Below are positions 1 through 64,000 of a stretch of DNA of 64,000 nucleotides, one piece after another (the stretch's first letter is position 1; each line of letters starts with the position of its first letter). The stretch covers positions 1 through 64,000 of the IMG/VR virus record IMGVR_UViG_3300029319_009270; one strand, given 5' to 3'. The notes under the pieces were generated by a model. It saw only the letters and a list, made by a program, of their open reading frames with translations, was not told the origin of the DNA and did no database searches. The position numbers were made by a program, and so were the translations under genes. The stretch comes from a virus.

Positions 1-427
1 GCTCTTCAACAACTTCTTTAACGTAATCTTCGTATGGTTGAATTTGGATGACATCATAAACAGTAATTTCATCTTTGTTGTGATACATCCAATTCATGCA
101 TGCGTCTTTGATTACTGTATCCAACTCTTTAAAATCATTCAAGATGTCTATGTCTAATTCATAGGCTACAACTTGCTTTGGAAAATCATCAGCACCAAAT
201 CGGTCAGTCGGTTCGAAACCACCAAGTTCTGCAAATTCTCCAGCTGAGGCCCGTGCTTCTTCATCGTCTGTCATTGCCAGCATCTTTATGTTCTTTTTTT
301 GTTTTTCATTGTAATATAAGTCTTCAAGCGGGTCACTTAATGGCTCCTCTACAGGGATAACAAACTCACCATCCCTTCTAACTGAAGCTTCTATCAATCT
401 TCTTAATTGTCTTTTTGTTATTTTCAT
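1..427 (-). CDS. Leader-tagged putative internal virion protein, partial (runs off the window start); paralogue of 429..1538
   Basis: Not in the ORF track. Manual translation from ATG 427 gives MKITKRQLRRLIEASVRRDGEFVIPVEEPLSDPLED..., open to position 1. It aligns with the N-terminal ~110 aa of 429..1538 (P[VI]EEPL.DP, DD.E, RF.AD...KQ...Y). Confidence 0.85.
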   Translation of the reverse strand, partial: MKITKRQLRRLIEASVRRDGEFVIPVEEPLSDPLEDLYYNEKQKKNIKMLAMTDDEEARASAGEFAELGGFEPTDRFGADDFPKQVVAYELDIDILNDFKELDTVIKDACMNWMYHNKDEITVYDVIQIQPYEDYVKEVVEE

Positions 428-428
428 A

Positions 429-1538
429 CTAGTATCCTAATTTCGCCATATTAACTAAGCCTAAAAGATAATTTACATCACCTGGGTCTGCTTCGTCATA
501 TTCATTATTTTTTAACGCTAATTGTAAATCTTCAAGAATCGGTAATACGCCTCGCGAATCTTTAAAACCTCTTTTTGCACCAGATAACTCATTCAGCAAT
601 AACAGCAACGTGGTATCTGGTTTAGGCAACCAGATTGCATCTTTATACATAACTAATTCTTCTAATGCTCTGCTAATCTCATCAGAATTTGCAACTTCAG
701 CTATTAGCTTTCTCAATTGTCTTTTTGTTATTTTCATTTTGCCTTCTTTTATCATCGACATGTCTTGCTTAGGATTATGCTTCTGAATAGTTGTAGTGAA
801 TATATCGTACATCGGTTGCATCGCTTTGTCGTAAATGTGTTGAGCAATTGCAGGACCAAAATTAATGCGCTCTTCATAGCTTCTTCTCTTGAATAGATTA
901 TAAGCTTTCTTAAGTGTTGCAACACGTTGTTTGTCACTCGATTGAGCAGCTTTAAATTTTTCGTAAATCAGTCCGCGGACTTCGTCCATGATAGAGTTAA
1001 CTATGTCAATGTGAAGAGCAGGTGTGTCTACTGCGATATCAATGTTAAAATTAGCGTCCTTGGGCATTTTGTCGTACCAGTTTGGATCTCCATTTAAATA
1101 TAACTGAAAACCTCCTGGTCCTTCTGGATACTTATAACCAGCTTTTAAAATATCAGCAAGGTCAATTGCAAAAGCTTCTCGACGTCTAGGGTTGAAATAG
1201 CGATCAACTGCTGCATCAATTATCTGATCAATTTCCGGATCATTAATTAAATCCAAACCTGCGTCGTACATTCTCATCTGCTTGCTTAGAGTATCCGCGC
1301 TGAAACGTCCTGAACTGGGGAAACCTAAAGTGTCGGCTATGTTGTCTGCTTGTGCCGACGTCTCCAGATCATCTGATCCCGCTAAACCAAAGAGTTTTTC
1401 TTTGTTTACATCTGATAGGTCAAAATCAAAGTCTCGTGGATCTTCAAGCGGTTCTTCTATAGGAGCAACATAGCCAGGACTTCGTTTTATAACTGAAGAT
1501 TCTAATAATTTTCTTAATTGTCTTCTTGTTAATTTCAT
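429..1538 (-). CDS. Leader-tagged acidic protein with a second internal leader (fusion or polyprotein)
   Basis: N-terminus MKLTRRQLRKLLES; internal MIKEGKMKITKRQLRKLIAE (ATG at 737). Confidence 0.85.
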   Translation of the reverse strand: MKLTRRQLRKLLESSVIKRSPGYVAPIEEPLEDPRDFDFDLSDVNKEKLFGLAGSDDLETSAQADNIADTLGFPSSGRFSADTLSKQMRMYDAGLDLINDPEIDQIIDAAVDRYFNPRRREAFAIDLADILKAGYKYPEGPGGFQLYLNGDPNWYDKMPKDANFNIDIAVDTPALHIDIVNSIMDEVRGLIYEKFKAAQSSDKQRVATLKKAYNLFKRRSYEERINFGPAIAQHIYDKAMQPMYDIFTTTIQKHNPKQDMSMIKEGKMKITKRQLRKLIAEVANSDEISRALEELVMYKDAIWLPKPDTTLLLLLNELSGAKRGFKDSRGVLPILEDLQLALKNNEYDEADPGDVNYLLGLVNMAKLGY

Positions 1539-2053
1539 ATTTCATCGCCGGGATGACGTGCTTGCAAGCCAGGATAATTATTCCAAACATGGTCGTACAT
1601 ATCTACACCATATATTTCGTATGGCTCTACATTTAAAATGTATTGTAATAGTGGCTCTCTTATTTCATTCGGATTTAATGGGTCATAAGGCGGATACGCA
1701 CTGTAGTACAAAATTGTCATTTGCTTAGAGAGTTCCTCATCAGTTATCGGACCCATCGTATCGCCCGGGTCGTCTCGATCAATGTCTAAGCCTAAGTCTC
1801 TGGCTTGCATTATCAAGCTCATAAAATAAGGAATAGCTCGATCCAGTGCCTCTATCATTGACGCCTTAGTAGTGCCACCATAAAACTTTTGAAGAAGATT
1901 ACCATTTTCATTCTTATAAATTTTAATATAGCCTACATCACCGCCACTTGAGTCTCCATGATCGACTGGCGGAAAAGTACCCCCGAGCGATCTGTCACCG
2001 CCCATATAGAATTCACGAATTAGCTTTCTCAACTGGGCACTTGTTAATTTCAT
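1535..2053 (-). CDS. Leader-tagged hypothetical protein
   Basis: MKLTSAQLRKLIRE; ATGA overlap with the next gene. Confidence 0.8.
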   Translation of the reverse strand: MKLTSAQLRKLIREFYMGGDRSLGGTFPPVDHGDSSGGDVGYIKIYKNENGNLLQKFYGGTTKASMIEALDRAIPYFMSLIMQARDLGLDIDRDDPGDTMGPITDEELSKQMTILYYSAYPPYDPLNPNEIREPLLQYILNVEPYEIYGVDMYDHVWNNYPGLQARHPGDEI

Positions 2054-2054
2054 A

Positions 2055-2810
2055 TCAAACTACCATGTCCGGATCAAGCGTGTAGCCGTTGCGTTCTAAT
2101 CCTATTACGATTATCTTTTTGTTCGGATCCTCGACGCCTTCTGGTGATCTGGCACCTTGATCTTTAAAATATGCTGCGACGGCAGCTGTTTTATTAGGTA
2201 GGTGAATCATCCCATTCTCCAAAGCCTCAGTATAAAACACTGTTGCTGATTTCGACAGATATATTATCGCGTGCAACAGTGCTCTTTCGATCAAATAATA
2301 TTGATTTTTCCTTCCATGTACCTCTTGCATTAATGCATCTAAGTCTTTGACAATTTCAGAAATACTGTTTTCGTTTAACCCAGCTATAGAATTTCCTGCC
2401 ATGACAGAGTCTTCGCCGCGCCAATTTTTTCCGTATCTAGGTGTTGCAATTTGAAGGCCATCGCCCCTGCCTACTGTTATAAATATGTCTTGATCTATTA
2501 CATTCTCCAGTGCTTCATTATGGCCATTTTCACTTAACACATCCGCTACCTTGTCCTTATTCAAATTAACGGGTGTTTTCTGAAATATTTTCAATGCGTT
2601 ATCATAAGCATCAAGATACGTATCAGTAGTGCCTTCTGGGTCTAGCATAGAATCGAGGAGCATATAGTAAGTCGACATGTCGTCAGGATCTTTAAACATT
2701 TCGAGTGTTTCTAGTTGATCAGGTGACAGCCTACTTAAATCTAGACGTGCTCTTGGATCTTCCATTGATTCTCTAATTAATTTTGTCAATTGCCGTCTTG
2801 TTATTTTCAC
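2055..2810 (-). CDS. Leader-tagged hypothetical protein (GTG start at 2810 preferred)
   Basis: AAGGAG SD before GTG; (M)KITRRQLTKLIRES; shares a helical segment with 3680..4345. Confidence 0.8.
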   Translation of the reverse strand: MKITRRQLTKLIRESMEDPRARLDLSRLSPDQLETLEMFKDPDDMSTYYMLLDSMLDPEGTTDTYLDAYDNALKIFQKTPVNLNKDKVADVLSENGHNEALENVIDQDIFITVGRGDGLQIATPRYGKNWRGEDSVMAGNSIAGLNENSISEIVKDLDALMQEVHGRKNQYYLIERALLHAIIYLSKSATVFYTEALENGMIHLPNKTAAVAAYFKDQGARSPEGVEDPNKKIIVIGLERNGYTLDPDMVV

Positions 2811-2829
2811 AAGAAACTCCTTGCTCATT

Positions 2830-3612
2830 TTACGCGAGATCGTTCATGATTTCTACATACATGTGTTGAATATACTTACCTAACCCTTCCCTCGCATTAT
2901 CTTCAATGCCTTGAAGATTGGCTAAATTTGTCAAGGACCACTCCATATCTTCAATCAATCCATCCATAAATCTATTGTTGGTGATCAGTGATTCCTTGTT
3001 GTCACGGTAGGCAGCAAGGTTCTGTAATGTTGCTTTGAACTTTAAAAGATCTTCACCAGCTGAACTTAAGAATTCATCGCCATCTTCATCATACTCCACA
3101 TATCTATAGGGATCTGGAACGTGCACAAATTCTGTTCCTCTTCCTCTTAGTATTGCATCAAGCAGACTCTGTGGTGTATGTGATTTACCCATCGCTTCTG
3201 CCACTAGTGAACGCAGATTGCTTCTAGTAATAATGCTTTCATTAGTAAGATTTTCATCTCCGCTAACAGGCATCTCGCTAAAACCCCAGCTTTCTTCTAA
3301 CTCTTGCTTAAGTGACTGCAATCTTTCAATTTCTTCAAGAGTTTTTAAATAAGTCTCGAAAGCTTCTGCTTCTACAAGTCGACCTTCCTCTTCCTCTTCA
3401 TTTCTGATATCGTGTTCATATCGACCATATGTCATTGGTTCAAAGTCTTCAATCCCTATTCCACTGGACGGATCTCCAAAATCTGAACCTGCTAATGATC
3501 GAACTTCGCCAGGAGACTTGTATTCCTTGTCGTATCTGTCACGCATCGGATCTCGCTTGTGAGCCATTTCTTTTAGAACTAGATGTGTTAATTGTTTTTT
3601 TGTTATTTTCAT
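2830..3612 (-). CDS. Leader-tagged acidic protein with an internal second leader
   Basis: MKITKKQLTHLVLKE; internal LTNESIITRSNLRSLVAEAM. Confidence 0.8.
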   Translation of the reverse strand: MKITKKQLTHLVLKEMAHKRDPMRDRYDKEYKSPGEVRSLAGSDFGDPSSGIGIEDFEPMTYGRYEHDIRNEEEEEGRLVEAEAFETYLKTLEEIERLQSLKQELEESWGFSEMPVSGDENLTNESIITRSNLRSLVAEAMGKSHTPQSLLDAILRGRGTEFVHVPDPYRYVEYDEDGDEFLSSAGEDLLKFKATLQNLAAYRDNKESLITNNRFMDGLIEDMEWSLTNLANLQGIEDNAREGLGKYIQHMYVEIMNDLA

Positions 3613-3640
3613 TGTTTCACCTTAAAGTATCTGTAATATA

Positions 3641-3647
3641 TAATTAT
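3641..3647 (-). promoter_or_regulatory. ATAnTTA motif (putative late promoter) upstream of the 3612 gene
   Basis: GATAATTATAT on the minus strand; the same motif recurs before most leader-tagged or structural operons. Confidence 0.55.
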
Positions 3648-3679
3648 CTAAATAGTAAATATATTCTAATAAATTACCT

Positions 3680-4345
3680 TTAACTAGTTTTTAATTCTAC
3701 GTAGTAATTTGGGTTGTAATCACTGTATTCCCTTACATATTCTAATATTTTACGTTCTATCTCAATTGTGCTCTTATTAGAATATTCAGCCAGTTTATTC
3801 ATTATGTCTTCAAGTTCTTCTTGGTCCGGCCCCATAGTGCTAAAAGGTCCTCTTCGGCCGGTTACAGTGATAGGACGACGTGCTCTTAGCGAGTAAATAG
3901 ACAACAACTGCGGATTGTCAAGGGCGTCAATCTGGTTTGCCTGTATCTTATCATAAAGAGCATTATGATCTTCTCTAGATATGTTATCATCTATCTTCAA
4001 AAACAATACAATTCCTTGCTCTGCTAAGAGAGTTGTGATTAAGACATCATACATAAAAACGTCTTCTTTCTTAAGCATGCTCATACCAGGTATAGAATTC
4101 TCAAAACCAGCGGGTGACATGAAATATTCATAAGAATCAAAACTGTCATCATCTAACGTTAACGTGTCTAGTAACGAGAAAAACTGGGGAATATCACCTG
4201 ACGCTCTAATTCCATACAACATCTCTTGCTGTTCGTTACTAAGGGAAGCTATTCGCGCATCGATATCTTTAGACAAACTATCACCTACTTGGTCTTCAAT
4301 GGCTTCTCTAATCAATCTTCTTAATTGCTGGCTCTCTATTTTCAT
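3680..4345 (-). CDS. Leader-tagged hypothetical protein
   Basis: MKIESQQLRRLIREA; LSNEQQEML...FFSLLDTL resembles LSPDQLETL...YYMLLDSM of 2055..2810. Confidence 0.8.
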   Translation of the reverse strand: MKIESQQLRRLIREAIEDQVGDSLSKDIDARIASLSNEQQEMLYGIRASGDIPQFFSLLDTLTLDDDSFDSYEYFMSPAGFENSIPGMSMLKKEDVFMYDVLITTLLAEQGIVLFLKIDDNISREDHNALYDKIQANQIDALDNPQLLSIYSLRARRPITVTGRRGPFSTMGPDQEELEDIMNKLAEYSNKSTIEIERKILEYVREYSDYNPNYYVELKTS

Positions 4346-4347
4346 AT

Positions 4348-4968
4348 TTAATTGTTTCCAAATAAATTTTCAATTTCATCAGAAAGATCTCCAAAGTCCG
4401 GACCTAGCATATTTTTAATCTGCACTAATTTTAACAGATACAGACCAATAAGCCACTCCTCTAAGACATAACCCATACCTCCGGAATGTTCCCCTGCCAA
4501 AGCAGAAGAATATGACATTCCTAATCCGCCCTCAGCTGTCTGGTATATTTCCTCACCTTGCATACCTTCATTGCTTATTAGATTGACAATCTCTCCGCTA
4601 CTCATTCCTAAAGAAAGGGACGGATAATTTGGTAACTGATCTAATAATGCAGGGAAAAATGACATACACGGCTTCTCTTTTGTCCCACCGTACATAGAAT
4701 TGTCAGCGATTGCATATATCAAATTCTGTATGTCACCACCTTCTCCCCGGTGTCTTGCTACAAAAGGACCAAGCACAGCATCAACTGCTGAATGGCTTGA
4801 GGCAAAGATATTGAAAATATCTAAATCTGCGGCAAAAGCAAGCTCTTGTGCTTGTATCAAACCTTCAATTCCGGATGCCATCAACCCGGCGATTTTTTGC
4901 TCAGCGGTTCTAGGTTCATCAATAGCCTCAGCAATTATCTGCCTTAATTGTTTTTTTGTTATTTTCAT
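4348..4968 (-). CDS. Leader-tagged hypothetical protein
   Basis: MKITKKQLRQIIAEA. Confidence 0.8.
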   Translation of the reverse strand: MKITKKQLRQIIAEAIDEPRTAEQKIAGLMASGIEGLIQAQELAFAADLDIFNIFASSHSAVDAVLGPFVARHRGEGGDIQNLIYAIADNSMYGGTKEKPCMSFFPALLDQLPNYPSLSLGMSSGEIVNLISNEGMQGEEIYQTAEGGLGMSYSSALAGEHSGGMGYVLEEWLIGLYLLKLVQIKNMLGPDFGDLSDEIENLFGNN

Positions 4969-5417
4969 TTTTGCCTCATCATCGCGATTACATTTTGCAC
5001 CTGGTTTTGCATCGCAGTAGCATTTTCTAAACTATCAAGTGGTAGCGGTGTAACGTTTTGGTTTAGTAAATTTAAGAAGCGTATACCTTCTGCCTCTTTT
5101 GCAATAATCAAAGACGGAGGATTAACTAAAATCGCTTCGCCATCAGGCAAGATCATGTAAAAATCGATAAACTTTTTTAATCCACTATACCCTCTGGGTG
5201 TCTTATAGGGCACACCTTTGGTCATAAAAAAGTTACCCACCCTATGTTTGTCTTTTTTAATTGTTGCACTTGTTTCTTGTCCTGTAGCGAGAGCTTGCAT
5301 TGATGGTGGTAAAGATGCCACATCCTCTTCGTACTGTTCATCAGAAACAGTCTTAACCCTAAACTCGTGTGCAGCTTCTGCGATTAATTGTCTTAATTGT
5401 CTTCTTGTTATTTTCAT
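4965..5417 (-). CDS. Leader-tagged hypothetical protein (first gene of the array)
   Basis: MKITRRQLRQLIAEA from ATG 5417; AGAGG SD; ATAATTA motif at 5434-5440. Confidence 0.8.
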   Translation of the reverse strand: MKITRRQLRQLIAEAAHEFRVKTVSDEQYEEDVASLPPSMQALATGQETSATIKKDKHRVGNFFMTKGVPYKTPRGYSGLKKFIDFYMILPDGEAILVNPPSLIIAKEAEGIRFLNLLNQNVTPLPLDSLENATAMQNQVQNVIAMMRQK

Positions 5418-5433
5418 TGTCAACCCTCTTATG

Positions 5434-5440
5434 TAATTAT
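5434..5440 (-). promoter_or_regulatory. ATAnTTA motif heading the leader-gene array
   Basis: GATAATTACATAAGAGG-N7-ATG on the minus strand. Confidence 0.55.
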
Positions 5441-6408
5441 CGCTTTAAACCTAAAACTTCTAAACCATTTTGAGTTGCTATGTTAAATAAAACATTTTCA
5501 TCATATATTTTACAAGATTCTAAGAGCATTCTTAATTCAAACATCATGTTACCGTCTGAATAAGGTTTGTATACATCATTTATATTGTCACTTCCAATTG
5601 CGACAATTAAATCGTGTTGAATTAATTCGTCAACAGGCGTAACTGCATTATGAAAAGGCATAAGTGTTTCACTTCTTTGATGATCAATCCAAGCAGAGGG
5701 GCATGTTATGAAGCTTAAACCCGCATCTTTTGAGATCCTGTAAACTTCTTCTCTGTAACTTTTTTGATGACAGGCTAGCGAAATTGAATGGACAGCTGTT
5801 ACTTTCCCTTCAAGCCCATGTTGAATTGTTTTTCTTGCTAGCAGTTCTGTTTCCTTTTCTGTTGGTATGTTTAACTGATCAACATGAACATGAACTCTCT
5901 TATCATACTCTTTTGCCCAATTCATTATCTTATCTAAATGTTCTGATTCCTGACCTTTGTCAGCTCCTGGTAAAGATCCTATAATATCAATGTAAGGTAA
6001 AAAATTTCTTATTAAAACTTCTTGAGTTTGTCCTAATACGCCTTTTAAAGTTTGACTTGCAATTACTAACCTAATATCATCTACCTCTTTAGCCAATTCT
6101 CTTGCAGATATTATGGCTTTCGATGAAACAATGTCGTCTATGTCAATGAATGAGCAGACATGGCTAACGCCTTTACCAGATTGATCATGGAGAGCTTTTC
6201 TGATTCTTTCCTTATATTCCCTATAAGAAGTAATTCTTTTAATCTGATCAACTAACTGCCACTTTTCTTTTAAGTGTTTGTATTGATCATTCAAACAAAA
6301 AAAATGAGCTGTATTAGCTCTATCTAAGTGTGCATGTGCATTAACGAATCCGCCTGATCCAACTATTCTCTTTCTTAAGTCTTCAACTGACACAGTATAA
6401 ATCTCCAT
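5437..6408 (-). CDS. Metal-dependent amidohydrolase, cytosine deaminase (CodA)-like
   Basis: NAHAHLD, HVHVDQ, AVHSISL and GSDNIND metal-binding motifs of bacterial cytosine-deaminase-type amidohydrolases. Confidence 0.75.
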   Translation of the reverse strand: MEIYTVSVEDLRKRIVGSGGFVNAHAHLDRANTAHFFCLNDQYKHLKEKWQLVDQIKRITSYREYKERIRKALHDQSGKGVSHVCSFIDIDDIVSSKAIISARELAKEVDDIRLVIASQTLKGVLGQTQEVLIRNFLPYIDIIGSLPGADKGQESEHLDKIMNWAKEYDKRVHVHVDQLNIPTEKETELLARKTIQHGLEGKVTAVHSISLACHQKSYREEVYRISKDAGLSFITCPSAWIDHQRSETLMPFHNAVTPVDELIQHDLIVAIGSDNINDVYKPYSDGNMMFELRMLLESCKIYDENVLFNIATQNGLEVLGLKR

Positions 6409-6465
6409 TAAAATTGTTTAATTTGATATAATTATAAACAAGCAAATCAAAATTATGGAGAAGTT

Positions 6466-8430
6466 ATGCCAAGAATAAGAAATATGGGGACAGCAACCAT
6501 GAAATTCGGCGAAGGAATCGTCGTGTCAGGAAGTGCTGCGAACAAGAACAATACATCTTCTGATTTCACACTAATCGTCTCGGGCAGTTCTCTCTTAGAG
6601 GACGACTTAAGACTTAGAGACACGTTTGGCAGATTATATTTTGGCCAGACAAACAACGACATCTACCTGCGGACCACCGACGGTGACACGCTTGGCATTA
6701 ATGCACCCGCGACAGCATGGTCAATTGGTGATAGCAGTGGAAACACAAAGGATTCCGATCAGATTAGAATAAACAAAGGCGGGCAAGAAATATTTAAAAT
6801 TGGAAAAGACGGATTTGAGTGGAATAGGGTTGGGCTTATAGTTGGTACGACAGGAAGCTTTAATGTTAACGGTCTCTCAAAATTTAAAAAGGGTCTTGTT
6901 GCAACAGGAAGTGCCGGTGAAATGTCTTCTGCAGATTCAGAGTATGCAGCATTTCATTCAAGCGGTTCAATAATGCTTTCATCAGAATCTGACACTACGG
7001 GCATGGATATTGAAATTCAAACAAAAAGACCTAGACTTGTTCTAAAAAGTCATGCAGGCAGTTCGTACAATTCAGCAGTTGTTTTTGACAAGTTCAATGA
7101 TTCTGGTGACGGTAGTATATCAGCTGTTGCTTCTGGCATGACGTTAAGTCAAATTGATGCTAACGGTTTTGACGGTTCAGCGTTAAGAAATGCTACAAGT
7201 ATAAAATCAGTAGTCGATGGGACACCAGGTAGTGGTGACATGCCCGGACGTCTAGAATTTAGAACTTCACCTGACGGATCTGCATCTGTTGTTACGAGAA
7301 TGACAATTAAGAATGATGGAAAAGTTGGGATTGGAACTACTGATCCGGACTATGAACTGGATGTTGCGGGTGATATTGGGCTAGCTGAATACATTTATCA
7401 TAGAAATGATGATAACACTTATATAAGATTTCAAGATGATGATATCAATCTGCAAGTTGGTGGCAGATCTATGATCAAAATGAGTGAAGGTTCAATAGAT
7501 CAGGTTTTAATAATGTCTGGCGGATCCGCAGCTAGTCCCGATGTTAAGACTTCTACAGACACTAACTTTTTTGTATCAGGATCTATCGATTCAATAGATT
7601 CATCTACTCAAGGCACATCTGTTTTTGGTGGTGATGTTGTCATTAGTGGGAGCACAAAAATAAAAGATGTGCTACGAATCAGTGAATACATTACACATGA
7701 AACTGACACGAACACTTACATTAGATTTAACGGTGGTGACACTATTCAAATGTATGCTGGTGGGATAGACTTTATACAATTAAGAGAGCACAGTGAGGAT
7801 CTCTTGATGTTAAACCCTAGTTCTAGAGAGATGGATCTACACTTTTTTCATGATGACACAAGTAACAACGCGCGTGTATTCTTGCTAAGTGAAGGAGCTA
7901 GCTCAACCCCTACAAACGCGACAGATCTTAGTTTTTTCGTTTCGGGATCAATTGGTTCAAGGGGTGGGTCTGCAAAGGGAACAGCAGTATTTGATGGTGA
8001 TGTTGTAATTTCAGGAAGTCTTTACACAAAACAACGTCATGTTAACAGCGCAAAATTTAGCAGCACAGATAATTCACAACGATACGTCCGATGGGATGCA
8101 GCAGGTAGTAATGGTTCTCCAGGTGTAAATAATAAGTTTATAGCTCCGGCTGATGGGCGTCTTTTATTTGTTACAGTACGTTGTACTTCAGCTGCTAACG
8201 GCACTAATGTCGCATTTCATAAAGCATCAGATGGAACTGCTAATTTAAACACAACTGCAATAGAAACAGTAGGCGTTGATATTGATTCAAGTAACACTTC
8301 TTTTCAAGTACAATTCACGTCAACATCTAATTTTAGTGCCGGTGATATTTTAGGAATATCTATAAATCCAACCAGCACACCTAATGATGTCAACATAACT
8401 TGCGTTTGGGAACTAGACTTTGTTAGTTAA
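6466..8430 (+). CDS. Ser/Gly/Thr-rich virion fibre or adhesin-like protein with an internal duplication
   Basis: Repeated (V/I)SGS; GKVGIGTTDP beta-repeat motif; two copies of EYI.H..D.NTYIRF...FFVSGSI.S......GT.VF.GDVVISGS. Confidence 0.6.
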   Translation: MPRIRNMGTATMKFGEGIVVSGSAANKNNTSSDFTLIVSGSSLLEDDLRLRDTFGRLYFGQTNNDIYLRTTDGDTLGINAPATAWSIGDSSGNTKDSDQIRINKGGQEIFKIGKDGFEWNRVGLIVGTTGSFNVNGLSKFKKGLVATGSAGEMSSADSEYAAFHSSGSIMLSSESDTTGMDIEIQTKRPRLVLKSHAGSSYNSAVVFDKFNDSGDGSISAVASGMTLSQIDANGFDGSALRNATSIKSVVDGTPGSGDMPGRLEFRTSPDGSASVVTRMTIKNDGKVGIGTTDPDYELDVAGDIGLAEYIYHRNDDNTYIRFQDDDINLQVGGRSMIKMSEGSIDQVLIMSGGSAASPDVKTSTDTNFFVSGSIDSIDSSTQGTSVFGGDVVISGSTKIKDVLRISEYITHETDTNTYIRFNGGDTIQMYAGGIDFIQLREHSEDLLMLNPSSREMDLHFFHDDTSNNARVFLLSEGASSTPTNATDLSFFVSGSIGSRGGSAKGTAVFDGDVVISGSLYTKQRHVNSAKFSSTDNSQRYVRWDAAGSNGSPGVNNKFIAPADGRLLFVTVRCTSAANGTNVAFHKASDGTANLNTTAIETVGVDIDSSNTSFQVQFTSTSNFSAGDILGISINPTSTPNDVNITCVWELDFVS

Positions 8431-8936
8431 GGTAGCCAAAATTCCCTTCCCATCTTATGATAGAGGGGATGCATGATATGACCCGGTTCATCAATGTGGG
8501 TAAACCCTAGGGCATGCCCTAATTCATGCTCGTTGATTAAATCTAAATTAAACGAACCTGATTGATAATAAATGATTGCGCCTTTCATCTCGAAATATCT
8601 AGAATATCTTTTGGTGCTAGCAATTGTATTAGCAGGTAGAGAACGAGTTCGCCTCAATATTATGAAACCTTCAAGCCAGCTGTTATCACAAACAGAATTT
8701 GGCGGATTATGCTCATAAAAACCTATTGGGTAACCGTTGTCTTCCCAATAATTTATAGCTCTTTTAATTTGATATTCATTAAAGTCAGGGCCATAACAAT
8801 TAATAATCGCCGGTGGGTGCTTCCACGTATAGGGCTCAAACATTGAAGCTTCATATCGATACTTCATTGCCAGTCCTAAAAGAAAACCTATTATTAAACT
8901 AGCTAAAAGTATAAGAAGTACTCGCGAGACTTTCAC
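8427..8936 (-). CDS. Membrane-anchored matrixin-like (M10) zinc metalloprotease
   Basis: N-terminal TM; HELGHALGFTH zinc motif followed by the Met-turn HIMHP. Confidence 0.75.
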   Translation of the reverse strand: MKVSRVLLILLASLIIGFLLGLAMKYRYEASMFEPYTWKHPPAIINCYGPDFNEYQIKRAINYWEDNGYPIGFYEHNPPNSVCDNSWLEGFIILRRTRSLPANTIASTKRYSRYFEMKGAIIYYQSGSFNLDLINEHELGHALGFTHIDEPGHIMHPLYHKMGREFWLP

Positions 8937-10495
8937 GTCCCGCATCCCCACGATGCATATTCGATATCAATGGTTTGTCCTTCTGATGGTTCATATCCGT
9001 GTTCAAAAATAACAGCATTTTGATCTTCATCATACTCCCAATCTGTTGTTTGTTGTCCGTTAACATAAACCTCGATTGTATTTTCAATGGGATCGTCCTC
9101 AGTGAGTTTAAACACTCTTCTTGCTGTTACCTCCCCGGCTAAGTCTTGCAACTGTACACCCCAATCAGATGCACAAATCGAGTACCAGTTTCCGCCATAG
9201 TGATCTATTAGATCCCAATATCCTTCCCCAGCCTGGGCTGTTCTAAAGTATCCGTTATGTTGATATTGACATCCGGCTGGATAATCACCTATGACACCAT
9301 ACGGAATGAAATCACCAGCTGGTTTAACTGCATCAAAAAAAGTAAGATAAGATGACCACCCGGGAGATGAATGATCAGGTTCATCTGAAACAAAAATTAC
9401 TATAAGTTTTGCTGATTCTCTAAAGAAGCTACCCCCAGGGCCAGCAGCATTCGGGTCACTAAGACTGTTATATGCCATCTGAATTCCTTTTTCAATTCCG
9501 GAACCGTAAGTTCCTAACAAAACTAAACTTGATAAAGCAGCTTCAGGATCTGGGTGTGTTGTATCAATTATTGTTGAAAATGTAGATCGGTCTGTAGTGA
9601 TTACAGACATTCTATAATCTGCTCCTGTCGTGGAAAAAGCATTCATAAAAGAACCAATATTTGTCGATAGATTTGTCTGAAACGGCATCATCGATCCAGA
9701 GTTATCAATGACCCACAAAACATCTAAAACAGGTATTTCATCTTGCTGCCATTGATCTGTATGCCATTGTTCAACGTCACCGTCGCCATACTGCACAACT
9801 GTCTGTTCAGGATTTAAAGGGTCATCTCCTTTTATTGTTATTGAACTTTCATCTCTCCCAATATCTGATGGAATATATGAAACTAAAAAGTCTATTTCTT
9901 GTCCTGGAATTAAGACCCAAGGAGGCTCAGGAAGACTCCCGTATTCCATTGCAATATCAGCAGGTTGTGAAACCATCTGAATTACTGATTCTACAGTTAA
10001 ATCCAAATTTCCTTCGTTTCTTATTGTTACTCTTTCTTCATTGTCACAGCCAATTGATATATCTCCATAATCAAAAATGTCTGGGTCGACGGTCATAACT
10101 GGCGCATCCCCATATCCTTCAAGCGTAATAACTGACACCGGTTCATCTTCGTCATCTGATATTATTTCTATATAAGCACCATTTGACTCATATGTCGCAG
10201 GGGTATACCCAACTTCAAATTCTAATAACTCGCCTGGTTCAACGACATACAATTCTTCACTAGCGTTTAAAGTAAACCTAGAATTACCAGAAACTAATTC
10301 GGGAGAAAAGATTTTAAGTTCTTTGTCTCCCGTATTAATAATTTGAAAAGTATCTTGTCCTGATTCATGGCCTGATTTTAAGTGGCCAAAATTAATATGT
10401 TCAGGATGAACCAATATTTCTTGTTGTCGTTTTTCTATGCCCGCAACTAAGTAATCATTGCAAGCTAGTAAACTTAATAAAAATAAAACCATCAA
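8933..10495 (-). CDS. Lipoprotein with two Ig-like (choice-of-anchor D/ASH-type) domains and a vWA domain
   Basis: Lipobox LLAC; two [INF/FDY]G...I.N.G...L.[IV] Ig repeats; MIDAS DNSGS; VSDE. Confidence 0.75.
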   Translation of the reverse strand: MMVLFLLSLLACNDYLVAGIEKRQQEILVHPEHINFGHLKSGHESGQDTFQIINTGDKELKIFSPELVSGNSRFTLNASEELYVVEPGELLEFEVGYTPATYESNGAYIEIISDDEDEPVSVITLEGYGDAPVMTVDPDIFDYGDISIGCDNEERVTIRNEGNLDLTVESVIQMVSQPADIAMEYGSLPEPPWVLIPGQEIDFLVSYIPSDIGRDESSITIKGDDPLNPEQTVVQYGDGDVEQWHTDQWQQDEIPVLDVLWVIDNSGSMMPFQTNLSTNIGSFMNAFSTTGADYRMSVITTDRSTFSTIIDTTHPDPEAALSSLVLLGTYGSGIEKGIQMAYNSLSDPNAAGPGGSFFRESAKLIVIFVSDEPDHSSPGWSSYLTFFDAVKPAGDFIPYGVIGDYPAGCQYQHNGYFRTAQAGEGYWDLIDHYGGNWYSICASDWGVQLQDLAGEVTARRVFKLTEDDPIENTIEVYVNGQQTTDWEYDEDQNAVIFEHGYEPSEGQTIDIEYASWGCGT

Positions 10496-10542
10496 ACACC
10501 CCCTTATAATAAATAAAAGGGATTCGGGGTTTTATCTAAATT

Positions 10543-10839
10543 TTATTGATTCGACAATCTTTTTGCAGCTTTAATGTATCCCAGTGCTTGATCAAGTGAT
10601 GCTGACTGTTGTTTTATTTCTTTAACATTTCTCGCAATTCCAGCAGAACGTTCTTCGATGTTAGCTAATCTTGAAAGCGGAGCATCTATTCCTCGTGCTT
10701 CTAATTCATTAACTGACACGTCTATCATCTCCTTTAGCGTCATTAGTTGCGATTTGAGATTGACCATGGTCGACTCAACACGCCCCCTTGTGTGGCTAAG
10801 TTCTTCTGCGATTTGCATTATTTTATCTAAGTGATCCAT
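10543..10839 (-). CDS. Coiled-coil hypothetical protein
   Basis: Heptad-rich 98 aa ORF. Confidence 0.6.
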   Translation of the reverse strand: MDHLDKIMQIAEELSHTRGRVESTMVNLKSQLMTLKEMIDVSVNELEARGIDAPLSRLANIEERSAGIARNVKEIKQQSASLDQALGYIKAAKRLSNQ

Positions 10840-10899
10840 ACTTGCGCCTATATTTGTAATTGTTTTGTTGTATTATATACAATACGTTCAGAGGTGTTT

Positions 10900-11604
10900 A
10901 TGGAAAAGAAAATCTATTTATATGCAGACAATATTGGATCTGTTGAATATGTAAGTCACATGGGTAAAGATATTACCATCGTCAATAGTGCAAGAGTTTC
11001 GTTTGGAAAGCATAAGGAGAGTATGGATGAAAAAGACAGAAAACTTATTAAATACCTCATCAAACATAGACACACGTCCACGCTGGAACACAATCTTGTT
11101 ACATATCGTTTTGTGGTACCTTTGTTTGTGCGTAGTCAGCACCACCGTCATAGAACTTGGTCTTATAATGAAATTAGTCGTAGATATACTGATGAAAATT
11201 TACGATTTTATGAGCCAGTAAGTTTTAGAACACAACACAAATCAAATCGACAAGCAAGTAATTTAGATAAAATTAATCCTGTCATATACCCAGACTGGGA
11301 TGATCCAGAAAGCGGTTACAAAGCAGATCAAATTATACAAATGCATCACAAAACATCTGTCACGTTATACAATGATTTGATGAAACAAGGCGTTTGTAGG
11401 GAACAAGCGCGTGGAGTTTTACCTCAAAATCTATACACAGAATATTATGGGACCGTCAATCTTAACAACTTGCTTAAATTTATTGACTTAAGAACCCATG
11501 AGGGTGCACAGTGGGAAATACAAAAAGTTGCAGAAGCTTGCTTAGAAATAGCTACTGACTTATGGCCTGAAACTGTTAATGCATATAAATTAATTAGACA
11601 ATAA
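10900..11604 (+). CDS. thyX: Flavin-dependent thymidylate synthase
   Basis: H.STLEH, RHRTWSYNEISRRY signature, REQARGVLP, AQWEI; start ATG 10900 after GAGGT. Confidence 0.95.
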   Translation: MEKKIYLYADNIGSVEYVSHMGKDITIVNSARVSFGKHKESMDEKDRKLIKYLIKHRHTSTLEHNLVTYRFVVPLFVRSQHHRHRTWSYNEISRRYTDENLRFYEPVSFRTQHKSNRQASNLDKINPVIYPDWDDPESGYKADQIIQMHHKTSVTLYNDLMKQGVCREQARGVLPQNLYTEYYGTVNLNNLLKFIDLRTHEGAQWEIQKVAEACLEIATDLWPETVNAYKLIRQ

Positions 11605-12856
11605 TTAATCTTTCTATTAAAGCCTTCAATTGTCTTAACGTAATACTTACGATTCCTTCGTTAACTGATTCTGCCCTGGGTTTTGCTCTCCGAGCTCTAC
11701 CAATGATCTGATTTGCCATAGCAAAAGCACCGGTTATTTTATATATCTTACCGCCCTTTTCAAAAACAACGCCTTCAAGAGACGATGCTACATTTTCTAT
11801 ATTGCCAAGTTTTGCTAACTGCCTATCAACGAGCTTGCCCATTTTTTCATCACCTGATTCTGCTAATGATTCTAGATATGAAATACTTTCTTCTAACTCT
11901 TCTCGTATGCTCTGAACAGCAGCATCATGATCGACAACAAAAAAGCTCTTAATACCTCTAAGCACTTCTATCGCAAAATCGTTAATAATGTTTTCAAGAG
12001 GTCTCAGAACTACACCAATTACTTTTTTAGCGTTTACCTTTGTGCAGTATTTTGATATCTTTTTAGACATTTCTTTTGTCTTTCCGTATTCTTTTTTAAT
12101 ATCCCTCAATTCAAGTCCGCCGGGTTCCTTAAAAACATTCCTTATTATTTCATCGCATGCATTAGCTGGGATATCTTCTGACAGCATTAAATTTTTATAA
12201 TATATTTTGCATAGACTCTTAATTGTGCCGTCCATACCCACTGGTTCTGCCAGTTTTTGTATTTTACTAACCACTGCTTGGTGTGCTTTTCCATCCGCGA
12301 TATTATTGAGAGGAATAACTTGGGGCCCATATACGCTCCAAGCTTCTCCGTCAATTTCAACTTGAGCACTGTCCAAAGCAGATCGCAGACGCTCGAAAGA
12401 CTCAGAGGTTTCACCTCCGTCAATTGATATTAAGTTATGAAGCACAACGTACGATGCACCATAAATTATAATATTAGGGTTGCCTGGATACATTATCTCC
12501 ATGTTAACGTAGCTTTTTCCGCCATCAAATATATCAATGACATCTTCCTGATTAAGGGAATTAATTGCTGCACCAATGGCTCTAAATCCTTTCATAAAAG
12601 CATCCTCAGCAGGATGTCCTTTCCACTTCGCCGCATAATCACTAGTCGTCATGCCGCCTTTTTTAATATCTGTTGGATTACGTGCAGTTCTTATTTCTCC
12701 TAAAGAATTAACAGTTAAAAATAGGTTTTGCCCGTCTACCTTTTCAACAACTTCAATGTCTGCTGACGCAACTTGATTTAATATTGACACTAACTCATTA
12801 AAAGTTAAATCTAAATCTTCATGAAGATGTGCCATGTGTCCGGCCGCTCCTCCCAT
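11594..12856 (-). CDS. Covalent nucleotidyltransferase (ligase-like) protein with a C-terminal leader-like peptide
   Basis: EKVDG (motif I), EGVVF (motif IV), YKITG (motif V); C-terminus VNEGIVSITLRQLKALIE. Confidence 0.55.
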   Translation of the reverse strand: MGGAAGHMAHLHEDLDLTFNELVSILNQVASADIEVVEKVDGQNLFLTVNSLGEIRTARNPTDIKKGGMTTSDYAAKWKGHPAEDAFMKGFRAIGAAINSLNQEDVIDIFDGGKSYVNMEIMYPGNPNIIIYGASYVVLHNLISIDGGETSESFERLRSALDSAQVEIDGEAWSVYGPQVIPLNNIADGKAHQAVVSKIQKLAEPVGMDGTIKSLCKIYYKNLMLSEDIPANACDEIIRNVFKEPGGLELRDIKKEYGKTKEMSKKISKYCTKVNAKKVIGVVLRPLENIINDFAIEVLRGIKSFFVVDHDAAVQSIREELEESISYLESLAESGDEKMGKLVDRQLAKLGNIENVASSLEGVVFEKGGKIYKITGAFAMANQIIGRARRAKPRAESVNEGIVSITLRQLKALIERLIIV

Positions 12857-12857
12857 T

Positions 12858-13193
12858 TTATTCTCCTTTTACTTTAACCAAATAGCATATATTAATTATA
12901 TGCTTACCGTGATTATTACCAATTGTTGCTAGCCAAGCTTTGCAATCACTACCACCATCAGAACCCATGAAATATTCATCGATGCTATATACAAGATAAA
13001 TCTCTTCATCTTCATCATGATCTAAGTCAACAATATTGTGATATTTGACTATATCCCCAACAGATGCTAGTTCCTTATTATAGTAAAACTTTGGTGGGCT
13101 ACTTTGGTTTAAATGAAAGGACATTTTTGTTTTCTTCAGGATATTCCTCGGATTCGCTTTCTTCTTCTCCTTGTGGTTCCTGGGGTTCTTCAA
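12858..13193 (-). CDS. Small KOW/SH3-like hypothetical protein (true start probably further downstream)
   Basis: SVGDIVKY pattern; the N-terminal part overlaps the upstream gene. Confidence 0.45.
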   Translation of the reverse strand: MKNPRNHKEKKKANPRNILKKTKMSFHLNQSSPPKFYYNKELASVGDIVKYHNIVDLDHDEDEEIYLVYSIDEYFMGSDGGSDCKAWLATIGNNHGKHIINICYLVKVKGE

Positions 13194-13572
13194 CAGTTTC
13201 GCCGTACCTTTCTTTCACTTCGTCTAACCCTACCCCCATCAAAAAACTTTCAATTCGATATAATGCCTCTTTCTCGCTTTCTTCAACAGTCAACTTGTTG
13301 TTGACCATAAACATCTCATCAAAATAAGTCCAAGAATCATTTTTCCAAAACTCAATATAAGGGTTGATAATCAATTCATCATTGTTATCTTGATCGTATA
13401 TTATTCCAATTTTTGCCCTCATTGAGATAGGGTGTGTCATACCCTCAAGCATCCAAGAAAATATCCAAATTGAAGTTTGCGCACTAATTTCAGCATCAAA
13501 CTGTTCTGAATATTGTTTATCGCTTTGCCTATATAGCAACTTTCTATTAAATATCGCTTGCTCCTTTTCCAT
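13099..13572 (-). CDS. Hypothetical protein
   Basis: ATG 13572 after GAAGGT; acidic C-terminus ending NVLSFKPK. Confidence 0.65.
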   Translation of the reverse strand: MEKEQAIFNRKLLYRQSDKQYSEQFDAEISAQTSIWIFSWMLEGMTHPISMRAKIGIIYDQDNNDELIINPYIEFWKNDSWTYFDEMFMVNNKLTVEESEKEALYRIESFLMGVGLDEVKERYGETVEEPQEPQGEEESESEEYPEENKNVLSFKPK

Positions 13573-13600
13573 GTCATTACCTTCTTTTTTTATTCTTTTT

Positions 13601-13804
13601 TTATTCGTAAAGTGGAATATTATTGATAATACAGATAAGTAAGTCGCCCTCTTTACCCCATTTCCATGTGTCATTATTTGCTCTGTAAAATATTTTATTG
13701 CCTTGCAACTCTATAACTTTATCACCACGAGTGTTCCAACAATTATAACCATCTGTATGTAAATTGAAACATTCTGCGTACTTTTTAATATAACTTTTTT
13801 GCAT
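13601..13804 (-). CDS. Hypothetical protein
   Basis: Fits operon packing. Confidence 0.5.
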   Translation of the reverse strand: MQKSYIKKYAECFNLHTDGYNCWNTRGDKVIELQGNKIFYRANNDTWKWGKEGDLLICIINNIPLYE

Positions 13805-14084
13805 TCTTTACTCGTTCCATAATTCTCTTATAGTATTCATCTGCATCATCATCTTCAAATGCTTTACTTATCTTAACGGGATTCTTGACAATCTCCTCCT
13901 TTTCCTCTTCTTCTGGATACTGATATTCAATTTCAGACTTACCAAGACCCATTAGAGGCTTTCTAGGCTTAATAACATGTCCTGCACCATGACCTTTGTG
14001 ACCACGAACACTCACAACATTTTTTGTTGTTGCCATGTCCATTTCTCTAATTAATTGTCTAAGCAGTTCTATTGTTTTTTTCAT
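13785..14084 (-). CDS. Leader-like hypothetical protein
   Basis: MKKTIELLRQLIREM; ATACTTA motif at 14100-14106; GAGGT SD. Confidence 0.7.
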   Translation of the reverse strand: MKKTIELLRQLIREMDMATTKNVVSVRGHKGHGAGHVIKPRKPLMGLGKSEIEYQYPEEEEKEEIVKNPVKISKAFEDDDADEYYKRIMERVKNAKKLY

Positions 14085-14180
14085 AACATACCTCTTTATT
14101 AAGTATGTGCTTTATGATTTGATATCCCACAACAATTCATAAAAAAAGCAACGTAAATTAAAATCACCATGAATATCATA

Positions 14181-14963
14181 TTAGCTAGTAAGTTCGGATC
14201 GTCCCTTAAAACTTTCAAGCTTGTAAGAATATCTTGGGTCTGCTTCTTCCCACTTTTTAATTTTGTTTTTAAGCTCTTTAATCTTCTTATCATAAAAATC
14301 CTCAATTTTCTTTACACGAGAACCTGCCTCCTGTATTGTTCTATCAAAACATTTACTTATCATAACACTTGTGTCATAAGCACATTTTTCTTCAAATCCA
14401 GCTATTCGTTCTTTGTAACGTTCTATGTAAGTTTGATTCAGTGTAGTAAAGTCACCGTACAAAACATTACATTTTTTCATTGCATTCTTTTTATTCATTC
14501 TTGACTTTCCTCTAGATCCAGAGGCTGGCGGGTAATAGTCTTCTGGTGTCAATCCTTTAAAAAATAAAACACAGAATTCATCAAAAGAATCATTAGTCAA
14601 TATGAAAACATAATCTAAACTTTCCTTCTTACAAATCGTTTCCCAGTCTGTTTGAAGACTAAAAGATCTTTTCTTGCTTTTTGTCCTGCTGCCACTTGTT
14701 ATTTTGCATTCAAGCTCTGTTTCAATATCACCTATGTATATGTCAGGTTTTCCTGGCGCACCATCTTCAACAACCACATTATAAACTTTTCTCAAGGCAT
14801 TGGCTGTAGCTTTTTCTTGTGCAGTTGAAACTAAAGCGTTGCGTCTCCCTAAATTATCTCTTAAGTTTAAATCATGATTATTAAAAACTGTAGCCAAGTC
14901 GTTTTCAAATTTCTGGATATCGCCAAGAATGTTTTTAACAATTTTTCTGTTTAAATAAGTCAT
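14181..14963 (-). CDS. PD-(D/E)XK restriction-endonuclease-like protein
   Basis: GKPDIYIGDIETELECKIT; C-terminal coiled coil. Confidence 0.6.
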   Translation of the reverse strand: MTYLNRKIVKNILGDIQKFENDLATVFNNHDLNLRDNLGRRNALVSTAQEKATANALRKVYNVVVEDGAPGKPDIYIGDIETELECKITSGSRTKSKKRSFSLQTDWETICKKESLDYVFILTNDSFDEFCVLFFKGLTPEDYYPPASGSRGKSRMNKKNAMKKCNVLYGDFTTLNQTYIERYKERIAGFEEKCAYDTSVMISKCFDRTIQEAGSRVKKIEDFYDKKIKELKNKIKKWEEADPRYSYKLESFKGRSELTS

Positions 14964-14985
14964 ATAGCTCCCTTTATATAATTTT

Positions 14986-15014
14986 ATTATATTACACTTA
15001 ATTTAAAATTGCAT
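14986..15014 (-). promoter_or_regulatory. Sigma70-like promoter ATGCAA-N17-TATAAT
   Basis: Exact 17 bp spacer, upstream of the GGGAG SD of the 14963 gene. Confidence 0.6.
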
Positions 15015-15204
15015 GAGTTATAAAAAAGTAAACACAGCCTGCACCAAAAATAACGTAAAGAAAAATTAGTGTATTGATTACGTAATCTAAAAACTTAAGA
15101 AATGTTACGACTTCTAGCTTATCCTCTTCAAGACCCATAGATTTAATCGTTAAAGCTTTCCAGATTCTCGCTGTGTAATTTTTAATGTTAGTATATGTTT
15201 TCAT
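14998..15204 (-). CDS. Small membrane protein
   Basis: C-terminal hydrophobic helix. Confidence 0.55.
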   Translation of the reverse strand: MKTYTNIKNYTARIWKALTIKSMGLEEDKLEVVTFLKFLDYVINTLIFLYVIFGAGCVYFFITHAILN

Positions 15205-15207
15205 ATA

Positions 15208-15444
15208 TCATTGACTCCCTGTTAAAATCTGGATCATCCTCAGATCATCTAGAAAAGTTCCAAAACGAGCGCCATGGTTGTAGTATACCATGTATCTGCA
15301 ATTTATATCATCTAATTCTTCATCTATTTTATAGATTATAATTCCGTATTTTTCTCTATACATGAACTGAACTAGTGATCCGACATATGATCCTGAATTA
15401 TGATATTTATTTTGGCCAGAAGAGCCACTCAATAATTGTGCCAT
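15208..15444 (-). CDS. Small SH3/KOW-like hypothetical protein
   Basis: YVGSLVQF...KYGII pattern. Confidence 0.45.
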   Translation of the reverse strand: MAQLLSGSSGQNKYHNSGSYVGSLVQFMYREKYGIIIYKIDEELDDINCRYMVYYNHGARFGTFLDDLRMIQILTGSQ

Positions 15445-15712
15445 CGGGAACTTCCTGATAATAGTAGAAGCTTCCGTCTCTATGACTTTTTATTTCACTG
15501 GGTTCGCAAGGGAATTTACTAACTGAATCAACCTCAAAAGCAATATGAGGAGGATGTTTACCGGGCATTGTTAAAGCTAAAACCAAATTATCAATAAGAA
15601 TCATGCCCCAGTCATCATGTTCTTTTAATATTTTAGCACTTAAGTTTTCGACATACCAGCTTATACTTTCTTTTATGTCTTCAACTTGTATTGCGATATG
15701 ATGGAATTTCAT
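15407..15712 (-). CDS. VOC/glyoxalase-family protein
   Basis: FHHIAIQV, PHIAFEV, PDGTIIE. Confidence 0.8.
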   Translation of the reverse strand: MKFHHIAIQVEDIKESISWYVENLSAKILKEHDDWGMILIDNLVLALTMPGKHPPHIAFEVDSVSKFPCEPSEIKSHRDGSFYYYQEVPDGTIIEWLFWPK

Positions 15713-16062
15713 TAGTTCCAGTCTCCAGTGGCGATATATTTTTTAGGTATTTTGAATAAATTTTGCCCTATTAAACAATCTATCGAGTCTGATTCATCGC
15801 AGCTACTAAATAATTCTTCGTCTAAAACAAAAACCTCAGATTGCGGCCAGACTCTAACCAGTTGCATCTTAACAGAACAATATGACCAAAGAGGTTTTGG
15901 AGCATCATTTTTAATTGTATACATTTTTTTTGTAAAGTTATCAATTAAATCTTGCTCAAATTGTTTGTTTTGCAGTAACATTTCAATATCTAAATCAAAA
16001 TCACTTGGCAAATCAAAACTCCCAGTCACCATTATAACGCTTCCGCTAGCGTGATTCTCCAT
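15712..16062 (-). CDS. Hypothetical protein
   Basis: AGGAGG upstream; coupled to the VOC gene. Confidence 0.55.
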   Translation of the reverse strand: MENHASGSVIMVTGSFDLPSDFDLDIEMLLQNKQFEQDLIDNFTKKMYTIKNDAPKPLWSYCSVKMQLVRVWPQSEVFVLDEELFSSCDESDSIDCLIGQNLFKIPKKYIATGDWN

Positions 16063-16123
16063 ACCCTATATCTTCCTCCTACAATAATATGTATCATAAA
16101 AGTAAAAAAAGTAAAGGTGTATA

Positions 16124-16336
16124 TCAACGACTTATTTTCTGCCAGTAGCTAAAAGTATGCGTGGAATCTGCATAACCCCTACATGTCACGGTCACATATA
16201 CGTGAGGCTCTCCCCCAAAGTATCTTATCTCCTTGTTTGCTGGATACTGGGATGTCCCTTTCTGATCTCCAGGTAAATTCTTTTTCGATGTATCTTTCGT
16301 ACTCATGATTTTTTTTGCCTTTATTAACTTGTGCAT
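16124..16336 (-). CDS. Hypothetical protein
   Basis: Operon packing. Confidence 0.45.
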   Translation of the reverse strand: MHKLIKAKKIMSTKDTSKKNLPGDQKGTSQYPANKEIRYFGGEPHVYVTVTCRGYADSTHTFSYWQKISR

Positions 16337-16351
16337 CAGACATTTTTTATC

Positions 16352-16645
16352 CTAGTGTTCTATGTCGTTATTTGGATTATTAAATATAAGGGTCGGGGAT
16401 GCCGGAGTTTTCTTCTTTTCACCCGGTTCAGACACCATAAGATGATGTATCGATTGCTTCAACAATTCATTAGCTCTTTTAAGCTCAGACTTTTTTTCTT
16501 GTTCTTCACTATACTTTATAGAATAAGTGACACCTTTTGCCAATAGCGATATCGACAACAAAATAACACCAATCCACCAAGACTGTTGAAAAAAGAAAAG
16601 TGAAGTAACTAAGGCAACTTCACTAAAACCAATTTTAATATTCAT
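16352..16645 (-). CDS. Small two-TM membrane protein
   Basis: Two N-terminal hydrophobic segments; AAGGAG SD. Confidence 0.6.
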   Translation of the reverse strand: MNIKIGFSEVALVTSLFFFQQSWWIGVILLSISLLAKGVTYSIKYSEEQEKKSELKRANELLKQSIHHLMVSEPGEKKKTPASPTLIFNNPNNDIEH

Positions 16646-16670
16646 ATAGCACTCTCCTTACAGGAAAATA

Positions 16671-19121
16671 CTACTGTTTTTTCTTGGCAGAGTACAATAA
16701 ATTTTTAATTATATTTTCATAAGATGACTCAGACATTGAATCCAATTGCAACTGATTATCAAATAATGATCGCGTTGGTTGTGCTTGTGACAACACACCA
16801 GGTGCAACAACAGACTGCTGACTAGGGCCTCGCCCCTTCAAAGACCCTATTGTCTGGGCGAGCGAGCTGTTTAAAGCGACTAAGCTGTCATTTATTTTAT
16901 CAATAATAATCTTAAAAGAACTGTAACTGTCAACAATGCTTTCACTCGTTGTAGTCACAGCGTCCATCACACCCAATACATGTTGTAATACTGAATTTGT
17001 TTGAGTGTCGAGTTGTTGATAATATGTTTCAAGAGCAGACACAATCTTATCAAGTGCTGCCCCTCTTTCAATATCTGTCTTACTATCATCGTTAACTGTT
17101 TCAACTAAGGCAAGGAATTCTGTTGAATCTAATAAATTACTTAATTGCGTTGGATAAAACCTATCAAGAAGCAGTATTAACTCTTGTAATTTGTTTCTGT
17201 TGTCCTCATCTAATCTAGCTGTATCATAAATTTTCTGTAGTTCTGATTGATTTCGAGACAATCTATCTAATTCGGCTTTTACTTTATTTAATTCTGTCAG
17301 CAAGTCCTTTTCAATTAATCCACCTCCCGGAGAAGATGCAGCAGCTGAACTGGGCGTATACGTTGCTCCGGTTCGTAATTCAGGAGAATCTGGTGATATT
17401 CCTGCCAACAATATTACAACTTCGTAAGTATCATAAGCTCCACCATATTGTTGTTTGAAAACGTTGACTGAGTTTGGTTTTGCTACAGGTACCCCTGTCT
17501 GCATTGACAGCCCAACATATATATTTGCTCTCCTTGTGATCCCCGATAAATTTGTCTTCGTGCCCACCTGGGTGAGACTTTGGGGCTCTGTAGTTCCTGG
17601 ATTATTCAATCCTAACACTTCAAATCTCTTGCCTAAGAAGCATCGCATAGCTGCTGTAACATATTCGCCAATAGTACTTTTCGGATCTTTCCTGGGCAAC
17701 TTTGCAATTACAAGCTTTCCGGCGCTGGGGTATCTTGCATTGAGATCCAGACTATTGAGCCGAGCTGCTATTTGACCTTTTTGTGCATTAGTAATTGTTG
17801 CGGTATTATTATATATCGTTTTTAAAGAATTAGCTGTGGCGGGTGCAGTTGGACTTTCTGTGCCCATGGTTCCTAAATATTTTATTCGAAATGCTTTATA
17901 ACCGTCAACGCTAAATTCATACTTAAGATCATAAAAAGTTCCAGCGTCAGAAGTTTTTGTAAAAGAACCGTAACCCATTAATTCGTCAATATATTCTTCT
18001 AGCTTTTCCTTCTTTCGGACTGAGCTTGAGAATGCTCCGGTAAAATCACCAACTTTTTTCGGAGGCTTGGTGGTAAAAACTGTTTTAAAAAGAAAAGCTA
18101 AAGCATCTGATTTGTCATTGTCGTTTGCTATTGATAGTCCCCTAAAATTTAAATCATTAGCAATGTCTGTATTTGTAACTTTAAAGTTAGCTGGTAATTC
18201 ATCTTTAAAGTCATCAAACAACAACTTAAGTGTGCTGCCGTTAAATACATTACGTGAAAAGTTAACAATTCCCAAAGAACTAGCAAACGATTCTGACTTT
18301 TTTACAGACACGTCATAAGGTGAAGGTCTTTCATAGTTATTTTGGTGTGATATTCTGATGTTATGATTTTGAGGAACTACATATTGCATCAGGATAGGTG
18401 TCGTTCTTGCTAACACTGCTTCAGGAGCGGTATTTGGAAATTCTAATTCTAACGCTTTTCTGACTAAAGATGAATAACGTTGATCAAGAATATTGGCTGT
18501 ATTTGTACCTGACCCCTCAACAAACATTGGTTTAAAAGCAGCGACCCCACATTTAAGTAGTAGATCATCATAGTTTGCTAAAATAGCACCATTATTCTCA
18601 AGGTGTACAGCAATCGCCTTTGCCATTTCGACAAGGTTGTCTTGCTTAGGTTGATTTCCATCTAGAGGATCTTTGTTTTTAACCAGGGTAGCTTTTGCGC
18701 TTACCATTGTCGAACCAAACTTATAGATTCTATTGCTATTATCAAGACTATCTGTGCCGGCAGAGAAGATGTCAGCCCAAACAAAGTTATTGCCGCCTAA
18801 GGCTCCGTTGTTCCCAGTGTTCAAATTGTCGACTAAACCTTGAAACGGTCCGCGTGCGTTTAGAACGTCTATACCTAAACCCTCTAATTGTTGCCCAAAA
18901 CTAGTGCCTTCTCCTTTAAGTAATTTCAACATAGAGTCAACATCATCGGGATTGCTAAAATAAAAAACCCCTGGAGATGTCGAGGTAGCCTCATCGAGAT
19001 ATTTATTGCCCGAACCGCCAGGAACATTCTCTCGTGATATCTGGGGTTGAAGTGTTGGTTTATTGGTTTCCGCTAGTATTTTTTCTAAAATTGATACTAA
19101 AGTTTTTTCTTTTAAAATCAT
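16671..19121 (-). CDS. Large (816 aa) putative internal virion protein
   Basis: Leader-like N-terminus MILKEKTLVSILEKILAE; C-terminus MSESSYENIIKNLL; C-terminal coiled coil. Confidence 0.6.
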   Translation of the reverse strand: MILKEKTLVSILEKILAETNKPTLQPQISRENVPGGSGNKYLDEATSTSPGVFYFSNPDDVDSMLKLLKGEGTSFGQQLEGLGIDVLNARGPFQGLVDNLNTGNNGALGGNNFVWADIFSAGTDSLDNSNRIYKFGSTMVSAKATLVKNKDPLDGNQPKQDNLVEMAKAIAVHLENNGAILANYDDLLLKCGVAAFKPMFVEGSGTNTANILDQRYSSLVRKALELEFPNTAPEAVLARTTPILMQYVVPQNHNIRISHQNNYERPSPYDVSVKKSESFASSLGIVNFSRNVFNGSTLKLLFDDFKDELPANFKVTNTDIANDLNFRGLSIANDNDKSDALAFLFKTVFTTKPPKKVGDFTGAFSSSVRKKEKLEEYIDELMGYGSFTKTSDAGTFYDLKYEFSVDGYKAFRIKYLGTMGTESPTAPATANSLKTIYNNTATITNAQKGQIAARLNSLDLNARYPSAGKLVIAKLPRKDPKSTIGEYVTAAMRCFLGKRFEVLGLNNPGTTEPQSLTQVGTKTNLSGITRRANIYVGLSMQTGVPVAKPNSVNVFKQQYGGAYDTYEVVILLAGISPDSPELRTGATYTPSSAAASSPGGGLIEKDLLTELNKVKAELDRLSRNQSELQKIYDTARLDEDNRNKLQELILLLDRFYPTQLSNLLDSTEFLALVETVNDDSKTDIERGAALDKIVSALETYYQQLDTQTNSVLQHVLGVMDAVTTTSESIVDSYSSFKIIIDKINDSLVALNSSLAQTIGSLKGRGPSQQSVVAPGVLSQAQPTRSLFDNQLQLDSMSESSYENIIKNLLYSAKKKQ

Positions 19122-19129
19122 GTATTCCC

Positions 19130-19459
19130 CTATCTCAGAATATTCATTGCAAAAACTATTGCTGCCATAGCAAACTGAACGACTGCAAAAACTGTAATTG
19201 CTTTTGTCTTGAATAGTTTAAGCTCTTCAACTTCATCTTTTAAAGTTTTTAATTGTGTTGGGGAAGCGACTTCATCGATTCTTTCTTTCCACTTGACCAA
19301 TCCCGTTACCTTATCTTCTCTGACTTGCATTTTTGCTAACTCTTGTTTTACTTCTTGCAGTTCACTACGAAGAGAATCGATACCGCTTGCAAGTGTCTCT
19401 AGTTCTTTTAAAACTAATTTAGAATATTCTCCCCAACCATTTTCTCCGCTACTCATCAT
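19130..19459 (-). CDS. Coiled-coil protein with a C-terminal TM helix
   Basis: Heptads followed by AITVFAVVQFAMAAIVFAM. Confidence 0.65.
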   Translation of the reverse strand: MMSSGENGWGEYSKLVLKELETLASGIDSLRSELQEVKQELAKMQVREDKVTGLVKWKERIDEVASPTQLKTLKDEVEELKLFKTKAITVFAVVQFAMAAIVFAMNILR

Positions 19460-19685
19460 CCCCTCCGTATCCCGGATCTAAAACACAAAGTATATCTTCA
19501 ATTCTTTCTAAGACATCTTCTTTTTTTGTTTCTGGCTTAAGCCCGAGTTTATGTAGCCACCTAAGTTGATCAACCAGCCAGTCCCTTGCCTTGAAAGCAT
19601 CAGACCAGTTGGTTTCTTGTTTGCATAGTTTTTCTCTCAGAGATCGAAGCTTTGCAAAACGATCAGACCCACAATTTGTACTCAT
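19449..19685 (-). CDS. Hypothetical protein
   Basis: GGGGA SD; operon packing. Confidence 0.55.
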   Translation of the reverse strand: MSTNCGSDRFAKLRSLREKLCKQETNWSDAFKARDWLVDQLRWLHKLGLKPETKKEDVLERIEDILCVLDPGYGGDDE

Positions 19686-19700
19686 GTTTCCCCCATGATT

Positions 19701-19940
19701 TTAACCATTGCTGTCTAAAAGCACTTCTCTAATTATCTTCCTTATGTGAGACTCGCTTAAAGTCGCATGAGGAACATCGTCTGCTAACCCCATAGACTCA
19801 AGCCAATTAGCTATCTGGACGTTAACAGGGGTAGGATCATTCCAACTCCCAACACCCTCTGGCCAGCCGCCGTGTGATGTTGGCTTATCAAGATGAAGAT
19901 CCTTGATTAATTTAGATTTTGCTTTTTTCTTTTTGGACAT
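19701..19940 (-). CDS. Small protein with a C-terminal leader-like peptide
   Basis: Ends LSESHIRKIIREVLL; ATAATTA at 19955-19961. Confidence 0.65.
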   Translation of the reverse strand: MSKKKKAKSKLIKDLHLDKPTSHGGWPEGVGSWNDPTPVNVQIANWLESMGLADDVPHATLSESHIRKIIREVLLDSNG

Positions 19941-19976
19941 AATAACTCTCGATATAATTATCAAGAAAACAGTGTT

Positions 19977-20108
19977 TTATCTATAACTCCAAGCAAAAAG
20001 AAGTGCACAGATAAAATTTATTATGGACCCATAATAATTTTCAATGCTTAAATTAAAAGCAAATAAAAATATATTGATTAGAACACCGGCAATAATAAAA
20101 TATCTCAA
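19977..20108 (-). CDS. 43 aa membrane peptide (not in the ORF track)
   Basis: TTG start overlapping the upstream stop; MRYFIIAGVLINIFLFAF...FICALLFAWSYR. Confidence 0.5.
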   Translation of the reverse strand: MRYFIIAGVLINIFLFAFNLSIENYYGSIINFICALLFAWSYR

Positions 20109-20308
20109 TTGTCTTTTACCACATCTTCGATTTTAAAATCATATATCTTGCCGTCTAATTCGCTTAAAAACTTAACACGTCTAGATTTGACAAAAGTTCC
20201 TGCGCTGTTTGAGTAGAATGTTTTTACATTATAAACTTCTTGTACAATACCCCTATTACTCATTTGATAATTGTGATATACGGTATCTCCTACTTTTATA
20301 TTTTTCAT
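20105..20308 (-). CDS. Small KOW/SH3-like protein
   Basis: IKVGDTVYH...GIVQEV. Confidence 0.6.
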   Translation of the reverse strand: MKNIKVGDTVYHNYQMSNRGIVQEVYNVKTFYSNSAGTFVKSRRVKFLSELDGKIYDFKIEDVVKDN

Positions 20309-20312
20309 CTTA

Positions 20313-21929
20313 CTAATCCTTTAAACATTTTTTAAAATCAGGCGGGAAAAAGTGTTTATTGTTTCTATAAAAACGTTCCCAATCTGAATCAACAATATAA
20401 GTGATAGCTGAATCATCAGCTGACCGAATACTCCTGCCAACAGATTGTACAATTGTTTTTGCTGTTTGTAAAGGATACCAAGTTTTACGCTTATTCATTC
20501 TTTTCTTAACAATAGCATCACCCAGATAAGGATACGGAACTTTACAGATAACTTGAAACTTACTTAAATCGCCTTTCAAATCAACGCCTTCAGACATCGA
20601 CGGGCTCACAAGTATTGTATCAGACTTTGATTTCATGTGCTTTTCTAAAATCATATCTCTGTTTTCTGAATTATGTGATAATATTCGTTTGCTTCTAATT
20701 TTCTTCTTAATATAATTTGCTATCTTATACGAGTGACAATGTATAATGCCCTTTTGACCTTTATGCTGTTTAATTATTTCTCTAATTAAATTTACTAAAT
20801 GGGGCAAAGTTTTATCAATCTCACTCGCATTCATCTTTCCAGCAGGGAAAAAGTATACCGGACGATTATCAACAGGAAAAGGTGAAGGTATACTCACAAA
20901 CGATGCATCTTCACGTGATATCCCTAAGTTATCACAGAAAGCACCCTTATTGAGAATTGTTGCGCTCAACATCAAAACTTTCTTACCTGTTCTAAAAAGA
21001 TAATCTTCTGCCCACGGAGAAACGTCAATAGGTCGAAATACAAATTTTCTCTTAGCACGCCCTTCTCCCTTTATTTCTTCCATCACCCAGTTGTCTTTGT
21101 CATAAGATCCTAAAAATTTTTGTAGCTTATCAACGTGACCCGATAGCATCTCATAAGATCTCGCAATCGTTTTCATTTTTTCTAACTGTGCACCAATTCC
21201 CAACTTTTCAATTTGAGATTCCATAAATTGCAATTTGATGGCTGCGGCTGGAAAATAATCTTCTTTAATCCACTTGACAGCTTGAAATTGTGTTGATCTA
21301 GCAGGCCACTTCATTTTTAAAATACTTGAAGCAAAGCGCTCAGATACAGATACTTCAACATAACGACTTAATTCATTTTCAATATTATGTGCTTCGTCAA
21401 TGACCAACAAATTGCGCGGTGTAATTTTTCCGCTAGAGTTTGTTTCGGTTAAAAAATATGCAAAGTTTGCTACACTTAATTCAGCTTCTAAAAAAGCTTT
21501 CTTTTCTTTTTTATAAGGACAATCAAAAACACAAGTTTTAAACTGTCTAGATTTTTTATCACAAGTCTTTAGTAACATTTGCCCTTCTTTACAATCATTA
21601 CCACTATGCAGGCAAACATGATTTTTAGAGGACTTAACTGATTTCATCTTTTGCTTAAGACCAAAGTCTTTAATGTACTGAGCTTGTAGTATCTTTTGAG
21701 TTGTCAAAAACCAAGACCCAGGCTCGTAATCTTCATCAAAGCGCATTTTATAATTTACATACTTTGCTAATGTCAGACCAATTGCACTTTTCCCTACACC
21801 AGTACCAGCCTCAATAATAACAAATCGCTTCTTATCTTCCAAAAAACTTTTAATCCCAAAATTGATCGCTTCTTCTTGCTGCTCTCTAATTTTTGGGTAA
21901 GGAAAGTGTTTCTTAAAGTCATGCGACAT
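20313..21929 (-). CDS. DinG/XPD-family (SF2) helicase
   Basis: REQQ Q-motif, EAGTGVGKS, Cys cluster, DEAH, LSAT, EGVD, QSVGRSIRS. Confidence 0.9.
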   Translation of the reverse strand: MSHDFKKHFPYPKIREQQEEAINFGIKSFLEDKKRFVIIEAGTGVGKSAIGLTLAKYVNYKMRFDEDYEPGSWFLTTQKILQAQYIKDFGLKQKMKSVKSSKNHVCLHSGNDCKEGQMLLKTCDKKSRQFKTCVFDCPYKKEKKAFLEAELSVANFAYFLTETNSSGKITPRNLLVIDEAHNIENELSRYVEVSVSERFASSILKMKWPARSTQFQAVKWIKEDYFPAAAIKLQFMESQIEKLGIGAQLEKMKTIARSYEMLSGHVDKLQKFLGSYDKDNWVMEEIKGEGRAKRKFVFRPIDVSPWAEDYLFRTGKKVLMLSATILNKGAFCDNLGISREDASFVSIPSPFPVDNRPVYFFPAGKMNASEIDKTLPHLVNLIREIIKQHKGQKGIIHCHSYKIANYIKKKIRSKRILSHNSENRDMILEKHMKSKSDTILVSPSMSEGVDLKGDLSKFQVICKVPYPYLGDAIVKKRMNKRKTWYPLQTAKTIVQSVGRSIRSADDSAITYIVDSDWERFYRNNKHFFPPDFKKCLKD

Positions 21930-21971
21930 TAAGACCCCCACTGTGTTATGTTAAAGAATATATTCTATATA

Positions 21972-22307
21972 TTACAATACATCTTTATAATTTACAAGGT
22001 GCGCTTCCTTATTTTTTAAATGAAACAAAAACTCCTCCCATGTAGCTCCGGATTTTTCAATTTCATCAATTGATATTTCTAAAAAAGTAGAATTAAACTT
22101 AGAATGCATAACATTTAATGTCTTTAAAAATTTATTTTTCTGTTCATCCCTTGAATATGTTGGGTAATACAAGATATCGTCATATACAAATTCTTCTTCA
22201 TCAGGTATGTTACACATTTTTTTTAAGTTATCGTGTACGCTATCATTAACAAAATCTTTGAAAAAATCAAATATGTCTATCTGTTCAAGTTTTATAGTAC
22301 CACTCAT
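21972..22307 (-). CDS. Hypothetical protein
   Basis: AAGGAG SD. Confidence 0.55.
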   Translation of the reverse strand: MSGTIKLEQIDIFDFFKDFVNDSVHDNLKKMCNIPDEEEFVYDDILYYPTYSRDEQKNKFLKTLNVMHSKFNSTFLEISIDEIEKSGATWEEFLFHLKNKEAHLVNYKDVL

Positions 22308-22318
22308 AATAATCTCCT

Positions 22319-22780
22319 TTATTTAGTGTGCCAATCAGCAATGTCTGATGACCATGCATTTGGTTTAACTTTAAAATCAAAACCCGCTCCCTGTATCCAT
22401 CCTTTTACATGACTAAACATTGAGCGCGTTTTGCTTTTACTGCTCGTTCCAATATCTACATGAATTTCAATAACCGCATCTGGGTAATTATCTAAAATAT
22501 ACTGTGCAGTTTCTAATGATAAAGAAACTTCATTCATAATTTTAACTTGTAAATTCTTGTAGATTTTTGAATCTAATTTTTGTTTTTTAAAATAGTATTT
22601 TGCAACATTCAAAACTGGATCATAAAGGGCAATAACGGATGCAAAATTACAATTGGTAGAATATAACATGCTATCCGTACCAACATAAATTATACCATTT
22701 GATGCAATATAATCTTTCAAAGATAAATTAAGATCATGATCAGTTACTGGTTTTCCATCCGCGTCATGCCAATTTATCAT
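22319..22780 (-). CDS. RNase H-like YkuK (DUF458-type) protein
   Basis: IYVGTDS, EV..S, EIHVDIG, KP.AW...AD. Confidence 0.8.
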   Translation of the reverse strand: MINWHDADGKPVTDHDLNLSLKDYIASNGIIYVGTDSMLYSTNCNFASVIALYDPVLNVAKYYFKKQKLDSKIYKNLQVKIMNEVSLSLETAQYILDNYPDAVIEIHVDIGTSSKSKTRSMFSHVKGWIQGAGFDFKVKPNAWSSDIADWHTK

Positions 22781-22792
22781 ATTAAACTCTAG

Positions 22793-23065
22793 CTATTTTA
22801 AAAAAGTTTCGATATATCCTTCGGTAACAAAAGATAAAACGACTCTAGAAGATCCCATTAACTTATAAGTATCTTTGCGAAATAGTTTTAAATTGAAATT
22901 TTGTCTAGCCGATTCAGGTAAGTACATATGTAAATGCGCTCCAGCATCATCATTTGCAATTTTTAAATGAAAAGCTGTATCTGTCATATCAACAATCAAC
23001 CCAGACAATAAATCTTTTTTATCTTTCAAAGTTAATTTTTTATTTATTTTTTTCGATGCTGACAT
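22793..23065 (-). CDS. Hypothetical protein
   Basis: Operon packing. Confidence 0.5.
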   Translation of the reverse strand: MSASKKINKKLTLKDKKDLLSGLIVDMTDTAFHLKIANDDAGAHLHMYLPESARQNFNLKLFRKDTYKLMGSSRVVLSFVTEGYIETFLK

Positions 23066-23234
23066 AATTTCTCAACAAACCATCCATTCTTTTGATCGTA
23101 TTTTCTAAAAAAAATGCGACATCTTTCTGCAATATCACAGCAGTTGCTTGATTTGTGCGCCCATCTAAATTTTTATAGCACGTAATAAGATACGCGCGAA
23201 TATCACATAATTCTTGTATTTCATTTTCATTCAT
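23040..23234 (-). CDS. Hypothetical protein
   Basis: AAGGA SD; operon packing. Confidence 0.5.
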   Translation of the reverse strand: MNENEIQELCDIRAYLITCYKNLDGRTNQATAVILQKDVAFFLENTIKRMDGLLRNYVSIEKNK

Positions 23235-23235
23235 T

Positions 23236-24054
23236 TTAATTTTCCTTATTTTTAATTTTTACAATAATCTCATCAATAATTTTACCAGTATGAATTGGCC
23301 CAGACGTTTCAAAAGCTTGACCATTTTTGTTTTTTACATTCTGATATATCTGGTGATCATTCTGTCCTTCTTTACATGCATCCCCTATAAACCAATGGTC
23401 GTCACTAGAAAAGTGTCTTAAACCATACGTTTTGTCCCAACCAAGTGGGTACATGTCTAAGCTGGTTTGTCCACCTTTTGCGATTTCAATATCGTCAAAT
23501 AATTGTCTGTGTGGCAATAAAAGCGATTGCAAAAGGTTTCGCATGTAATCTCTAATATTTTTTTCTTTATCTAACTCAATAAACTTATTTCGCTGACTAA
23601 TTGTCGCGCTTCTACCTATCGGGCACCAGTTTATTAATGAACCACGATAATCTATAAAATCAGGTGATATTGATACTGCTCCCAAATAGTCGTTCGAAGA
23701 TAAAATCATGTGCTGACATTTTATAATCGCCCTGTAAAGAAATTGCAAATCTAAACGGTTGCTCATGTCAACAACATGCATAGGTAACCACTCTCTTCTG
23801 TCGCTGTGAAAAAAGAACAATTTCGTACCATTACAAGGCATCAAAGATATACGATTTAAATGCATGTCTGAAAGACTAGTAAAAAGTGGTTCCAGTTGGT
23901 AAAAAATATCTTCTGATTTTGAACCAGATATGACATTTATCTTACCATAATCTGAGAGCTTCATTAGCTTTTTGATCATGAACGGTTTAATTTGCATCCT
24001 GTGCCTAGTAAGTGTTCCATCCATGTCAAAATAAAATGATCTATTTTTTTTCAT
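23236..24054 (-). CDS. HAD-IIB phosphomannomutase, eukaryotic PMM/Sec53 type
   Basis: FDMDGTLT, IDYRGSLINWCPIGR, GGQTSLDMYPLGWDKTY, FIGD...GQND. Confidence 0.85.
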   Translation of the reverse strand: MKKNRSFYFDMDGTLTRHRMQIKPFMIKKLMKLSDYGKINVISGSKSEDIFYQLEPLFTSLSDMHLNRISLMPCNGTKLFFFHSDRREWLPMHVVDMSNRLDLQFLYRAIIKCQHMILSSNDYLGAVSISPDFIDYRGSLINWCPIGRSATISQRNKFIELDKEKNIRDYMRNLLQSLLLPHRQLFDDIEIAKGGQTSLDMYPLGWDKTYGLRHFSSDDHWFIGDACKEGQNDHQIYQNVKNKNGQAFETSGPIHTGKIIDEIIVKIKNKEN

Positions 24055-24475
24055 GAAGACCTTTATGATACCTGCTATTTTCAACTAATTCTGATGATGA
24101 TTGAATTTTACCACCACCTAGATTCCAAACTAGTTCTATTCCGTACTTTTTACAAGTCTGGATTTCAGGTGTGTTTGTATTTATCCTATCGCCACCGTTG
24201 CCGAAGTAATCTGGAACAATTACTTTCAACGATTCACACACTGTGTTGTCATCGTCAAGAGCTTCTACAACTTCACCTACACCTTGAATTGCTTTAATAA
24301 TTTCAGCTCTTTGCTCGAAAGGCATAAACACGTAACCTTTTTTTCTTTTTAGCCACGAATCTGAGTTACATATAACAATCACTCGCCCGTGTTTGGCTGC
24401 GTCTTGTATCATTCTAACATGCCCAACGTGAATTGGATCAAAGCCACCGCTAACTGCTATTGTTTTTTTGCGCAC
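24041..24475 (-). CDS. Cytidylyltransferase-family nucleotidyltransferase (TagD/RfaE-like)
   Basis: SGGFDPIHVGH (HxGH), NSD, NGGDR, QSSS. Confidence 0.85.
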   Translation of the reverse strand: MRKKTIAVSGGFDPIHVGHVRMIQDAAKHGRVIVICNSDSWLKRKKGYVFMPFEQRAEIIKAIQGVGEVVEALDDDNTVCESLKVIVPDYFGNGGDRINTNTPEIQTCKKYGIELVWNLGGGKIQSSSELVENSRYHKGLHEKK

Positions 24476-24719
24476 TAATCACCTCTAAATCAAATTCAAA
24501 TATTGACAAGCAGCCTTTGCTAGTCATAACATAATATAACGCAGCATTGTCAAAGTTTACACTTTTGTCAGGATTTTGTTTTGATTCAAGCTTATACAAA
24601 ACAAGACCATAAATTGAATGGTCTTGATTCAGAGGAATATCTCCAATAATTGCATAAGTAAATGCTGAATTATTAACTAGTACTAAATCGCCCTCACTAA
24701 CCAACACCTTGGAATCCAT
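24450..24719 (-). CDS. Small KOW/SH3-like protein
   Basis: SEGDLVLV...YGLVL. Confidence 0.5.
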   Translation of the reverse strand: MDSKVLVSEGDLVLVNNSAFTYAIIGDIPLNQDHSIYGLVLYKLESKQNPDKSVNFDNAALYYVMTSKGCLSIFEFDLEVISAQKNNSS

Positions 24720-25236
24720 TGCTTCCAGTGAGAACAGGAAAATGTTCTGCCGGAATGCTAGTTAATCCTGCTAGAATTGAAAAGCTAGTTGATTGTTCTG
24801 CTCCTGGAGATGCTGTCTCCGGAGCGTTTGACAAGAAAAATATACTCTTGCACCTAATATCAAAAGTAAAAGCTGTACTAGCACCATTTCTTTGATCAGG
24901 TGTATTGGATGGACTTGAAGCTGATGGAATGAGAAAATAATTACGACCTCCGTCAGCTGCATTGAGTGTCTTATCAGCGTCTGCTGATGCTAATCTTTCC
25001 CCAGGTGCAACAACTCCGTCTGCTGTAAAGCCTACACGTAACTCATTGTTACCTGTGTTTCTAACTGTTACAAATTTTGTTACGAACGGAAATTTAACTT
25101 CAACAGGTAGACTCCCGGGTGTATTCGAATCAGGACCTGGGACTTCTTCAGAAGCAGAACTAGTTACAAATGGAATTCCGCTTACTTGATAAGCAGGAAC
25201 AAAATTTGGACCTGCCTTCGGATGACTTTGTGACAT
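24697..25236 (-). CDS. Putative virion structural protein
   Basis: Beta-rich, Ser/Gly/Pro-rich; ATACTTA motif at 25260-25266. Confidence 0.5.
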   Translation of the reverse strand: MSQSHPKAGPNFVPAYQVSGIPFVTSSASEEVPGPDSNTPGSLPVEVKFPFVTKFVTVRNTGNNELRVGFTADGVVAPGERLASADADKTLNAADGGRNYFLIPSASSPSNTPDQRNGASTAFTFDIRCKSIFFLSNAPETASPGAEQSTSFSILAGLTSIPAEHFPVLTGSNGFQGVG

Positions 25237-25290
25237 ATGAAACCTCGCTATTTTATCTATAAGTATTCATTCAAAAGTGTAATTTATATA

Positions 25291-25674
25291 TTATTTATTA
25301 CTTCCAGATTTGCTATTGCTGAGTACGGACTCCACGTTGTCACTTGCTTTTTTTCTCCTACCACCCCGCCTAGTACTCTGACTTTTACTTGTTCTGGTTT
25401 TTGATCTTCCAGCACTAGTGCTATTACTTCTTTTTCTTGCAGCTGGTTTATTGTCGCCATTATTTTTAGTCGACCTTTTACTAGCTGACCCTTTTTCCAT
25501 AGAATCACTTCCTGCCTGGCTTTCGAATACATATTTAACCTCTTCTTCTGAAGAACATTTAATACCAATTGATTGACAGTGATCAACTAACTCTGAATAT
25601 TCTGATATATTTAGCAAATTAATTAAATGTTCCAATGTAATTCTTTGTCTCTTCAAGTACATATCAAGCTTCAT
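25291..25674 (-). CDS. Small protein with a basic, histone-like C-terminal tail
   Basis: ARKRSNSTSAGRSKTRTSKSQSTRRGGRRKK. Confidence 0.6.
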   Translation of the reverse strand: MKLDMYLKRQRITLEHLINLLNISEYSELVDHCQSIGIKCSSEEEVKYVFESQAGSDSMEKGSASKRSTKNNGDNKPAARKRSNSTSAGRSKTRTSKSQSTRRGGRRKKASDNVESVLSNSKSGSNK

Positions 25675-25942
25675 TATCGTTACCCCTAGTGTTATTATTT
25701 AAAATATCGTCTTTTAAAACATCTATATACTTAAATATAACTATACAGATATTTTCAGAAAAAATAAAACCTAGATCAGCCTTAACTAGATCTAGGTCGT
25801 TTTTTGTACATACAGACAAATATTCTGTTAACTTTTTTACAGTCTTATTTAATTCTTCTTCGTCCCATTCTAGAGATTCTAAAAGCTCTGTTTCAAAATG
25901 TATTGAATTAAGTACGCTGTAAATCTCGTTAATCATGTTCAC
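25664..25942 (-). CDS. Hypothetical protein
   Basis: Operon packing. Confidence 0.5.
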   Translation of the reverse strand: MNMINEIYSVLNSIHFETELLESLEWDEEELNKTVKKLTEYLSVCTKNDLDLVKADLGFIFSENICIVIFKYIDVLKDDILNNNTRGNDNEA

Positions 25943-26218
25943 TTATAAGTCTTTAATGATATCAGATATTCCATTTTGAAAACGCGGGTCTTTTGCGATT
26001 CTTATAATATCTTTTTCAGTATACTCGATACCGTGAAAATTTGCAACTGTTTCTGCTAGCTTTTTTAGACCATCAACACAAACATTGCGTGCTGTTGAAT
26101 GATTCATTTTAAAACCCTTAGAAGTCATAGCTTCAGCAATCTGATGATAGCTTTTTCCTCCCAGCTCAGTAGCCGTTGCATATCCATTATCACTCTTAAA
26201 TCCTTTAGGCATTGACAT
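25943..26218 (-). CDS. Stand-alone sigma70 region-4.2-like HTH protein
   Basis: GKSYHQIAEAM...MNHSTARNVCVDGLKKL matches the pattern TLEEVG...VTRERIRQIEAKALRKL; it follows the truncated sigma gene in frame. Confidence 0.6.
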   Translation of the reverse strand: MSMPKGFKSDNGYATATELGGKSYHQIAEAMTSKGFKMNHSTARNVCVDGLKKLAETVANFHGIEYTEKDIIRIAKDPRFQNGISDIIKDL

Positions 26219-26221
26219 AAA

Positions 26222-26959
26222 TTACTCCTCTATTTCAAATATTTCTGTTTCGTCTAAATTATCGGTAATTCCAAAACGAAGTCTAATTACTTGTTCTTCG
26301 CGTTTAGTAAGCGTTTTAAAACAATCTGATATCACTGTTCTTAACACTTGATTATCCATCGCTTCTTCCATAGCAATGTGGTAATTATCCGGAATCATCT
26401 CTCCGATTGTTCTAGTTCCACCGTCTTGATATCCGACTTCCTTATCTAAAGAAACCAAATATCTCATTTTAATAGAATTTAAACTAGCTTGCGCCATTTT
26501 TTCTGATACATTTAGAGAACTGCATATTTCTTCAATTGTAGGCTCATGTCCAAATTCTTCCTCATATTGAAGAATCATTTCTTGAATATTTTTTGCAATG
26601 GATACAGCATGGGAAGGTATCCTAACAGTACTCTTATTTGTACTTATGTGACGTGTGACAGATTGTCTAATCCACCAGCACGCATAAGTTGAAAACTTAT
26701 AACCTTTTCGCCAGTCATACTTTTCAACTGCTTTCATAAGACCAATATTTGACTCTTGAATTAAGTCCTCCATACTACAACCTGACTTGTAATACTTCTT
26801 TGCTATGCTAATAGCCAAACGCAAATTCGCAGTGATCATTTTTTCTCTTGCTTTTTCATCACCCTGCTCAATTCTTTTTGCGAGACTAATTTCCTCTTCA
26901 TGTTTAAGTAGCTTATGTCTACCAACTTGTTTAAAATAATGTGTTAACACATCACTCAT
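26222..26959 (-). CDS. RpoD-like sigma factor lacking region 4.2
   Basis: Region 1.2 (YFKQVG..LL..EE..LA), region 2 (NLRLAISIAKKY, DLIQE.NIGLMKAVEKYD..KGYKFSTYA.WWIRQ), region 3 (EPT.EEI, VSLD), region 4.1 (LTKREEQVIRLRFG), then a stop. Confidence 0.9.
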   Translation of the reverse strand: MSDVLTHYFKQVGRHKLLKHEEEISLAKRIEQGDEKAREKMITANLRLAISIAKKYYKSGCSMEDLIQESNIGLMKAVEKYDWRKGYKFSTYACWWIRQSVTRHISTNKSTVRIPSHAVSIAKNIQEMILQYEEEFGHEPTIEEICSSLNVSEKMAQASLNSIKMRYLVSLDKEVGYQDGGTRTIGEMIPDNYHIAMEEAMDNQVLRTVISDCFKTLTKREEQVIRLRFGITDNLDETEIFEIEE

Positions 26960-26998
26960 ACGTACACCTCTTGTTAAATTTTATTTATTAATATTTAA

Positions 26999-27027
26999 AT
27001 TATAACTTTTAATTAATTAATTTGCAT
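26999..27027 (-). promoter_or_regulatory. Sigma70-like promoter ATGCAA-N17-TATAAT for the sigma gene
   Basis: Exact 17 bp spacer. Confidence 0.6.
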
Positions 27028-27032
27028 GTGTA

Positions 27033-27287
27033 TTAAGAATAGATTTTTCTATTCTGAATTTCACGCTGGATATAACAAAGATCAATTTCTCTATGCTTTA
27101 CATTTCGCTTTTGTCTTTTCCCTTTGTTAATAACACCTCTAATATCTAAAAATATTTTTCTTAGATCATCATCGGTCATCTTAGCTAAAGTATCTTCTGT
27201 GATAGGTCTTCTTCTAGACCTTGAAAATCCTTTTCCCTTAAAATTTGATAAACGACTATTGTCAGAATTATTTTCTTGCAATGACAT
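27033..27287 (-). CDS. Basic hypothetical protein
   Basis: EIDLCYIQREIQNR; Arg/Lys-rich. Confidence 0.55.
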   Translation of the reverse strand: MSLQENNSDNSRLSNFKGKGFSRSRRRPITEDTLAKMTDDDLRKIFLDIRGVINKGKRQKRNVKHREIDLCYIQREIQNRKIYS

Positions 27288-27290
27288 AAC

Positions 27291-27500
27291 TTATCTCACT
27301 AAATATTTATTTTTAATTATCTTGTTAAGAATTTTTTCCAAAGAGTATTTCTCAATGGATATATCCATTATAACATAAAAAGGACTAGTTTTATCATTTT
27401 TTTCAATTATTTTTTTAATTATTTTTTTTCGATACAAATAATCAATAACAATATCGACATAGTCTGGATCGTCAAATAGTATAGTTACTTTTTTTCTCAA
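27291..27500 (-). CDS. Hypothetical protein
   Basis: Operon packing. Confidence 0.45.
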   Translation of the reverse strand: MRKKVTILFDDPDYVDIVIDYLYRKKIIKKIIEKNDKTSPFYVIMDISIEKYSLEKILNKIIKNKYLVR

Positions 27501-27512
27501 TGAATACTCTAA

Positions 27513-27875
27513 CTAATATAAAATAGGTTTTCCATTTTTAAGTATCGGACGCTTGTTGTACGAAATAACCTTAATTGTTTTTACACCGGGCAGCTGTTTA
27601 ATTGCTTTAGACATTTCATCTAAATTAGCATAAAGATCTGACGATTCCGGTAAGTACTTAATACTTAAACCAATTCTTGCGCCTCCGCCTTGCAACCTAT
27701 CAACTTTTTCTGTCTGCCCTACAACAGCAAACCCGGGTAATGCTCTCATTCGAGTCATTAGATCAGGTACATGTGTATCATAATCTAATGCAATATAAAC
27801 TTCGGTCTTAAATAACTTGTACTTAAGGCGATAAATATTTTCTACAAATATATCTAAATCTTTTTTATTGCTCAT
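27513..27875 (-). CDS. Hypothetical protein (ferredoxin/ACT-like beta-alpha-beta pattern)
   Basis: Repeated (R/K).LPG[FV] units; ATATTTA motif 5 nt upstream of the ATG. Confidence 0.6.
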   Translation of the reverse strand: MSNKKDLDIFVENIYRLKYKLFKTEVYIALDYDTHVPDLMTRMRALPGFAVVGQTEKVDRLQGGGARIGLSIKYLPESSDLYANLDEMSKAIKQLPGVKTIKVISYNKRPILKNGKPILY

Positions 27876-27895
27876 GCATATAAATATCTTTTAGC

Positions 27896-29485
27896 TTAGA
27901 AACTTTCTGTTTCTTTTGAAATTTCTTCCACCATTGCGCATTCTGATGTTAGGAGCAATGTTGCAGCTGAACATGCATTTTGGATCGCGCAACGAACAAC
28001 TTTAACAGGATCAACAACACCTAAGTCAAACATATCTCCAAATTCTTCTTTTCTAGCATCATACCCATAAGACACATGATTTTTTTCCGCAATTTTTTCT
28101 ATAACCATATCAGGAGATCTACCTGTATTTTTAACTATTTGTTTTATCGGGGATAAACATGCTTGCTTTACGATTGAATATCCTGGATCATCTGTGATGT
28201 CACTAGAGCTTATATTATGTGATGCTCTAACTAAAGCGACGCCACCACCTGGAACAATTCCTTCCTGCAAAGCAGCACGTGTTGCATGCAAAGCGTCATC
28301 TACCCTGTCTCGTCTTTCAATCATCTCAGCTTCTGTGCTAGCTCCAACTCGTAATAATGCAACTCCACCGTTTAGCTGATGTGCTCTATATTTTAATGTT
28401 TCATACTCGTTTGTTTCCAAATCAGGTGATTCCATTCTTTGCTTAATACTTTCTAATCTTTCTTTGACGCGTTCATCAACAGACTTGTTAGCAACAAATA
28501 ACGTTGAAGATCTCTTAACAATTACTTTCTTGCAAGTCCCAAGATCATCAACAGTAAAATCATCAATAGAGTTTGAATTGTCAAATACTTTTGCTCCAGT
28601 TAGACATGCTAGGTCATGAAGCATGTCGTACCTAGCACTTCCAAAACCAGGAGACTTAATTGCACAAACTTTTAAATTACCTTTGACTCTGTTAACTACC
28701 AACCCTTGAAGCGCTTCATTGTCAATATCATTTGCAACAACGAGTATAGGCTTCCCAGTTTCCAGCACTGATTCTAGAGGCTTAATGATATCCTTCATTG
28801 TATCTAACTTTTTATTGCATAAAAATACAAAACAATTTTCTAGGAGCGCATGCATCTTATCTTGGTCAGTGATAAAGTATGGGGACAAATATCCTCTATT
28901 TAATTGTACACCTTCCACGATTGTAAGCTCGCTTTTGTAACCTTTGGCTTCTTCGACCAAGACACTCCCGTCAACACCAACCCTAGATATTGCGTTAGTT
29001 ATTAGTTCAGCAATTTCTTCCTCTCCATTAGAAGATATTAGCGCAATCTGTTTAAGCGACTGCTTATTTTCTATAGGCTTGGCTGATTCTTTTAACTGAT
29101 CAACAATATCACTAACAGCACTTTCCATACTTTTTCTCAGTAATACTGAATCTTGTCCTGATGATATCATTCTCAAACCTTGCTCATATAAAGCTTGAGT
29201 CAACACTGTCGCAGTTGTCGTTCCATCTCCTGCTTCCTCAGCAGATCTAGAAGCTGCTTCTTTAACAACTTGAACGCCTAAGTTTTGAAACTGATTTGAA
29301 AGATTAATTGCTTTTGCAACTGTAACACCATCTTTTGTAACAATTGGATGTTGACCAGGTCTTTCAATTAGAACTGTCTTGCCACGTGGTCCCATTGTTG
29401 TTCTAACTGCACTGGCTAATATATCAACACCTTGTCGAATACTTTCCCTTACCTCATGGTCAAATTTAACTACTTTTCTTGTCAT
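27896..29485 (-). CDS. groEL: Group I chaperonin
   Basis: TMGPRG, TKDGVTVAK, AGDGTTTATVL, RGYLSPYF, GIVPGGG; no GGM tail. Confidence 0.95.
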   Translation of the reverse strand: MTRKVVKFDHEVRESIRQGVDILASAVRTTMGPRGKTVLIERPGQHPIVTKDGVTVAKAINLSNQFQNLGVQVVKEAASRSAEEAGDGTTTATVLTQALYEQGLRMISSGQDSVLLRKSMESAVSDIVDQLKESAKPIENKQSLKQIALISSNGEEEIAELITNAISRVGVDGSVLVEEAKGYKSELTIVEGVQLNRGYLSPYFITDQDKMHALLENCFVFLCNKKLDTMKDIIKPLESVLETGKPILVVANDIDNEALQGLVVNRVKGNLKVCAIKSPGFGSARYDMLHDLACLTGAKVFDNSNSIDDFTVDDLGTCKKVIVKRSSTLFVANKSVDERVKERLESIKQRMESPDLETNEYETLKYRAHQLNGGVALLRVGASTEAEMIERRDRVDDALHATRAALQEGIVPGGGVALVRASHNISSSDITDDPGYSIVKQACLSPIKQIVKNTGRSPDMVIEKIAEKNHVSYGYDARKEEFGDMFDLGVVDPVKVVRCAIQNACSAATLLLTSECAMVEEISKETESF

Positions 29486-29688
29486 CCCTTTAAAACCCTT
29501 CTATTTGTAGAACTTTCAATTAATCTTTGGGGTACGTGAATGACTCTTCTAGTTTTTGTCAATATATTTTCTGCAACATACTTATCGCCAACACTAATGG
29601 CAACCTCTGTGTCGGTAATTATTTTTTCTTCCCTTAACAACTCTTGGGTTTGATTACTCAAAGTTTCATTCATACTAAAGCCTCTCAA
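29482..29688 (-). CDS. Small hypothetical protein coupled to groEL
   Basis: Stop overlaps the groEL ATG. Confidence 0.55.
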   Translation of the reverse strand: MRGFSMNETLSNQTQELLREEKIITDTEVAISVGDKYVAENILTKTRRVIHVPQRLIESSTNRRVLKG

Positions 29689-30475
29689 ATGTCTTAATAT
29701 AATTGTTCCATGTTTTTTCTTTTAACATTGAATCAAATCCTAACTCGAGAAAATAATCTTGTAAACTTTGAGAATCTAATTTAGATGTTATAATTTCCAT
29801 TTCATTTTCAGCATTACTAAGATCAACCAATCTAATCAAATTTATATTTCTATCAAATATTTCTCGCTTTACAGGGTCTTTTAAGAATTCCATAAGCAAG
29901 TCAGGATTACGCATAAGTTTGTCTGCAGTTTTATCTCCCACTTTGGGAATTCCTTTAATGTTGTCAGTCGGATCGCCTCTCAAGGCTTTCCATGTAACAT
30001 AATCATACGCTGGCTTTTCAATCTCTTTTTTCTTAACGGGATTGTAAAGTGTCACATTGCAAACGTTGTGAAGTTGAATAAAATCAGAATCACTGCTGAT
30101 TACAAAACAATCGTCGCCGTTTTTTGCGTGTTTATAAACATATGTTGCAATAACATCATCGCATTCAAAATCAGGATGTCGAACTGTTATAAAAGGCATG
30201 TATGTTTTAACTGCTTCAATTATTGAAGCCTTCTGTTCATGAAAATGTTTCCCGGGATTTTTTCTATTAGATTTATATTGGCCTTCGCTTAATGTGCTTC
30301 TGTGTTTTGGTTTACCTTCAAGAACAAAATAAACCAAATCAACCTTATACTTGTCAACAAGTGGTCGCACGCCTCTAAAAAAATTATAAATTACGTAATT
30401 ATCTCCCTTGGTAAAACCTGACCTAGCTCTGTAAATTAAGTTATAAGCATCAAGAAACAGTACTCTCTTTTTCAT
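29675..30475 (-). CDS. 5'-3' exonuclease/flap endonuclease (T4 RNase H / PolI N-terminal type)
   Basis: LDAYNLIYRA, ECDDVIA, SSDSDF.Q, GDPTDNIKGIPKVGDKTA. Confidence 0.9.
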   Translation of the reverse strand: MKKRVLFLDAYNLIYRARSGFTKGDNYVIYNFFRGVRPLVDKYKVDLVYFVLEGKPKHRSTLSEGQYKSNRKNPGKHFHEQKASIIEAVKTYMPFITVRHPDFECDDVIATYVYKHAKNGDDCFVISSDSDFIQLHNVCNVTLYNPVKKKEIEKPAYDYVTWKALRGDPTDNIKGIPKVGDKTADKLMRNPDLLMEFLKDPVKREIFDRNINLIRLVDLSNAENEMEIITSKLDSQSLQDYFLELGFDSMLKEKTWNNYIKTFERL

Positions 30476-30989
30476 TAATCACCTCTTCAGCATTATTGCT
30501 TTTATTAGCACCATTTATTATAACACTTTTTATATCTTTTTGCACGTGATTATCATTTTCATTAATTTTTTTACTATCACTACTCTTTGAAAGAACTCTA
30601 GCTTTATCTTTTATCTTGTTGATTGTTTTCTTTTTTTCTACAAACAAGTCCATGACTTCATCAGCTCGAGCTTCTGATGATATGTCAACATATGAATCTC
30701 CAAAGATTTGATCTTTCATTGTTATGGCATTGTTAATTAACTGTTCTACGCTATTCCTAGTGTTATCAAGCATAAAATTTCTAAGTAAAGATATATCATT
30801 AAAAACTCTCGCGGATACCTCGTTAAGTGTTACTGTCGTACCAGCTTTGTCAGGCATTTTTAAAACAAACTGCGTCGATACATCGTTAACAGTTTTTCTT
30901 GTTATCTCTTCCACTATTAAAGCAGGCATAATTTTCAAAGTTTTAGGACTAAGCAAATAAACTACTTGACCCACTTTATAATCTATCAT
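30450..30989 (-). CDS. Hypothetical protein with an N-terminal KOW/SH3-like domain
   Basis: YKVGQVVYLL. Confidence 0.6.
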   Translation of the reverse strand: MIDYKVGQVVYLLSPKTLKIMPALIVEEITRKTVNDVSTQFVLKMPDKAGTTVTLNEVSARVFNDISLLRNFMLDNTRNSVEQLINNAITMKDQIFGDSYVDISSEARADEVMDLFVEKKKTINKIKDKARVLSKSSDSKKINENDNHVQKDIKSVIINGANKSNNAEEVINEKESTVS

Positions 30990-31000
30990 ATTGTCACCAT

Positions 31001-31025
31001 AAAAAAAGCTACCCTAAGGTAGCTT
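31001..31025 (-). terminator. Intrinsic terminator
   Basis: AAGCTACC-TTAG-GGTAGCTT followed by a T-run on the minus strand. Confidence 0.75.
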
Positions 31026-31051
31026 CATTATAACAAGGAAACATGAAAAGT

Positions 31052-31243
31052 TTAATGATTCATTCTGTTTATTTCTTTTTGTAATTGCTCAGTTTCAACT
31101 AAAACTTCTTTTCCTGACGACTGTTTGTAAATTGTTAAATTAAGGTTATTCAATTCTCTCATTAATCTAACTTCACTTCTATGTCCGCCGTAAGTTTGAA
31201 ACAGCCTTATCAACCTTTCAATTGTTTTCTGATGTAATTTCAT
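31052..31243 (-). CDS. Hypothetical protein
   Basis: ATGA-coupled to the upstream gene. Confidence 0.55.
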   Translation of the reverse strand: MKLHQKTIERLIRLFQTYGGHRSEVRLMRELNNLNLTIYKQSSGKEVLVETEQLQKEINRMNH

Positions 31244-31869
31244 TCGTATCCAAATCCAAGACCAGGAATTAATCTTCCTTGATTAGTGTAACCTTTTCTA
31301 GAGTACTTAGGCTTTTTATTGCCGTACAACCAAGAACTATCGCTTTCATACTCATCAATTTGATCGATTTCACTTAAAATGTTTTGAACCTCTTGAGCAA
31401 CAATTCTTTTTAAATGATTTTCTTGCAATGCTCTTTTACGTCTATCATTATTTTGTTTTCTTGCATTGTCGATTTTCATCAGCTTTTTAGCTCTTCTGAT
31501 TTCACTCATAAGGACTGCTATGTCGACTTCAACCATTTCATTCATAGGATCCATTCCATGGCCCTCGTCATAGTGTCCCATGCCTTCACCATAGTTACCC
31601 TCGTTCTGCTCCTTCGCCTTTTCATCTTCATCATCTTCTCTAGCTTTTTTCATAGCGGCTTTAGCATCATCATGGGCTTTTTTACCGGCGCCGGGTTCTT
31701 TCTTGTCGCCGCCTTCTGATTTCTCATTGAGTTGATTACCGTAATAGAAGTCTGTAACATCACTAAGACCTGGATCTTCAAGATGACTTCTGTTACTTGC
31801 CTCATTTAAGGTTCGTGTGGTGTTTTGAACACCTGCTAATTTACAAATTCTATCAAAGTTAATATGCAT
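31240..31869 (-). CDS. Scaffold or core-like protein with multiple (L/I/M)xE sites
   Basis: RICKLAG...LNE, QLNE, MNE, LQENHLKRIVAQE; ATATTTA at 31889-31895; AGGAGG SD. Confidence 0.55.
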   Translation of the reverse strand: MHINFDRICKLAGVQNTTRTLNEASNRSHLEDPGLSDVTDFYYGNQLNEKSEGGDKKEPGAGKKAHDDAKAAMKKAREDDEDEKAKEQNEGNYGEGMGHYDEGHGMDPMNEMVEVDIAVLMSEIRRAKKLMKIDNARKQNNDRRKRALQENHLKRIVAQEVQNILSEIDQIDEYESDSSWLYGNKKPKYSRKGYTNQGRLIPGLGFGYE

Positions 31870-31922
31870 TTCATATTCCTCCTGCGAATAAATATGTAAG
31901 ATAATCTGTTTTTTCTAATTTA

Positions 31923-32273
31923 TTATTCTAAATTATTTCTTACATTCTGACCGATCTTGAGACCTTTTTCTGCAGCAACCTGCAACGGTTCCAGACCCAA
32001 TGCATTTCTGACTTTGTCGTATGTTTGCACATCAAGCTTATTTTTGAGAACAAGCATGTCAGCATACTGGTGTAAATCCCATTCAAAAACGGGTACCTCT
32101 TCACCATTCAACCCGGGTTCTGTTGAGTCTGTCTGCCTACTTTCAAATATAAAAAGCATTCTAGGCATTTCTTCATTTTGCGGAACCATTATAAAAGGTA
32201 TATGCGATGACGTCCCTTCCTCAGATTCCTCGTACATTATTTCTGGTATCCAGTTTGATTTTTTATTTTTCAT
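31923..32273 (-). CDS. Hypothetical protein
   Basis: Own promoter TTAACA-N17-TATAAT (32294-32322). Confidence 0.65.
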   Translation of the reverse strand: MKNKKSNWIPEIMYEESEEGTSSHIPFIMVPQNEEMPRMLFIFESRQTDSTEPGLNGEEVPVFEWDLHQYADMLVLKNKLDVQTYDKVRNALGLEPLQVAAEKGLKIGQNVRNNLE

Positions 32274-32325
32274 TTCATAACCTCTTTGATATCATTATAA
32301 AGAAATAAAAAATTAATGTTAAATT

Positions 32326-33576
32326 TTATTTAAATCGAATTTCTTGTAAATTGTTTGCAACTATATCGATTCCTTTTACAATTTTTTCAATATCAGGCGA
32401 TGCTAATATCGGAGCAGAATATTCTGGTGGTAACACTTTTTTAGCTGGGCCATCCCAATAATGTGATGGATAAATAAATGGATCATGAGTTCTGCTTAAG
32501 AAATATTGAAGCTGCTTTCTTGCATACTTTAATTGTATTACAAAATATTTTAATAAATTTCTAGCAATTCTTTTCGCTAATTTTTTTAACGATTCTTCAG
32601 GAGCCTTTACGCTAGTATTCCTTTCGAAAGGATTTAAAGAGGAAGTTTTATAATCCATATTTAAAGCTAAAGATCTTTGAATTAATTCGCTATTAATATT
32701 GTAGCCATGTGGATTAATTATCAAAGATATGTCAGTAAAAAGCTGATTGACAGCATAATTTGAATATGTAGCTGTTTCAGGAATGTCAGATATTCCTTTG
32801 AAAAGTTGATTAAAACCACGAATTATTTGATTTAAAGTTGTATTAACTTTTGAAGCCATGTAATTAACTGTACTAGCTGATGGTGCTTCACCAAATTTCA
32901 CTGCTTCTGTTATGTAGTAAGGAACCCCTGGCTTTTCTAAGTCTGGCGGAACAGGAGATCCCGGGAGGTTAGGTGGCTGGAATGTTGAAAACAAACCTTT
33001 TGATAAATTTAAAACATCATAAAAATAATAGACCATAAAATTTGATTTAATTTCATTAGTGTAAGTGATAAGTTCAGGTACAATTTTTCCAGATGTTCCT
33101 AAAACTTTATTAGCGATATCGTTTTTAAGCTCTGCGCCCTTACTGTTAATTTCAATTTTAATGACTTCATCAATTTCAGATGTTGTTTCAACATCCTTTG
33201 ATCGATCTAGTAATTTACTAATTTGTCTTCTAACAAACCCAGACTCATCAATTCTTTGAACTTTTACAATTCCACGCTTAGAAACAATGTCTAAAATTTC
33301 AGATTCTGACATCATGATCTGTGAACTATTTTTTTGAGCTAATCGATCTGATTTCTTCTTTAAGAATTTTAAAGTCTGAATAGCACTTTGGAGTCTTGCT
33401 GCTTCTTTTCTATAGAATTTTTTATTTTCAGATTTTTTAATCGTATCTTTGACTAGTTTCAAGTCGTTTATTAATTCGTCAATTTTTGTGCTATAATCTG
33501 GCGTGCCCAATGTTAAAAGCTTTTCTTGAGCAGCAGCTTCTTTTATCATGTTATCAATATTTTTTGATATACTCAT
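32326..33576 (-). CDS. Putative virion protein
   Basis: MIKEA and MSESEILDIV leader-like segments; in the ATAnTTA operon. Confidence 0.55.
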   Translation of the reverse strand: MSISKNIDNMIKEAAAQEKLLTLGTPDYSTKIDELINDLKLVKDTIKKSENKKFYRKEAARLQSAIQTLKFLKKKSDRLAQKNSSQIMMSESEILDIVSKRGIVKVQRIDESGFVRRQISKLLDRSKDVETTSEIDEVIKIEINSKGAELKNDIANKVLGTSGKIVPELITYTNEIKSNFMVYYFYDVLNLSKGLFSTFQPPNLPGSPVPPDLEKPGVPYYITEAVKFGEAPSASTVNYMASKVNTTLNQIIRGFNQLFKGISDIPETATYSNYAVNQLFTDISLIINPHGYNINSELIQRSLALNMDYKTSSLNPFERNTSVKAPEESLKKLAKRIARNLLKYFVIQLKYARKQLQYFLSRTHDPFIYPSHYWDGPAKKVLPPEYSAPILASPDIEKIVKGIDIVANNLQEIRFK

Positions 33577-33582
33577 TGCTGT

Positions 33583-34284
33583 TTATCTCGCCATTAAAAC
33601 TCTTATCTTTCTTCTTAGATCTTCTTTTCTTTGATTTTCATTGACTGCTATCGGAGGAGATGTGTCTTCTTCTTCACCTTCCCCTTCTGGCTCTGCTTCA
33701 GCTTTAGGTTCCTCAACATCTGCAGCAGCTTTTTCATCAGCCTTCTCATCTCCCGTAACAAAATCAATTGAAACAGGTGGGTCACCAGGATCTTGTGCAT
33801 CATTACCGCTAACAGATCTATTTAATATTTTTGATAATTCATCTAAGAAAGTATACAAGACTTGTCGTTCATTCTCATCTAATCTTTCATAATAAACATT
33901 TAAACTACCCTCAACTTCGTCATCTTTTAAAGAATGACCAGCCCTTAAATTATTGATAGCTTTTTTAATTGCACCAAAAGAAACTTTTTCAACCGGCTCT
34001 GATTCAGCTTTAGTATCATCAGGTGCATCAGCTGCAGCGCCTTCATCATCTTCAGGCGGTAGTAGATCACCTTCAGCTTCTGCTGCTGCATCACCTTCAT
34101 CTTCAAGAGGTTCGAAAGGTTGATCTTCATCAACCTCTTCAAGTGTGTATACATCCATATCTTTGCGTCTTAGTTCTTGATATTGTCTTGCATAAGGATC
34201 TCTTGATTTCTTGTAAGCTTCTTCTGCTACTAGCTTTAAGAACATATTTAATTGTTTCTCATTTTTAATATTAAAGTTCGACAT
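33583..34284 (-). CDS. Acidic leader-like, scaffold-like protein
   Basis: IKNEKQLNMFLKLVAEE; C-terminus VNENQRKEDLRRKIR. Confidence 0.6.
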   Translation of the reverse strand: MSNFNIKNEKQLNMFLKLVAEEAYKKSRDPYARQYQELRRKDMDVYTLEEVDEDQPFEPLEDEGDAAAEAEGDLLPPEDDEGAAADAPDDTKAESEPVEKVSFGAIKKAINNLRAGHSLKDDEVEGSLNVYYERLDENERQVLYTFLDELSKILNRSVSGNDAQDPGDPPVSIDFVTGDEKADEKAAADVEEPKAEAEPEGEGEEEDTSPPIAVNENQRKEDLRRKIRVLMAR

Positions 34285-34618
34285 GTTTCAGTGCTCTCCA
34301 AAATAATTCTTCATCTATAACTATCGTACATAAATCATTTTTTTTATCATTGTCATGATATAATCTAACTAATTTAAATTTCAAAGGAGTGTTAAATTCA
34401 ATTATTTTTTCCCTATAAGTGATATCGTTTAAAACAACTGTTTCTCTTAAATCATCTATAAAATTATTAAATGTTAAATAAGCCTTTTTATTTTCTACAA
34501 GCAATTCCCTAAGTATGTTTACATTGTTATTTTCATTCTTTACATAATTAGTATCGAATAATTTTTCTTTTGTCAAAATATTTTTAAGTGAGTCACTAAT
34601 TAAAAAATTTTCTGACAT
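34271..34618 (-). CDS. Hypothetical protein
   Basis: Operon packing. Confidence 0.5.
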   Translation of the reverse strand: MSENFLISDSLKNILTKEKLFDTNYVKNENNNVNILRELLVENKKAYLTFNNFIDDLRETVVLNDITYREKIIEFNTPLKFKLVRLYHDNDKKNDLCTIVIDEELFWRALKHVEL

Positions 34619-34620
34619 TT

Positions 34621-35025
34621 TTAATTCTCAATAAAATAATTGACATCTGAATAAAGTTCATCACTTATTTTTTTAATTTTTTTATCTTGTATTGTAATTC
34701 CATCAAAACCATGTGTATAAGTTTCTACTATAACCTCTAAATTATCAACAACAATTTTGCAATGGTGATTAATTTCAAATTGATATTTGTATAATTCGTT
34801 AACAAAATACATGACATGTTTCTTATCTTTAAAAGTATAAGTACGAACTAATCTTTCGGGATTAGTCGCAATAACCCACTCAGAATTATCCTCAATACTT
34901 ATTGGAATATCACCTTGCGGATTCGAATCAAAATGCTTCATCCCTAAAAGAGCATTGCTAATTTTTGCTAAATCAACTGTATCGTTAACATCATTGCTTT
35001 CCCTTAAATATCTTATTAAACTCAC
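34621..35025 (-). CDS. Pterin-4a-carbinolamine dehydratase-like protein with an N-terminal extension
   Basis: W......L.RTYTF......FVN......NHH..I.....V.V..YTH...GIT..D; extension MSLIRYLRES. Confidence 0.75.
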   Translation of the reverse strand: MSLIRYLRESNDVNDTVDLAKISNALLGMKHFDSNPQGDIPISIEDNSEWVIATNPERLVRTYTFKDKKHVMYFVNELYKYQFEINHHCKIVVDNLEVIVETYTHGFDGITIQDKKIKKISDELYSDVNYFIEN

Positions 35026-37811
35026 AGCATGTCCTCTACTAACTTACTAATTAATCTTATTTCATTTAATTCTTGCTTTAAGCGCTCAGCTTCGTCTGAT
35101 GCAATTTTTTGCTGATGTTCCATGTGTTGTACGTCAGCATATTCCTTGATTCCCCTTACTAATACATAAGGATATATATCGAAAGCAGCGTCTATTGCTT
35201 TTTTTCTTTTTTGTTCTGCTGTTGATTTTTCATCATCTTTCATGCGTTGTAAACTAACTAAATCAGCTTGCTGAACTTTATTCAGCAAAGACTTAATATC
35301 TGCTTCCTTTTCAGGTATGTATTCTGAAATAATCTTATCATACAACCCAATACTTTCAGCATAGATTTTATAAAATTCATTTTCATCAACACCTAAAACT
35401 AAAAATTTCTGTGTACCTTTTTTGTTGGGCGAAGAAAAGTCAGGAACATTCTTTTTGCCCATAAAATGTTCTGCTAAACTAAAAGCTTCCTTGTAATCAA
35501 TATCTTCATACGCAGCATCTAATTTTTCAGCAATTGATACACGCCACTTTTTATCTGTTTTTTGTATCACATCATCAAGAATATCGCCTAAAATACTCCT
35601 AGCTATAATACCTCCTAATCCGTGAATACCGGATCTATATCCTTCAACAATACCAGTTAACTCTTCTTCATTGAATGAATCACGAACCCAGTCTGTTAAA
35701 GCAAAAACAGGTATATCTTTATTATGCTCAATAGCACCCGACACAAGAGCAATGTCTCGAAGCGGTAATTCCTGATATGCTTCGTCAATCATTTCGAAAT
35801 CTTTATTTGCAATATTTATTGCATTTCTAAATTCTTCTGACTGTGTTGCTATAACTTCTGGATTGTTAATATCAATATTATCTTTTGTTTCTTCATTTTT
35901 AATTTTCAAAAATTGTTTTGATAAATCATCTATTTGTTCTTGTCTGTTATATATTTTTAAAAAGACAGGTAAATTTTGAATAACTTTTTCTATAACTTGA
36001 GAAGCAATCTCTGCAAACTTTTTTGCGCCAGGATGATTATCAGTCTCATTTTTCGATAGTTGTAATAATCGTAATTTTCTTTCAGGGAATTTTAAAACCC
36101 ACTGCCTCAAACCTGATTCTCCTCTAAATCCGTACAAAGGCGCAATGTGCGTATACCTTTGAGGATTTGCTTGCTTTTCTAAAGTTTTAATTAATTTCTC
36201 TGTTTCGCCAGACTCAGCATCATCAAGTTTTTGTTGTTGCTTTTCTAATTCAATCCTTTCCTTTTCTTTTTGTGCTGACTCATGAGAATCTACTGCATAA
36301 GCAACTGTTGAATCAACAAAAACTGTAATAGCCTCAAGCAATTCAGTTTTTGTCATTGTTACTGTTAACTCTGGAATATCTGGATTTTGTATTTTAAAGT
36401 TCCCATCTTTGGTATAATACTTTGACTTTTCCATCAAAGCATATATCGCAGGCGGATAAGTTTTTCTAATTTCATCAGCAAACTGGTGGGCATGAAAATT
36501 GAAATTTCTCATTGTGTAATATTCTGTAGCTCTATGAATTGAAAAGTACTTGTGGATAATTCGATCTATATTTACACCTTCTTCTTCAATATCGTACTTG
36601 TATGCCATTGTTATTAATTTAGCCATTTCTTTGTTAGCATCATTTGTGTTGTACTTAAAATGCGTTGCATAAATATCTAAATTTCTTTGATACGTCGGAT
36701 TAAACTCATACAACCCTTTTAAGATTTTAAAAATTTGTGCCTCTATTTGATCGTTTGTTAAATTAAAAATGGCTCTAGACCTAATAGCATTGTTATAAAC
36801 TAAACCGTATTTTGAACTAATATCCTTCATAATTCCTGCGCTATATTCAACACTACCTACTGACCCAGGCTTTTTCCTTGTAATTGTCATTGCCTTTCCG
36901 AACCCTGTTTCTCTAGGTGCTATTTGTGAACCTCCGTATGTCAAACTATGATTGGCAGAAATTAATTGATAGTTAACTTCATAAACTGCTTGCATTGCAA
37001 CAAAAACAACATCCATATGAGGCGTTTCAGGATTATCAAACGACCATGTTTTTGCTGCATCAACAATTGATTGTAATTCTTCCGGGACTTCTTCTTCATT
37101 AACTATGATTGCAGCGGCTCGCTCTGCTGCTCTTAGTCTTGGTTCAATAATTTTTGATGCATCAACATTAGCGGGTACTACAACTATGTCTTTAAATTGC
37201 TTCATCATGTCTTCGATATCTTTAATATCTTGAACATTTTGATCACCTTGCTGTTTAATTTGTTGAGATATTAATTGTGCATACTCACCTGTCGTTATCT
37301 CACCGCCACCAAAATCGTCAGCGATATCTTCATCATCGATCTCTTTATCATCATCGTCCGCGCCCTGCTGTTTAAGCCACTGTGCTGCTGCATCATCTTT
37401 ATCACCGAATGGATCATCATCATCATGATAAGATTCAATTAATCTTCTAAATGATTCTAAGAGCTCGTCACTCATTTTTTTATCTTGATGACTATCTAAA
37501 GAGTTGTCCAACATTCTATGAAGTTGTCTATAAAATTTTTCTATCTGATCTTCAGGGACTTCTGCCGCTATTAATTGTGCAGCTCGACCTAATTCTCCTT
37601 TTGTCCCTGGGACATATTCTGCGTCATCGACAGGGGGAGCTTCTACTGCCAGCTGTGATGACATCATCTCAACAGGTTTAGTAGGTAAATCTTCTGATTC
37701 CATTCCACTATCAAACATTGTACTTGTCATATCACCGTAGCTAGGTGTTCTATTTTCAACTATTTTTTTAATAAAATTTTCAAGTACTGTCTTCTTTATT
37801 GTTATGCTCAT
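35022..37811 (-). CDS. Large leader-tagged putative internal virion protein
   Basis: MSITIKKTVLENFIKKIVE; internal LLESFRRLIES; C-terminus LNEIRLISKLVE; ATAATTA at 37832-37838. Confidence 0.65.
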   Translation of the reverse strand: MSITIKKTVLENFIKKIVENRTPSYGDMTSTMFDSGMESEDLPTKPVEMMSSQLAVEAPPVDDAEYVPGTKGELGRAAQLIAAEVPEDQIEKFYRQLHRMLDNSLDSHQDKKMSDELLESFRRLIESYHDDDDPFGDKDDAAAQWLKQQGADDDDKEIDDEDIADDFGGGEITTGEYAQLISQQIKQQGDQNVQDIKDIEDMMKQFKDIVVVPANVDASKIIEPRLRAAERAAAIIVNEEEVPEELQSIVDAAKTWSFDNPETPHMDVVFVAMQAVYEVNYQLISANHSLTYGGSQIAPRETGFGKAMTITRKKPGSVGSVEYSAGIMKDISSKYGLVYNNAIRSRAIFNLTNDQIEAQIFKILKGLYEFNPTYQRNLDIYATHFKYNTNDANKEMAKLITMAYKYDIEEEGVNIDRIIHKYFSIHRATEYYTMRNFNFHAHQFADEIRKTYPPAIYALMEKSKYYTKDGNFKIQNPDIPELTVTMTKTELLEAITVFVDSTVAYAVDSHESAQKEKERIELEKQQQKLDDAESGETEKLIKTLEKQANPQRYTHIAPLYGFRGESGLRQWVLKFPERKLRLLQLSKNETDNHPGAKKFAEIASQVIEKVIQNLPVFLKIYNRQEQIDDLSKQFLKIKNEETKDNIDINNPEVIATQSEEFRNAINIANKDFEMIDEAYQELPLRDIALVSGAIEHNKDIPVFALTDWVRDSFNEEELTGIVEGYRSGIHGLGGIIARSILGDILDDVIQKTDKKWRVSIAEKLDAAYEDIDYKEAFSLAEHFMGKKNVPDFSSPNKKGTQKFLVLGVDENEFYKIYAESIGLYDKIISEYIPEKEADIKSLLNKVQQADLVSLQRMKDDEKSTAEQKRKKAIDAAFDIYPYVLVRGIKEYADVQHMEHQQKIASDEAERLKQELNEIRLISKLVEDML

Positions 37812-37857
37812 GTGCAACCTCGCTTACACAATAATTATGTTTGTATTTTATAAAATA

Positions 37858-38250
37858 CTAATAAACTGCGTAAAGAATGCTAATAGTAGTTGCTGTACCT
37901 AGCAGAAAGCCTCCTGCAGCATATGATATAGGTTTCAATGGTTTACTAAGATTTTCAATTTCCTTAATCCTCTCATCCCTCAGAGAAACTTTTTCATTTA
38001 AAATTTTTATTTGTGAATTTAATTCTATGGTAGTTTTTTGCAAATTTAATTCATTAAGTTCTTTCAGCTTTTGCTTTTCATATTCTATTTGCAAATCGCA
38101 CTGCTGGACTTTAAATTTATCCTCTATCGATAATTTTACAATTGCTTCATCATTTAAAAGCCTGCCATCAAAAGGCGCGACATCACCCTCTTTAAGTTGC
38201 GTAAACTGTGGATCTGCATGTGCCAATGACAATAATAAAAAACCCAACAT
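37858..38250 (-). CDS. Exported coiled-coil protein with a C-terminal TM
   Basis: Short signal MLGFLLLSLAHA; heptads; C-terminus YAAGGFLLGTATTISILY. Confidence 0.65.
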   Translation of the reverse strand: MLGFLLLSLAHADPQFTQLKEGDVAPFDGRLLNDEAIVKLSIEDKFKVQQCDLQIEYEKQKLKELNELNLQKTTIELNSQIKILNEKVSLRDERIKEIENLSKPLKPISYAAGGFLLGTATTISILYAVY

Positions 38251-38322
38251 AACCTCTCCTTTTTTGAGATTATACTGGGTAAATTTACAAATTAAAATGA
38301 ATTAATAGTCTTAATTATTGTC

Positions 38323-38727
38323 TTACGACTTTTTCACTTTCTTAATGCCCATATCAATTAGTAGTTTATCTAATTCTTCTGGGTCGTTTCGCACAGCATC
38401 AATTTGTCTTCTATACTCTAGATCTTTTTCTTTTTGCAAATGACTGTTAGCATCTTCATATTTTTTATCTAATTCTCGCATAGCTGTTTGATATTGTATT
38501 TCTGCTTTAATTAGTTTTCTTCTCTTTGCTTTCTTTTCTTTTTCAATCATTTCAACTTCGCGCTTGTATTGATCACGTGCTAACTCTGCATTTATTTTTA
38601 AACTTCTTTGTTTTTTTGAACCTGCCATATAAGCTAAAAAAGCACCTAGTGTAAGAACTAACCAACGCCAGTGTTGTATACACCAAGCAGTTATTTTTTT
38701 TAGTTGTGCTTTTACTTTTAAAAACAT
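38323..38727 (-). CDS. N-terminal TM plus coiled-coil protein (i-spanin-like topology)
   Basis: WRWLVLTLGAFLAYMAG followed by a charged coiled coil. Confidence 0.55.
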   Translation of the reverse strand: MFLKVKAQLKKITAWCIQHWRWLVLTLGAFLAYMAGSKKQRSLKINAELARDQYKREVEMIEKEKKAKRRKLIKAEIQYQTAMRELDKKYEDANSHLQKEKDLEYRRQIDAVRNDPEELDKLLIDMGIKKVKKS

Positions 38728-39447
38728 TTAATAACCATCATCTTGCGAAATTATTTCATCATAAAGGTCGTATAATCTGTCGGGAATATCAATTTCACTA
38801 TAATATTTTCTAATGATATCTTCAGCAGCTTTTTGATCAACAATAACTAAATCTGCATACATTGTCATAGGTCCGGGAACATTCTCATACATTGCAACTA
38901 CAATTCCGTCTTTATTAACAAAAGCGTCATCAGATTCAATATAGTTTAAATAACCAGAGTCACTATCCGCTATATCTTCTAACACGTAAACTGTGTTATG
39001 TGCCAAAAGAGTATCAAGAATAGCTTCATCAGAAACATTAGCAGAAGGCGGATCTCGGTCTGATTCGTGTGGAGTCATAGCATCATAACTGGCTTGTGCT
39101 CTACTAAAAGCGGCATTTCGCCTACTATGATACATTTCTTTAATTAGTTTTCTTAACTGTGTTCTTGTGATTTTCATAAGATCGCTAGGTGTTCGTCTTA
39201 TGCGTGGACGAGGTCTATTGGCTCTTTGTTTGACATCACGATCTACCCGATCTCGCCAAGCATCATCAGGGCTAACGTATTCATAATCCGGAGGAGCTAA
39301 TTCAGGATCGCCCAGCAAACCTTCGTACCCGCCTGGAGCACTTATTTCCTCCTCGCCAAACTCATAAGGAAGATCATGATTAGTGTATATGTCTTTAGGC
39401 ATCTCTTTCAAGATTATCTTTCTAAGCAACTTCCTATTAAGCTTCAT
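38728..39447 (-). CDS. Doubly leader-tagged acidic protein
   Basis: MKLNRKLLRKIILKEM and internal MKITRTQLRKLIKEM (ATG 39177). Confidence 0.75.
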   Translation of the reverse strand: MKLNRKLLRKIILKEMPKDIYTNHDLPYEFGEEEISAPGGYEGLLGDPELAPPDYEYVSPDDAWRDRVDRDVKQRANRPRPRIRRTPSDLMKITRTQLRKLIKEMYHSRRNAAFSRAQASYDAMTPHESDRDPPSANVSDEAILDTLLAHNTVYVLEDIADSDSGYLNYIESDDAFVNKDGIVVAMYENVPGPMTMYADLVIVDQKAAEDIIRKYYSEIDIPDRLYDLYDEIISQDDGY

Positions 39448-39719
39448 TACCCTCTCCAGATCTTTGCAAAATCAATAGCCGATTGACCTCCAATGTAGCA
39501 CATTGCAATCATTCCCCAAGTTTCTGGATCTAATCCTGCCCAGACAAACAAACTTGTAGCAACTAAAAATACTAAAAGTTTTCTAGATACAACTTTTTCT
39601 TGTACCGCGTCTAAAACACCCTTTGACTTAGAATTAATATACCATTTATTCAGCGCTTCTTCACTCATCTCTTTATTTGCTAATTCTTTAGCTTTGTCTA
39701 GTATTTCCCCTTTATTCAT
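39447..39719 (-). CDS. Holin-like two-TM protein
   Basis: SRKLLVFLVATSLFVW...WGMIAMCYIGGQSAID. Confidence 0.55.
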   Translation of the reverse strand: MNKGEILDKAKELANKEMSEEALNKWYINSKSKGVLDAVQEKVVSRKLLVFLVATSLFVWAGLDPETWGMIAMCYIGGQSAIDFAKIWRG

Positions 39720-39991
39720 TTGTCTCCTCCTTTAAACGGATCATTATCCTCTAACATCGCATAAATATCTTCAACGTCTGTTTTTGTATATTTTTTTACT
39801 GCCTTTACTTGTTTATCCTTAACAAGTTGATCCATTATTCTTATAACATCATTTGATTGCTGACCTACTCGTCTAGCAAACTCTTGTAAAACTTCTTGCA
39901 TAGATAGATCTCTCTTGAAACACTGAATTCTAAATTCGGAATGGACTTCGTGTGTCATGTTAATATGTAAAGATTTTTTACCTCTTATCAT
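39716..39991 (-). CDS. Ribbon-helix-helix-like DNA-binding protein
   Basis: KKSLHINMTHEVHSEFRIQC...SMQEVL pattern. Confidence 0.6.
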   Translation of the reverse strand: MIRGKKSLHINMTHEVHSEFRIQCFKRDLSMQEVLQEFARRVGQQSNDVIRIMDQLVKDKQVKAVKKYTKTDVEDIYAMLEDNDPFKGGDK

Positions 39992-40578
39992 TAACCGCCT
40001 CCAGTTCCGGTACCACCTGCGTACGCGCCTAATCCTTGAGGTGCTGCTCTTCCTTCTTCTTCTGCAAAATCATCCTCTATTTCTATATCGTACTGGGACT
40101 CTAGAATTGCATCGAAACGTTCAGTATGTTCTTCGTTATAGTTTTCTTTCAAAAAAGCTTTAGCTCGATTGTATATTGCAGCTTCAACTTTCAAAAGCTT
40201 GTCAAAATTCATTATCAGTCTAGCGACCTTAGATCCAAATTGGTCTATATCAATTTTAGATTTATTAGGTTCTGCTTCGTCTTCTTCTGTTTGTTCTTCT
40301 GATCCCGTTGTAGCACCTTCTGCATCAGCAGCAGGATCTAAAGTTTCTTGCTCTTGTAGTAATATTTCAATTTTTTTTGTAAGAAAAGATTCTGATAGAT
40401 TGTCTAGCTCGCTCTCTTTTAACGCAGACTCCGATTCAAACTTTATAAGTAGAGAGTCAATTTGATCGTCGACGGAACCTCGTGCTAATCTAGATTTTTT
40501 ACCGACTTTTACGTCTTCATCTTCTTTTTCCGGGATTTCTCCGAGATCTGCTTCAAATATCAATTTATATAAATTCAT
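39991..40578 (-). CDS. Acidic putative head core protein
   Basis: MNLYKLIFEA, LKES, LSES, LLQE. Confidence 0.55.
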   Translation of the reverse strand: MNLYKLIFEADLGEIPEKEDEDVKVGKKSRLARGSVDDQIDSLLIKFESESALKESELDNLSESFLTKKIEILLQEQETLDPAADAEGATTGSEEQTEEDEAEPNKSKIDIDQFGSKVARLIMNFDKLLKVEAAIYNRAKAFLKENYNEEHTERFDAILESQYDIEIEDDFAEEEGRAAPQGLGAYAGGTGTGGG

Positions 40579-40580
40579 TA

Positions 40581-41273
40581 TTAACCTCTAATAACAGCCA
40601 AAATTCTATCTGCTCTTTCAATTCTTTTTTCTATTACATTCCAATTTAGTTCTTTCATCATAGCTGTCGTGTACAACTTTACATCTTTAAGGTAATCCCT
40701 ATAATAAGCATGTTGCCAAACATCCATTACGATCACCGGATAAAATCCAGCAGGAACTTGCTGAGAATGCAAGTCTATAACACAGTTCATGTATTTTTGT
40801 GTGTATGTATTTAAATATGTAACTGCCCAACCACATCTAGCAGCAGAACAGCATGCGATAAAATCTCTTTGCCAGTCATCAAAAGAACCAAAGTCCCTCT
40901 GCAACCTCATAAAAGAAAGAGAATCCATCGTTATTTCAGAATTAACATCGCTTATGTTTGCAAAATATAATTCATGGAGGTAAGCAGCATTCATATTGTA
41001 AGTCTCATCAATTTTTAATTGACGATAATCAGAATGATTTGAATTAGATTTTGATCGATCAACAGTGTCTAACTTTGCACTAATCTCATTAAAATCTTTA
41101 AGATACTGCTGATACAGTTTTTTGTGATTTTCTTTATTCTTGTTACTAAGAAATTCTGTGTTTAACTTAAATTGTTTTTCTTGAGCAATTAGCGCTTCAT
41201 CTATTCTATCTTCTTTCAATCCTAAGTTGTCTTTAATTAAAGATTTCACTTCATTATTTAACAAGTAATCCAT
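40581..41273 (-). CDS. Fe/Mn superoxide dismutase-family protein with an N-terminal extension
   Basis: H..LY..Y, LHELYF.N, DFGSF..W, GWA, DVWQHAYY.DY. Confidence 0.8.
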   Translation of the reverse strand: MDYLLNNEVKSLIKDNLGLKEDRIDEALIAQEKQFKLNTEFLSNKNKENHKKLYQQYLKDFNEISAKLDTVDRSKSNSNHSDYRQLKIDETYNMNAAYLHELYFANISDVNSEITMDSLSFMRLQRDFGSFDDWQRDFIACCSAARCGWAVTYLNTYTQKYMNCVIDLHSQQVPAGFYPVIVMDVWQHAYYRDYLKDVKLYTTAMMKELNWNVIEKRIERADRILAVIRG

Positions 41274-41275
41274 TA

Positions 41276-41524
41276 TTATGCCCTTTTAAAGTATTTTTTT
41301 AACTCATCATAATCTATAACAAAAGAAAAATCACCTCGACGTAGGTTAAAAAAATATTGATTGTCTTTAAAGAAAGCTTTTTCTATTGTATACTTGATTC
41401 GAGTATCCTTGTCCATAACAATAAAATGCTTTCTTAAAGCTGATTTTTCTGGAAGCTCTTTTAATGCGTCATTTGATCCGTCAGATTCCAAAAGCTTTTT
41501 TAAGATATTTTTATATTCTTTCAT
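41276..41524 (-). CDS. Small leader-like protein heading a late-type operon
   Basis: MKEYKNILKKLLES; ATACTTA at 41547-41553. Confidence 0.6.
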   Translation of the reverse strand: MKEYKNILKKLLESDGSNDALKELPEKSALRKHFIVMDKDTRIKYTIEKAFFKDNQYFFNLRRGDFSFVIDYDELKKYFKRA

Positions 41525-41552
41525 TATATGACTACCTAGCTTAATATAAGTA

Positions 41553-41978
41553 TTACGAATCAATCGTTCTTACTATAATTCCAGAGCTTTCTAGTATATC
41601 TATTCCCTTACTGTTAGGATATCTTTCTAAATATATGACTTCTTTAATTCCTGCATTAATAATTGCTTTGGCGCAAACATCACAAGGAGATAATGTCAAG
41701 TACATTTTTTTGTCTTTTGACGTATTGTAGTCACACTTAATTAATGCATTGATTTCAGCGTGTATAAAACCACTCATACCTACCTGATTTGAATCCCTTG
41801 TATTTGGACCGCCTTTTTGATCTCCATTATATCCAACAGCAAAAACCTGAGTGTTGTCTTCTGACACAATAACACAGCCGACTTTGTGTTTTGGGTCGAC
41901 TGATCTACAAGCTATCATTCTAGCAAATTGGGACCAAATATGGTCCCAACTAGGTCTTCCACTTCTGATTGCGTACAT
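41553..41978 (-). CDS. dCMP deaminase
   Basis: RPSWD, VGCVIV, GYNG, HAEINA, PCDVC. Confidence 0.9.
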   Translation of the reverse strand: MYAIRSGRPSWDHIWSQFARMIACRSVDPKHKVGCVIVSEDNTQVFAVGYNGDQKGGPNTRDSNQVGMSGFIHAEINALIKCDYNTSKDKKMYLTLSPCDVCAKAIINAGIKEVIYLERYPNSKGIDILESSGIIVRTIDS

Positions 41979-41980
41979 TG

Positions 41981-42832
41981 TTATTCATCCTCTTCTTGAA
42001 TGTCAGAAAATATTTCATCAACATGTTTATCCTTGCTAATTCTAAAACCCGCTGCTTTTCTATGACCCCCGCCTCCAAATTCTTTGGCAATCTCAGAAAC
42101 ATCAATTGTATCATGAAACGATCTTAAACTGACTAGGGTAGTTTTTGCATCGTGGTCGTAATACCAAATTGTTGCAAAATCACAATCAGGAGAAAGTTTA
42201 GCGCCTATTTCTGACATCCAATGTGAAGCATTAACAACATATGTTTTCATACCTTTGTACTCTTTTAAAGTTGCTTTTTCACATATCTTTTTAATAACTG
42301 TCTTTGAATACGCTAATATATAGCTACCTCTTTTAACAGCGTCATCAAAGACAGAATCATCTTCAAATTTTTCAAACTCTTCAAATTCAAACGGAACCAT
42401 GTCAAAAGCTGCACTAAATTCTTTTGAATAAGGTAATTCCCATTTCCACAGATCTCTGTCCATAATGTACTGAATAAACTTAGGTGGTTCCTTTCCTGGA
42501 TGAAACCACTCCCAAGATAACATCGCACCACTTTTGGTCATGTCAAAATGTGTATTACTAATATCGTGTAATTCAACCATAGCAGATTTATGATGATCAA
42601 TAACTAATAAATTATTAGAGTCTTCTATCATCTTTTTTGTTGTTGCGTTATTAAAAGAAAAATCTAATATTACAACATTCTTATTTTTAACATCTGGGGG
42701 TTGGGTACCGTGCTTGCACGCGTGATACTCTGCTCTATTACCAAGTAGCTTCCACGCAGAATATGCAGCACCAAAACCGTCTGTACAATGTGCATGATAT
42801 ATTACACAATCTACGCTGTTCGGATCTAACAT
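41981..42832 (-). CDS. DHH/DHHA1 phosphoesterase (nanoRNase-like)
   Basis: YH..C.DG, DF, IDHH, D.DLW, GGGGHRKAAG. Confidence 0.85.
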   Translation of the reverse strand: MLDPNSVDCVIYHAHCTDGFGAAYSAWKLLGNRAEYHACKHGTQPPDVKNKNVVILDFSFNNATTKKMIEDSNNLLVIDHHKSAMVELHDISNTHFDMTKSGAMLSWEWFHPGKEPPKFIQYIMDRDLWKWELPYSKEFSAAFDMVPFEFEEFEKFEDDSVFDDAVKRGSYILAYSKTVIKKICEKATLKEYKGMKTYVVNASHWMSEIGAKLSPDCDFATIWYYDHDAKTTLVSLRSFHDTIDVSEIAKEFGGGGHRKAAGFRISKDKHVDEIFSDIQEEDE

Positions 42833-42846
42833 ATTATACTCCTAAA

Positions 42847-43422
42847 CTAAATGCGCATATAAGTATGGTGTTCCTGACATCTTGGCTCGTAAAGTTCTGA
42901 CCCACCTACTTGAATTTTTTTATTCGCATTACTTAAACTATGTTGTTGTTTTTTGTGTGTATATCTTGCATCTTTCTGGCATATCGGACAAACAGCTTTA
43001 CATTTTACAATTCTTGTACAAAAAGGCATTATTTTTTGTACTTCTTCAAAAGGCTCTCCTAAAAAATTTAAATCAATTGAAGCAATTACTACATCATAAC
43101 CCATTTTAAAAAGATCGATACACTCTTGTGCACTACCTTCTATTAAAAATAACTCATCTATAATTACACAGTCATAAAAGTCTGCGCCTAGATCATGAGA
43201 TTTCATAATCTCTATAATTTCTTTTCCTGTATTAACAAGATGAGCATCAAGCTTATTGAAATTGTGTGTAACTATTTCGCCCTTACCAGAATATCTGTCA
43301 TCCATTTTGGATTTAAAAGCAATCAAATTCTGTTTCCGGTATTCCCTTTTATCAGCTTCCATTAATAACTTTGTTGTCTTCGAACTGAACATTGGCCCAG
43401 TATACAATATCATTTCTGCCAT
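42847..43422 (-). CDS. tdk: Thymidine kinase
   Basis: GPMFSSKTT, DDRY, IDE, C..C, VGGSELYEPRC..H. Confidence 0.9.
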   Translation of the reverse strand: MAEMILYTGPMFSSKTTKLLMEADKREYRKQNLIAFKSKMDDRYSGKGEIVTHNFNKLDAHLVNTGKEIIEIMKSHDLGADFYDCVIIDELFLIEGSAQECIDLFKMGYDVVIASIDLNFLGEPFEEVQKIMPFCTRIVKCKAVCPICQKDARYTHKKQQHSLSNANKKIQVGGSELYEPRCQEHHTYMRI

Positions 43423-44402
43423 TACTTCAAACCCCACCACTTAACTGTTTTTTCTAATCCTTCCCAAAATCTTACTTTAGGCGTGTAACCAAAAGCTTCT
43501 TTTGCTCGAGTTATGTCTGCACATGTATGCATAACATCACCTGGTCGCCATGGTGCAGTATGAACTTTTGATCCGAAGTTATCTATAAAATAAGTTAATA
43601 TCTCTCCATTTGTTACAGAATCGCTACACGCAATATTAAAACATTGACCACGCCATCTTTCTTTTACCTTTGAGGAAAGTATATTTGCATCAACAACATT
43701 ATCAACATAACACATGTCTCTACTTTGAGTTCCATCACCATCCGATCGACAGCTAAGACCGTTTTTAGTAGCATGACACCAAGCAGAAACTGCAGTCGAA
43801 TAAGGGCTGTCTCCATACTGACCCGGCCCAAACACGTTAAAATATCGAAGGCAAACAATATCAGAATCATCATAAAGTGAACCATAAACTTTGGCGATAT
43901 CTTCACACGCAGATTTTTGCCAAGCATAAGGTGACTTAGGCTTTTTGATCGTTGATTCAGGCGTAGGCATAATATCTGCGCCACCATAAACTGACGATGA
44001 TGAAGAAAAAATAATTCTTGTTTTTCCAATTCTTGCTGCATCAAATAATTTAACTGTATTCATTAAGTTGACCTCAGTCGTCTCTGCTGGATTCTCAACT
44101 GAAAAACTTACTCGTGGTACCGCAGCAAGATGAAATATGCAGTCATAATTTCCTAATGCAACTTTTTCTAATATTCCGCTGAAAGCGAAATCACAATGAA
44201 AAAACCTAATAAAATCTCTGCCTGTTTCATCTATGCTGTGCATAATCTGTGCCATTGATTTTCTAATTTTATATTCTTCTAACGAATCAAAATTACCGCT
44301 AGATAAATCATCAACAATGTCAATCGTGTAATTTTCTTCATGTAGCTTCTTAACTAAATTAGAACCTATGAAACCGAAACCACCCGTTACTAAAACTTTC
44401 AA
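43422..44402 (-). CDS. NAD-dependent sugar epimerase/dehydratase
   Basis: TGGFGFIG, HLAA, SSSSVYG, YAWQK, RYFNVFGP. Confidence 0.9.
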   Translation of the reverse strand: MKVLVTGGFGFIGSNLVKKLHEENYTIDIVDDLSSGNFDSLEEYKIRKSMAQIMHSIDETGRDFIRFFHCDFAFSGILEKVALGNYDCIFHLAAVPRVSFSVENPAETTEVNLMNTVKLFDAARIGKTRIIFSSSSSVYGGADIMPTPESTIKKPKSPYAWQKSACEDIAKVYGSLYDDSDIVCLRYFNVFGPGQYGDSPYSTAVSAWCHATKNGLSCRSDGDGTQSRDMCYVDNVVDANILSSKVKERWRGQCFNIACSDSVTNGEILTYFIDNFGSKVHTAPWRPGDVMHTCADITRAKEAFGYTPKVRFWEGLEKTVKWWGLK

Positions 44403-44419
44403 TTTTTACTCCAATTTTA

Positions 44420-45334
44420 CTAAATTATAATATGCGCAGAATTAAAGTTTATTCTTATTCTACATTTCAAATTATTTAATCTTAATTGATTGTATACTTT
44501 ACTACAAAGATAATACAAGAATTGAATATCGTATTTTAAAGTATCTTTTGTATTAGATGATCTAAAAACAAAATTACAGTCAAATATTCTATTTCTTACT
44601 GTGAACTGCCCAAAAGAAATACAAGTATCAGAGCTGTACACAAATCGTCTAGAAGCAGTATTTTCTTTTCTATTATGTTCATTATTCCCATTCAACTCAT
44701 TTTCTATTTTGTTCTGAACTGATTTTAATATGCTTTGATAATAATCTTTTTCGGGCTCGTATTCCAAAACTTTTAAATTAATATCTTTAAAATCGCAGTC
44801 GCTATAATAAGTTAGATTGATATGAGAAGCTTCTAAACTATCATTTGCTGCCGCGAACATATTTACATAACCAGCAACATCTTGAATGCTGATGGCTTCT
44901 ATCGTCATCAACTCTTTAATAACCGGTTCAACGTAAGAAAGCGTATTATCATCTCTAATAACCATCACGTTTGGATACAGTCTTAATTCCTCAGCTGCTT
45001 CTTCAAACAATCTATAAACTTTTTTAAGGGTTGTTATGGTTTGTATATCATCCCCTCTTTTGTTATAACGTCGTTCAATCTCGTCCCACGATGGTAAAAG
45101 TATAATAATACGATTGTTCAAGTTTTTAATTTCTGCATTAAGTCTTTCAACTTCAATAAAAGTATCGCGATCGTAAAGCTTTGCATAAACTAACATTGAC
45201 AAAGCAGATCGATCTTGGATATTCCAACGATACTTAGAAATTTTATGCAGCTGATTATAAAAAGAAGTCTTGCCAGACAAATCAGGGCCTTCTAAAATTA
45301 ACTGACTTGTTGGGAAACAATTTGTTTTATTCAT
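44420..45334 (-). CDS. dNMP-kinase-like domain fused to a truncated thymidylate-synthase-fold domain
   Basis: N-terminal EGPDLSGKT...QDRS; C-terminal SRR...C....QF.VR......FRSS......YD...SAH. Confidence 0.65.
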   Translation of the reverse strand: MNKTNCFPTSQLILEGPDLSGKTSFYNQLHKISKYRWNIQDRSALSMLVYAKLYDRDTFIEVERLNAEIKNLNNRIIILLPSWDEIERRYNKRGDDIQTITTLKKVYRLFEEAAEELRLYPNVMVIRDDNTLSYVEPVIKELMTIEAISIQDVAGYVNMFAAANDSLEASHINLTYYSDCDFKDINLKVLEYEPEKDYYQSILKSVQNKIENELNGNNEHNRKENTASRRFVYSSDTCISFGQFTVRNRIFDCNFVFRSSNTKDTLKYDIQFLYYLCSKVYNQLRLNNLKCRIRINFNSAHIII

Positions 45335-45351
45335 GTTACCTCCTAACACGT

Positions 45352-45380
45352 ATTATATAAAATGAATCAATATTATACAA
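45352..45380 (-). promoter_or_regulatory. Sigma70-like promoter TTGTAT-N17-TATAAT
   Basis: Exact spacer; AGGAGGT SD follows. Confidence 0.6.
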
Positions 45381-45408
45381 CAAAAGATAATATTTTGAAT
45401 CTACAAAG

Positions 45409-46074
45409 CTAGCTCACGTATTTCAATATTAATTCAGGCACTGAATAATTGAACAACTCAAAATCTTTTTGATACAGATTGTAAAAATATTTTGTAACAT
45501 CTGGCGAATATTCCCAGTCAGGTTGTATATCTTTATTAATTCTGGATTTATTCATGTGAGGTAGTTTTTGATTGCTGATGACGTCTTTGTCATTTAAAAA
45601 CTTTATAACATTTTCAATTTCTTCAAATTTAAAAACTTTTGTTTTATCATCAACAAAATAATGTTGAGGCACCCAGTGATTATCGTCGAAACCCATTCCT
45701 AATTTAGGAACAAGATCTGTAAAAACTGCGTGCATATAATGAATAATCCCATGAGGCGTTATTGAGTTTCTAGTAATCGTGGTTGTCTCTAGCTTTTCGT
45801 AACCTTTAATTACATAAAATATTTCTGACAACATTCTTTCTATGGGATTTCTAACGATCGTAAATGTAAATTCAATGTCTAGATCTGAATTCATTTTATT
45901 ATACACGTCTTTCGTATGATGAGGATGCGCCTTAAAATAGTTTGACTCTTTGGTAAAAAACCTTTTCTCATCTTTTTTCCAACCTGCACTTTGTATTAGT
46001 TTTCTTATAGAAGTACCTCCAGTTTTAGGTATGTGCACAAACTGTATTGTTCTGTTGTCTTTATAGAATATCAT
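45409..46074 (-). CDS. Sulfotransferase (Sulfotransfer_2/Stf0-like)
   Basis: FVHIPKTGGTS (5'-PSB), VRNPIER..S (3'-PB), HWVPQ, Y.KDFELFNY. Confidence 0.8.
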   Translation of the reverse strand: MIFYKDNRTIQFVHIPKTGGTSIRKLIQSAGWKKDEKRFFTKESNYFKAHPHHTKDVYNKMNSDLDIEFTFTIVRNPIERMLSEIFYVIKGYEKLETTTITRNSITPHGIIHYMHAVFTDLVPKLGMGFDDNHWVPQHYFVDDKTKVFKFEEIENVIKFLNDKDVISNQKLPHMNKSRINKDIQPDWEYSPDVTKYFYNLYQKDFELFNYSVPELILKYVS

Positions 46075-49000
46075 ACTACAAGCGGCCTAACTTTTGCTAC
46101 GCTAGTGCTAGCACCCCAGTTTGGATCATTGTGTGCTGTACACAGCCATATCGAGTAAGGTTGCATTTCTCTAGGGGCACCACCCCACATTCTAAGCCAG
46201 CCCGTATTACTTTCATGATCAGTAATTTTAATTCTATAAAATGTTTTCTTATTTTTTGTAGTCTTTTTAATCATCTCAACAACACAATACCAGGCAACAC
46301 CTTTTTCGTTAGACTCCATATTAAGAACTGACTTAACTCCGCTTTTCATGATTTTTTCCATTAATTCTTCGGGAAATGCCAGATCATCTCTTGTCGCAGA
46401 ACACATGTCCTGATACATTTGCAATTTTTCAATACGATTCCAATCATCTTGGTCTTTTGTTTCACTGATCAGTATAGGAAGCAAATCAGGTGCATTTTCT
46501 TTTTTTGCTTTCCTTACAGTCATTCCCCAGCGACTCTTTTTAAGTTTTTCATAATTGTCGATAATAATACTGTGTAACTGCTTGTGATGATCGATAGTAC
46601 CATCCCACATCTCTTCTAAACAATCAAGTGCTTCAACTTTACAAAGAGCAGAAAAACCTGTTTTGTTTAATTTACTATGATACCACTTTCCATCTTCATT
46701 AAATAACATGCTATCAACCGATGTATAAGGTCGGTTAGCCATGATTTCTTTTACAGCATTCTTTCCTAAACCTTTGATTGATGTCAAGGGTGGAATAAAA
46801 GCTTGCTTCTGCTCTGACCACGACCATGCTAGACCTGATTCATTGATGTCAGGTGTTGAAACTTCATAGCCCATTGCTTTAATTTCTGAAATTGCTTTTG
46901 AAAGATTTTTAGGATTGTTATTCTCAGATTCTAGAATAGTTCCTAACCAATCTGTTTCATAGTATGTATGAAGCCATGCAGCATAGTAAGATCCAATTGC
47001 ATATGCCACAGCATGAGACTTATTAAATCCATAAACTGAAAAGAATTCAATTCTTTGCCACAATTCTTCGCTTACATGTTCGGGTACGCCATTAATATCT
47101 TTTGCACCCTTAATAAACTTTTGTTTAGCTGCTTCTCGTTCATCACCTTTTTTACCCATTGTATCAAGAGACTTTTTAACCAACGTCTTTCGAAGCTTAT
47201 CAGATTCAGCAGGTGTAAACCCTCCAAGCTTTTGGGCTAAAATCATGAACTGTTCTTGAAATGTTACGTGCCCAAATGTTGGACCAAGAACCTCCTTGAT
47301 GATTGGGTGAGGATATTCAATCTCACTGGCTCGAGCTTTATCCTTTACATATTTCAAGTGAACATTCGCACGAAGAGGGCCAGGGCGATATATCGCTGTT
47401 AACGCTCCAAGCTCTTCAATAGAAGTAGGTTTAGCGTCCTCGCAGAATCGCCGAGCACCTTCTGCAGTAAACTGGAATACACCTACTTTTCTTCTTTGAT
47501 GATAAACATGTTCCCAAACCTTCATATCATCTTGTTCAACGTAACGACAATTTAAATGATCATCAAACCAATCTCGAATCTCGAGAAACGTTGGTTCTTT
47601 ACCGTTTTCTTTTGTTAAAATACGTTTGATGCAATTTTCTACGTCTTTTAATAACGTAAGGCCAAGAAAGTCAAACTTAATAAATCCGTTATCCTCAAGA
47701 TTACGAAAGTTCATGCCTTCTGTCCAGGGAGTTTGCAACTCACCCCGAACACCAATTATAGGCATACCTCGTGCCAGATCATCAGCTGGTCCAATAATCA
47801 CACCACCTGCATGACGCCCAACTGATCTATTCTGCATAAAGAGAGCTTCGATATGATCCTTTACTTTCGGATATTTTTCCATAAACTCTCGATATTTTTT
47901 TGAATACTGCATACAGTCAGAATGCTTGAGCACAAAAACAGACTTTTCAGTATTTTCATCTCTTGCTTGTGCCATTACCTCATCTTGTAGGGGCCCAGTC
48001 ATTTTGTTAACTTCAGCAAAGTCTATGCCGTAAAATTTAGATATATCCTTTACAAGCGACTTAAGTTTGAGCGTGTTAAAATTAGACACAGGAATGACAG
48101 CCTCATCACCGTAAAGATCTCGAGCGGCGTTAATTAATGCGTCACGATCACCAGCATCAGAATCAATATCAGGCCAGGACGTCCTATGTCTACCTAGAAA
48201 ACGTTCCCAAAGCAAATCATATTTCAAAGGATCAATTTGAGTAATCCCTAGTAAGTAGTTGACAAGAGATCCACCACCGGAGCCTCGTGCAGCACCAAAT
48301 AAGGTGTGATCGGCTGCTTTGTGAAACACTTCATACATTACAAGGAAGTAATTTTCAAATCCAAGAAATTTAATATCTTCAAGTTCGTGTTTAGCTCTTT
48401 CAACGTATTCTTTTTTCGTATGCAAATTTTCTTTAATCATTGCATCTTTGACTTTCTTTGCTAGCTGTTGAAAAGCAGTTTCATTAGGCTTGTTAAAATC
48501 AGGTAGTTTAACACTAGTGTCAATCCAGCAATCATCACATTTTTCCCACGCAATATCATATGTTCTTTCGATTGAATCTTTAACAGTTTGTTCATAACCT
48601 TCATAAGTGTCTTTATATTCATCATAGTGACAAACAAACTCATCCCACATTTGTTGTGCATTTTTAGGATACAATTCACACTTTAAATCTTCAAACTCAG
48701 GCAGTGGTGAAGGATCATTACCCATCCAGCCTAACTTCTTATAAAGCTCTCTTGCTTCCCACTTATCAGGAGAATAGTAATGTGAGTCTGGTGTAGAAAT
48801 ACAATTAATTCCTGTTTGCGCTGAATGGCGCAGCAAATGGTGATTTACAAGGTGTTGTTGTTTCAATCTGTTGAATTGCAGTTCAAGATAAAAATTTTCT
48901 TCACCCACTGCGTCAACAAAGCGATCAGAAAGATACATTAGTTCCTGTTGTATCTCCTCATCAGATTTTTTCATTGCATTTCCTCTCATAATCCTATTAG

Positions 49001-49583
49001 AGTAAATACCTCCTAAACACGCAGTTGAAACATTCAATCCACGCCCATGTTGTTTAAGTAAGTCAAAATCAATCCTTGGGTAACGATAGAATCCTTCTGT
49101 ATAAGCTCTTTTAATTAAAGTAAACAGGTTACCTAATCCTTCACGATTTTGTGCTGTTACAACAAGATGGTACCTTCTTTTCCACTCGTCTTTGCCTACA
49201 ACGACAGTCTTTGTTTCTTCTTCATTTTCAATAACATGCCCGCCTTCTTCTTCTTCTTTTATTGCCTTTTGTTTGGCAGCAGCTCTATCTAACTTTGCTT
49301 GCTCGTAATCTGTTTTCCAGTCACTAAGTGAAGGAACAAAATAAAATTCGCAACCATAAATTTGACGATACTTTATTCCTTTCTTTTGCAGTTTTGTTGC
49401 GTGTTTGTGCGCGTGTGCTAACCCGGAACCGTTGCCGTGATCAGTTAAACCCCAAGCGTCCATTCCATTTTCTATAACAAAATCAATATGATCAGAAGGA
49501 TATCCTAATCCATCAAACACAGAAAAACCTGTGTGTCCGTGTAATCCAACAAATCTTTTAGGGGGCTTTATTAATAAACTCAT
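46071..49583 (-). CDS. dnaE: DNA polymerase III alpha subunit (PHP plus C-family polymerase)
   Basis: LHGHT.FS..DG, TDHG, RGSGGGSLV, PDIDSD, HAGGV, KFDFLGL, YGFNKSHA. Confidence 0.95.
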   Translation of the reverse strand: MSLLIKPPKRFVGLHGHTGFSVFDGLGYPSDHIDFVIENGMDAWGLTDHGNGSGLAHAHKHATKLQKKGIKYRQIYGCEFYFVPSLSDWKTDYEQAKLDRAAAKQKAIKEEEEGGHVIENEEETKTVVVGKDEWKRRYHLVVTAQNREGLGNLFTLIKRAYTEGFYRYPRIDFDLLKQHGRGLNVSTACLGGIYSNRIMRGNAMKKSDEEIQQELMYLSDRFVDAVGEENFYLELQFNRLKQQHLVNHHLLRHSAQTGINCISTPDSHYYSPDKWEARELYKKLGWMGNDPSPLPEFEDLKCELYPKNAQQMWDEFVCHYDEYKDTYEGYEQTVKDSIERTYDIAWEKCDDCWIDTSVKLPDFNKPNETAFQQLAKKVKDAMIKENLHTKKEYVERAKHELEDIKFLGFENYFLVMYEVFHKAADHTLFGAARGSGGGSLVNYLLGITQIDPLKYDLLWERFLGRHRTSWPDIDSDAGDRDALINAARDLYGDEAVIPVSNFNTLKLKSLVKDISKFYGIDFAEVNKMTGPLQDEVMAQARDENTEKSVFVLKHSDCMQYSKKYREFMEKYPKVKDHIEALFMQNRSVGRHAGGVIIGPADDLARGMPIIGVRGELQTPWTEGMNFRNLEDNGFIKFDFLGLTLLKDVENCIKRILTKENGKEPTFLEIRDWFDDHLNCRYVEQDDMKVWEHVYHQRRKVGVFQFTAEGARRFCEDAKPTSIEELGALTAIYRPGPLRANVHLKYVKDKARASEIEYPHPIIKEVLGPTFGHVTFQEQFMILAQKLGGFTPAESDKLRKTLVKKSLDTMGKKGDEREAAKQKFIKGAKDINGVPEHVSEELWQRIEFFSVYGFNKSHAVAYAIGSYYAAWLHTYYETDWLGTILESENNNPKNLSKAISEIKAMGYEVSTPDINESGLAWSWSEQKQAFIPPLTSIKGLGKNAVKEIMANRPYTSVDSMLFNEDGKWYHSKLNKTGFSALCKVEALDCLEEMWDGTIDHHKQLHSIIIDNYEKLKKSRWGMTVRKAKKENAPDLLPILISETKDQDDWNRIEKLQMYQDMCSATRDDLAFPEELMEKIMKSGVKSVLNMESNEKGVAWYCVVEMIKKTTKNKKTFYRIKITDHESNTGWLRMWGGAPREMQPYSIWLCTAHNDPNWGASTSVAKVRPLVV

Positions 49584-49614
49584 GTTACTCCTTGCAAATT
49601 AATTCCTTACACAT

Positions 49615-49643
49615 ATTATAATAATAATTTTCAATATTTACAT
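49615..49643 (-). promoter_or_regulatory. Sigma70-like promoter ATGTAA-N17-TATAAT for dnaE
   Basis: Exact spacer; AAGGAG SD. Confidence 0.6.
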
Positions 49644-49673
49644 GAGAACAGTAATACTATTAAAAATTGTATA

Positions 49674-50669
49674 TTAAATACTAGTCGGTGAGTTTGAAAA
49701 TTTTATTTTTGTAATTGTTGGACACGACTCAGTTATTCTATCAGTAATATAAGTCGTCATTTCTGTCAAAGAATCAAATACTTTATGTTCATTATGATGC
49801 AATTTAAATAATTTAGCTGATTCGATGACATCTGTTTTTGATAAAACAATATGCGTTGTCCCAGTAAAATTAATTGCTTTTATCAGCTTGTTGAGATTGA
49901 GCCAGTTAACCTTTCTTCTTCTACCCGTTGTAACACCAAACTCATGACCAAGATCTGCAATTTTCAGTAATTCAGGATCATTAAGTAAACTTTCAGGAAA
50001 GTCCGGATCAACTCCTGACCTAGTATCATAAACTTTCGCAGCTCCCCATATATTCCTTATCATCTGAATTGGAAATCCTAAGGAGCATGCTCCGTGTGGT
50101 AAGGTTGTACTAGAAGTAACATAAGGATAATTACCAAAATCTACATCCAGCCATATTCCTTGCGCACCTTCACAAAGAACTTTTCCGGAAAGATTCTCAT
50201 CCCACATCATCCAGTAGGGTATAACGTCTTTAGCAAGAACCCCCTTGCGAGCCATTTTATCAGCGTAGCAAGGGGCTATTCCCTTTGATGTGGTTCCAAG
50301 TTTTTTTGCTAACTTTTCCGCATCTTCATCAATGTGAAGTCTGCTTACAATATGCGCTCTGGGTGAAACCTTAACTTTTGATATATCAAAACCGTTTTTC
50401 TCCAAATATCTAATTTCCGCCATAAGTGAATTCTCATGAACAACGCAACCTGGCCCTATGACTGATGTTACACCATGAAAAACACCACTTGGTACTAAAT
50501 GGGTTTTGTATTTTTTACCATCGACAAAAACAGTGTGTCCTGCATTGTTACCACCAGCCCAACGACAAACAAAATCATATTCACCACTACCGGCTAATTC
50601 TGATGTAATTTTTCCTTTTGCCTCATCGCCCCAAGCTAATCCGCAAACAATATCTGCGTATTCAATCAT
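49674..50669 (-). CDS. purA: Adenylosuccinate synthetase (short form)
   Basis: WGDEAKGK, GGNNAGHT, GTT.KGI.P.Y.DK, EGAQG, YPYVTSS, GVTTGRRR. Confidence 0.9.
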   Translation of the reverse strand: MIEYADIVCGLAWGDEAKGKITSELAGSGEYDFVCRWAGGNNAGHTVFVDGKKYKTHLVPSGVFHGVTSVIGPGCVVHENSLMAEIRYLEKNGFDISKVKVSPRAHIVSRLHIDEDAEKLAKKLGTTSKGIAPCYADKMARKGVLAKDVIPYWMMWDENLSGKVLCEGAQGIWLDVDFGNYPYVTSSTTLPHGACSLGFPIQMIRNIWGAAKVYDTRSGVDPDFPESLLNDPELLKIADLGHEFGVTTGRRRKVNWLNLNKLIKAINFTGTTHIVLSKTDVIESAKLFKLHHNEHKVFDSLTEMTTYITDRITESCPTITKIKFSNSPTSI

Positions 50670-50724
50670 AATATTCCTCTTGTTGGTTGGGGATTATATC
50701 GAATATTAAAAAACTATAAATTTA

Positions 50725-51396
50725 TTATTCGTACTTTCTGAGCCGCAACTCACCATTTTTTATAACAACATACGTACAATTAGAAACCCAATCCCCTGTG
50801 TTAACATATGTTTTTATGTTTTCATTTTTATCAACCCAAATAAGAACTTCAGGATTATGTGTGTGCCCCATAATAAAAACATCGCATTCATCGTTCCACT
50901 TAACTAAATCCCATATTCTTTTTAGCTTTCTTTTTTTAATTTGTTGTTTTGCCCACAACGTTGTTAAGTCTACCTTGAAAACTCTTTCAATTAAGTTCTG
51001 TACGTATGATATTAATTCAATAGTATACCGCCACTTTACAACACCTTTATCGTATTGGTCTCCATGTTGGACTCTATATTTTCGGCCAGAATATTCAAAG
51101 TCATATTTTCTTGTAAAAAAGATACCCGCAACAGTCTTTCCTACAAAATTATCAAAAGCATCGTCATGATTTCCAACTACATATATGATATTTTTACCTG
51201 AATTTAAAACTTCATTAAATATGTCCACAGTGTGCAGTGTAAAGTCGGGCTTTTTTAAAAATTCTAAAATGTCTCCGGCTAATATTAGTTCATCATATTC
51301 AATTGATTTTAAAAATTTTGACAGTTCCTTTTCTTTTGAGTAAGCACTCCCTAAATGCAAATCTGATATTACTAATCTTATGTAATCTTTTTTCAT
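50725..51396 (-). CDS. Calcineurin-like metallophosphoesterase (LpxH/UDP-diacylglucosamine hydrolase-like)
   Basis: SDLHLG, GDI, GNHD, HGD, GHTH, NTGDW. Confidence 0.8.
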   Translation of the reverse strand: MKKDYIRLVISDLHLGSAYSKEKELSKFLKSIEYDELILAGDILEFLKKPDFTLHTVDIFNEVLNSGKNIIYVVGNHDDAFDNFVGKTVAGIFFTRKYDFEYSGRKYRVQHGDQYDKGVVKWRYTIELISYVQNLIERVFKVDLTTLWAKQQIKKRKLKRIWDLVKWNDECDVFIMGHTHNPEVLIWVDKNENIKTYVNTGDWVSNCTYVVIKNGELRLRKYE

Positions 51397-51442
51397 TTAA
51401 GTTGTGTACTCAATAATTTTCGATACTGATCCGTTAATTTAA

Positions 51443-51556
51443 TTATTTCATTGATTGAATTAAATCAACGACATATTCATATGCAACTAAAAAAGTACAA
51501 ATAGCAATAGGTATACCTACTACTAGACCTGTAATTATAAACATTAAGTCTAACAT
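51443..51556 (-). CDS. 37 aa membrane peptide (not in the ORF track)
   Basis: MLDLMFIITGLVVGIPIAICTFLVAYEYVVDLIQSMK; GAGG SD. Confidence 0.5.
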   Translation of the reverse strand: MLDLMFIITGLVVGIPIAICTFLVAYEYVVDLIQSMK

Positions 51557-51717
51557 CTATTACGCCTCTCACATATAACGATTAAAATACCTAAAATCAA
51601 ACCGACAATTAAAGTCCACGGTTCAGGTTCGACTTGATTTGTTTGGCAACTAAAACCCCCAGATTCTTCTGCTAACTCAGAAGCTAAGTATATTTCGCCT
51701 GTATCGCCTGAATCCAC
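51550..51717 (-). CDS. 55 aa MYXO-CTERM-like micro-protein (not in the ORF track)
   Basis: GTG start after AAGGA; MDSGDTGEIYLASELAEESGGFSCQTNQVEPEPWTLIVGLILGILIVICERRNRC. Confidence 0.6.
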   Translation of the reverse strand: MDSGDTGEIYLASELAEESGGFSCQTNQVEPEPWTLIVGLILGILIVICERRNRC

Positions 51718-51736
51718 AGATTCTTCCTTTTAAAAA

Positions 51737-51812
51737 TGGAGCCATTGATAGGATTCGAACCTACGACCGGACGCTTACAAAGCGTCTGCTCTACCAACTG
51801 AGCTACAATGGC
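51737..51812 (-). tRNA. tRNA-Thr(UGU), CCA encoded
   Basis: GCCATTG acceptor stem; anticodon arm GACGC-TTTGTAA-GCGTC; GGTTCGAATCC T-arm. Confidence 0.95.
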
Positions 51813-51821
51813 ACAAAAACA

Positions 51822-52133
51822 CTATTTGAAAATATTATTTAATTTATCTTCTAGCTGATCTATTTTTAGCATACCAATTTTTTCTTCTTTCGTAACACCA
51901 TTTTTGATAAAAAATGTATGAGGAATTGATTTAATATTGAACTTTTTTAAAGTGGAGGGATCGCAAGTTTGAATATCTACGTAGAAAAAATTAATATCTG
52001 AATATTTGTTGCTAATACTATCAACTCTTTGCTTCATAACCTTGCAAGGATTACACCAACTAGCTGAAAATTGCAGATATACATTTCCATTTTGTGTATT
52101 TTTTTCAATATTCGCGTCATTAATTTCTTCCAT
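51822..52133 (-). CDS. Thioredoxin
   Basis: F.ASWCNPCK, IKSIP. Confidence 0.85.
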   Translation of the reverse strand: MEEINDANIEKNTQNGNVYLQFSASWCNPCKVMKQRVDSISNKYSDINFFYVDIQTCDPSTLKKFNIKSIPHTFFIKNGVTKEEKIGMLKIDQLEDKLNNIFK

Positions 52134-52160
52134 GATTCTCTCCTATTTTAAAGAATAATA

Positions 52161-52481
52161 TTATTTAAGGGTTTCAAATAGAGCCCTAAGCATTCCTGTT
52201 CTTGTTGTAATGTCTAGATCACTTCCTTTTTTAATAAAATATCTTCCCACTGTTAGCGGCCAATAAGCTGTCGCCCAAAGCAACATCATTTTTATTTCAA
52301 AAGAATGTTTTTGTAAAATTTCTTCTATATCTTGATCTTTAAAATAATTACCTGATTTATTATTCAATTCTAAAATAACGCTTCTTTCATAATCCCAATT
52401 ATGATATGACCAATACACTTTGTATTCGACAATCTGATGCATTATTCCTAAACCTAAATAAATTCCTAATCCCAGTAACAT
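52161..52481 (-). CDS. Membrane protein
   Basis: Two hydrophobic segments. Confidence 0.55.
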   Translation of the reverse strand: MLLGLGIYLGLGIMHQIVEYKVYWSYHNWDYERSVILELNNKSGNYFKDQDIEEILQKHSFEIKMMLLWATAYWPLTVGRYFIKKGSDLDITTRTGMLRALFETLK

Positions 52482-52504
52482 TTTACAATCCCTTTAAAAA
52501 TAAG

Positions 52505-52581
52505 TGGTGGACCCTCAAGGACTTGAACCTTGGACCTGCCGATTATGAGTCGGATGCTCTAACCAACTGAGCTAAGGGTCC
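52505..52581 (-). tRNA. tRNA with CAU anticodon, probably Ile2 (lysidine type, reads AUA); CCA encoded
   Basis: GGACCCTTAGCTCAGTTGGTTAGAGCA...GACTCATAATCG...GGTTCAAGTCC...GGGTCCACCA closely resembles bacterial ileX-type tRNAs; lacks initiator features. Confidence 0.85.
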
Positions 52582-52589
52582 TAAAACTA

Positions 52590-52663
<74 letters not shown>

Positions 52664-52737
52664 AAAAGAGTACTCATCGCGTAAAATAAGTTACCATGAG
52701 TTCTGGTATTCACCTGAAGAATTCCAGCAATAATAAC

Positions 52738-53085
52738 TTAGTCAAGATAACAAACAGAGCGTCCAGTACCCCAACCTTTATGGTCGGCGTGTGTTGTATC
52801 GCCTGCCAGTGATGGGTCGGGCTGGAAAACAACTTTCACTTGTCTGTGAAGCGTCTGCTTACTACTAGGAATAAATCCTGTGATTCTGCCACCCATATAA
52901 GCATTACTAGTTCTAAATTCAGTAAGCGTAACTTGTTCGCCTAACAACTCACGTTGTTTATCTTCACTTATTACCCAATCACCCGTTACAAAAGTACCTG
53001 TTGCAACGTTATATTCGTAGTCGTGCTTTTTGCACATTAGTGAAATAGCTGGCTTGTTACGATTTACAAAATTAATACTTGACAT
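52738..53085 (-). CDS. Hypothetical protein
   Basis: Own promoter TTGTAA-N17-TAAAAT (53119-53147); AAGGAG SD. Confidence 0.65.
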   Translation of the reverse strand: MSSINFVNRNKPAISLMCKKHDYEYNVATGTFVTGDWVISEDKQRELLGEQVTLTEFRTSNAYMGGRITGFIPSSKQTLHRQVKVVFQPDPSLAGDTTHADHKGWGTGRSVCYLD

Positions 53086-53148
53086 AAGTTATTTCTCCTT
53101 TTTAAATTATGTATTATTATTTTAACTTACAATATTGATTTTTACAAA

Positions 53149-53379
53149 TTAAAAAGTATAAGTTTTTTCCAGTTTTTCAACAATTTGATCTAGCTGTGTT
53201 ACAGCATCGCCTAGTTTCAATCGAGCTTTTACAGATCGAACTGCTTCCCGCAAAACTTTCGGATCAAACTGCTCCTTATAATCAGTGAACAAATCTTTCT
53301 TTTCTTCATTGAGAAGCTGAATCTCACCTTCAATGCGTTTCAGTTTCTCGATAAAATCTTGTAGTTGCTTATCATTCAT
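53149..53379 (-). CDS. GapR/DUF2312-like nucleoid-associated protein (T4 DsbA-like)
   Basis: QL..FIE.L.R.E.E...L.EE.KD.F...K..FD.KVLR..V. Confidence 0.7.
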   Translation of the reverse strand: MNDKQLQDFIEKLKRIEGEIQLLNEEKKDLFTDYKEQFDPKVLREAVRSVKARLKLGDAVTQLDQIVEKLEKTYTF

Positions 53380-53429
53380 ATTTCCTCCAGCTCTATAAAC
53401 ATAACATATTAACTTTAATTTTACAAAAC

Positions 53430-54323
53430 TTATTCAATATGACCTGTACCAATCACTTCCCACAGCATATGAGACTGCAAAGTACCACCAAGTTCAGGAG
53501 AAACTACTGAATTCATTCTATGCCGTATCAGATGAACAGCAGTCAAACTTCCTGGCGAAAATGATTGTAAATAGGTCGGTGGAATAAAAATTGAACCAGA
53601 ATCATTCTCCAAACAAGAAACAGCCCCTAAGAATCTGCTTCCATCAGGACTATATACAGCAACGATTACTTCAAATTGAGTATTAGCCACAACAGGACTC
53701 CATGTGAAAGTTGTTCCTGATCTATAGATTGGAGCTTCAAATGCATAACTAGGATCAACCCACAATAACGTGTAGGGTTCAATCCAATCAAAGCCTTCAA
53801 CAGTTAAGAATGCATCTTGTATTATAATATTATCAATAGCAATAGAATGTTGTGTTAACCTTTCATACTGATATTCATATAATCCTGAAACTTGCCATTC
53901 GTTTAGACCAACTGAGTAAAGTTGTATTGGTTGACCTAATCCTTTAAACGAAGGGTTTCCGTTGTAATTTGCAGGTTGTGAGCTAACAAAGGTATCGTAT
54001 ATATTAGTAGTACAACCATCGATATACTGTAAATGTTCAAAATAGTCACCCGATGTCGGGTAATGTAATTTCAGATATGCTTGAATGTCAAACTCGCTAG
54101 AAACTCCAACGCAAGCAGGACATGCTATCTGCTTGAAATGGTATCGGGCAAGACCAACAACATTTGTTAAGTCTGGTGATATATCATCATTTCCATCTAA
54201 TACATTGCTTGTATTACTTGTGTCTACTACTATTGATGAATTAGTATCTTTGTCATCATAAACTTTAATAATCGATATATCACCAGAACAGGCCATTAGT
54301 AAAGTTAAAATTGTTAAAAACAT
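53430..54323 (-). CDS. Lipoprotein
   Basis: MFLTILTLLMAC lipobox; D/T/S-rich linker; ACPAC. Confidence 0.7.
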   Translation of the reverse strand: MFLTILTLLMACSGDISIIKVYDDKDTNSSIVVDTSNTSNVLDGNDDISPDLTNVVGLARYHFKQIACPACVGVSSEFDIQAYLKLHYPTSGDYFEHLQYIDGCTTNIYDTFVSSQPANYNGNPSFKGLGQPIQLYSVGLNEWQVSGLYEYQYERLTQHSIAIDNIIIQDAFLTVEGFDWIEPYTLLWVDPSYAFEAPIYRSGTTFTWSPVVANTQFEVIVAVYSPDGSRFLGAVSCLENDSGSIFIPPTYLQSFSPGSLTAVHLIRHRMNSVVSPELGGTLQSHMLWEVIGTGHIE

Positions 54324-54347
54324 ATCATGCTATCCTTTAAGAGAATA

Positions 54348-54548
54348 TTATGATATTTTTATTGATTGTAAAAGTAATTTCTTGTCGACCTTGATCTGCT
54401 CGTGCCCCAACCACGGTCTAGGCAATAATATCCAATAACAATCATGAGTTTCTGCAAAACAATATATACTCGAACCACTGCTAAGATTACAAAATGGTTT
54501 AATAACCAAATGAACTCTATTTAAAATTTTATTTTCAAGTAATCCCAC
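54348..54548 (-). CDS. Hypothetical protein
   Basis: ATACTTA motif at 54557-54563. Confidence 0.45.
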   Translation of the reverse strand: MGLLENKILNRVHLVIKPFCNLSSGSSIYCFAETHDCYWILLPRPWLGHEQIKVDKKLLLQSIKIS

Positions 54549-54566
54549 GACATAAATAAGTATATT

Positions 54567-54854
54567 CTAATTTAACTTTTTTAAATAATTAGAAAACTCT
54601 TCACGTCGTTCTCCTCGTACAAGTATTACAAAACACTTATCTTGTATGTCATCAAAGATATAACCTAAGTCTTTTAAAACTATACCTATTTGCTTTTGAT
54701 TGTCGCAAGAATACATTTGACTTGGTATCCTAATAAAAGACCCTAAGTCATCAATCATGACCAAGTCTCCGACACTTATAGCTTTTGTATTATCTTTAGA
54801 TTCTTGCACCACTGTCTCCTTTGAGATCCATCTTGATACTCTATAAGATAGCAA
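54567..54854 (-). CDS. Small KOW/SH3-like protein (true start probably near 54810)
   Basis: ISVGDLVMI...IGIVL. Confidence 0.5.
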   Translation of the reverse strand: MLSYRVSRWISKETVVQESKDNTKAISVGDLVMIDDLGSFIRIPSQMYSCDNQKQIGIVLKDLGYIFDDIQDKCFVILVRGERREEFSNYLKKLN

Positions 54855-54958
54855 TAACTACCCCACGCTTTATTTGTTACTTTAATAACAATACCGTAAA
54901 GATCTTCTTTTTTATCATAAACTAACTCACCGACAGAAGGCTTCAAAATATTCTTCAT
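54776..54958 (-). CDS. Small KOW/SH3-like protein
   Basis: PSVGELVYD...YGIVIKV...YLIEY.DG. Confidence 0.55.
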   Translation of the reverse strand: MKNILKPSVGELVYDKKEDLYGIVIKVTNKAWGSYCYLIEYQDGSQRRQWCKNLKIIQKL

Positions 54959-55176
54959 GCTAATTCTAGATCCGCTTCCCAGTATTGATACTTTTCAATT
55001 TTATTTGTTTGAATATTTTTTACAACGTAACTGGCAATAAAAGTCGGTGACTTTTGGCATTTAACAATTTCAAAATGGATGTGTTCATCCAAAACGATTT
55101 TTTCCAAATAACATTTAAATTTATCTAATCTAAATATTTGATTTGATTTTACAATATCACCAACCTTATACTTCAT
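54955..55176 (-). CDS. Small KOW/SH3-like protein
   Basis: YKVGDIVKS...WEADLEL. Confidence 0.55.
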   Translation of the reverse strand: MKYKVGDIVKSNQIFRLDKFKCYLEKIVLDEHIHFEIVKCQKSPTFIASYVVKNIQTNKIEKYQYWEADLELA

Positions 55177-55179
55177 AAC

Positions 55180-55368
55180 TTACTTCCTTGATTTGTCGTT
55201 AATTTGCTTGCTAAGAATATCCTTTAAAATGCTCATTTCTTTAATCGATATATCGATTTGTTTTCTAACAGCTGTCCCTTCTTCATAAAGGTATTTTTTG
55301 TAATTTAAATCTTTCAACATCTTATTGATCATTAAATAGATTCCAGAGTCTGTATCCCTAACAATCAT
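55180..55368 (-). CDS. Hypothetical protein
   Basis: AGGAGGT SD. Confidence 0.5.
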   Translation of the reverse strand: MIVRDTDSGIYLMINKMLKDLNYKKYLYEEGTAVRKQIDISIKEMSILKDILSKQINDKSRK

Positions 55369-55376
55369 TATACCTC

Positions 55377-56462
55377 CTAAACAAATACAGAGTTAAACTG
55401 TTGTGTGCATCTAACGAATGTAGCACATTTGCTCAACTGTTTTAAGGTGGGCGCTCCTACGTAAGTACAAGTAGATCTAACCCCACCTAAAATATCTTTG
55501 ATTGTATTTTTGACTTTTCCTTTATAGGGTATTTCTACTGTCCGACCTTCAGAAGATCGGTATTCTGCCACGCCGCCTGAATGTTTTTGCATTGCAGTAT
55601 CAGAGCTCATACCGTAAAACTGTATGTAGTGTTTTTCTTCATAAACTGGACCTAGCTTATCACCATAAATAGAAAGCTCTATCTCACCTGTTTTAAAACA
55701 CTTAGTTATAATTTCACCACCCCCTTCGTCATGACCGGCCAACATTCCGCCTAACATTACAAAGTCAGCACCGGCTGCAAATGCTTTGGCCACGTCTCCC
55801 GGGCAAGTGCATCCACCATCTGCGATGATATGACCGCCTAAACCGTGCGCTGCATCAGCACATTCAATAACAGCTGAAAGCTGTGGGTATCCAACGCCAG
55901 TTTGAATTCTTGTAGTGCATACAGAACCCGGGCCAATACCAACCTTAACAACATCTGCTCCTGCGAGAATAAGCTCTTGTGTCATGTCTGCAGTGACAAC
56001 ATTACCAGCAATGATGTTGCAATGAGGAAAATCACTTCTGACTAGTTTAACAAAATCAGTAAAGTGTTCTGAGTATCCATTCGCTATATCAATACAAATC
56101 CAACTTAGATTACACGTTGAAATTATTTCTTTTGCTTTCTTGTACTCTTCTACGTTTGTGCCCACACTAATAGCAAGATGATCTGTGTCTATTTGTCCGA
56201 ACTGACCATACCAGTCCTCAGGTGTATTTTGCTTTGTTATGCAGGTAAACATCTCACATAACGCTAGCTCGTGTGCTATATTAAACGTGCCTACCCCGTC
56301 CATGTTCGCAGCCATAATTGGGATCCCAGTCCAGAATTTGCCGCTGTTTCTAAACGTATACTTTCGACGCAAGTCGACTTCTTTCCTAGATCGGAGGATA
56401 CTGCGTTTTGGACGAATTAGTACATCTTTATAATCTAATTTTATTTCTTGTTCAATTCTCAC
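55377..56462 (-). CDS. guaC: GMP reductase (E. coli type)
   Basis: [55 protein letters not shown]. Confidence 0.95.
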
Positions 56463-56473
56463 AATTTTTCTCC

Positions 56474-56812
56474 TTAATTTTTTTCAACAATTGCTTTCAA
56501 TGGAAAACCAGACTGTCTAGCATAATCAATGACTTGAGCAGATTTTGTATCAGCAATCTCTTTGCTGAAAGGGCCGCCTGCTATACCCTTCCCTTTTTCA
56601 TGAACAGAGCTAGCTATATTCCACGCTGTATCAACATCTTTATAAAAAAAAGTAATTAACACTATAACAACAAATTGAAAATGTGTATAGTCATCATTTA
56701 ACAAGACAACGTTGTATTTACTAGGTTTTACTACTTTATTCTTTTCTTTTTGTCTATCAAGTAGATCTACACCGCTATCACAATCTTTGCTTTCTTTCTT
56801 TTTTTGAGTCAT
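56474..56812 (-). CDS. clpS: ClpS N-degron adaptor
   Basis: [27 protein letters not shown]; promoter TTGAAA-N17-TATACT (56829-56857). Confidence 0.9.
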
Positions 56813-56866
56813 TGTTGCCTTTTATAAAAGTATAACAAACTTCTTAAGTATTTTCAAATTATTTTT

Positions 56867-58399
56867 TTAATCTTCTGTATACAAATAACCAAAGTATAAA
56901 GCTTGTTTTAAAAGATCAAATATCCCAGGTGGTAAATGATCTACGAAATAAAACAATGATCCTTTATACTCTCCTACAAAAGCTTTTTCTGGGCTTGGTG
57001 GTATACTGGGTGGGACAGCATCCCTTTCCAACGGATAATCGTGCTCCACAACTCCGAAGAATGGGATTAGTGTATCCTCGACTGGCGAATCTGCTTTCTC
57101 TCCGCCGTATGCGGTCATGTCAATCCAATACATAAATCTATCAACATCGTCTAACCACGGAGCAAAATCTACTGAAACTTGCCATAAAAAGTTTTTCTCA
57201 CTTTTTTCATTTTTAAAAAGTTCAGGATTTATTTTTCTGTATATCACAGGTGCGCCGTCTAAGTATTTTTTTATTAAATTATTCTGAGATAACATAATAA
57301 CTTCGCCTTGAGGACCGTAGTAAGGCTTTTCATAGCTACCTTCATTTTCTTCTACTCTGACGTTGCTTTTTTTATTTACATCTATTACGTCTAGTGCTCT
57401 TCCTCGGTCCTTTAAGTCTTTCATTATCTTTTTAATTTGTTCTGATCCAAAAAACTCATACCCAGGATACATGGCGGGTATCACCTTGAATTTAGTTAAA
57501 TTTTTGAATAAGTGTCCTGGGCCAACCATCATAGTTCGACCTATCATTTCTTTTTCACCGGTCAGCGTCTTTATCACTAGATCCTCTTTGCTCTCGCCTC
57601 GCATACTGGCTAAATCACCAGTGATATCTTTGTTTTCTAAATCAACAACAGGAACATTAATGTTAATTAGGGTATTGGCAATATCACCTACTATTGTCTG
57701 AATTGAATTCCCTTCTCTGTCGGCACCAAGTTTATTGATATCTTTTAACAGCCAACTTGTATCAATAATTACTTTTTTGACTTTTGGATTGATCATGATA
57801 AACTCATTGGATGAAAGCCTGTCGGATGGCAAGCCATACGTGTCAGGGCCTAGTATCATATATTTAATGTAGTCAGCTGGATCATCGCTTATCCCGCCCT
57901 GTAACTTGCCAGGCATTTTGGTTTGAAATATTCCACCCCTCTCAGTTTCTGCGTCTCTATCAAATGCCAAAGCAACAGGTCCATCTAAGACTAAACCAAT
58001 CTTTCCGATCAATGTTGATCCTTTTTGTGCTTGAAAATTCATATAACCGACTGATGATACTGCACCAGATATTTTTAGCTGTGACTTGTTAGACCATTTC
58101 TTAAAATCATTTAATAGCGTTACGACACTGCCTTCGTAAAGATTGAACCAATGAATGATTTCAAGATTGTTTGAATTCAAAAAAGAACGATCAGCACATG
58201 TATCGAAAGCTTTATAGTACGCAGTCTGTTCTTCTTGACCTAAGTTTTGAAATTGTTTAAAGTGGCCACTGACACAATCATAAGATGGTTCAACAGTAAC
58301 ACTTGAGTTAGTTGAATTAACAACCTCAATATTTTCTTCATCTTGTTCTCTTAAAACATCTCTAATTATTTTTCGAACAGTCGTTTTGTTTATAAACAT
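56867..58399 (-). CDS. Leader-tagged protein, possible ADP-ribosyltransferase-like domain
   Basis: MFINKTTVRKIIRDVLRE; IIHW...VSS...SNE; ATAATTA at 58416-58422. Confidence 0.55.
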   Translation of the reverse strand: MFINKTTVRKIIRDVLREQDEENIEVVNSTNSSVTVEPSYDCVSGHFKQFQNLGQEEQTAYYKAFDTCADRSFLNSNNLEIIHWFNLYEGSVVTLLNDFKKWSNKSQLKISGAVSSVGYMNFQAQKGSTLIGKIGLVLDGPVALAFDRDAETERGGIFQTKMPGKLQGGISDDPADYIKYMILGPDTYGLPSDRLSSNEFIMINPKVKKVIIDTSWLLKDINKLGADREGNSIQTIVGDIANTLININVPVVDLENKDITGDLASMRGESKEDLVIKTLTGEKEMIGRTMMVGPGHLFKNLTKFKVIPAMYPGYEFFGSEQIKKIMKDLKDRGRALDVIDVNKKSNVRVEENEGSYEKPYYGPQGEVIMLSQNNLIKKYLDGAPVIYRKINPELFKNEKSEKNFLWQVSVDFAPWLDDVDRFMYWIDMTAYGGEKADSPVEDTLIPFFGVVEHDYPLERDAVPPSIPPSPEKAFVGEYKGSLFYFVDHLPPGIFDLLKQALYFGYLYTED

Positions 58400-58432
58400 A
58401 ATTTATTCCTCACAATAATTATGTTATGTAAA

Positions 58433-59410
58433 CTAATAATACTGTGTCAAATCTATATTTTTACCTTTTGCTTCTTCAAGATATCTTAAAGGATTGTAAT
58501 TGTCTGTTTTTGTTATGCTTTCAAAAGACATTCTAATACCTGTTTGTAGATCAATCTTTGGTGACCACCCAGATACATTTCTAAACTTCCAAGATGATAG
58601 CATATGATTACCAAGGTAGTCTGTTTTAGAGTGCCATCTGATTACATTCTCAAGGTCTAGATCAGTAACTTGTTGAATCAACTTTACAATCTCACCTGTC
58701 ATCAAAGGAGTTTCAGCTGCAACATTCCAATCCTGGTACCAAAGATTTTGATTTATTGCTGTTAAAACTGCATCGCAATAATCGTTGACATGCATGTAGT
58801 CTTTAATTTTTGAAGGATCCAGGAACATATCAATCTGTGTCTTTCCGTTAATAGCACCATAGATTGATTTTGCAATAAGAGAATTCATATCTCCAATTCC
58901 TCCATAAGCGAATAGAGGTCGAACAATCATCCATTTTTCAACTTGACTTTTAATAATGTCCTCTGCACAGAGTTTTTGACAGCCATATAAAGTGTGTGGG
59001 CCTCTATCTGATCTTTCTTCAATTTGCTTGCTTTGGTAGTTCTTTGTATCATATATCACTGTCGTACCCATGTAGCAGACAGGTATGTCTAGCTTTCTTG
59101 CAGCCCGGCAAATTGTATACGTACCTTCAACGTTGGTTAAGGTAGATTCTTTAGCATTAAGTGCTACAACGTCTGTACCGACAACTGCAGCATTATGTAT
59201 TATAACATCAATTTTTTCACTTTTGAAAAAGTTTACCCAATGATCAATTGAATTTCCATGAACACAAGGTTCTTTTTTCTCGGACCATTTTGTAAAATAA
59301 TTATCATATTTTGACACGCCTTCATTGACAACTTCTATATCAAATAACTTAGATCTGGCTATTAGATTTCGGCCGATGAAGCCTTTTTCTCCGGTGATGA
59401 ATAATTTCAT
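58433..59410 (-). CDS. NAD-dependent epimerase/dehydratase (extended SDR)
   Basis: TGEKGFIG, HNAA, YGCQK; promoter ATGTAA-N17-TATAAT (59431-59459). Confidence 0.85.
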   Translation of the reverse strand: MKLFITGEKGFIGRNLIARSKLFDIEVVNEGVSKYDNYFTKWSEKKEPCVHGNSIDHWVNFFKSEKIDVIIHNAAVVGTDVVALNAKESTLTNVEGTYTICRAARKLDIPVCYMGTTVIYDTKNYQSKQIEERSDRGPHTLYGCQKLCAEDIIKSQVEKWMIVRPLFAYGGIGDMNSLIAKSIYGAINGKTQIDMFLDPSKIKDYMHVNDYCDAVLTAINQNLWYQDWNVAAETPLMTGEIVKLIQQVTDLDLENVIRWHSKTDYLGNHMLSSWKFRNVSGWSPKIDLQTGIRMSFESITKTDNYNPLRYLEEAKGKNIDLTQYY

Positions 59411-59453
59411 TTTTTACTCCTTTTTGATATATTATACAAAGCATTATTGAATA

Positions 59454-59900
59454 TTACATATGTGTATGATAACTTTTGTGACGCTCATACATAATATCAG
59501 TTTTTACATGATAGTGATCAATACCTAATGCATGCCCTGTTTCATGAACAACAACTTCATAATCAGTCACACCTTCGTGTGAAAGCTTTATGACTGCATT
59601 ATCTAAATACCGATAAGTCCAATTGAGTTCAGTGTGTCCGTAAGTACGTACTGTATCAATAGTATCATCAGCAGGTGCAAATTTAATAACATACTTTTCT
59701 GGTTTGCCATCACAATGTGTTCTTGTAGAAATTTCACCAAATTCATGACCTCTTGATTTCCAATATTCGATAGCATCTTGAACGTACTCAATTTTAATAT
59801 TAGAATTTTCACAATAAACAACATCGGGTGCTACACGCCAGGTTGCAAAGTATTCATAGTCTGCAGCAAATGTTGAAGCAATCAAAGCTAGTAGAAACAT
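59454..59900 (-). CDS. Secreted matrixin-like zinc metalloprotease (paralogue of 8427..8936)
   Basis: Signal MFLLALIASTFA; AIEYW...G; HETGHALGIDH...IM. Confidence 0.75.
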   Translation of the reverse strand: MFLLALIASTFAADYEYFATWRVAPDVVYCENSNIKIEYVQDAIEYWKSRGHEFGEISTRTHCDGKPEKYVIKFAPADDTIDTVRTYGHTELNWTYRYLDNAVIKLSHEGVTDYEVVVHETGHALGIDHYHVKTDIMYERHKSYHTHM

Positions 59901-59937
59901 AAAAACTCCTTTTATTTTTATTATAAAAGGAGTTTTT
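59901..59937. promoter_or_regulatory. 15 bp perfect inverted repeat overlapping the SD and -10 box of the protease gene
   Basis: AAAAACTCCTTTTAT-N7-ATAAAAGGAGTTTTT. Confidence 0.7.
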
Positions 59938-59963
59938 TAAATTTGCACGTGTTTTAAATAAAT

Positions 59964-60929
59964 TTAATATCTTCCATGATATCTTCGTCGATACAAACTA
60001 CCTCGACTAAGACCTTCATTAATATCTGTATCGGGTCCTACCATACCACTGGGTGTCTCCGGTTGTCCAGAGGGTGGTACATCTCGAGATGTAACAGACT
60101 CAGGGTTTGACTTGAATTCAATATCATCATCTTTTGTACTAGCAACTTTTGCAGAACCTGACGCGGATGGAATCAATTTACTAGCATAAGTTATAGCTCC
60201 AGCGTCTAACAACATCTGAAGAACCCCGTCGTGAAGCATAGAAGCAGCCGTAGTTGTACCGCATTCTGAACTGAAGACGCGCAGATATCCTCTCTGTTGA
60301 CTGACAAAACTACCTTCGCGCTGGGACGCTCGAACTCTTTCGCCTATCGAAACCAATGCATTTTTATCACCATCTAAAGTGGCAATTGCTGATGCTGCTA
60401 AAACCTCTTTATATTCACCTGCAGCTTCAGGATAAACATCACAATAAAGTTCTGAATCCTCGATAAATTCTAAGATTGCATTTATTGGCGGTTCAGGTTC
60501 AGGTTCTTTAACTTGTGGTTTGAAAGTTTTTCCAACGGACTTACTTACGGGTCCTGAAATTATTCTATAACGATCACCCACTTTTGCATAAGTGTACGGG
60601 TCTCCTCTTCCACTGATACCATAATCAGATCCCGCCTTTCCGAATTCAGGTTTAACGCCTATCTCAGGTGCCCAATATAAATCCCAGTCTAACCAAACGA
60701 AATAATCGCCTTTTGGAACAGGGATATTCATTCTTTTAAGAATTTCAGCAGCTTCGGAAGCGGGAACTTTTACTGCTTTTGGATTGTCTGCTGCTTTCGC
60801 TTTGTCTAAGATGTCTCCTTCTCGAGGATCTAAGTTTTTACCCTTAGGATCAGCGTCAGGTATAGCATGTTCTTCTTCATTTAATAGTGATTCTATCAAT
60901 AAATTCAAATTTCTTTTAGTGATTCTCAT
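59964..60929 (-). CDS. Leader-tagged protein with a basic C-terminal peptide
   Basis: MRITKRNLNLLIESLLNEE; C-terminus INEGLSRGSLYRRRYHGRY; ATACTTA at 60962-60968. Confidence 0.7.
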   Translation of the reverse strand: MRITKRNLNLLIESLLNEEEHAIPDADPKGKNLDPREGDILDKAKAADNPKAVKVPASEAAEILKRMNIPVPKGDYFVWLDWDLYWAPEIGVKPEFGKAGSDYGISGRGDPYTYAKVGDRYRIISGPVSKSVGKTFKPQVKEPEPEPPINAILEFIEDSELYCDVYPEAAGEYKEVLAASAIATLDGDKNALVSIGERVRASQREGSFVSQQRGYLRVFSSECGTTTAASMLHDGVLQMLLDAGAITYASKLIPSASGSAKVASTKDDDIEFKSNPESVTSRDVPPSGQPETPSGMVGPDTDINEGLSRGSLYRRRYHGRY

Positions 60930-60980
60930 ATTAGTTAAACTCCCTGATATAAATCTATGTATAAGTATTAGTTAAACAAT

Positions 60981-61013
60981 AAAAAATCCCAACAATTGTT
61001 GGGATCCTTTTTT
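60981..61013. terminator. Probable bidirectional intrinsic terminator
   Basis: 20 bp palindrome ATCCCAACAATTGTTGGGAT flanked by A- and T-runs. Confidence 0.75.
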
Positions 61014-61029
61014 AATCGTGAAAAAAGAT

Positions 61030-61479
61030 TTATTCTATTTCACCTTCATATCTTAATTCAAGCAAACGTTCAGATGCAGTACAATCTTGCAAGTAAGCAT
61101 CTAATTGTTCCAACGAAGTGCATACTGCAATTCCCGATGCTGCTAACATGAGATTAAATTGTGCACCGGGTGGTAAACCATCGCAAAAATAAACAATTGG
61201 CTTTTCTAAACAATTCATATAACCTGCTTCAAAAATCGACCCCATATCTTTGTTTCTTGTATTGCATAGCATCCAGTCACATTCATGAAGATGCCTAATA
61301 TTTCCTGAAAATATTTGATCTTGTATAGACTCATTAGCATCATTATCACAAAGATTTTCATCCTTCGGTGAAAAATAAGAAATGCCGTGTTTTTCAAAAA
61401 CTGATTTAATATTTTCTACTTCTTCCAACCACTCAGGTGAAAACCACCCGCTTGCTAAATAAACTTTTCCTAAACTCAT
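61030..61479 (-). CDS. Nucleoside 2-deoxyribosyltransferase / nucleotide N-glycosidase family protein
   Basis: VYLASGWFS, FSPK, IF..N, DMGSIFEAGY, FNLML. Confidence 0.85.
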   Translation of the reverse strand: MSLGKVYLASGWFSPEWLEEVENIKSVFEKHGISYFSPKDENLCDNDANESIQDQIFSGNIRHLHECDWMLCNTRNKDMGSIFEAGYMNCLEKPIVYFCDGLPPGAQFNLMLAASGIAVCTSLEQLDAYLQDCTASERLLELRYEGEIE

Positions 61480-62468
61480 TATTCTCTCCCCATAAATTGA
61501 TTGTATTGATTTGTTAATTGATTAATCTCTTCTAATGTTTCTTCCCAAAGCTGTGTAAAAATTGTTGGTGTACCCGGGACATGATTTTTACCATTAATAT
61601 CCTCACGACGAGACTGATAAATTGTATCATTGGGATGATATTCAAACTTATCGTTCTTTGGTTCTGGCCAATATAGGTTTGTACCTCGTGATGTTTCGCC
61701 ACCTTTACCATCAGGTACGCGAAATGTTTTAATATAGTGCATATCTGGTTTATTAAAATTAATACGCGCGGTTGCTTCAGGCAGAACTTTGATTACTTCT
61801 CTTGCCATGTACGCGGCAAGTAAATTATCAGCTGCCGGTTGAATTTGCATGTCTTGACGTTGAGCGATAAAACCTAACAGATCTTTTAAGTTAAGACGCA
61901 TTAGATAAAATGAAGTCATGCACTTTGGTAAAATCATTCTTGCATCCATCATTGATACAATCTTGGAATCTGTCATGTCAGCATATAATTCCTTAGATTC
62001 GCGAACTAACTTTTTCCAGCGCCTATCAAACTCGGGTGTGTTTTGAACAGCTTCAGGAATTACTGCGGGATCATCCCTTAAGTCACGATCACCAGTACAC
62101 TGTGCGGCAAAACTACCAGCACGATGTCGTATGATGTGTGTAACCTCTTGAAATGATAAGCCACTTAACTTAAATGTAAACCCTAAACATTCCATAGGTG
62201 TTGGAAGTGCACGAAAACAAAGAACATCCTCGAGATTTGCAGACAGTTCTTTTAAACTAGCAGTAGCTGGATTTGTCTCATCGTGATGATCAGCCCATGT
62301 TGCTTTTACATATTGCCAAGCAACATTAAGCGCTTGAGATCTAGTTGGATGATCAACTAGTTCAACTTTCAAATGTGCAAGATTGTTATAAAATGCTGTG
62401 TTGGGTTCTTGACCAAACTTAAGTTCCATTGGCAGATCAACAGGTTTCAAATCATTATTCTGTGGCAT
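61479..62468 (-). CDS. Divergent ThyX-fold flavoprotein
   Basis: PME, THIIRHRAGSFAAQCTGDRD, DARMILP, QR...Q; promoter TTGTAA-N17-TATAAT (62501-62529). Confidence 0.75.
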   Translation of the reverse strand: MPQNNDLKPVDLPMELKFGQEPNTAFYNNLAHLKVELVDHPTRSQALNVAWQYVKATWADHHDETNPATASLKELSANLEDVLCFRALPTPMECLGFTFKLSGLSFQEVTHIIRHRAGSFAAQCTGDRDLRDDPAVIPEAVQNTPEFDRRWKKLVRESKELYADMTDSKIVSMMDARMILPKCMTSFYLMRLNLKDLLGFIAQRQDMQIQPAADNLLAAYMAREVIKVLPEATARINFNKPDMHYIKTFRVPDGKGGETSRGTNLYWPEPKNDKFEYHPNDTIYQSRREDINGKNHVPGTPTIFTQLWEETLEEINQLTNQYNQFMGRE

Positions 62469-62532
62469 GCAAAGCCTCCTTGTTTAAAGTTTACTTATTT
62501 ATTATAAATAAAAATACTAATCTTTACAACTT

Positions 62533-63453
62533 TTATTTTATTATTAACTTATTAGGATTCGTATAGACAAATGTATTATCACGACCATCAACTTCTAAAT
62601 TATAATTTTTTCTAGGATAATAACAAACTATTCCGTGCTTTGCATAATCCACAATATGTTTGGGAGCATCGTCAATTGCAGCAACTATTTTATCTTTATC
62701 ATAGTACTTTGACCTAGCACACCATCGAAATTTTTCTGTGCTAAAGTCAACTGCATCAAACGGAATACTGTTATTTTTTAGCCAATAAAACGTATCATAA
62801 AAACATTTTAAATTTTCTTTAGGTCTAGCTGTCAATAGCTGGATCCAGTAGCCTTGCTTTTTTAAATTATTTAGCATCTCAATCGATCCATCAACGACAT
62901 CTAAATTCCTAAACCCACCCTTATTAACAAATTCGTAAAATACAGCTTCAGGATTTAAATCTAATTTATTCAATGCAGTTATAAAATAGTATTCTTTACT
63001 ATAGACATCAATTTCTAAATTGTAATTTACACCTAGCCAATCTGCAAAACCTTGTCTAAATTCAGTCAAAACATCATCCATATCAACAATAACGACAGGT
63101 TGAGACCCATCCCAACTATCTTGTGTCTTGTGAAGAAAATTTAAATATGAATCTTTATCATAAAAAGCTTCAATAAAATTTTCACTAGATATTTGATTAA
63201 TATTAAGGATAGCTAAGATATATCGAAATATATCCACAGATTCATAGAGCATTTTTGTTTTGTCTACAGAATCTGTTTGTGCATGATGATCTTTAAAATC
63301 AACAGATTGCATTAGCTCACTAACTTCTGAATGTAAGCAAAGTGATAAAGTTTTTGTAATATCTACAATTTCTCTATCACTTAAGTTTTTTTCGCTTAGA
63401 TTATATAAGCTAGAATTGAATTTTGCTTGTAAATTGAACAGGTTTTTCAGCAT
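62533..63453 (-). CDS. All-alpha NTP pyrophosphatase (MazG/dUTPase-like) fused to a HAD 5'(3')-deoxyribonucleotidase
   Basis: EVSEL...K.H...ESVD; VDMDDVL, LTAR, IDD.P. Confidence 0.8.
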   Translation of the reverse strand: MLKNLFNLQAKFNSSLYNLSEKNLSDREIVDITKTLSLCLHSEVSELMQSVDFKDHHAQTDSVDKTKMLYESVDIFRYILAILNINQISSENFIEAFYDKDSYLNFLHKTQDSWDGSQPVVIVDMDDVLTEFRQGFADWLGVNYNLEIDVYSKEYYFITALNKLDLNPEAVFYEFVNKGGFRNLDVVDGSIEMLNNLKKQGYWIQLLTARPKENLKCFYDTFYWLKNNSIPFDAVDFSTEKFRWCARSKYYDKDKIVAAIDDAPKHIVDYAKHGIVCYYPRKNYNLEVDGRDNTFVYTNPNKLIIK

Positions 63454-63679
63454 TTTTGACCTCACTAATTTTGCCTCCTGCAATTGCAAAGGCGTCTGTT
63501 AAACAATCAGGCTCTATTTTTTCAAAAAATATTGAGCTATGATCTGATAAGCGAATAATTCCTGATAAAAAATCTTTATTTATATTTGTAATAATACACT
63601 GCAATTCATCCTTATTACAAAAACTAAAAGAATTAATTATTTTATCATTACTAGCAGTCAAAATTAGTTTGTGCATCAA
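63410..63679 (-). CDS. Hypothetical protein
   Basis: Operon packing. Confidence 0.45.
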   Translation of the reverse strand: MMHKLILTASNDKIINSFSFCNKDELQCIITNINKDFLSGIIRLSDHSSIFFEKIEPDCLTDAFAIAGGKISEVKNAEKPVQFTSKIQF

Positions 63680-64000
63680 TAACCATTTTTAAGTCTATCA
63701 TTAATTATTATGTCTTTATTCAAATATGCCTTAAAAAATTCATCTGAGTCTATGTTTAGATGTATCATTAACGAAAAGAAATAGTTAAAAGCATCAACCA
63801 TCTCTTCTAAAAATTCTTCCTTATTAAATGTTCCACCAACATCAGTTTGACGATGAGACTTCCAATTTTTCAAGTGTTGGAGAGCTTCAAACATCTCCTC
63901 GACGCCGTGCAATGCTAAGTCTCTTAGATATTTTTGACCATCTTTTGATGCAGGATTAATTTCTTTTGGTTGCGCTTTCGGAACTGTTTTACTTAAATTA
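63676..64000 (-). CDS. All-alpha dUTPase/MazG-like NTP pyrophosphatase, partial (start lies beyond the window)
   Basis: EEMFEA..HLKNWKSH, EEMVDAFNY; frame is open to the window end. Confidence 0.8.
   Translation of the reverse strand, partial: NLSKTVPKAQPKEINPASKDGQKYLRDLALHGVEEMFEALQHLKNWKSHRQTDVGGTFNKEEFLEEMVDAFNYFFSLMIHLNIDSDEFFKAYLNKDIIINDRLKNGY

Follow-up and report, generated by a model that had tools for sequence, protein, structure and literature searches.

In phage T4 the capsid-targeting sequences (CTS) of the internal proteins IPI, IPII and IPIII and of Alt are removed by the prohead protease gp21 (Mullaney and Black, 1996, as relayed in PMC9026906 and PMC3012670), and T-even phages have polymorphic internal-protein loci (Repoila et al., 1994, as cited in the same two papers). 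The CTS is a possible means of loading various proteins in T4-like phages, and the T-even internal proteins are described as diverse defence proteins that share only this sequence (PMC9026906, PMC3012670). Among phiKZ-like giant phages (SPN3US, phiKZ and 201phi2-1), many head-internal proteins are processed at x-x-Glu by a gp21-related protease, a prohead-targeting role is proposed for the propeptides, and the diverged SPN3US paralogues gp53 and gp54 retain identical N-termini (PMC5694885). Those propeptides, however, mostly exceed 100 residues and carry the motif (S/A/G)-x-E (PMC5694885), and the proteins are largely conserved virion components, unlike the hypervariable tandem cassettes with one short common tag described below.

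The window analysed here, 64,000 nucleotides of an IMG/VR virus record (IMGVR_UViG_3300029319_009270, positions 1 to 64,000), begins with a tandem array of genes that share a leader peptide. I propose, with a probability of roughly 0.65, that in a T4-like jumbo phage this peptide targets a hypervariable library of cargo proteins to the capsid and is then removed by a protease. As in T4, otherwise unrelated proteins carry a short peptide at the N-terminus (10-19 aa there, 13-15 aa in this array) that ends in hydrophobic-x-Glu, the lineage has a head module of the gp20/gp21/gp22/gp23 type, and, as at the T-even internal-protein loci, the tagged genes lie in clusters whose content varies from one related phage to another. 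However, the leader has no detectable sequence similarity to the CTS as found in the T4 record; unlike the T4 CTS it is basic, and most of the bodies are acidic whereas IPI-III are basic and DNA-associated. [quoted passage not shown] Two further differences are that the tag here also serves as an internal linker in polyproteins and that cassettes are gained, lost and fused at the tag between near-identical genomes.

A shared leader opens eight consecutive genes

Eight consecutive minus-strand genes, A1-A8 (2-5417), open with MK[IL]T..QLR.L[IL].E, about 14 residues long, or, as a fuller pattern, MK[IL]T[KRS][KRAQ]QL[RT].[LI][ILV] followed by Glu within three residues. The initial annotation had described this array and proposed a motif-HMM scan of the genome, and both the list of open reading frames and that scan bear the description out. 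A profile trained on 158 leaders from other IMG/VR contigs gave 11 matches in the 90.5-kb source contig (10.7-33.2 bits), nine of them within the first 5.4 kb, and since the best score in five shuffled genomes was 8.7 bits, below every match, the leader pattern exceeds chance. The codons for Leu, Arg and Ile vary among the copies, so it is as a peptide that the leader is conserved. The leader had also been called basic and amphipathic; the first is clear from a net charge of +2 to +4, but the hydrophobic moment, 0.47-0.70 in eight of nine copies where shuffles give about 0.33, points to moderate amphipathicity only. A degenerate DNA scan of IMG/VR recovered at least 119 loci with at least 228 ORF starts, many arranged as tandem arrays, and the 596 Gb of prokaryote genomes searched held only 13 stretches, every one on marine MAG contigs.

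The first gene of the array, A8 (4965-5417, minus strand, as are all genes of the window given here), joins the leader MKITRRQLRQLIAE (33.2 bits) to a near-neutral body of 136 aa, is 98% identical in the near-identical metagenome contig L189, and most likely starts at ATG 5417, with the Shine-Dalgarno sequence AGAGGG 6 nt upstream, and not at TTG 5423 of the longest ORF (4965-5423). It is followed by A7 (4348-4968; MKITKKQLRQIIAE, 31.6 bits), whose acidic body of pI 4.2 has no match in Pfam or PHROG, and by A6 (3680-4345; MKIESQQLRRLIRE, 11.8 bits), A5 (2830-3612; MKITKKQLTHLVLKE, 10.7 bits for the N-terminal copy), A4 (2055-2810; KITRRQLTKLIRE) and A3 (1535-2053; MKLTSAQLRKLIRE, 14.4 bits), all with acidic bodies. 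A5 has a single homologue among 5.8 billion proteins, and its internal leader-like stretch IITRSNLRSLVAE at 3196-3234 is weak, under the noise level of the HMM. The leader of A4 begins at residue 7 of the longest ORF (2055-2828), at GTG 2810 with AAGGAG 6 nt upstream. A2 (429-1538) is a two-module protein composed of a leader, a conserved N-module (residues ~15-262), the junction IKEGK, an internal leader (MKITKRQLRKLIAE at 696-737, 29.9 bits) and a C-module. Finally, A1 (2-427; MKITKRQLRRLIE) has a body paralogous to the A2 N-module and loses its C-terminus at the contig start; since full-length A1 in L189 has 275 aa and is followed by one more leader gene, the array is cut by the contig end.

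Stripped of their leaders, the eight bodies show no mutual BLASTP similarity apart from A1 and A2 (34% identity over 106 aa), and seven of the eight are acidic (pI 4.2-5.0), in keeping with the mostly unrelated acidic bodies first proposed. No recognisable fold or family was found in any cargo body. Directly upstream of the array lies a conserved anchor, an amidohydrolase gene (5437-6408; Pfam Amidohydro_1/3), whose homologues in L189, in the relative G006 and in G018 likewise precede leader genes. Two outlying genes carry degenerate leaders: one at 38728-39447 has MKLNRKLLRKIILKE at its N-terminus and, starting at nt 39177, a strong copy inside the gene, MKITRTQLRKLIKE (19.4 bits), and one at 59964-60929 has MRITKRNLNLLIES, a regular-expression match only, below the HMM noise level.

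The array is indeed headed by the motif ATAATTA, a candidate late promoter at 5434-5440 on the minus strand, 23 nt before the A8 ATG, and further copies on the gene strand precede A5 (3641-3647) and A2 (1575-1581). The gene strand has 33 copies of the motif and the opposite strand 18, and 13 copies lie 17-67 nt upstream of a start. In G006, leader operons share it with scaffold and tail genes, with copies ahead of the scaffold gene, core protein 2 and a sheath-like gene.

Polyproteins and cassette turnover

The leader also occurs inside polyproteins as a linker that lacks Met. Homologues of A2 are beads-on-a-string proteins whose modules recur elsewhere in other orders or as separate genes, and their internal leaders, often without Met (LKVTRRQL, IRLSKRQL), follow [VIM]KE[GSR][KR]. 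AlphaFold2 gives the leaders as isolated helices (residues 5-14 and 272-284) between disordered stretches, in a model of low confidence.

Between L189 and the array, cassettes have been gained, lost and fused with breakpoints within leaders, and the A4 body, 92% identical in L189, bears a different leader there (MKISKRQLRYLIIE). At the equivalent place G006 has six leader genes, no body of which resembles those of this array. Judged by these comparisons, it is at the tag that leader genes are gained or lost and that they fuse or split, and the cargo set changes both between near-identical genomes and in G006, as expected of the variable library that the initial annotation had envisaged. Functionally, and only as an analogy, this recalls integron cassette arrays, in which a conserved anchor gene is followed by tandem unrelated cassettes bounded by a repeat and content varies between close relatives; here, however, there is no integrase or attC-like site, a coding leader forms the repeat, and ordinary homologous recombination between its copies could account for the changes.

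Breakpoints in leaders, together with leader DNA that is A-rich and alike between copies, raise the question of whether the element acts as nucleic acid and the peptide is incidental: it might enhance translation initiation from an A-rich 5' coding region, or be solely a site of recombination. This is extremely improbable, given that synonymous codons vary while the peptide is kept, that across hundreds of contigs it is the peptide and not the DNA that is conserved, and that internal copies without a start codon remain in frame in polyproteins. Recombination at leaders also agrees with a repeated coding tag and would be expected of one.

The phage lineage and its proteases

Judged from its sequence, the source of the contig is a large uncultured marine T4-like phage, of whose genome, estimated at about 245 kb, the contig covers about 37% (CheckV completeness 37%). 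Relatives were identified through the DNA polymerase III alpha-like protein (DnaE; 78-85% identity), and G006 and G008, found in this way, encode Peptidase_S77 and Gp23. The contig and G003, a complete relative of 293 kb, have in common UvsX (72% identity), a ClpP-like protease (67%), a 1264-aa protein (49%) and DnaE (40%). In the close relatives and in G003 the head module comprises portal, Peptidase_S77 protease, scaffold and Gp23 capsid protein, which supports a T4-type head module with a gp21-type (Peptidase_S77) protease for the lineage. The initial annotation had made its reading depend on a gp21-like protease in the genome; Peptidase_S77 lies in the head modules of the relatives but was not found on the 90.5-kb contig, and I infer the enzyme for this phage from those relatives. 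Because the far end of the contig is syntenic with G006 at 52-60 kb (the G006 head module lies at 10-21 kb), the head module is placed just past the contig end. Among the leader-bearing records listed, Peptidase_S77 is present in 14 of the 15 that are at least 70% complete and in all five that are at least 90% complete, a share that may partly reflect how frequent S77 is in large marine phages generally.

The leader ends as a gp21 substrate would. Of 46 leader ORFs, chosen without requiring Glu, 44 have [LIVM]xE after the leader core, compared with 84 of 563 other ORFs, so the (L/I)xE ending first noted in the array is upheld. The gp21 substrates in the T4 record end alike (ipII and ipIII in ..FIAE, ipI in ..ITE, gp24 in ..LRE), the cleavage rule and the role of the CTS being those known for T4 (PMC9026906, PMC5694885). 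As a motif, [LIVM]xE is short and fits the end of any amphipathic helix too.

A different enzyme might nevertheless read the leader. A leader gene with its own ATAATTA motif has immediately downstream of it a ClpP-like gene (contig 79772-80374; PHROGs phrog_94, head maturation protease, E 3.5e-23), which is conserved in G003 at the identity given above. The leader could then be where a second maturation protease cuts, or a degradation tag at the N-terminus that sets the time of removal. I regard this as very doubtful. In G003 some 42 kb separate the ClpP-like gene from the head module, in which the S77 gene sits between portal and scaffold genes, the closest database relative of the ClpP-like gene (LR756511) has no leader or head genes around it, and the [LIVM]xE ending agrees with the known gp21 rule, whereas ClpP-type enzymes are not known to follow one.

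Leaders in the head module

Just downstream of S77, two conserved small proteins have leader-like N-termini, M[AS]KI[ST]K..LK.[LI]VKEC and ..KLTP.LLKKLV.EEK, in 7 of 7 genomes. They recall T4 gp67, gp68 and gp24, head-module substrates of gp21, although T4 genes 67 and 68 precede gene 21 while the two small genes come after the protease, and one of the small proteins is very basic past its leader (pI 11, net +25). T4 gp24 starts MAKINELLRE and T4 gp67 contains ..TIDLIKEEKIAIARNFLIE; both are similar in style to the leader with its frequent extension ..IIKEEKARLL.E, but too short to establish homology. Furthermore, the structural module of G006 includes seven leader genes, located after the capsid gene on the way to the baseplate genes, and L029 encodes a P-loop protein with the leader directly upstream of S77.

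This distribution bears on whether the leader might instead be a permanent N-terminal helix, unrelated to the head and never removed, that docks to a host or phage partner, binds DNA or membrane, or mediates oligomerisation. A basic, moderately amphipathic helix would suit such a role, the conserved Glu may simply belong to it, and in the wider family the conserved stretch often runs on as EEKARLL.E, as in a longer helix. I consider this unlikely, since the motif is on head-module proteins in all seven genomes, leader genes lie inside the G006 structural module, and near-complete leader-bearing records almost always have the S77 protease. Excision also fits better with internal copies that are flanked on both sides by hydrophobic-x-Glu and join modules which elsewhere are separate genes.

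A related question is whether the leader loads the prohead with assembly parts, the acidic bodies being accessory scaffold or core filler of a very large head, to be degraded or expelled during maturation and DNA packaging. The pI range of the seven acidic bodies would suit this, as the G006 scaffold (pI 4.6, net charge -51, 27 [LI]xE sites) and T4 gp67, gp68 and gp22 are acidic too, scaffold and core proteins of T4 are cleaved and the pieces exit the head (PMC5694885), and the conserved core proteins beside the protease are the ones with leader-like N-termini. Assembly parts should, however, be conserved, yet one body takes the place of another in relatives with 44-72% identity in the flanking genes, and between near-identical contigs too, A5 has but one homologue, and a filler role does not fit the polynucleotide-kinase-like P-loop protein that is tagged elsewhere. 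Such a role for the bodies is thus quite improbable.

A proposed cargo-loading model

Under the preferred reading, a capsid-targeting and removable tag, the array genes would be transcribed late from ATAATTA-type promoters, along with the head genes. The basic, moderately amphipathic leader helix would bind the strongly acidic scaffolding core during prohead formation and so carry any attached body into the prohead, where Peptidase_S77 would cut after the Glu of the terminal [LIVM]xE and, in two-module proteins, a second time after the [VIM]KE immediately ahead of the internal leader. The mature modules would be freed inside the head, remain there beside the DNA and probably be delivered to the cell together with it. 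Scaffold binding, cleavage, packaging, ejection and any counter-defence role are steps that I infer, and by analogy the cargo bodies may act as effectors.

The cargo-loading system that the initial annotation proposed is thus partly supported by comparison, through the head module of the lineage, the [LIVM]xE ending, the leader-like N-termini beside the protease, the placement in G006 and the turnover; against it weigh the lack of similarity to the T4 CTS, the contrast with T4 in charge, as acidic cargo might exit the head with scaffold fragments instead of staying, and the absence of S77 from the contig. At the DNA level the leader also marks a cassette boundary, since modules have been inserted, deleted, moved, fused and split between near-identical genomes and the breakpoints of this turnover lie in leaders. 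The locus thus behaves like a rapidly changing store of cargo that follows a conserved amidohydrolase gene. The idea of one CTS shared by a diverse and quickly changing group of loaded proteins has already been stated for T-even phages (PMC3012670, PMC9026906), and therefore the array would extend that principle in scale and form rather than introduce a new one.

Results

The first 5.4 kb of the window (1-5440) hold eight consecutive ORFs on the minus strand, numbered A1-A8 by rising coordinate, transcribed from A8 to A1 and lying downstream of an amidohydrolase gene at 5437-6408. Each begins MK[IL]T..QLR.[LI][ILV] with a glutamate one to three residues further on, giving a leader of 13-15 residues whose end is [LIV]xE in all eight copies; its net charge is +2 to +4 and its helical hydrophobic moment moderate. 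The likely start of A8 is ATG 5417 (minus strand), behind a good Shine-Dalgarno sequence, and the A4 leader starts at GTG 2810 (minus strand), with AAGGAG 6 nt upstream. A1, also on the minus strand, is cut by the contig start, and A2 (429-1538, minus strand) holds a second full in-frame copy of the leader at nt 696-737.

A profile built from 158 distinct leaders of other contigs was scanned against the six-frame translation of the whole contig, as the initial annotation had proposed. It matched 11 sites (10.7-33.2 bits), all of which exceed the best of five shuffled genomes (8.7 bits), and nine of these lie in the first 5.4 kb. Of the remaining two, one is internal to the gene at 38728-39447 and the other begins the gene at contig positions 80427-81191. 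A stretch at 19742 (5.5 bits) and an unlisted one at 3234 both fell below the shuffle maximum of 8.7 bits, and the C-terminal copies and some of the internal copies proposed earlier failed to stand out in the scan. Leu, Arg and Ile codons vary among the leader copies, so the conserved entity is the peptide. The ORFs and the profile's separation from the shuffles thus confirm the initial annotation's description of eight consecutive genes with a common basic N-terminal peptide ending in hydrophobic-x-Glu.

Five genes scattered over the window (38728-39447, 56867-58399, 35022-37817, 59964-60929 and 13785-14084) have degenerate leader-like N-termini, among them MKLNRKLLRKIILKE, MFINKTTVRKIIRDVLRE, MRITKRNLNLLIES and ..LLRQLIRE, most of which score below the noise level of the HMM. 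These genes may encode further head-loaded or virion proteins.

The bodies that follow the leaders are, as had been claimed, mostly unrelated and acidic: once the leader is removed only A1 and A2 resemble each other (34% over 106 aa), and the body pI is 4.2-5.0 in seven of the eight proteins. Pfam and PHROG scans of all eight matched no family, and a further ten proteins, large or leader-bearing, gave almost nothing against PHROG. Window 1-6500 had no blastn match among INPHARED phages, nor did the small leader protein L078 by tblastn, possibly owing to the low-complexity filter. A related-locus search of IMG/VR with A2 and A5 gave no relatives, and an ESM Atlas search with A4 gave no usable match. 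Among 5.8 billion proteins only one homologue of A5 turned up, on the metagenome contig MDTB01161726.1 (hereafter L189).

The leader itself is widespread. A degenerate DNA pattern for it, scanned against IMG/VR, found at least 119 loci and at least 228 ORF starts, many in tandem arrays of five to nine; among the matches listed the consensus is MKITKRQLRRIIKEE, often extended as KARLL.E. Among prokaryotes (596 Gb; one genome for each of 185,579 species) the pattern occurs on only 13 stretches, all of them on marine MAG contigs, and a cellular origin of the leader is therefore rejected. The MAG contigs carrying leader arrays are probably mis-binned phage contigs. The loci lie on NHDW01000006.1 (L177, L184 and L187), PBIO01000025.1 (L179, L183) and DJMA01000033.1 (L185), and the contigs comprise a 306-kb 'Methylococcaceae TMED69' contig with 13 leader copies, a 101-kb Halobacteriovorax contig with six and a 186-kb Bdellovibrionaceae contig. 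Two of the leader-bearing bins are Bdellovibrionota, which may or may not hint at the host. A literature search, whose coverage leaves out most subscription journals, did not find the leader sequence or such arrays in marine T4-like phages.

What kind of phage carries these genes? The contig, an IMG/VR virus record of 90,544 bp whose first 64 kb are the window, is 37% complete by CheckV, so that the whole genome would measure about 245 kb. It contains no recognisable capsid, portal, terminase or gp21-type protease gene. A ClpP-like protease was recognised, as were large structural-looking proteins without PHROG matches, and there are genes that I take, by the look of their sequences alone, to be those for GroEL, DnaE, a sigma factor, ribonucleotide reductase (RNR), DnaB, UvsX and SSB; the sigma-70-like, GroEL-like and DnaE-like genes so judged lie at window 26222-26959, 27896-29485 and 46071-49583. 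These three show 40-51% identity to their counterparts in the related phage genome G003, and relatives have a T4-type head module; a T4-type family B polymerase was not noticed on the contig fragment.

The DnaE-like protein led to relatives at 78-85% identity. The relatives G006 (141 kb) and G008 (93 kb) encode a Peptidase_S77 (S77) protease, the type of the prohead protease gp21, and a capsid protein of the Gp23 family of about 640 aa. The gene order in G006 is terminase, portal, a 286-aa protein, S77 at 14595-15194, two small proteins, scaffold and capsid protein; seven leader genes come next, ahead of baseplate-, sheath- and tube-like genes, so that leader genes sit within the structural module. 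The far end of the contig (SSB, UvsX, an RNase H-like gene, DnaB and RNR) is colinear with G006 52-60 kb, and since the head module of G006 is at 10-21 kb, the corresponding module should lie just past the end of the contig. Furthermore, G003, a complete 293-kb genome with terminal repeats, has S77 inside a T4-type head module and shares with the contig the ClpP-like protease (67% identity), UvsX (72%) and a 1264-aa protein (49%), as well as GroEL, sigma and DnaE. Its leader genes number about 22 in an array at 47.6-56.6 kb, six at 284.5-286.3 kb and one at 267.4 kb. The initial annotation had staked its reading on the genome having a gp21-like protease: the lineage has S77 (G003, G006 and G008), and the 37%-complete contig has none.

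Comparison of capsid proteins puts Flavobacterium phage immuto, Microcystis phage Mel-JY01 and RM378 nearest among cultured phages, with two metagenomic huge phages also close. Immuto was considered as a cultured carrier of the leader and rejected, the best HMM score in 25.6 kb around its head module being only 6.6 bits. At 2736-4036 of its locus L148 (NC_055915), two adjacent genes upstream of the terminase share another N-terminus, MADNFNLRSFLTENKLT and MENFDLKKFLVENKLT, hydrophobic-x-Glu included, and its capsid protein starts MELNQLFEG. From these sequences the shared N-terminus looks like a lineage-specific counterpart of the tag.

Leader and S77 keep company beyond these relatives. The first five large leader-bearing records tested all have both Gp23 and S77, and S77 was found in 17 of 45 further records, including nine of the ten with a completeness of 70% or more; the lone exception is a 48-kb record with a single, poor match. 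S77 was present in all five records at least 90% complete, a figure for leader-bearing records alone. Many small leader contigs are estimated at 2-30% complete and are thus fragments. In L029, from another T4-like lineage, a leader-tagged P-loop protein lies directly upstream of S77. This protein (L029 4786-5505; L045 794-1513) is about 26% identical to phage polynucleotide kinases and is a candidate enzyme among the putative packaged cargo.

The end of the leader is of the kind that gp21 cuts. When leader ORFs of the contig, G003 and G006 were picked by a pattern that does not require the glutamate, 44 of 46 had [LIVM]-x-E directly at the end of the core, vs 84 of the 563 other ORFs when the same N-terminal stretch was examined. 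The (L/I)-x-E rule for gp21 and the experiments on the T4 capsid targeting sequence (CTS) are published (PMC9026906, PMC5694885), and the T4 record shows such ends in known substrates: MKTYQEFIAE in ipII and ipIII, ..ITE at residue 19 in ipI and MAKINELLRE in gp24. For the T4 CTS, replacement of the Glu by Asp has served as a negative control. In seven of seven genomes two conserved small proteins follow just downstream of S77, with N-termini M[AS]KI[ST]K..LK.[LI]VKEC.. and ..KLTP.LLKKLV.EEK.K.., which appear recognisably of the same kind as the leader and its common extension; capsid proteins start ..F[ST]LNQLTE. The second small protein of G006 (L163, 15749-16012) has 87 aa, a pI of 11 and a net charge of +25 after its leader-like start, and such extreme basicity would suit a DNA-associated internal protein. 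The G006 scaffold is very acidic (pI 4.6, net charge -51) and has 27 [LI]xE sites. It is a plausible binding partner for the leader and would be a typical gp21-type substrate.

The ClpP-like protease is encoded on the contig itself, and that it recognises the leader is very improbable. Its gene adjoins endolysin-like and RNR genes, not head-module genes, and in G003 some 42 kb separate it from the head module, where an S77 of that module is encoded; the lineage, with the ClpP-like gene here and S77 in relatives, has both protease types. Within contig 79772-81191 (L001 15772-16374, L002 427-1191) the gene immediately upstream of the ClpP-like one is a leader gene; it encodes 254 aa beginning MKITRKQIRRLLSE and has its own ATAATTA motif. 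After the ClpP-like gene come an endolysin-like gene and three ORFs of very large size, 1264, 949 and 973 aa. The closest database match to the protease, LR756511, was examined and set aside: it has no leader or head genes around that gene.

The array was said to be headed by an ATAATTA motif, and this is borne out by a copy upstream of A8, with further copies before A5 and A2. ATAATTA occurs 33 times on the gene strand of the contig vs 18 on the other, and of the gene-strand copies 13 stand 17-67 nt ahead of a start, among them those of A8, A5, A2, the leader gene at 80427-81191 and two large genes of the degenerate-leader set (21-23 nt ahead). In G006 the motif precedes the scaffold gene, the second core protein, a sheath-like gene and the leader operons, and the tube gene has the variant ATATTTA. 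As judged from these positions, ATAATTA can reasonably be taken as a candidate late promoter. Sites resembling sigma-70 promoters or terminators showed no enrichment over shuffles in 1-6600.

Internal copies of the leader are a recurrent feature. The N-terminal module of A2 has 19 homologues (38-71% identity, 236-550 aa) built like beads on a string: leader, module, a junction [VIM]KE[GSR][KR], then a further leader and module. The A1-like module may precede or follow the A2-like one, and various others come after them. In several homologues the internal leaders lack Met (LKVTRRQL, IRLSKRQL, IKISRRQL), and are thus not alternative starts. An element acting at the nucleic-acid level is rejected on the strength of the synonymous variation and these Met-less internal copies; I give it almost no weight. 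With the junction before it and its own end after it, the internal tag has hydrophobic-x-Glu on both flanks, as its excision and the separation of modules by a head protease would require. AlphaFold2 modelled A2 from 19 sequences at low confidence (mean pLDDT 58), with both leaders as short isolated helices and disorder on either side. The alternative that the leader stays on the protein as a functional helix with no tie to the head is unlikely.

The bodies turn over rapidly. Six leader genes come after the amidohydrolase (64% identity) in G006, in the same position as the contig array, and none of their bodies is like the contig's, though flanking genes are 44-72% identical; in G018, another related genome, leader genes likewise follow the amidohydrolase. 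Next to the array there is also a rearrangement (window 5437-22780 vs G006 123188-140975): G006 has the amidohydrolase and array block on the opposite side of a conserved block comprising the homologues of 22319-22780 through 11594-12856.

A metagenome scan found one relative, L189, whose flanking genes are 95-99% identical to those of the contig. Window 6500..2764 matches L189 7113..10849 at 97.2% (DNA), a block whose end falls about 15 codons inside a leader. Next in L189 come two additional cassettes, the C-terminal module of A2, present there as a stand-alone gene of 102 aa with a Met-leader of its own, and a 203-aa gene without counterpart in the contig, before window 2809..1487 matches L189 11735..13060 at 94.3% (DNA), again ending in a leader. 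The N-module, internal leader and C-module of the contig's A2 (1487..429) are missing at that place in L189; further on L189 has a full-length A1 (275 aa) and then another leader gene. The A4 bodies are 92% identical between the two, and their leaders differ. Thus, in this one contig pair, cassette boundaries coincide with leaders, and the changes match what would be expected from recombination between leader repeats.

Discussion

The closest known system is the T4 CTS with its clients (the internal proteins IPI-III, and Alt), along with the internal-protein loci of T-even phages, which are polymorphic. The leader shares with the CTS its length, position and hydrophobic-x-Glu end, and the array, like the loci, is clustered and variable and belongs to a lineage with a head module of T4 type. 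When T4 ipII/ipIII (MKTYQEFIAE) and ipI (MKTFKEFTSTTTPVSTITE) are set against the leader, however, only the MK start and the hydrophobic-x-E end align, and the leader, unlike the CTS, is basic. Furthermore, T4 internal proteins are basic (pI 8.9-9.5) and DNA-associated, whereas seven of the eight array bodies have pI 4.2-5.0, and this lineage differs from T4 in having tens of genes per genome, internal linker copies and visible cassette shuffling. The ejection proteins of phiKZ and SPN3US have propeptides of more than 100 aa cut at (S/A/G)-x-E (PMC5694885), against 13-15 aa and [LIV]-x-E here. The observation in the initial annotation is confirmed and its interpretation partly supported: a T4-type capsid-targeting reading gains from the cleavage-type end and the head module of the lineage, and loses from the lack of similarity to the CTS and the acidity of the bodies.

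I favour the reading, at a probability of roughly 0.65, that the peptide is a late-expressed capsid-targeting propeptide, removed by S77 to leave mature modules in the head. The leader would bind the scaffolding core, S77 would cut after its terminal Glu, and the mature modules would remain in the head and probably exit it with the DNA. If loading is real, the bodies might still be expendable core or filler proteins, which their acidity would suit but their extreme turnover argues against; I consider this improbable. As for function, the analogy with T4 IPI and Alt and the turnover suggest that the cargo may comprise counter-defence or takeover effectors, no body having a recognisable function.

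A broader proposal can be put forward tentatively, at somewhat less than even odds: that the leader is dual-purpose. As peptide it would be a protease-flanked loading tag, N-terminal or between modules, carrying genes' products and polyproteins into the prohead for cutting. As DNA its repeats would be the junctions of an integrase-free cassette system, by which a widespread group of T4-like marine jumbo phages would very rapidly exchange, fuse and split dozens of proteins that are packaged and probably injected, with a packaged proteome that could be read from sequence.

Conclusions

The array is of interest mainly for its scale, for the way it behaves as polyproteins and cassettes, and because a packaged proteome might be read from sequence. 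The T4 CTS is already in use for loading foreign proteins into T4 heads, and the tag, if the favoured reading is true, would be a candidate tool for doing so in the heads of non-model phages. If true, the head-carried proteins of abundant marine jumbo phages, about 30 per genome, could be listed directly from sequence, and the polyproteins, along with the cassette changes bounded by leaders, would reveal how an arsenal of this kind is diversified. These proteins would probably reach the cell with the DNA, ahead of any phage gene expression, and by analogy with T4 IPI and Alt the packaged set would be a natural place for counter-defence and takeover functions of the first minute.

What the first reader, a model, noticed from the sequence alone, without database searches (positions are those of the whole stretch)
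44420..45334. Kinase fused to a thymidylate-synthase-fold domain with a cytosine-type specificity residue
Seen: a P-loop dNMP-kinase-like N-terminus joined to a short TS-like core that retains SRR, the catalytic-position Cys, QF.VR, RS and the terminal AH, with Asp (LKYD) where dUMP-specific ThyA has Asn. Established: Asp at that position marks dCMP-acting enzymes such as T4 dCMP hydroxymethylase. Inference: since dTMP is already supplied by ThyX and TK, this protein may make and phosphorylate a modified pyrimidine nucleotide. The TS domain is truncated and has RSSN for RSxD, so folate-independent chemistry or loss of activity are both possible.
Basis: partly seen in the sequence, partly recalled or inferred. 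Interest (0 to 1): 0.75.

Follow-up and report, generated by a model that had tools for sequence, protein, structure and literature searches.

The report
Kinase fused to mini dCMP-modifying enzyme
An uncultured marine giant phage encodes one protein that joins a small nucleotide kinase to a stripped-down thymidylate-synthase-type domain built for dCMP, so it probably makes and phosphorylates an altered cytosine nucleotide (5-hydroxy-dCMP is the best guess) for the phage's DNA, but no chemistry has been measured.

Summary
Window 44420-45334 (-) is a real 304-aa gene: an ATG with an AGGAGG ribosome site, and more than 300 full-length relatives in marine metagenomes.

- **N-terminal domain (residues 1-147).** This is a YorR/thymidylate-kinase-like P-loop kinase with an intact P-loop, DR motif and lid arginines.
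- **C-terminal domain (residues 148-304).** This is a confidently modelled thymidylate-synthase (TS) fold (pLDDT 95.5). In a search of 48,161 solved chains only TS-superfamily chains reach Z 8 or more. The nearest is the flavin-dependent dCMP 5-hydroxylase AfhB of phage HY126.
- **Active site.** It keeps SRR, the catalytic Cys, RS, and Asp at the Asn177 position (the dCMP type). It has Asn at the Asp169 position, which a 2026 paper gives as diagnostic for 5-hydroxy-dCMP synthases.
- **What is missing.** It lacks about 80-100 residues, including the folate-contacting Trp80/Trp83 segment and the C-terminal tail.
- **Context.** Known 5-hydroxycytosine gene clusters carry a separate YorR-like kinase one or two genes from the synthase. 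Here the two are fused. The gene follows the phage's PolIII alpha gene in about 50 viral contigs.

Cautions: the Asn flips to Asp/Glu about 34 times across the family and co-varies with an acid three residues later. No DNA glycosyltransferase was found, and the product is untested. This scan has already found the same fusion in other genomes.

The parts
44420..45334 (-). Whole gene for the 304-aa kinase::mini-TS fusion protein. The stop codon TAG is at 44420-44422.
   Evidence: ORF list and translation. 311 homologues at E <= 1e-3, nearly all about 300 aa.
45339..45344 (-). Shine-Dalgarno sequence AGGAGG, 5 nt before the ATG at 45334.
   Evidence: Sequence read.
44894..45334 (-). N-terminal YorR/thymidylate-kinase-like P-loop nucleotide kinase domain (residues 1-147).
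   Evidence: VIA: YorR 2axp Z 13.2, TMP kinases Z about 10.5. PDB profile search: YorR E 2.6e-11. PHROG 761 'thymidylate kinase' 1.5e-8. Pfam and TIGR thymidylate-kinase hits fall below their cut-offs.
45266..45289 (-). Walker A / P-loop GPDLSGKT (residues 16-23). It carries the 'EGPD' form shared with YorR and with the 5hoC-cluster kinases.
   Evidence: Invariant E15 G16 P17 D18 G21 K22 in alignment A3. Aligned to YorR, RB69 gp45 and Berthold_076.
45209..45214 (-). Asp41-Arg42, a 'DR' motif as in thymidylate kinases.
   Evidence: Invariant in A3 and aligned to the YorR 'DR'. The catalytic role is inferred from general knowledge of TMP kinases.
45050..45070 (-). Lid segment RYNKRGD (residues 89-95) with invariant Arg89, Arg93, Gly94 and Asp95.
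   Evidence: Aligns to the YorR 'RLRVRGDE' segment.
44423..44893 (-). C-terminal minimal thymidylate-synthase-fold domain (residues 148-304, 157 aa).
   Evidence: Domain-only AF2 model pLDDT 95.5. Foldseek rank 1-2 is AfhB 9iqu/9iqc (E 6.5e-7), and every other row listed is a thymidylate synthase or T4 dCMP hydroxymethylase. In VIA only 7 chains reach Z >= 8, all of the TS superfamily, with 141 of 157 residues aligned.
44696..44698 (-). Glu213 at the end of the long helix (ELxGxNE). It is a candidate equivalent of ThyA Glu58.
   Evidence: Conserved in 226/237. The equivalence to Glu58 is an inference from position in the fold, not a residue-level structural alignment.
44645..44653 (-). Ser228-Arg229-Arg230, the equivalent of the ThyA phosphate-binding Arg126/Arg127 pair.
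   Evidence: Aligned to the 'SRR' of AfhB, RB69 gp48 and Berthold_078. Arg230 is conserved in 230/237.
44621..44623 (-). Cys238, the equivalent of the catalytic nucleophile (ThyA Cys146, T4 dCH Cys148).
   Evidence: Aligned to the catalytic Cys of T4 dCH and AfhB. Conserved in 230/237.
44552..44563 (-). Arg258-Ser259-Ser260-Asn261, the equivalent of ThyA Arg166-Ser167-Cys168-Asp169. Asn261 is the published 'D169N' hydroxylase signature.
   Evidence: Family counts at position 261 are N 159, D 57, E 14, H 4. The signature comes from PMC13326640.
44543..44545 (-). Asp264, an acid three residues after Asn261 that co-varies with it.
   Evidence: With N261, position 264 is D/E in 126/159. With D/E261, position 264 is D/E in only 10/71.
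44528..44530 (-). Asp269 at the ThyA Asn177 position, the cytosine (dCMP) specificity residue.
   Evidence: Conserved in 233/237. Aligned to Asp179 of T4 dCH and to the Asp of AfhB. Role as described in PMC13326640.
44432..44434 (-). His301 (SAH), the equivalent of ThyA His207. The protein ends 3 residues later.
   Evidence: Conserved in 230/237. Aligned to the 'SAHV' of AfhB and RB69 gp48.

Best explanation
The gene encodes a bifunctional enzyme of phage nucleotide metabolism.

**C-terminal domain.** The 157-residue TS-fold domain is proposed to bind dCMP. The binding residues would be Asp269 at the Asn177 position, the Arg229/Arg230 pair, Arg258/Ser259 and His301. Cys238 would add to C6 of the base, which activates C5 for attack on an electrophile. 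The most likely reaction is flavin- and O2-dependent 5-hydroxylation, as in AfhB and RB69 gp48, giving 5-hydroxy-dCMP.

**N-terminal domain.** The fused YorR/TMP-kinase-like domain would then phosphorylate the modified monophosphate to the diphosphate. After a last phosphorylation, the phage's own PolIII alpha (the gene just upstream) could use it for phage DNA.

**What is shown:**
- the two folds
- the retained active-site residues
- the fusion and its conservation
- its fixed place in a nucleotide and replication module

**What is inferred:**
- catalysis
- the substrate
- the hydroxyl product
- the order of the two steps
- incorporation into DNA
For: **Fold.**
- The AF2 models reach pLDDT 92.5 (whole protein) and 95.5 (domain alone).
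- Foldseek rank 1-2 is the HY126 dCMP hydroxylase AfhB, with E 1.8e-6 for the whole protein and 6.5e-7 for the domain.
- VIA against 48,161 chains gives 9iqc Z 10.3, ThyA 9.8, MilA 9.3 and T4 dCH 8.0. The next unrelated chain scores 5.5.

**Sequence profiles.** They align the catalytic Cys, RS, Asp and SAH motifs in all three comparisons.
- T4 dCH: PDB profile E 0.004; hhalign 90.7%.
- RB69 gp48: hhalign 85.8%.
- Berthold_078: hhalign 89%.

**Conservation.** Cys238 is kept in 230/237, Asp269 in 233/237, and the Arg and His residues in about 230/237.

**Published signature (PMC13326640).**
- 5hodCMP synthases are TS homologues with N177D plus D169N.
- They bind a flavin rather than using the usual folate chemistry.
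- They were assayed together with a dNMP kinase.

This protein reads RSSN...YD.

**Cluster kinase.**
- The paper's Table 1 lists a YorR/TMP-kinase-like 'nucleotide kinase' among the modification genes of DLP3, RB69 and RL38J1.
- In RB69 and in Acinetobacter phage Berthold I saw that kinase one or two genes from the synthase.
- The N-domain matches YorR at E 2.6e-11.
- It matches the Berthold cluster kinase at 94.6%.

The fusion therefore joins two parts that are separate genes in the known systems.

**Synteny.** The order PolIII alpha > fusion > SDR sugar enzyme > TK > DHH > dCMP deaminase is kept in about 50 IMG/VR contigs of up to 284 kb.
Against: - **The domain is very small.** At 157 aa it is far shorter than AfhB/gp48 (217-238 aa), T4 dCH (246) or ThyA (264).
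- **Cofactor site.**
  - About 55 residues before SRR are missing.
  - The loop before the Cys is missing too. That loop holds the Leu143 position.
  - The C-terminal tail is also gone.
  - Whether any flavin or folate site remains is therefore unknown.
- **The D169N signature is unstable here.** Position 261 is N in 159, D/E in 71, and changes about 34 times on the family tree.
- **A nearby acid may compensate.** Position 261 co-varies with an acid at +3. With N261, position 264 is D/E in 126/159. With D/E261, it is D/E in only 10/71. A carboxylate may be retained nearby.
- **Sequence profiles do not separate the two dCMP-type clades.** T4 dCH scores as well as gp48.
- **No glycosyltransferase support.**
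  - None was found in this 90.5-kb record, although CheckV estimates it as only 37% complete.
  - GT1/GT2 genes occur in only 2 of 4 large relatives, and far from the locus.
- **The genome encodes base-excision glycosylases.** It has Fpg/Nei-type and HhH-GPD-type enzymes. From my own knowledge, cellular relatives of these excise 5-hydroxycytosine.
- **No biochemical or base-composition data exist.**
Confidence: 0.55

Rival explanations
1. The TS-fold domain is a folate-dependent dCMP hydroxymethylase or methylase of the T4 gp42 type, fused to its kinase. The product would be 5-hydroxymethyl- or 5-methyl-dCMP rather than 5-hydroxy-dCMP.
For: - The best sequence-profile match in the PDB is T4 dCMP hydroxymethylase 1b49 (E 0.004).
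- hhalign to T4 gp42 gives 90.7%, E 1.2e-6, which is marginally better than to RB69 gp48.
- About 30% of the family carries Asp or Glu at the Asp169 position.
- Most of the rest carry an acid three residues later.
Against: - From my knowledge of ThyA, folate is contacted by the Trp80/Trp83 region between helix B and SRR, and by the C-terminal tail. The domain lacks both. It ends 3 residues after His301.
- This protein itself has Asn at the Asp169 position.
- Foldseek and VIA rank the flavin enzyme AfhB first, although VIA puts it within 1 Z unit of ThyA.
Confidence: 0.12
2. The mini-TS domain carries out a different, so far undescribed reaction on a pyrimidine nucleotide. It could use another electrophile or cofactor, or a composite site formed with the kinase domain or with a partner protein. 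In that case the AfhB resemblance reflects only shared ancestry.
For: - The domain is about 60-80 residues smaller than any characterised TS-superfamily enzyme.
- It has its own strongly conserved surface, for which I found no counterpart in the aligned regions of AfhB or T4 dCH: Glu195, Tyr198, Tyr199, Ile202, Lys209, Glu213, Gly216, Asn218 and Arg247.
- The two domains are modelled in one confident arrangement (pTM 0.87).
- The D169-position residue is not fixed.
Against: - Every retained catalytic and nucleotide-binding residue is the one used for Cys-C6 addition chemistry on dCMP.
- The nearest structure is AfhB.
- The association with a YorR-like kinase is the one seen in 5hoC clusters.
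Confidence: 0.18
3. The TS-fold domain no longer catalyses anything. It serves as a dCMP/dUMP-binding, dimerising or regulatory module for the kinase, so the protein is just a pyrimidine dNMP kinase.
For: - The losses of sequence relative to active TS enzymes are large.
- Pfam's thymidylate-synthase model does not detect the domain.
- From general knowledge, TS enzymes dimerise through the central sheet that is retained here.
Against: - The nucleophilic Cys is kept in 230 of 237 diverse relatives, down to about 25-30% identity.
- The Arg pair, Arg-Ser, Asp and His are kept alongside it.
- A mere binding module would not need the Cys.
Confidence: 0.12

Closest known systems
Flavin/O2-dependent 5-hydroxy-dCMP synthases of phages: HY126 AfhB (PDB 9iqu, 9iqc), RB69 gp48, DLP3 gp80, RL38J1 gp216 (PMC13326640; He et al., Nat Chem Biol 2026, cited there and not readable here)
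   Same: - TS fold, and the nearest solved structure.
- SRR, the catalytic Cys, Arg-Ser, Asn at the Asp169 position, Asp at the Asn177 position, and SAH.
- A short C-terminus after the His.
- Partnered with a YorR/TMP-kinase-like nucleotide kinase.
   Different: - 157 aa against 217-238 aa.
- About 55 residues before SRR are missing, as is the 16-residue loop before the Cys.
- The kinase is fused rather than a separate gene.
- The Asn is not fixed in the family and co-varies with an acid at +3.
- Identity is only 14-18%.
- No arabinose or glycosyltransferase genes lie alongside.
- Flavin binding is unknown.
T4 gp42 dCMP hydroxymethylase (PDB 1b49/1b5d/6l18)
   Same: - TS fold.
- dCMP-type Asp, aligned to Asp179.
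- Catalytic Cys, aligned to Cys148.
- Best sequence-profile hit.
- The same logic of a phage-made modified dCMP that a phage dNMP kinase then phosphorylates.
   Different: - T4 gp42 has Asp at the 169 position.
- It uses methylene-tetrahydrofolate.
- It is 246 aa.
- It is not fused to a kinase.
- Its VIA Z is lower (8.0 against 10.3 for AfhB).
Thymidylate synthase ThyA (Pfam PF00303)
   Same: The core sheet and helices (VIA Z 9.8 with 141 residues aligned). The phosphate-binding Arg residues, the Cys and the His.
   Different: - Asp in place of Asn177.
- Asn in place of Asp169.
- No folate-binding segment and no C-terminal tail.
- No PF00303 match at E <= 1.
- dTMP is supplied here by ThyX and TK instead.
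B. subtilis SPbeta prophage protein YorR (PDB 2axp/3kb2) and thymidylate kinases
   Same: - N-domain fold (Z 13.2 to YorR, about 10.5 to TMP kinases).
- The EGPD P-loop, the DR motif and the RGD(E) lid.
   Different: - The PDB entries name YorR only as a hypothetical or uncharacterised protein.
- The N-domain scores below the Pfam and TIGR thymidylate-kinase cut-offs.
- Here it carries a C-terminal TS-fold domain.
T4 gp1 / RB69 gp159 dNMP kinase
   Same: The proposed role: phosphorylating a phage-made modified dCMP (shown for RB69 gp159 with 5hodCMP in PMC13326640).
   Different: 1dek/1del did not appear among the top 50 structural neighbours. The N-domain belongs with YorR and TMP kinases rather than with gp1.

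Membership tests
Thymidylate synthase / dCMP hydroxymethylase superfamily (fold level) | TS alpha/beta fold with the central sheet | tested here: met
   The domain model has pLDDT 95.5. All Foldseek PDB rows listed are TS-superfamily entries. In VIA only 7 chains reach Z >= 8, all TS superfamily, with 141/157 residues aligned; the next chain scores Z 5.5.
Thymidylate synthase / dCMP hydroxymethylase superfamily (fold level) | Catalytic Cys nucleophile (ThyA Cys146) and phosphate-binding Arg residues (Arg126/127, Arg166, Ser167) | tested here: met
   Cys238, Arg229/230 and Arg258/Ser259 align to the corresponding residues of T4 dCH, AfhB and RB69 gp48. They are conserved in 220-232 of 237 relatives.
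Thymidylate synthase ThyA (PF00303), folate-dependent | Folate-binding elements (Trp80/Trp83 segment, Asp169, C-terminal tail) and Asn177 for dUMP | tested here: not met
   Only about 14 residues lie between the long helix and SRR, and the protein ends 3 residues after His301. Position 169 is Asn and position 177 is Asp. There is no PF00303 hit at E <= 1. The roles of these residues come from PMC13326640 and from general knowledge of ThyA.
5-hydroxy-dCMP synthase (AfhB / RB69 gp48 type) | Asp at the Asn177 position (dCMP substrate) | tested here: met
   Asp269, conserved in 233/237. It aligns to the Asp of AfhB and gp48.
5-hydroxy-dCMP synthase (AfhB / RB69 gp48 type) | Asn at the Asp169 position (the published diagnostic residue) | tested here: met
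   This protein has Asn261 (RSSN). As a property of the family it is inconclusive. Counts are N 159, D/E 71, with about 34 changes on the tree, and the position co-varies with an acid at +3.
5-hydroxy-dCMP synthase (AfhB / RB69 gp48 type) | Acidic residue at the Leu143 position | tested here: inconclusive
   The loop before the Cys is shortened (7 residues lie between Arg230 and Cys238, against 18 between Arg127 and Cys146 in ThyA by my count), so no safe equivalence can be drawn. An acid two residues before the Cys is common: Asp236 in 150 and Glu in 23 of 237.
5-hydroxy-dCMP synthase (AfhB / RB69 gp48 type) | Binds a flavin and makes 5hodCMP from dCMP and O2 | not testable with these tools
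   This needs purified protein, or the in vivo LC-MS assay of PMC13326640. The paper that describes the flavin site (He et al. 2026) is not held in the library.
5-hydroxy-dCMP synthase (AfhB / RB69 gp48 type) | Closest relative by structure or sequence | tested here: inconclusive
   AfhB ranks first in Foldseek and VIA, but the VIA Z of 10.3 is within 1 of ThyA at 9.8. hhalign gives T4 gp42 90.7% against gp48 85.8%.
5-hydroxycytosine DNA modification system (RB69/DLP3/RL38J1 type) | The synthase is accompanied by a YorR/TMPK-like nucleotide kinase | tested here: met
   The two are fused in one chain here. They are separate genes in RB69 (p045/p048) and in Berthold (076/078), and the paper's Table 1 lists them for DLP3 and RL38J1. 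The N-domain matches Berthold_076 at 94.6%.
5-hydroxycytosine DNA modification system (RB69/DLP3/RL38J1 type) | DNA glycosyltransferases and an NDP-sugar supply next to the synthase | tested here: inconclusive
   An SDR NDP-sugar epimerase/dehydratase lies next door in 37 of 50 loci. No GT1, GT2 or T4-type glucosyltransferase was found in this record, which is 37% complete. GT1/GT2 genes occur in only 2 of 4 large relatives and far from the locus. The PF09198 search gave no signal even in the controls.
Thymidylate kinase / YorR-like NMP kinases | P-loop, DR motif, lid arginines and kinase fold | tested here: met
   GPDLSGKT, Asp41-Arg42 and Arg89/Arg93 are invariant. YorR gives Z 13.2 and E 2.6e-11.
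Thymidylate kinase (PF02223 / TIGR00041) as curated | Score above the curated cut-off | tested here: not met
   PF02223 scores 15.8 bits against a cut-off of 27. TIGR00041 scores 19.4 against 83.25.

The most novel reading that the evidence does not exclude
A cosmopolitan lineage of marine jumbo phages (hundreds of contigs, genomes of about 235-285 kb) may replace cytosine with a modified base. The base would be made by the smallest known TS-fold enzyme. That enzyme has shed the usual folate/flavin-binding parts. It would therefore work either through a composite site with its fused kinase or with a cofactor or electrophile not yet seen in this superfamily.

In this particular phage the base might be elaborated further. 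A sulfotransferase gene has been inserted between PolIII alpha and the fusion, and an SDR sugar enzyme lies next door.
Probability: 0.15. Interest if true: 0.85.

Novelty: new variant of a known kind. Interest (0 to 1): 0.68.

Why it matters
If the prediction holds, modified cytosine is not limited to the cultured phage groups where it is known, such as the T4-like phages and the Rhizobium phages. It would also be common in abundant, uncultured ocean jumbo phages.

- **Consequences for ocean viromics.** It would bear on how these phages evade restriction and CRISPR defences. It would also bear on how well their DNA is recovered by sequencing, which is my inference.
- **Evidence for the kinase's role.** The natural fusion indicates that the YorR-like kinase in 5-hydroxycytosine clusters works on the synthase's product. 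The published work lists that kinase only as a predicted 'nucleotide kinase'.
- **A minimal scaffold.** The 157-residue domain defines a minimal TS scaffold. It could show which parts of the fold are needed for Cys-C6 chemistry, and how the superfamily moved from folate to flavin, a question the authors of PMC13326640 leave open.

Tried and rejected
- **INPHARED phages.** tblastn of the protein found no match, so no cultured-phage homologue could anchor the function.
- **Direct PDB sequence search.** phmmer with the single sequence gave only a chance hit. Profiles were needed.
- **Pfam and NCBIfam.** They gave only sub-threshold kinase hits and no TS hit.
- **The look-up of encoding contigs.** Synteny was taken from IMG/VR loci instead.
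- **He et al. 2026 (flavin site of AfhB).** The paper is not held, so flavin-contact residues could not be mapped.
- **Separating the hydroxylase and hydroxymethylase clades.** hhalign failed to do this: 85.8-90.7% for both.
- **D169N as a clade marker.** Rejected. The residue flips about 34 times on the tree.
- **Glycosyltransferase searches.** GT2, GT1 and the T4 beta-glucosyltransferase family gave nothing in this record. The T4-family search gave no signal even in the controls.
- **dCTPase link.** The window's NTP-pyrophosphatase::nucleotidase fusion (62533-63489) showed no significant BLASTP similarity to RB69 gp56 dCTPase, so no dCTPase link was established.
- **Sequencing runs.**
  - 20 marine or seawater runs hold part of the stretch, but only as assembled contigs.
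  - No RNA holder is listed and there are no raw or long reads.
  - Base-modification signal and expression could not be examined, and read laying was not used.
- **Stand-alone forms of the mini-TS domain.** Nearly all of the 120 listed hits are about 300-aa fusions. Most short ones lie on small contigs and are probably fragments.
- **ESM Atlas.** It suggested small viral clusters (144-183 aa, one with PF00303 in 12% of members). This is a lead only.
- **PurZ (2-aminoadenine pathway).** I considered this for the neighbouring short PurA homologue. It scores better against the PurA models than the PurZ model, and below all cut-offs.
Full report
**1. The observation**

The stretch 44420-45334 on the minus strand is one open reading frame of 304 codons plus a stop. 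The ORF lister starts it at a GTG five codons earlier.

- GPDLSGKT (residues 16-23)
- SRR (228-230)
- Cys238
- QFTVR (243-247)
- RSSN (258-261)
- LKYD, ending in Asp269
- SAH, with His301 three residues from the end

- a canonical ThyX at 10831-11604 (+)
- a second, divergent ThyX-like gene at 61479-62468
- a thymidine kinase at 42847-43440

**2. It is a real, conserved gene**

A word-indexed search found 311 homologues, almost all about 300 aa and full-length, from marine metagenomes including Tara. An exhaustive HMMER search over 1.84 billion cluster representatives found 243. Searching with the C-terminal domain alone again returned mostly 300-aa fusions. Most of the short hits lie on small contigs and look like fragments.

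I aligned 237 distinct full-length sequences, some only 25-30% identical to this one. The proposed active-site residues are nearly invariant:

| Residue | Conserved in |
|---|---|
| Cys238 | 230/237 |
| Arg230 | 230/237 |
| Arg258 | 232/237 |
| Ser259 | 232/237 |
| Asp269 | 233/237 |
| His301 | 230/237 |

The kinase P-loop, Asp41-Arg42, Arg89 and Arg93 are equally conserved.

**3. The two folds**

AlphaFold2 with a 47-sequence alignment gave mean pLDDT 92.5 and pTM 0.87 for the whole chain. With 37 sequences it gave pLDDT 95.5 for residues 148-304 alone.

*N-terminal domain (1-147).*
- The best structural match is the SPbeta prophage protein YorR (2axp), Z 13.2.
- Thymidylate kinases and deoxynucleoside kinases follow at Z about 10-11.
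- A profile of the domain finds YorR at E 2.6e-11. The alignment pairs ILEGPD, DR..S.LVYAK and RGDE.
- Curated thymidylate-kinase models match only below their cut-offs.
- PHROG 761, 'thymidylate kinase', matches at 1.5e-8.

*C-terminal domain (148-304).*
- Foldseek against the PDB puts the phage HY126 dCMP hydroxylase AfhB (9iqu, 9iqc) first, at E 6.5e-7 and TM 0.66 on the query. Every other row listed is a thymidylate synthase or T4 dCMP hydroxymethylase.
- An independent all-against-all alignment to 48,161 representative chains found only seven with Z of 8 or more, all from the TS superfamily.
  - These include AfhB 10.3, Brucella ThyA 9.8, MilA 9.3 and T4 dCH 8.0.
  - 141 of 157 residues aligned.
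  - The best unrelated chain scores 5.5.

**4. Residue mapping**

The profile alignments put Cys238 on the catalytic Cys of T4 dCH and AfhB. They also pair the following:
- RS with RS
- Asp269 with the dCMP-specifying Asp
- SAH with SAHV (AfhB) or SLHV (T4 dCH)
- SRR with the SRR of AfhB, RB69 gp48 and Berthold_078

Arg258 and Asp269 are 11 residues apart. By my count from general knowledge of the ThyA sequence, Arg166 and Asn177 of E. coli ThyA are also 11 apart.

Compared with full-size enzymes, the domain lacks three parts:
- about 55 residues between the long helix and SRR, which in ThyA include Trp80, Trp83 and Tyr94
- most of the loop before the Cys, which holds the Leu143 position
- everything after the His207 equivalent

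AfhB and gp48 also end soon after that His.

**5. What the literature adds**

Lee et al. (NAR 2026, PMC13326640) report the following:
- RB69 gp48, DLP3 gp80 and other phage TS homologues convert dCMP to 5-hydroxy-dCMP.
- They bind a flavin and use O2.
- They carry N177D plus D169N, and the authors propose D169N as diagnostic.
- Nine further D169N homologues, drawn from metaviromes, distant Straboviridae and Rhizobium phage RL38J1, all produced 5hodC.

The motif RSSN...YD of this protein is exactly that pair of substitutions.

The same paper's Table 1 lists a 'nucleotide kinase' among the modification genes of DLP3, RB69 and RL38J1. Its best structural hits are YorR or thymidylate kinases. I confirmed the layout in two genomes:
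- In RB69, p045 is the kinase and p048 the synthase.
- In Acinetobacter phage Berthold, 076 is the kinase and 078 the synthase.

The N-domain profile matches the Berthold kinase at 94.6%, E 6.8e-8, over 61 columns that include the EGPD P-loop and the DR..LS..VY motif. It matches RB69 gp45 at 93%, but over the P-loop only.

The marine protein thus fuses two components that are separate neighbouring genes in the known 5-hydroxycytosine systems. None of the literature searches turned up a described fusion or minimal form.

**6. Genomic setting**

The window belongs to a 90.5-kb viral record that CheckV rates 37% complete. Relatives reach 235-285 kb, so this is a jumbo-phage lineage.

In about 50 IMG/VR contigs the following gene order is kept:
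1. PolIII alpha
2. the fusion
3. an SDR NDP-sugar epimerase/dehydratase
4. thymidine kinase
5. a DHH phosphoesterase
6. dCMP deaminase
7. superoxide dismutase

The set resembles that of T4 and RB69: deaminase, thymidylate synthase, TK, a dCMP-modifying enzyme and a dNMP kinase.

The sulfotransferase gene at 45409-46074, between PolIII alpha and the fusion, is peculiar to this phage. Weak homologues (30-34% identity) sit elsewhere in the same module in three relatives.

**7. Cautions**

- **(a) The 'diagnostic' Asn is not stable in this family.**
  - Position 261 is Asn in 159, Asp in 57 and Glu in 14 sequences.
  - It changes about 34 times on a maximum-likelihood tree.
  - It co-varies with position 264.
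  - With Asn261, position 264 is Asp/Glu in 126 of 159. With Asp/Glu261, it is acidic in only 10 of 71.
  - A carboxylate is therefore usually kept at one of the two positions. The published signature may not carry the same meaning here.
- **(b) Sequence profiles cannot place the domain nearer to the hydroxylases than to T4 dCMP hydroxymethylase**.
- **(c) The cofactor site is the part that has been trimmed.** I could not read the paper that describes AfhB's flavin contacts.
- **(d) No DNA glycosyltransferase was found in this record.** GT1/GT2 genes are present in only two of four large relatives, and far from the locus. Sugar decoration is therefore unsupported.
- **(e) The same genome encodes an Fpg/Nei-type glycosylase and an HhH-GPD-type glycosylase**. 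To my knowledge, cellular members of both groups remove 5-hydroxycytosine. This would sit awkwardly with unprotected 5hoC in phage DNA.
- **(f) Public sequencing runs hold the region only as contigs.** No modification signal could be examined.

**8. Verdict**

- **Firmly established:** a dNMP/TMP-kinase-like domain fused to a minimal TS-fold domain with a dCMP-type active site, conserved as a core gene of a marine jumbo-phage lineage.
- **Probable (about 0.55):** the protein makes a C5-modified dCMP and phosphorylates it. 5-hydroxy-dCMP is the leading candidate for the product.
- **Rivals:**
  - folate-type hydroxymethylation (0.12)
  - chemistry not yet described (0.18)
  - a non-catalytic nucleotide-binding module (0.12)

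It is a new variant of a known kind.

This scan has already met the same fusion in several other genomes, and earlier follow-up agents reached a similar reading. Those notes are not independent evidence.
- the instability of position 261
- its co-variation with position 264
- the direct match of the N-domain to the kinase of a known 5-hydroxycytosine cluster

Noticed in passing
window 45409-46074 (-): A PAPS-type carbohydrate sulfotransferase gene (Pfam Sulfotransfer_2, 9.2e-14; PHROG 3347) is inserted between PolIII alpha and the kinase::mini-TS gene. Most relatives lack it at this spot. Three have a 30-34% identical homologue between the DHH and dCMP deaminase genes of the same module.
   Followed up: partly
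window 43422-44402 (-) and 58433-59410 (-): Two SDR NDP-sugar epimerase/dehydratase genes. The first lies directly downstream of the fusion and is adjacent in 37 of 50 related loci. Its best NCBIfam matches (TviC, GalE) are far below their cut-offs, so the sugar substrate is unknown.
   Followed up: partly
window 61479-62468 (-) and 61030-61479 (-): A divergent 329-aa ThyX-like protein (Pfam Thy1 1.4e-18; TIGR thyX 43 bits against a cut-off of 87.9) lies directly upstream of a nucleoside 2-deoxyribosyltransferase-like gene (PF05014, 3.7e-16). The window has a separate canonical ThyX at 10831-11604 (+).
   Followed up: partly
window 62533-63489 (-) and 63676-64179 (-): A fusion of an all-alpha NTP pyrophosphatase (dUTPase_2) with an NT5C deoxyribonucleotidase domain. 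The ORF at 63676-64179 just before it (up to 168 codons between stops) was only translated; I ran no family search on it. The fusion shows no significant BLASTP similarity to RB69 gp56 dCTPase.
   Followed up: partly
L052 277-1089 (-) and 1635-2069 (-) (genome 64277-65089 and 65635-66069): An Fpg/Nei-family DNA glycosylase and a short HhH-GPD glycosylase are encoded just beyond the window. Cellular relatives act on oxidised pyrimidines, which bears on whether the phage DNA could carry unprotected 5-hydroxycytosine.
   Followed up: no
window 49674-50669 (-): A short (331-aa) adenylosuccinate-synthetase homologue next to a metallophosphoesterase. It scores higher against PurA models (262 bits, cut-off 402) than against the PurZ exception model (113 bits, cut-off 300), so it is not clearly a 2-aminoadenine PurZ. 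An IMPDH/GMP-reductase gene lies at 55377-56462.
   Followed up: partly
window 41981-42832 (-): A DHH/DHHA1 phosphoesterase is the most conserved gene of the module (63-83% identity across relatives, higher than the fusion itself). Its role is unknown. From my own knowledge, some DHH proteins are pAp phosphatases or nanoRNases.
   Followed up: no
window 27896-29485 (-), 40581-41273 (-), 46071-49583 (-): The phage encodes a GroEL-type chaperonin, an Fe/Mn superoxide dismutase and a bacterial-type PolIII alpha (1170 aa). The record is estimated at 37% of a genome of roughly 245 kb (my extrapolation).
   Followed up: no
BFVD hits; ESM Atlas clusters: Small stand-alone TS-fold-like proteins may exist in other phages. 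One example is a 151-aa uncharacterised protein of Synechococcus phage S-CBWM1 (TM 0.50 on the target). Atlas clusters of 144-183 aa are another lead.
   Followed up: no

Follow-up and report, generated by a model that had tools for sequence, protein, structure and literature searches.

A divergent ThyX-like protein encoded with a nucleoside deoxyribosyltransferase and a 5′-deoxynucleotidase in viral genomes: a possible cassette for unusual pyrimidine deoxynucleotides

In the window (the whole stretch of viral DNA analysed, 64,000 nucleotides of a marine phage), a 329-residue ThyX-like flavoenzyme with a divergent ThyX fold is encoded on the minus strand at 61479–62468 (PF02511, Pfam Thy1, 67.8 bits). 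Its stop codon shares one base with the start codon of a nucleoside 2′-deoxyribosyltransferase (NDT) gene (61030–61479, minus strand; PF05014, 59.7 bits), in the sequence TAATG preceded by GGGAGAG, as expected from the translational coupling proposed in an earlier, sequence-only reading of this DNA. Upstream of the ThyX-like gene, on the same strand, Pfam and phrog matches confirm the pyrophosphatase–HAD fusion and the further pyrophosphatase announced there. The fusion (62533–63489) joins an all-α NTP pyrophosphatase of the dUTPase_2/MazG-like type (PF08761, 28.7 bits, residues 14–119) to an NT5C-type HAD 5′-deoxynucleotidase (PF06941, 32.1 bits, residues 131–293); the motifs ExxE...ExxD and, for the HAD part, DMDDV can be read in it. 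The second all-α NTP pyrophosphatase (63676–64000, with the reading frame continuing to genome position 64173; phrog_12184, E = 6e-13) has 165 residues if translation begins at the first TTG, but a later start is possible. Its PF08761 score is under the Pfam cut-off, and its actinophage homologues are annotated as dUTPase or dCTP pyrophosphatase. An extended SDR of nucleotide-sugar epimerase/dehydratase type (58433–59410, minus strand; PF01370, Epimerase, 97 bits), with 4,6-dehydratases and epimerases as remote PDB matches, is present as claimed. The positions of all five genes agree with that reading, but two unrelated genes (for a 321-residue unknown protein and a matrixin-like protease) separate the SDR from the NDT, and its linkage, seen in 26 of 38 close loci, is confined to the marine lineage. 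The SDR is outside the universal core of the module.

Elsewhere in the window, a canonical ThyX (FDTS) is encoded on the plus strand at 10831–11604 (TIGR02170, 170.9 bits, above the cut-off of 87.9). On the minus strand are a dCMP deaminase (41553–41978; PF00383, 78.6 bits), a function that belongs to the module in 25 other loci, where its cluster lies at +1 or +2 of the ThyX-like gene, and a TK1-type thymidine kinase (42847–43440; PF00265, 124.7 bits), a candidate for re-phosphorylating the products of the NDT. The protein encoded at 44420–45349 (minus strand), previously read as a kinase–thymidylate synthase (TS) fusion, keeps the first half of that description: its P-loop nucleoside/nucleotide kinase has SPbeta YorR as top profile match (2axp, E = 1.8e-10) and shares a BLAST cluster with kinases adjoining ThyX-like genes in 21 loci and with a P-loop protein of Geobacillus phage GR1. 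The second half is a weak, divergent and truncated ThyA-like domain, which in a profile search aligns with T4 dCMP hydroxymethylase (E = 0.0027) including the catalytic Cys and Asp179; neither Pfam nor hhalign confirms it, and a PF00303 search of the whole genome gives no match.

The ThyX-like protein carries RHRAGSFAAQCTGDR where the canonical ThyX of the same genome carries RHRTWSYNEISRRY; the motifs quoted earlier, RHRAGSFAAQCTG and RHRTWSYNEISRRY, match the two proteins letter for letter. The replacements of Ser by Cys and of Arg by Gly are both there, to which a third has to be added, since the next residue (Tyr91 in Thermotoga maritima, Tm) is replaced by Asp. In T. maritima ThyX, S88A, R90A and Y91A are crippling (PMC8316439, PMC11940539). 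The model predicted by AF2 (pLDDT 90.5) has PolB (4p5b) and Mycobacterium tuberculosis (Mtb) ThyX as top Foldseek matches, and the score with the thyX equivalog of NCBIfam (TIGR02170) is 43 bits, below the cut-off. The ThyX-like protein is also extended at its C-terminus, by about 90 residues, and begins with an N-terminal region that includes a conserved MPxNNxL segment.

In phylogeny, the ThyX-like proteins form a separate deep clade on a long branch (SH-aLRT 99.8) that is almost exclusively viral and of which we found no account in the literature. Conservation was followed over 102 unique sequences of the clade. The FAD motif RHR is invariant, as are Arg177 (Tm Arg147, Mtb Arg172) and Arg204 (Tm Arg174, Mtb Arg199), the latter uracil-activating in ThyX. 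At the position of Tm Ser88, Cys is present in 76 of the 102 sequences, and there are variants with Val-His, Thr-His and Gly; because the Cys is not universal, it cannot be an obligatory nucleophile. The position of Tm Arg90 is Gly, Ala or Ser, and that of Tm Tyr91 an invariant Asp. In Mtb ThyX, the Watson–Crick edge of uracil is held by Arg107 and Arg199 and the phosphate by Arg87 and Arg172 (PMC12004180). In the clade, the position of Mtb Arg87 is hydrophobic and that of Mtb Glu92 an invariant His, with additional conserved basic residues at Arg/Lys128, Arg131 and Arg288.

The same arrangement is found in more than 80 distantly related viral contigs besides 38 close ones, a recurrence beyond chance. 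Between 120 viral ThyX-like loci and 78 loci with canonical ThyX only, the partners differ sharply: the same NDT subfamily is present in 113 of the former and in one of the latter, as a weak match (Fisher p = 2e-45); a 5′-deoxynucleotidase in 101 against none, of HD type in 74 loci and of the unrelated NT5C type in 27; an all-α pyrophosphatase in 66 against none; and a kinase in 29 (about a quarter of the modules) against none. When only the 52 loci with full flanks are considered, NDT is found in 51 and the nucleotidase in 50. Kinase–NDT fusions occur in nine loci. Inheritance of a single cassette could account for part of this linkage.

In several lineages, a canonical TS accompanies the ThyX-like gene. 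Marine lineages and small phages (five loci and G009, a genome that is 100% complete) encode a canonical ThyX in the operon of the ThyX-like gene or elsewhere in the genome, and G010 encodes a ThyA; complete phages of 46–57 kb are among the lineages with such pairs. Therefore, the ThyX-like protein is not a spare thymidylate synthase. On the other hand, it is the sole TS-like gene in some complete genomes, namely G008 and that of GR1, the single cultured carrier found, which has integrase-like genes.

Our tentative reading, with a probability of about 0.4, is that the ThyX-like protein is a neofunctionalised flavoenzyme within a purge-and-recycle cassette, whose product, a pyrimidine deoxynucleotide substituted at C5, is not dTMP. 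It would be a ThyX-derived, flavin-dependent pyrimidine C5-modifying enzyme that has given up the dTMP synthase job and operates as one unit with the NDT and the 5′-deoxynucleotidase. The substrates, the order of steps and the product are those we infer. The all-α pyrophosphatases would convert canonical pyrimidine dNTPs to dNMPs; the phosphate would be taken off by the NT5C domain or, in other phages, by an HD enzyme; the NDT would transfer the deoxyribose to another pyrimidine base, most simply uracil; the thymidine kinase or the YorR-like kinase would re-phosphorylate the nucleoside; and the ThyX-like protein would then modify C5. Candidate products are 5-hydroxymethyl, 5-hydroxy or 5-methyl derivatives of dUMP or dCMP, which may end in phage DNA. 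With the Ser/Arg/Tyr lid turned into Cys/Gly/Asp, a product other than dTMP is therefore expected. There are precedents for parts of such a scheme: flavin-using 5-hydroxy-dCMP synthases evolved from ThyA homologues (PMC13326640), and phages with dU-DNA exclude T via an NT5C-like dTMP phosphatase and a dTTP pyrophosphatase (PMC12697855). The separate clade, the loss of mutagenesis-sensitive residues, the near-invariant linkage with NDT and deoxynucleotidase (missing from canonical loci) and the co-occurrence with canonical TS favour the sequence-only proposal of a neofunctionalised ThyX working with NDT, pyrophosphatases and nucleotidase; a modified base may be the outcome, and so may the alternative given there, here taken as a pool-editing or salvage cassette with thymidylate as its end product. 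If our reading is true, the module would be a way of making pyrimidine DNA precursors, or of exchanging their bases, that has yet to be described.

Several observations pull the other way. Complete replacement of T sits badly with a genome that also encodes a canonical ThyX. The integrase-like genes of GR1 count against base replacement, as we know of no temperate phage with pre-replicative base replacement. Since Arg204 is invariant, plain methylation of dUMP could still take place, and the ThyX-like protein may, although we consider it less likely, be a sequence-divergent but normal FDTS (dUMP to dTMP) in a salvage cassette, with nucleotidase, NDT and kinase re-basing host deoxynucleotides (dN + uracil to dU to dUMP) and tilting the pool to T for an AT-rich genome. 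The retained FAD motif and Arg177 would suit that function, as would the GC content of the window (30–39%), and being the only TS-like gene in G008 and GR1 fits a plain TS. Genes of the dUTPase, dCMP deaminase and thymidine kinase types are classical helpers in ordinary dTMP synthesis too, and as neighbours they also count against our preferred reading. Among tailed archaeal viruses, the common pyrimidine genes include MazG, 5′-nucleotidase, NDT and ThyX (PMC8651126). But Arg90 and Tyr91, where mutants are strongly impaired (PMC8316439), are lost, several small, complete phage genomes have canonical ThyX or ThyA besides, loci of canonical ThyX do not carry the NDT/nucleotidase set, and dUMP can be obtained from dCMP deaminase without such a detour.

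Less probable still is methylation of deoxyuridine (or uracil) instead of dUMP, in which nucleotidase, NDT and ThyX-like protein would all act on unphosphorylated substrates and thymidine kinase would return the product as dTMP. It would account equally for genomes with and without another TS; all three of the near-invariant partners work on nucleosides, a kinase is present in only about a quarter of the modules, Mtb Arg87, one of two phosphate-binding arginines, is lost and Glu92 becomes His (PMC12004180), and deoxyuridine is a known ligand of T. maritima FDTS (PDB 5ioq, among the Foldseek matches). The other phosphate ligand, Arg177, is however invariant, Arg/Lys128, Arg131 and Arg288 could bind phosphate, and the changes of the base-edge Arg to a small residue and of Tyr to Asp are left unexplained. 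We know of no thymidine synthase acting at the nucleoside level. Most improbable to us is a free modified base, made by stripping phosphate and sugar (nucleotidase and NDT) from a nucleotide modified by the ThyX-like protein, and then put to another use, for instance as a metabolite or for base exchange into DNA by glycosylase-like enzymes encoded nearby. The mildiomycin and bacimethrin pathways do make free 5-hydroxymethylcytosine with pairs of TS-like and NDT-fold enzymes, MilB and BcmB structures are among the fold matches of the NDT, and Fpg/Nei and HhH-GPD genes adjoin the module in marine lineages. These glycosylases were not found in the non-marine lineages of the module, and to our knowledge there is no pyrimidine DNA transglycosylase. 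Further, the NDT (AF2 model, pLDDT 90.6) is far nearer to true NDTs (Foldseek E from 1e-9 to 1e-7) than to MilB, BcmB and DNPH1 (near 1e-4). Its subfamily conserves Tyr7, Asp78, Glu84 and the transferase-typical Asn109 and C-terminal carboxylate (final Glu in 93 of 98 sequences).

Compared with canonical ThyX, the ThyX-like protein retains the fold, RHR, the Asn/Lys of the FAD site and the equivalents of Arg147 and Arg174; it differs in its clade, its Cys/small/Asp residues, the loss of Mtb Arg87, the extra N- and C-terminal segments, the sub-cut-off equivalog score and in being encoded beside canonical ThyX with NDT and deoxynucleotidase partners. PolB of polyoxin biosynthesis (UMP/dUMP C5-methylase, PDB 4p5a/4p5b), the closest structural match yet only 18–19% identical, is likewise a neofunctionalised ThyX paralogue alongside a normal ThyX; it belongs, however, to a bacterial antibiotic cluster, where neither an NDT nor a nucleotidase is its partner, and the nucleotides that it methylates are still those of uracil. 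In MilA/MilB and BcmA/BcmB, a TS-like enzyme (a ThyA-like hydroxymethylase) is also genetically coupled to an NDT-fold protein (an N-glycosidase), whereas here the NDT resembles nucleoside transferases and not nucleotide glycosidases, the partner has the ThyX fold and the context is viral DNA replication.

The functional cast matches that of the pre-replicative replacement of cytosine in T4 (gp56 dCTPase, gp42 dCMP hydroxymethylase, gp1 dNMP kinase, cd, td, tk): all-α NTP pyrophosphatase, TS-like modifier, P-loop kinase, dCMP deaminase, a separate true TS and thymidine kinase are common to both. In T4, the modifier has a ThyA fold and there is neither NDT nor dNMP nucleotidase; the modified base of the present module would be a putative one. 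The E. coli "deoxycytidine pathway" to thymidylate, known from the work of B. Weiss, reportedly comprises a pyrophosphatase, the HD 5′-deoxynucleotidase YfbR, a deaminase, Tdk and ThyA; it shares with the module a dNTP pyrophosphatase, an HD 5′-deoxynucleotidase, a nucleoside step and thymidine kinase ahead of TS, but has cytidine deaminase in place of NDT and serves the cell as a bypass, whereas the module is a conserved operon of viruses. Thymidine exclusion in phages with dU- or hmU-DNA (the dTMP phosphatase Dtm of PBS1/DSS3_VP1 and the dTTP pyrophosphatase Dtt of PhiR1-37; PMC12697855) likewise pairs an NT5C-like deoxynucleotidase with an NTP pyrophosphatase, which would remove the canonical pyrimidine nucleotide. 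Those phages are without any TS, whereas the present one has canonical ThyX and thymidine kinase, and the two activities, as predicted, are here fused in one protein.

The parent record, whose first 64 kb are the window, has a length of 90.5 kb and an estimated completeness of about 37%, and its relatives of 200–236 kb are estimated to be 70%–77% complete; the window thus covers part of the genome of a large marine phage. We did not find a close cultured relative of this phage. It encodes a DnaE-type polymerase (46071–49583) and, elsewhere in the window, a thymidine kinase and a dCMP deaminase. The genes around the divergent ThyX (ThyX-like) are all on the minus strand. In transcription order, they start past the window end with an HhH-GPD glycosylase, a 190-residue protein, and an Fpg/Nei glycosylase, and continue with an all-alpha NTP pyrophosphatase (63676 to genome position 64173), a dUTPase_2/NT5C fusion (62533–63489), ThyX-like itself (61479–62468), an NDT (61030–61479), an unassigned 321-residue protein, a matrixin-like protease, and an SDR (58433–59410); an unassigned 510-residue protein, ClpS, and a GMP reductase come after the SDR. 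The sequence-only reading described ThyX-like and NDT as translationally coupled and, indeed, stop and start overlap as TAATG, with GGGAGAG in front; the motifs it quoted for the two ThyX copies also match the sequence exactly. The SDR, which that reading listed with the pathway, is a lineage-specific neighbor (26 of the 38 close loci), with only a remote similarity to sugar-nucleotide dehydratases, and is not counted in the core.

The two glycosylases and the conserved protein between them (which starts with MNIFVLDKNPVIAAKYHCNKHVVKM and is without family match) lie just past the window, directly upstream of the nucleotide module (L001:2277–4069, genome 64277–66069). The Fpg gene adjoins ThyX-like/NDT in diverged marine lineages too (loci L027, L036, and L038). 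A GroEL-type chaperonin, an Fe/Mn superoxide dismutase, and a ClpS adaptor are also encoded (27896–29485, 40581–41273, 56474–56812 (-)).

The ThyX-like protein (329 residues) matches Pfam Thy1 (PF02511) with 67.8 bits (cut-off 24.8). With the NCBIfam thyX equivalog TIGR02170, it reaches 43 bits, below the cut-off of 87.9, vs. 170.9 bits for the canonical copy (10831–11604, plus strand). A search of the PDB with the single sequence matched no entry; with the family profile, ThyX structures are matched at E 1e-10. Compared by hhalign, the ThyX-like family and the family of the phage's own canonical ThyX match with a probability of 98.5%. The AF2 model of the ThyX-like protein is confident (pLDDT 90.5) and can be superposed on PolB and on the ThyX of Mtb, C. 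glutamicum, and T. maritima (Foldseek TM 0.65–0.79, identity 15%–21%), and a search of the ESM Atlas returned viral Thy1 clusters only. A tree was built by a quick search from 46 sampled ThyX-like sequences and 49 canonical ThyX sequences of viruses. It has long branches, and a very long one (4.25 changes per site, SH-aLRT 99.8) separates the ThyX-like members from the rest.

Residues were counted over 102 unique family members aligned to Mtb ThyX and to the phage's canonical ThyX family; their roles are carried over from T. maritima (Tm) and Mtb ThyX via alignments of 15%–20% identity. The RHR flavin-binding motif is kept (Arg114 and Arg116 invariant, His115 in 94/102), and so are the Asn and the Lys/Arg of the FAD site. 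Arg177 (Tm Arg147, Mtb Arg172; the phosphate Arg) and Arg204 (Tm Arg174, Mtb Arg199; the uracil-activating Arg) are both invariant. Seven residues past RHR, the canonical Ser (Tm Ser88) is absent: the window protein has Cys124, and the family has Cys (76), Val (15), Thr (5), Gly (5), or Ala (1), with Val–His and Thr–His variants. Tm Arg90 is replaced by Gly126 (Gly, Ala, or Ser across the family), Tm Tyr91 by an invariant Asp127 followed by Arg/Lys128, Mtb Arg87 by Phe, Leu, or Met, and Mtb Glu92 by an invariant His111. New invariant or near-invariant positions are Asp206, Ile209–Gln–Pro, and Asp214–Asn215, together with Tyr266, Pro268, and Arg288 in a C-terminal extension. The signature TH[LI][IL]R[HY]Rxx[ST]F[SA]Ax[C/other]x[GAS]D[RK] cleanly defines the clade. 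In ThyX, Ser88, Arg90, and Tyr91 are conserved, and their mutation to Ala slows the methylene-transfer step, up to >100-fold (PMC8316439, PMC11940539); the Arg90–Tyr91 pair forms the base edge and lid (PMC8316439, PMC11940539, PMC12004180). In Mtb ThyX, the N3-deprotonated uracil's Watson–Crick edge is held by Arg107 and Arg199, and the phosphate by Arg87 and Arg172 (PMC12004180). Read with these published roles, the residue changes indicate that, in the ThyX-like family, a cation is swapped for an anion at the predicted base edge and lid and that one of the two predicted phosphate ligands is lost.

Marine metagenomes are rich in ThyX-like, with 999 clusters at 90% identity (the best 120 are 81%–95% identical) and, among representatives at 50% identity, 116 matches at E ≤ 1e-10; the sequencing sets holding it are all marine or seawater metagenomes. 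IMG/VR contains 38 close loci and at least 257 more distant ones. The carriers include phages of 40–57 kb with PolA, ligase, SNF2 helicase, and primase, as well as DnaE phages of Firmicutes. In 50,697 cultured-phage records, ThyX-like occurs in Geobacillus phage GR1 only (47% identity), and a scan of 185,579 species genomes (one per prokaryote species), made with one peptide pattern and thus of limited sensitivity, gave a single match, on a phage-like contig of a Clostridia MAG. Between contigs of the marine group, the paralogue is 75%–91% identical and the neighboring genes mostly 40%–60%; at the deeper split among the marine phages, its rate of divergence is similar to that of the canonical copy (59% vs. 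62%). In the literature on phage DNA modification, covered for ThyX paralogues and for ThyX-like enzymes, we did not find this clade described. In GR1 (L203/L204, OK896991.1), there are two NDT genes, a class Ia RNR, a TK, an amidoligase + γ-glutamylcyclotransferase pair, and integrase-like genes, and ThyX-like is directly preceded by the gene of a nitroreductase-like flavin reductase.

For the analysis of gene linkage, ORFs were called in all loci and clustered by BLAST, HMMs were made from the recurrent neighbor families, and neighbors within about 7–8 kb were recorded at 120 ThyX-like loci and at 78 control loci with canonical ThyX only, fetched the same way. The data are metagenomic contigs with simple ORF calls, and the scans used the narrower alignments, the broader ones (A1, A5) being too diverse. 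The NDT subfamily is present at 113/120 ThyX-like loci vs. 1/78 controls (24.5 bits), an enrichment with a Fisher p of 2e-45 in which independence is overstated since the loci are related. Strong NDT matches occur in two control loci only, both of which also contain a ThyX-like gene, and a contig end cuts six of the seven ThyX-like loci without NDT. Where the flanks are full (n = 52), 51 loci have the NDT and 50 a nucleotidase; the NDT is found in 20/20 clusters at 60% identity and 36/36 at 70%. A 5′-deoxynucleotidase occurs at 101/120 loci (HD/YfbR-like in 74, NT5C in 27), an all-alpha NTP-PPase at 66/120, and a YorR-like kinase at 29/120, each with 0/78 in the controls. The dCMP deaminase (25/120 vs. 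10/78) and a DUF6378-like small protein (43/120 vs. 3/78) are found on both sides. The latter (~100 residues, a weak match to DUF6378, motif HIDTWHDIAGY; L057:17–322 and 42 other loci) directly precedes ThyX-like in many phages of the PolA type. Gene order varies, with the NDT at +1 or at -2 to -4 of ThyX-like, and nine loci have a kinase–NDT fusion. Because the nucleotidase is supplied by two unrelated folds, the linkage of ThyX-like, NDT, and nucleotidase argues for selection on function rather than mere co-inheritance.

The NDT (AF2 model with pLDDT 90.6) is closest to true nucleoside 2′-deoxyribosyltransferases (6evs, 1s2d, 7o62, L. leichmannii NDT; E 1e-9 to 1e-7) and much farther from the nucleotide N-glycosidases MilB, BcmB, and DNPH1 (E about 1e-4). 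Tyr7, Asp78, Glu84, and Asn109 are conserved in 93–98 of 98 sequences; following the L. leichmannii enzyme, we take Glu84 to be the nucleophile and Tyr7, the Asp, and the Asn to be sugar ligands. The last residue is, unusually, Glu in 93/98. Classical NDTs such as that of L. leichmannii use their C-terminal carboxylate in binding the base, and the conserved terminal Glu suggests a like role here. The HD enzymes of the module match YfbR-like 5′-deoxynucleotidases. In the fusion, the pyrophosphatase half matches PF08761 (28.7 bits vs. a cut-off of 22.9) and the HAD domain, with a DMDDV motif, PF06941 (NT5C; residues 131–293, 32.1 bits, cut-off 24.8). The second pyrophosphatase stays below the Pfam cut-off (16.9–20.4 bits) and matches phrog_12184 at E 6e-13. 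ExxE...ExxD metal motifs are visible in both pyrophosphatases; single-sequence searches of the PDB with the fusion and with the second enzyme gave no match. The dTMP phosphatase of PBS1 is an NT5C-like protein, and a dTTP pyrophosphatase serves PhiR1-37 (PMC12697855). With this precedent, a reasonable reading is that the fused PPase–NT5C would degrade a canonical pyrimidine dNTP to the nucleoside.

The gene at 44420–45349 (minus strand) had been called a kinase–TS fusion. Its kinase is YorR-like, with SPbeta YorR as best match, followed by deoxynucleoside and thymidylate kinases; the TS part is weakly supported as ThyA-like, and a Pfam search gave no PF00303 match. This C-terminal domain of ~150 residues has SRRF...TCIS...RSSD motifs in ThyA order and is without the ThyA N-terminal half (about 100 residues). 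A PDB search with its profile finds T4 dCMP hydroxymethylase (E 0.0027); among the aligned residues are Cys148 and Asp179, the catalytic Cys and the cytosine-specifying Asp that replaces the Asn of TS. With a phage ThyA, hhalign gives the correct register at a probability of only 1.7%. The long form occurs in the marine lineage only (eight loci), and small phages have the kinase alone.

Two other readings of the genome were rejected. A Z-genome (MazZ/PurZ) was considered for the short adenylosuccinate-synthetase homologue (49674–50669, minus strand), which is closer to PurA (E 3e-55) than to PurZ (2e-16 to 3e-8). This protein of 331 residues has an internal deletion, and its gene is close to that of the GMP reductase (55377–56462, minus strand); the two enzymes together could convert G to A nucleotides in this AT-rich phage. 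A general link with glycosylation was also set aside: a glycosyltransferase lies inside the module in the GR1 clade only (five loci), the marine relatives are without a consistent one, and a distant glycan island is seen among them in one genome only (G003). The 90-kb record contains no glycosyltransferase; a phosphomannomutase-like HAD, a GalE/GDP-mannose-dehydratase-like SDR, and a sulfotransferase occur among the replication genes (23236–24084, 43422–44402, 45409–46074 (-)). In one metagenomic protein (P0142, 551 residues), a GT-A-like domain (weak Glycos_transf_2 match, HDNDLY) is fused N-terminally to ThyX-like; it is the one such fusion, and no relatives were found in IMG/VR. Together with the separate glycosyltransferase of the GR1 clade, it hints at a possible sugar step in some lineages.

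The paralogue is probably no mere spare thymidylate synthase. A canonical ThyX keeping S-x-R-Y shares the genome with it in G000, G001, G003, and G004, is found two genes upstream at locus L034, and lies within 3 kb of it in five small phages (L067, L073, L075, L080, L082) and in a complete 46-kb genome (G009); in a 57-kb genome (G010, 95% complete), ThyA stands in place of the canonical ThyX, beside the paralogue. The paralogue occurs alone, without another TS gene, in one complete genome (G008) and in GR1. That it is an ordinary FDTS inside a salvage cassette appears unlikely.

Three wirings would be compatible with the invariant trio of ThyX-like, NDT, and nucleotidase. The module could feed the paralogue, with the nucleotidase, the NDT, and a kinase (TK, YorR-like, or of the host) turning any dNMP into its pyrimidine dNMP. 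It could also purge and recycle, the pyrophosphatase and nucleotidase destroying the canonical competitor and the NDT rescuing the deoxyribose. Or it could strip a modified nucleotide down to the free base; the production of a free base is very improbable, and a thymidine synthase acting at the nucleoside level is improbable, if less so. We favor a combination of feeding and purging that yields a product other than dTMP, at somewhat less than even odds, because of the rebuilt lid and base edge, the co-occurring true TS genes, and the exclusive partners. ThyA-family dCMP hydroxymethylases are marked by an Asn-to-Asp switch and, by analogy, a cytosine substrate would suit the charge reversal (Arg to a small residue, Tyr to Asp, the new Asp206) and the Cys nearest C6. 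Arg204, being invariant, and the neighboring dUTPase and dCMP deaminase genes would instead suit uracil. The chemistry might be non-reductive hydroxymethylation, methylation of a new substrate, or flavin/O2 hydroxylation; the last is conceivable because a ThyA homologue makes 5-hydroxy-dCMP using flavin (PMC13326640).

With a probability of roughly 0.4, the clade would be the first ThyX-fold (flavin-dependent) enzyme to supply viral DNA with a non-thymine 5-substituted pyrimidine deoxynucleotide and, with its obligatory NDT and deoxynucleotidase, would constitute a pre-replicative pathway of base replacement not known before; hundreds of uncultured phages would carry it, among them abundant marine large-genome phages. 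Unrecognized DNA modifications would then be predicted in very common marine viruses, affecting restriction, CRISPR, and sequencing-based surveys. On the sober reading, too, the re-basing trio is almost never broken up, and the clade has a cultured representative in GR1. To our knowledge, every phage enzyme known to pre-modify pyrimidine nucleotides is a ThyA relative (the hydroxymethylases and methylases as well as the 5-hydroxy-dCMP synthases reported recently), so that a counterpart derived from ThyX would have been invented independently, with flavin chemistry; and we know of no description, as a viral pathway, of a three-enzyme re-basing unit made of a deoxynucleotidase, an NDT, and a dedicated TS-like enzyme.
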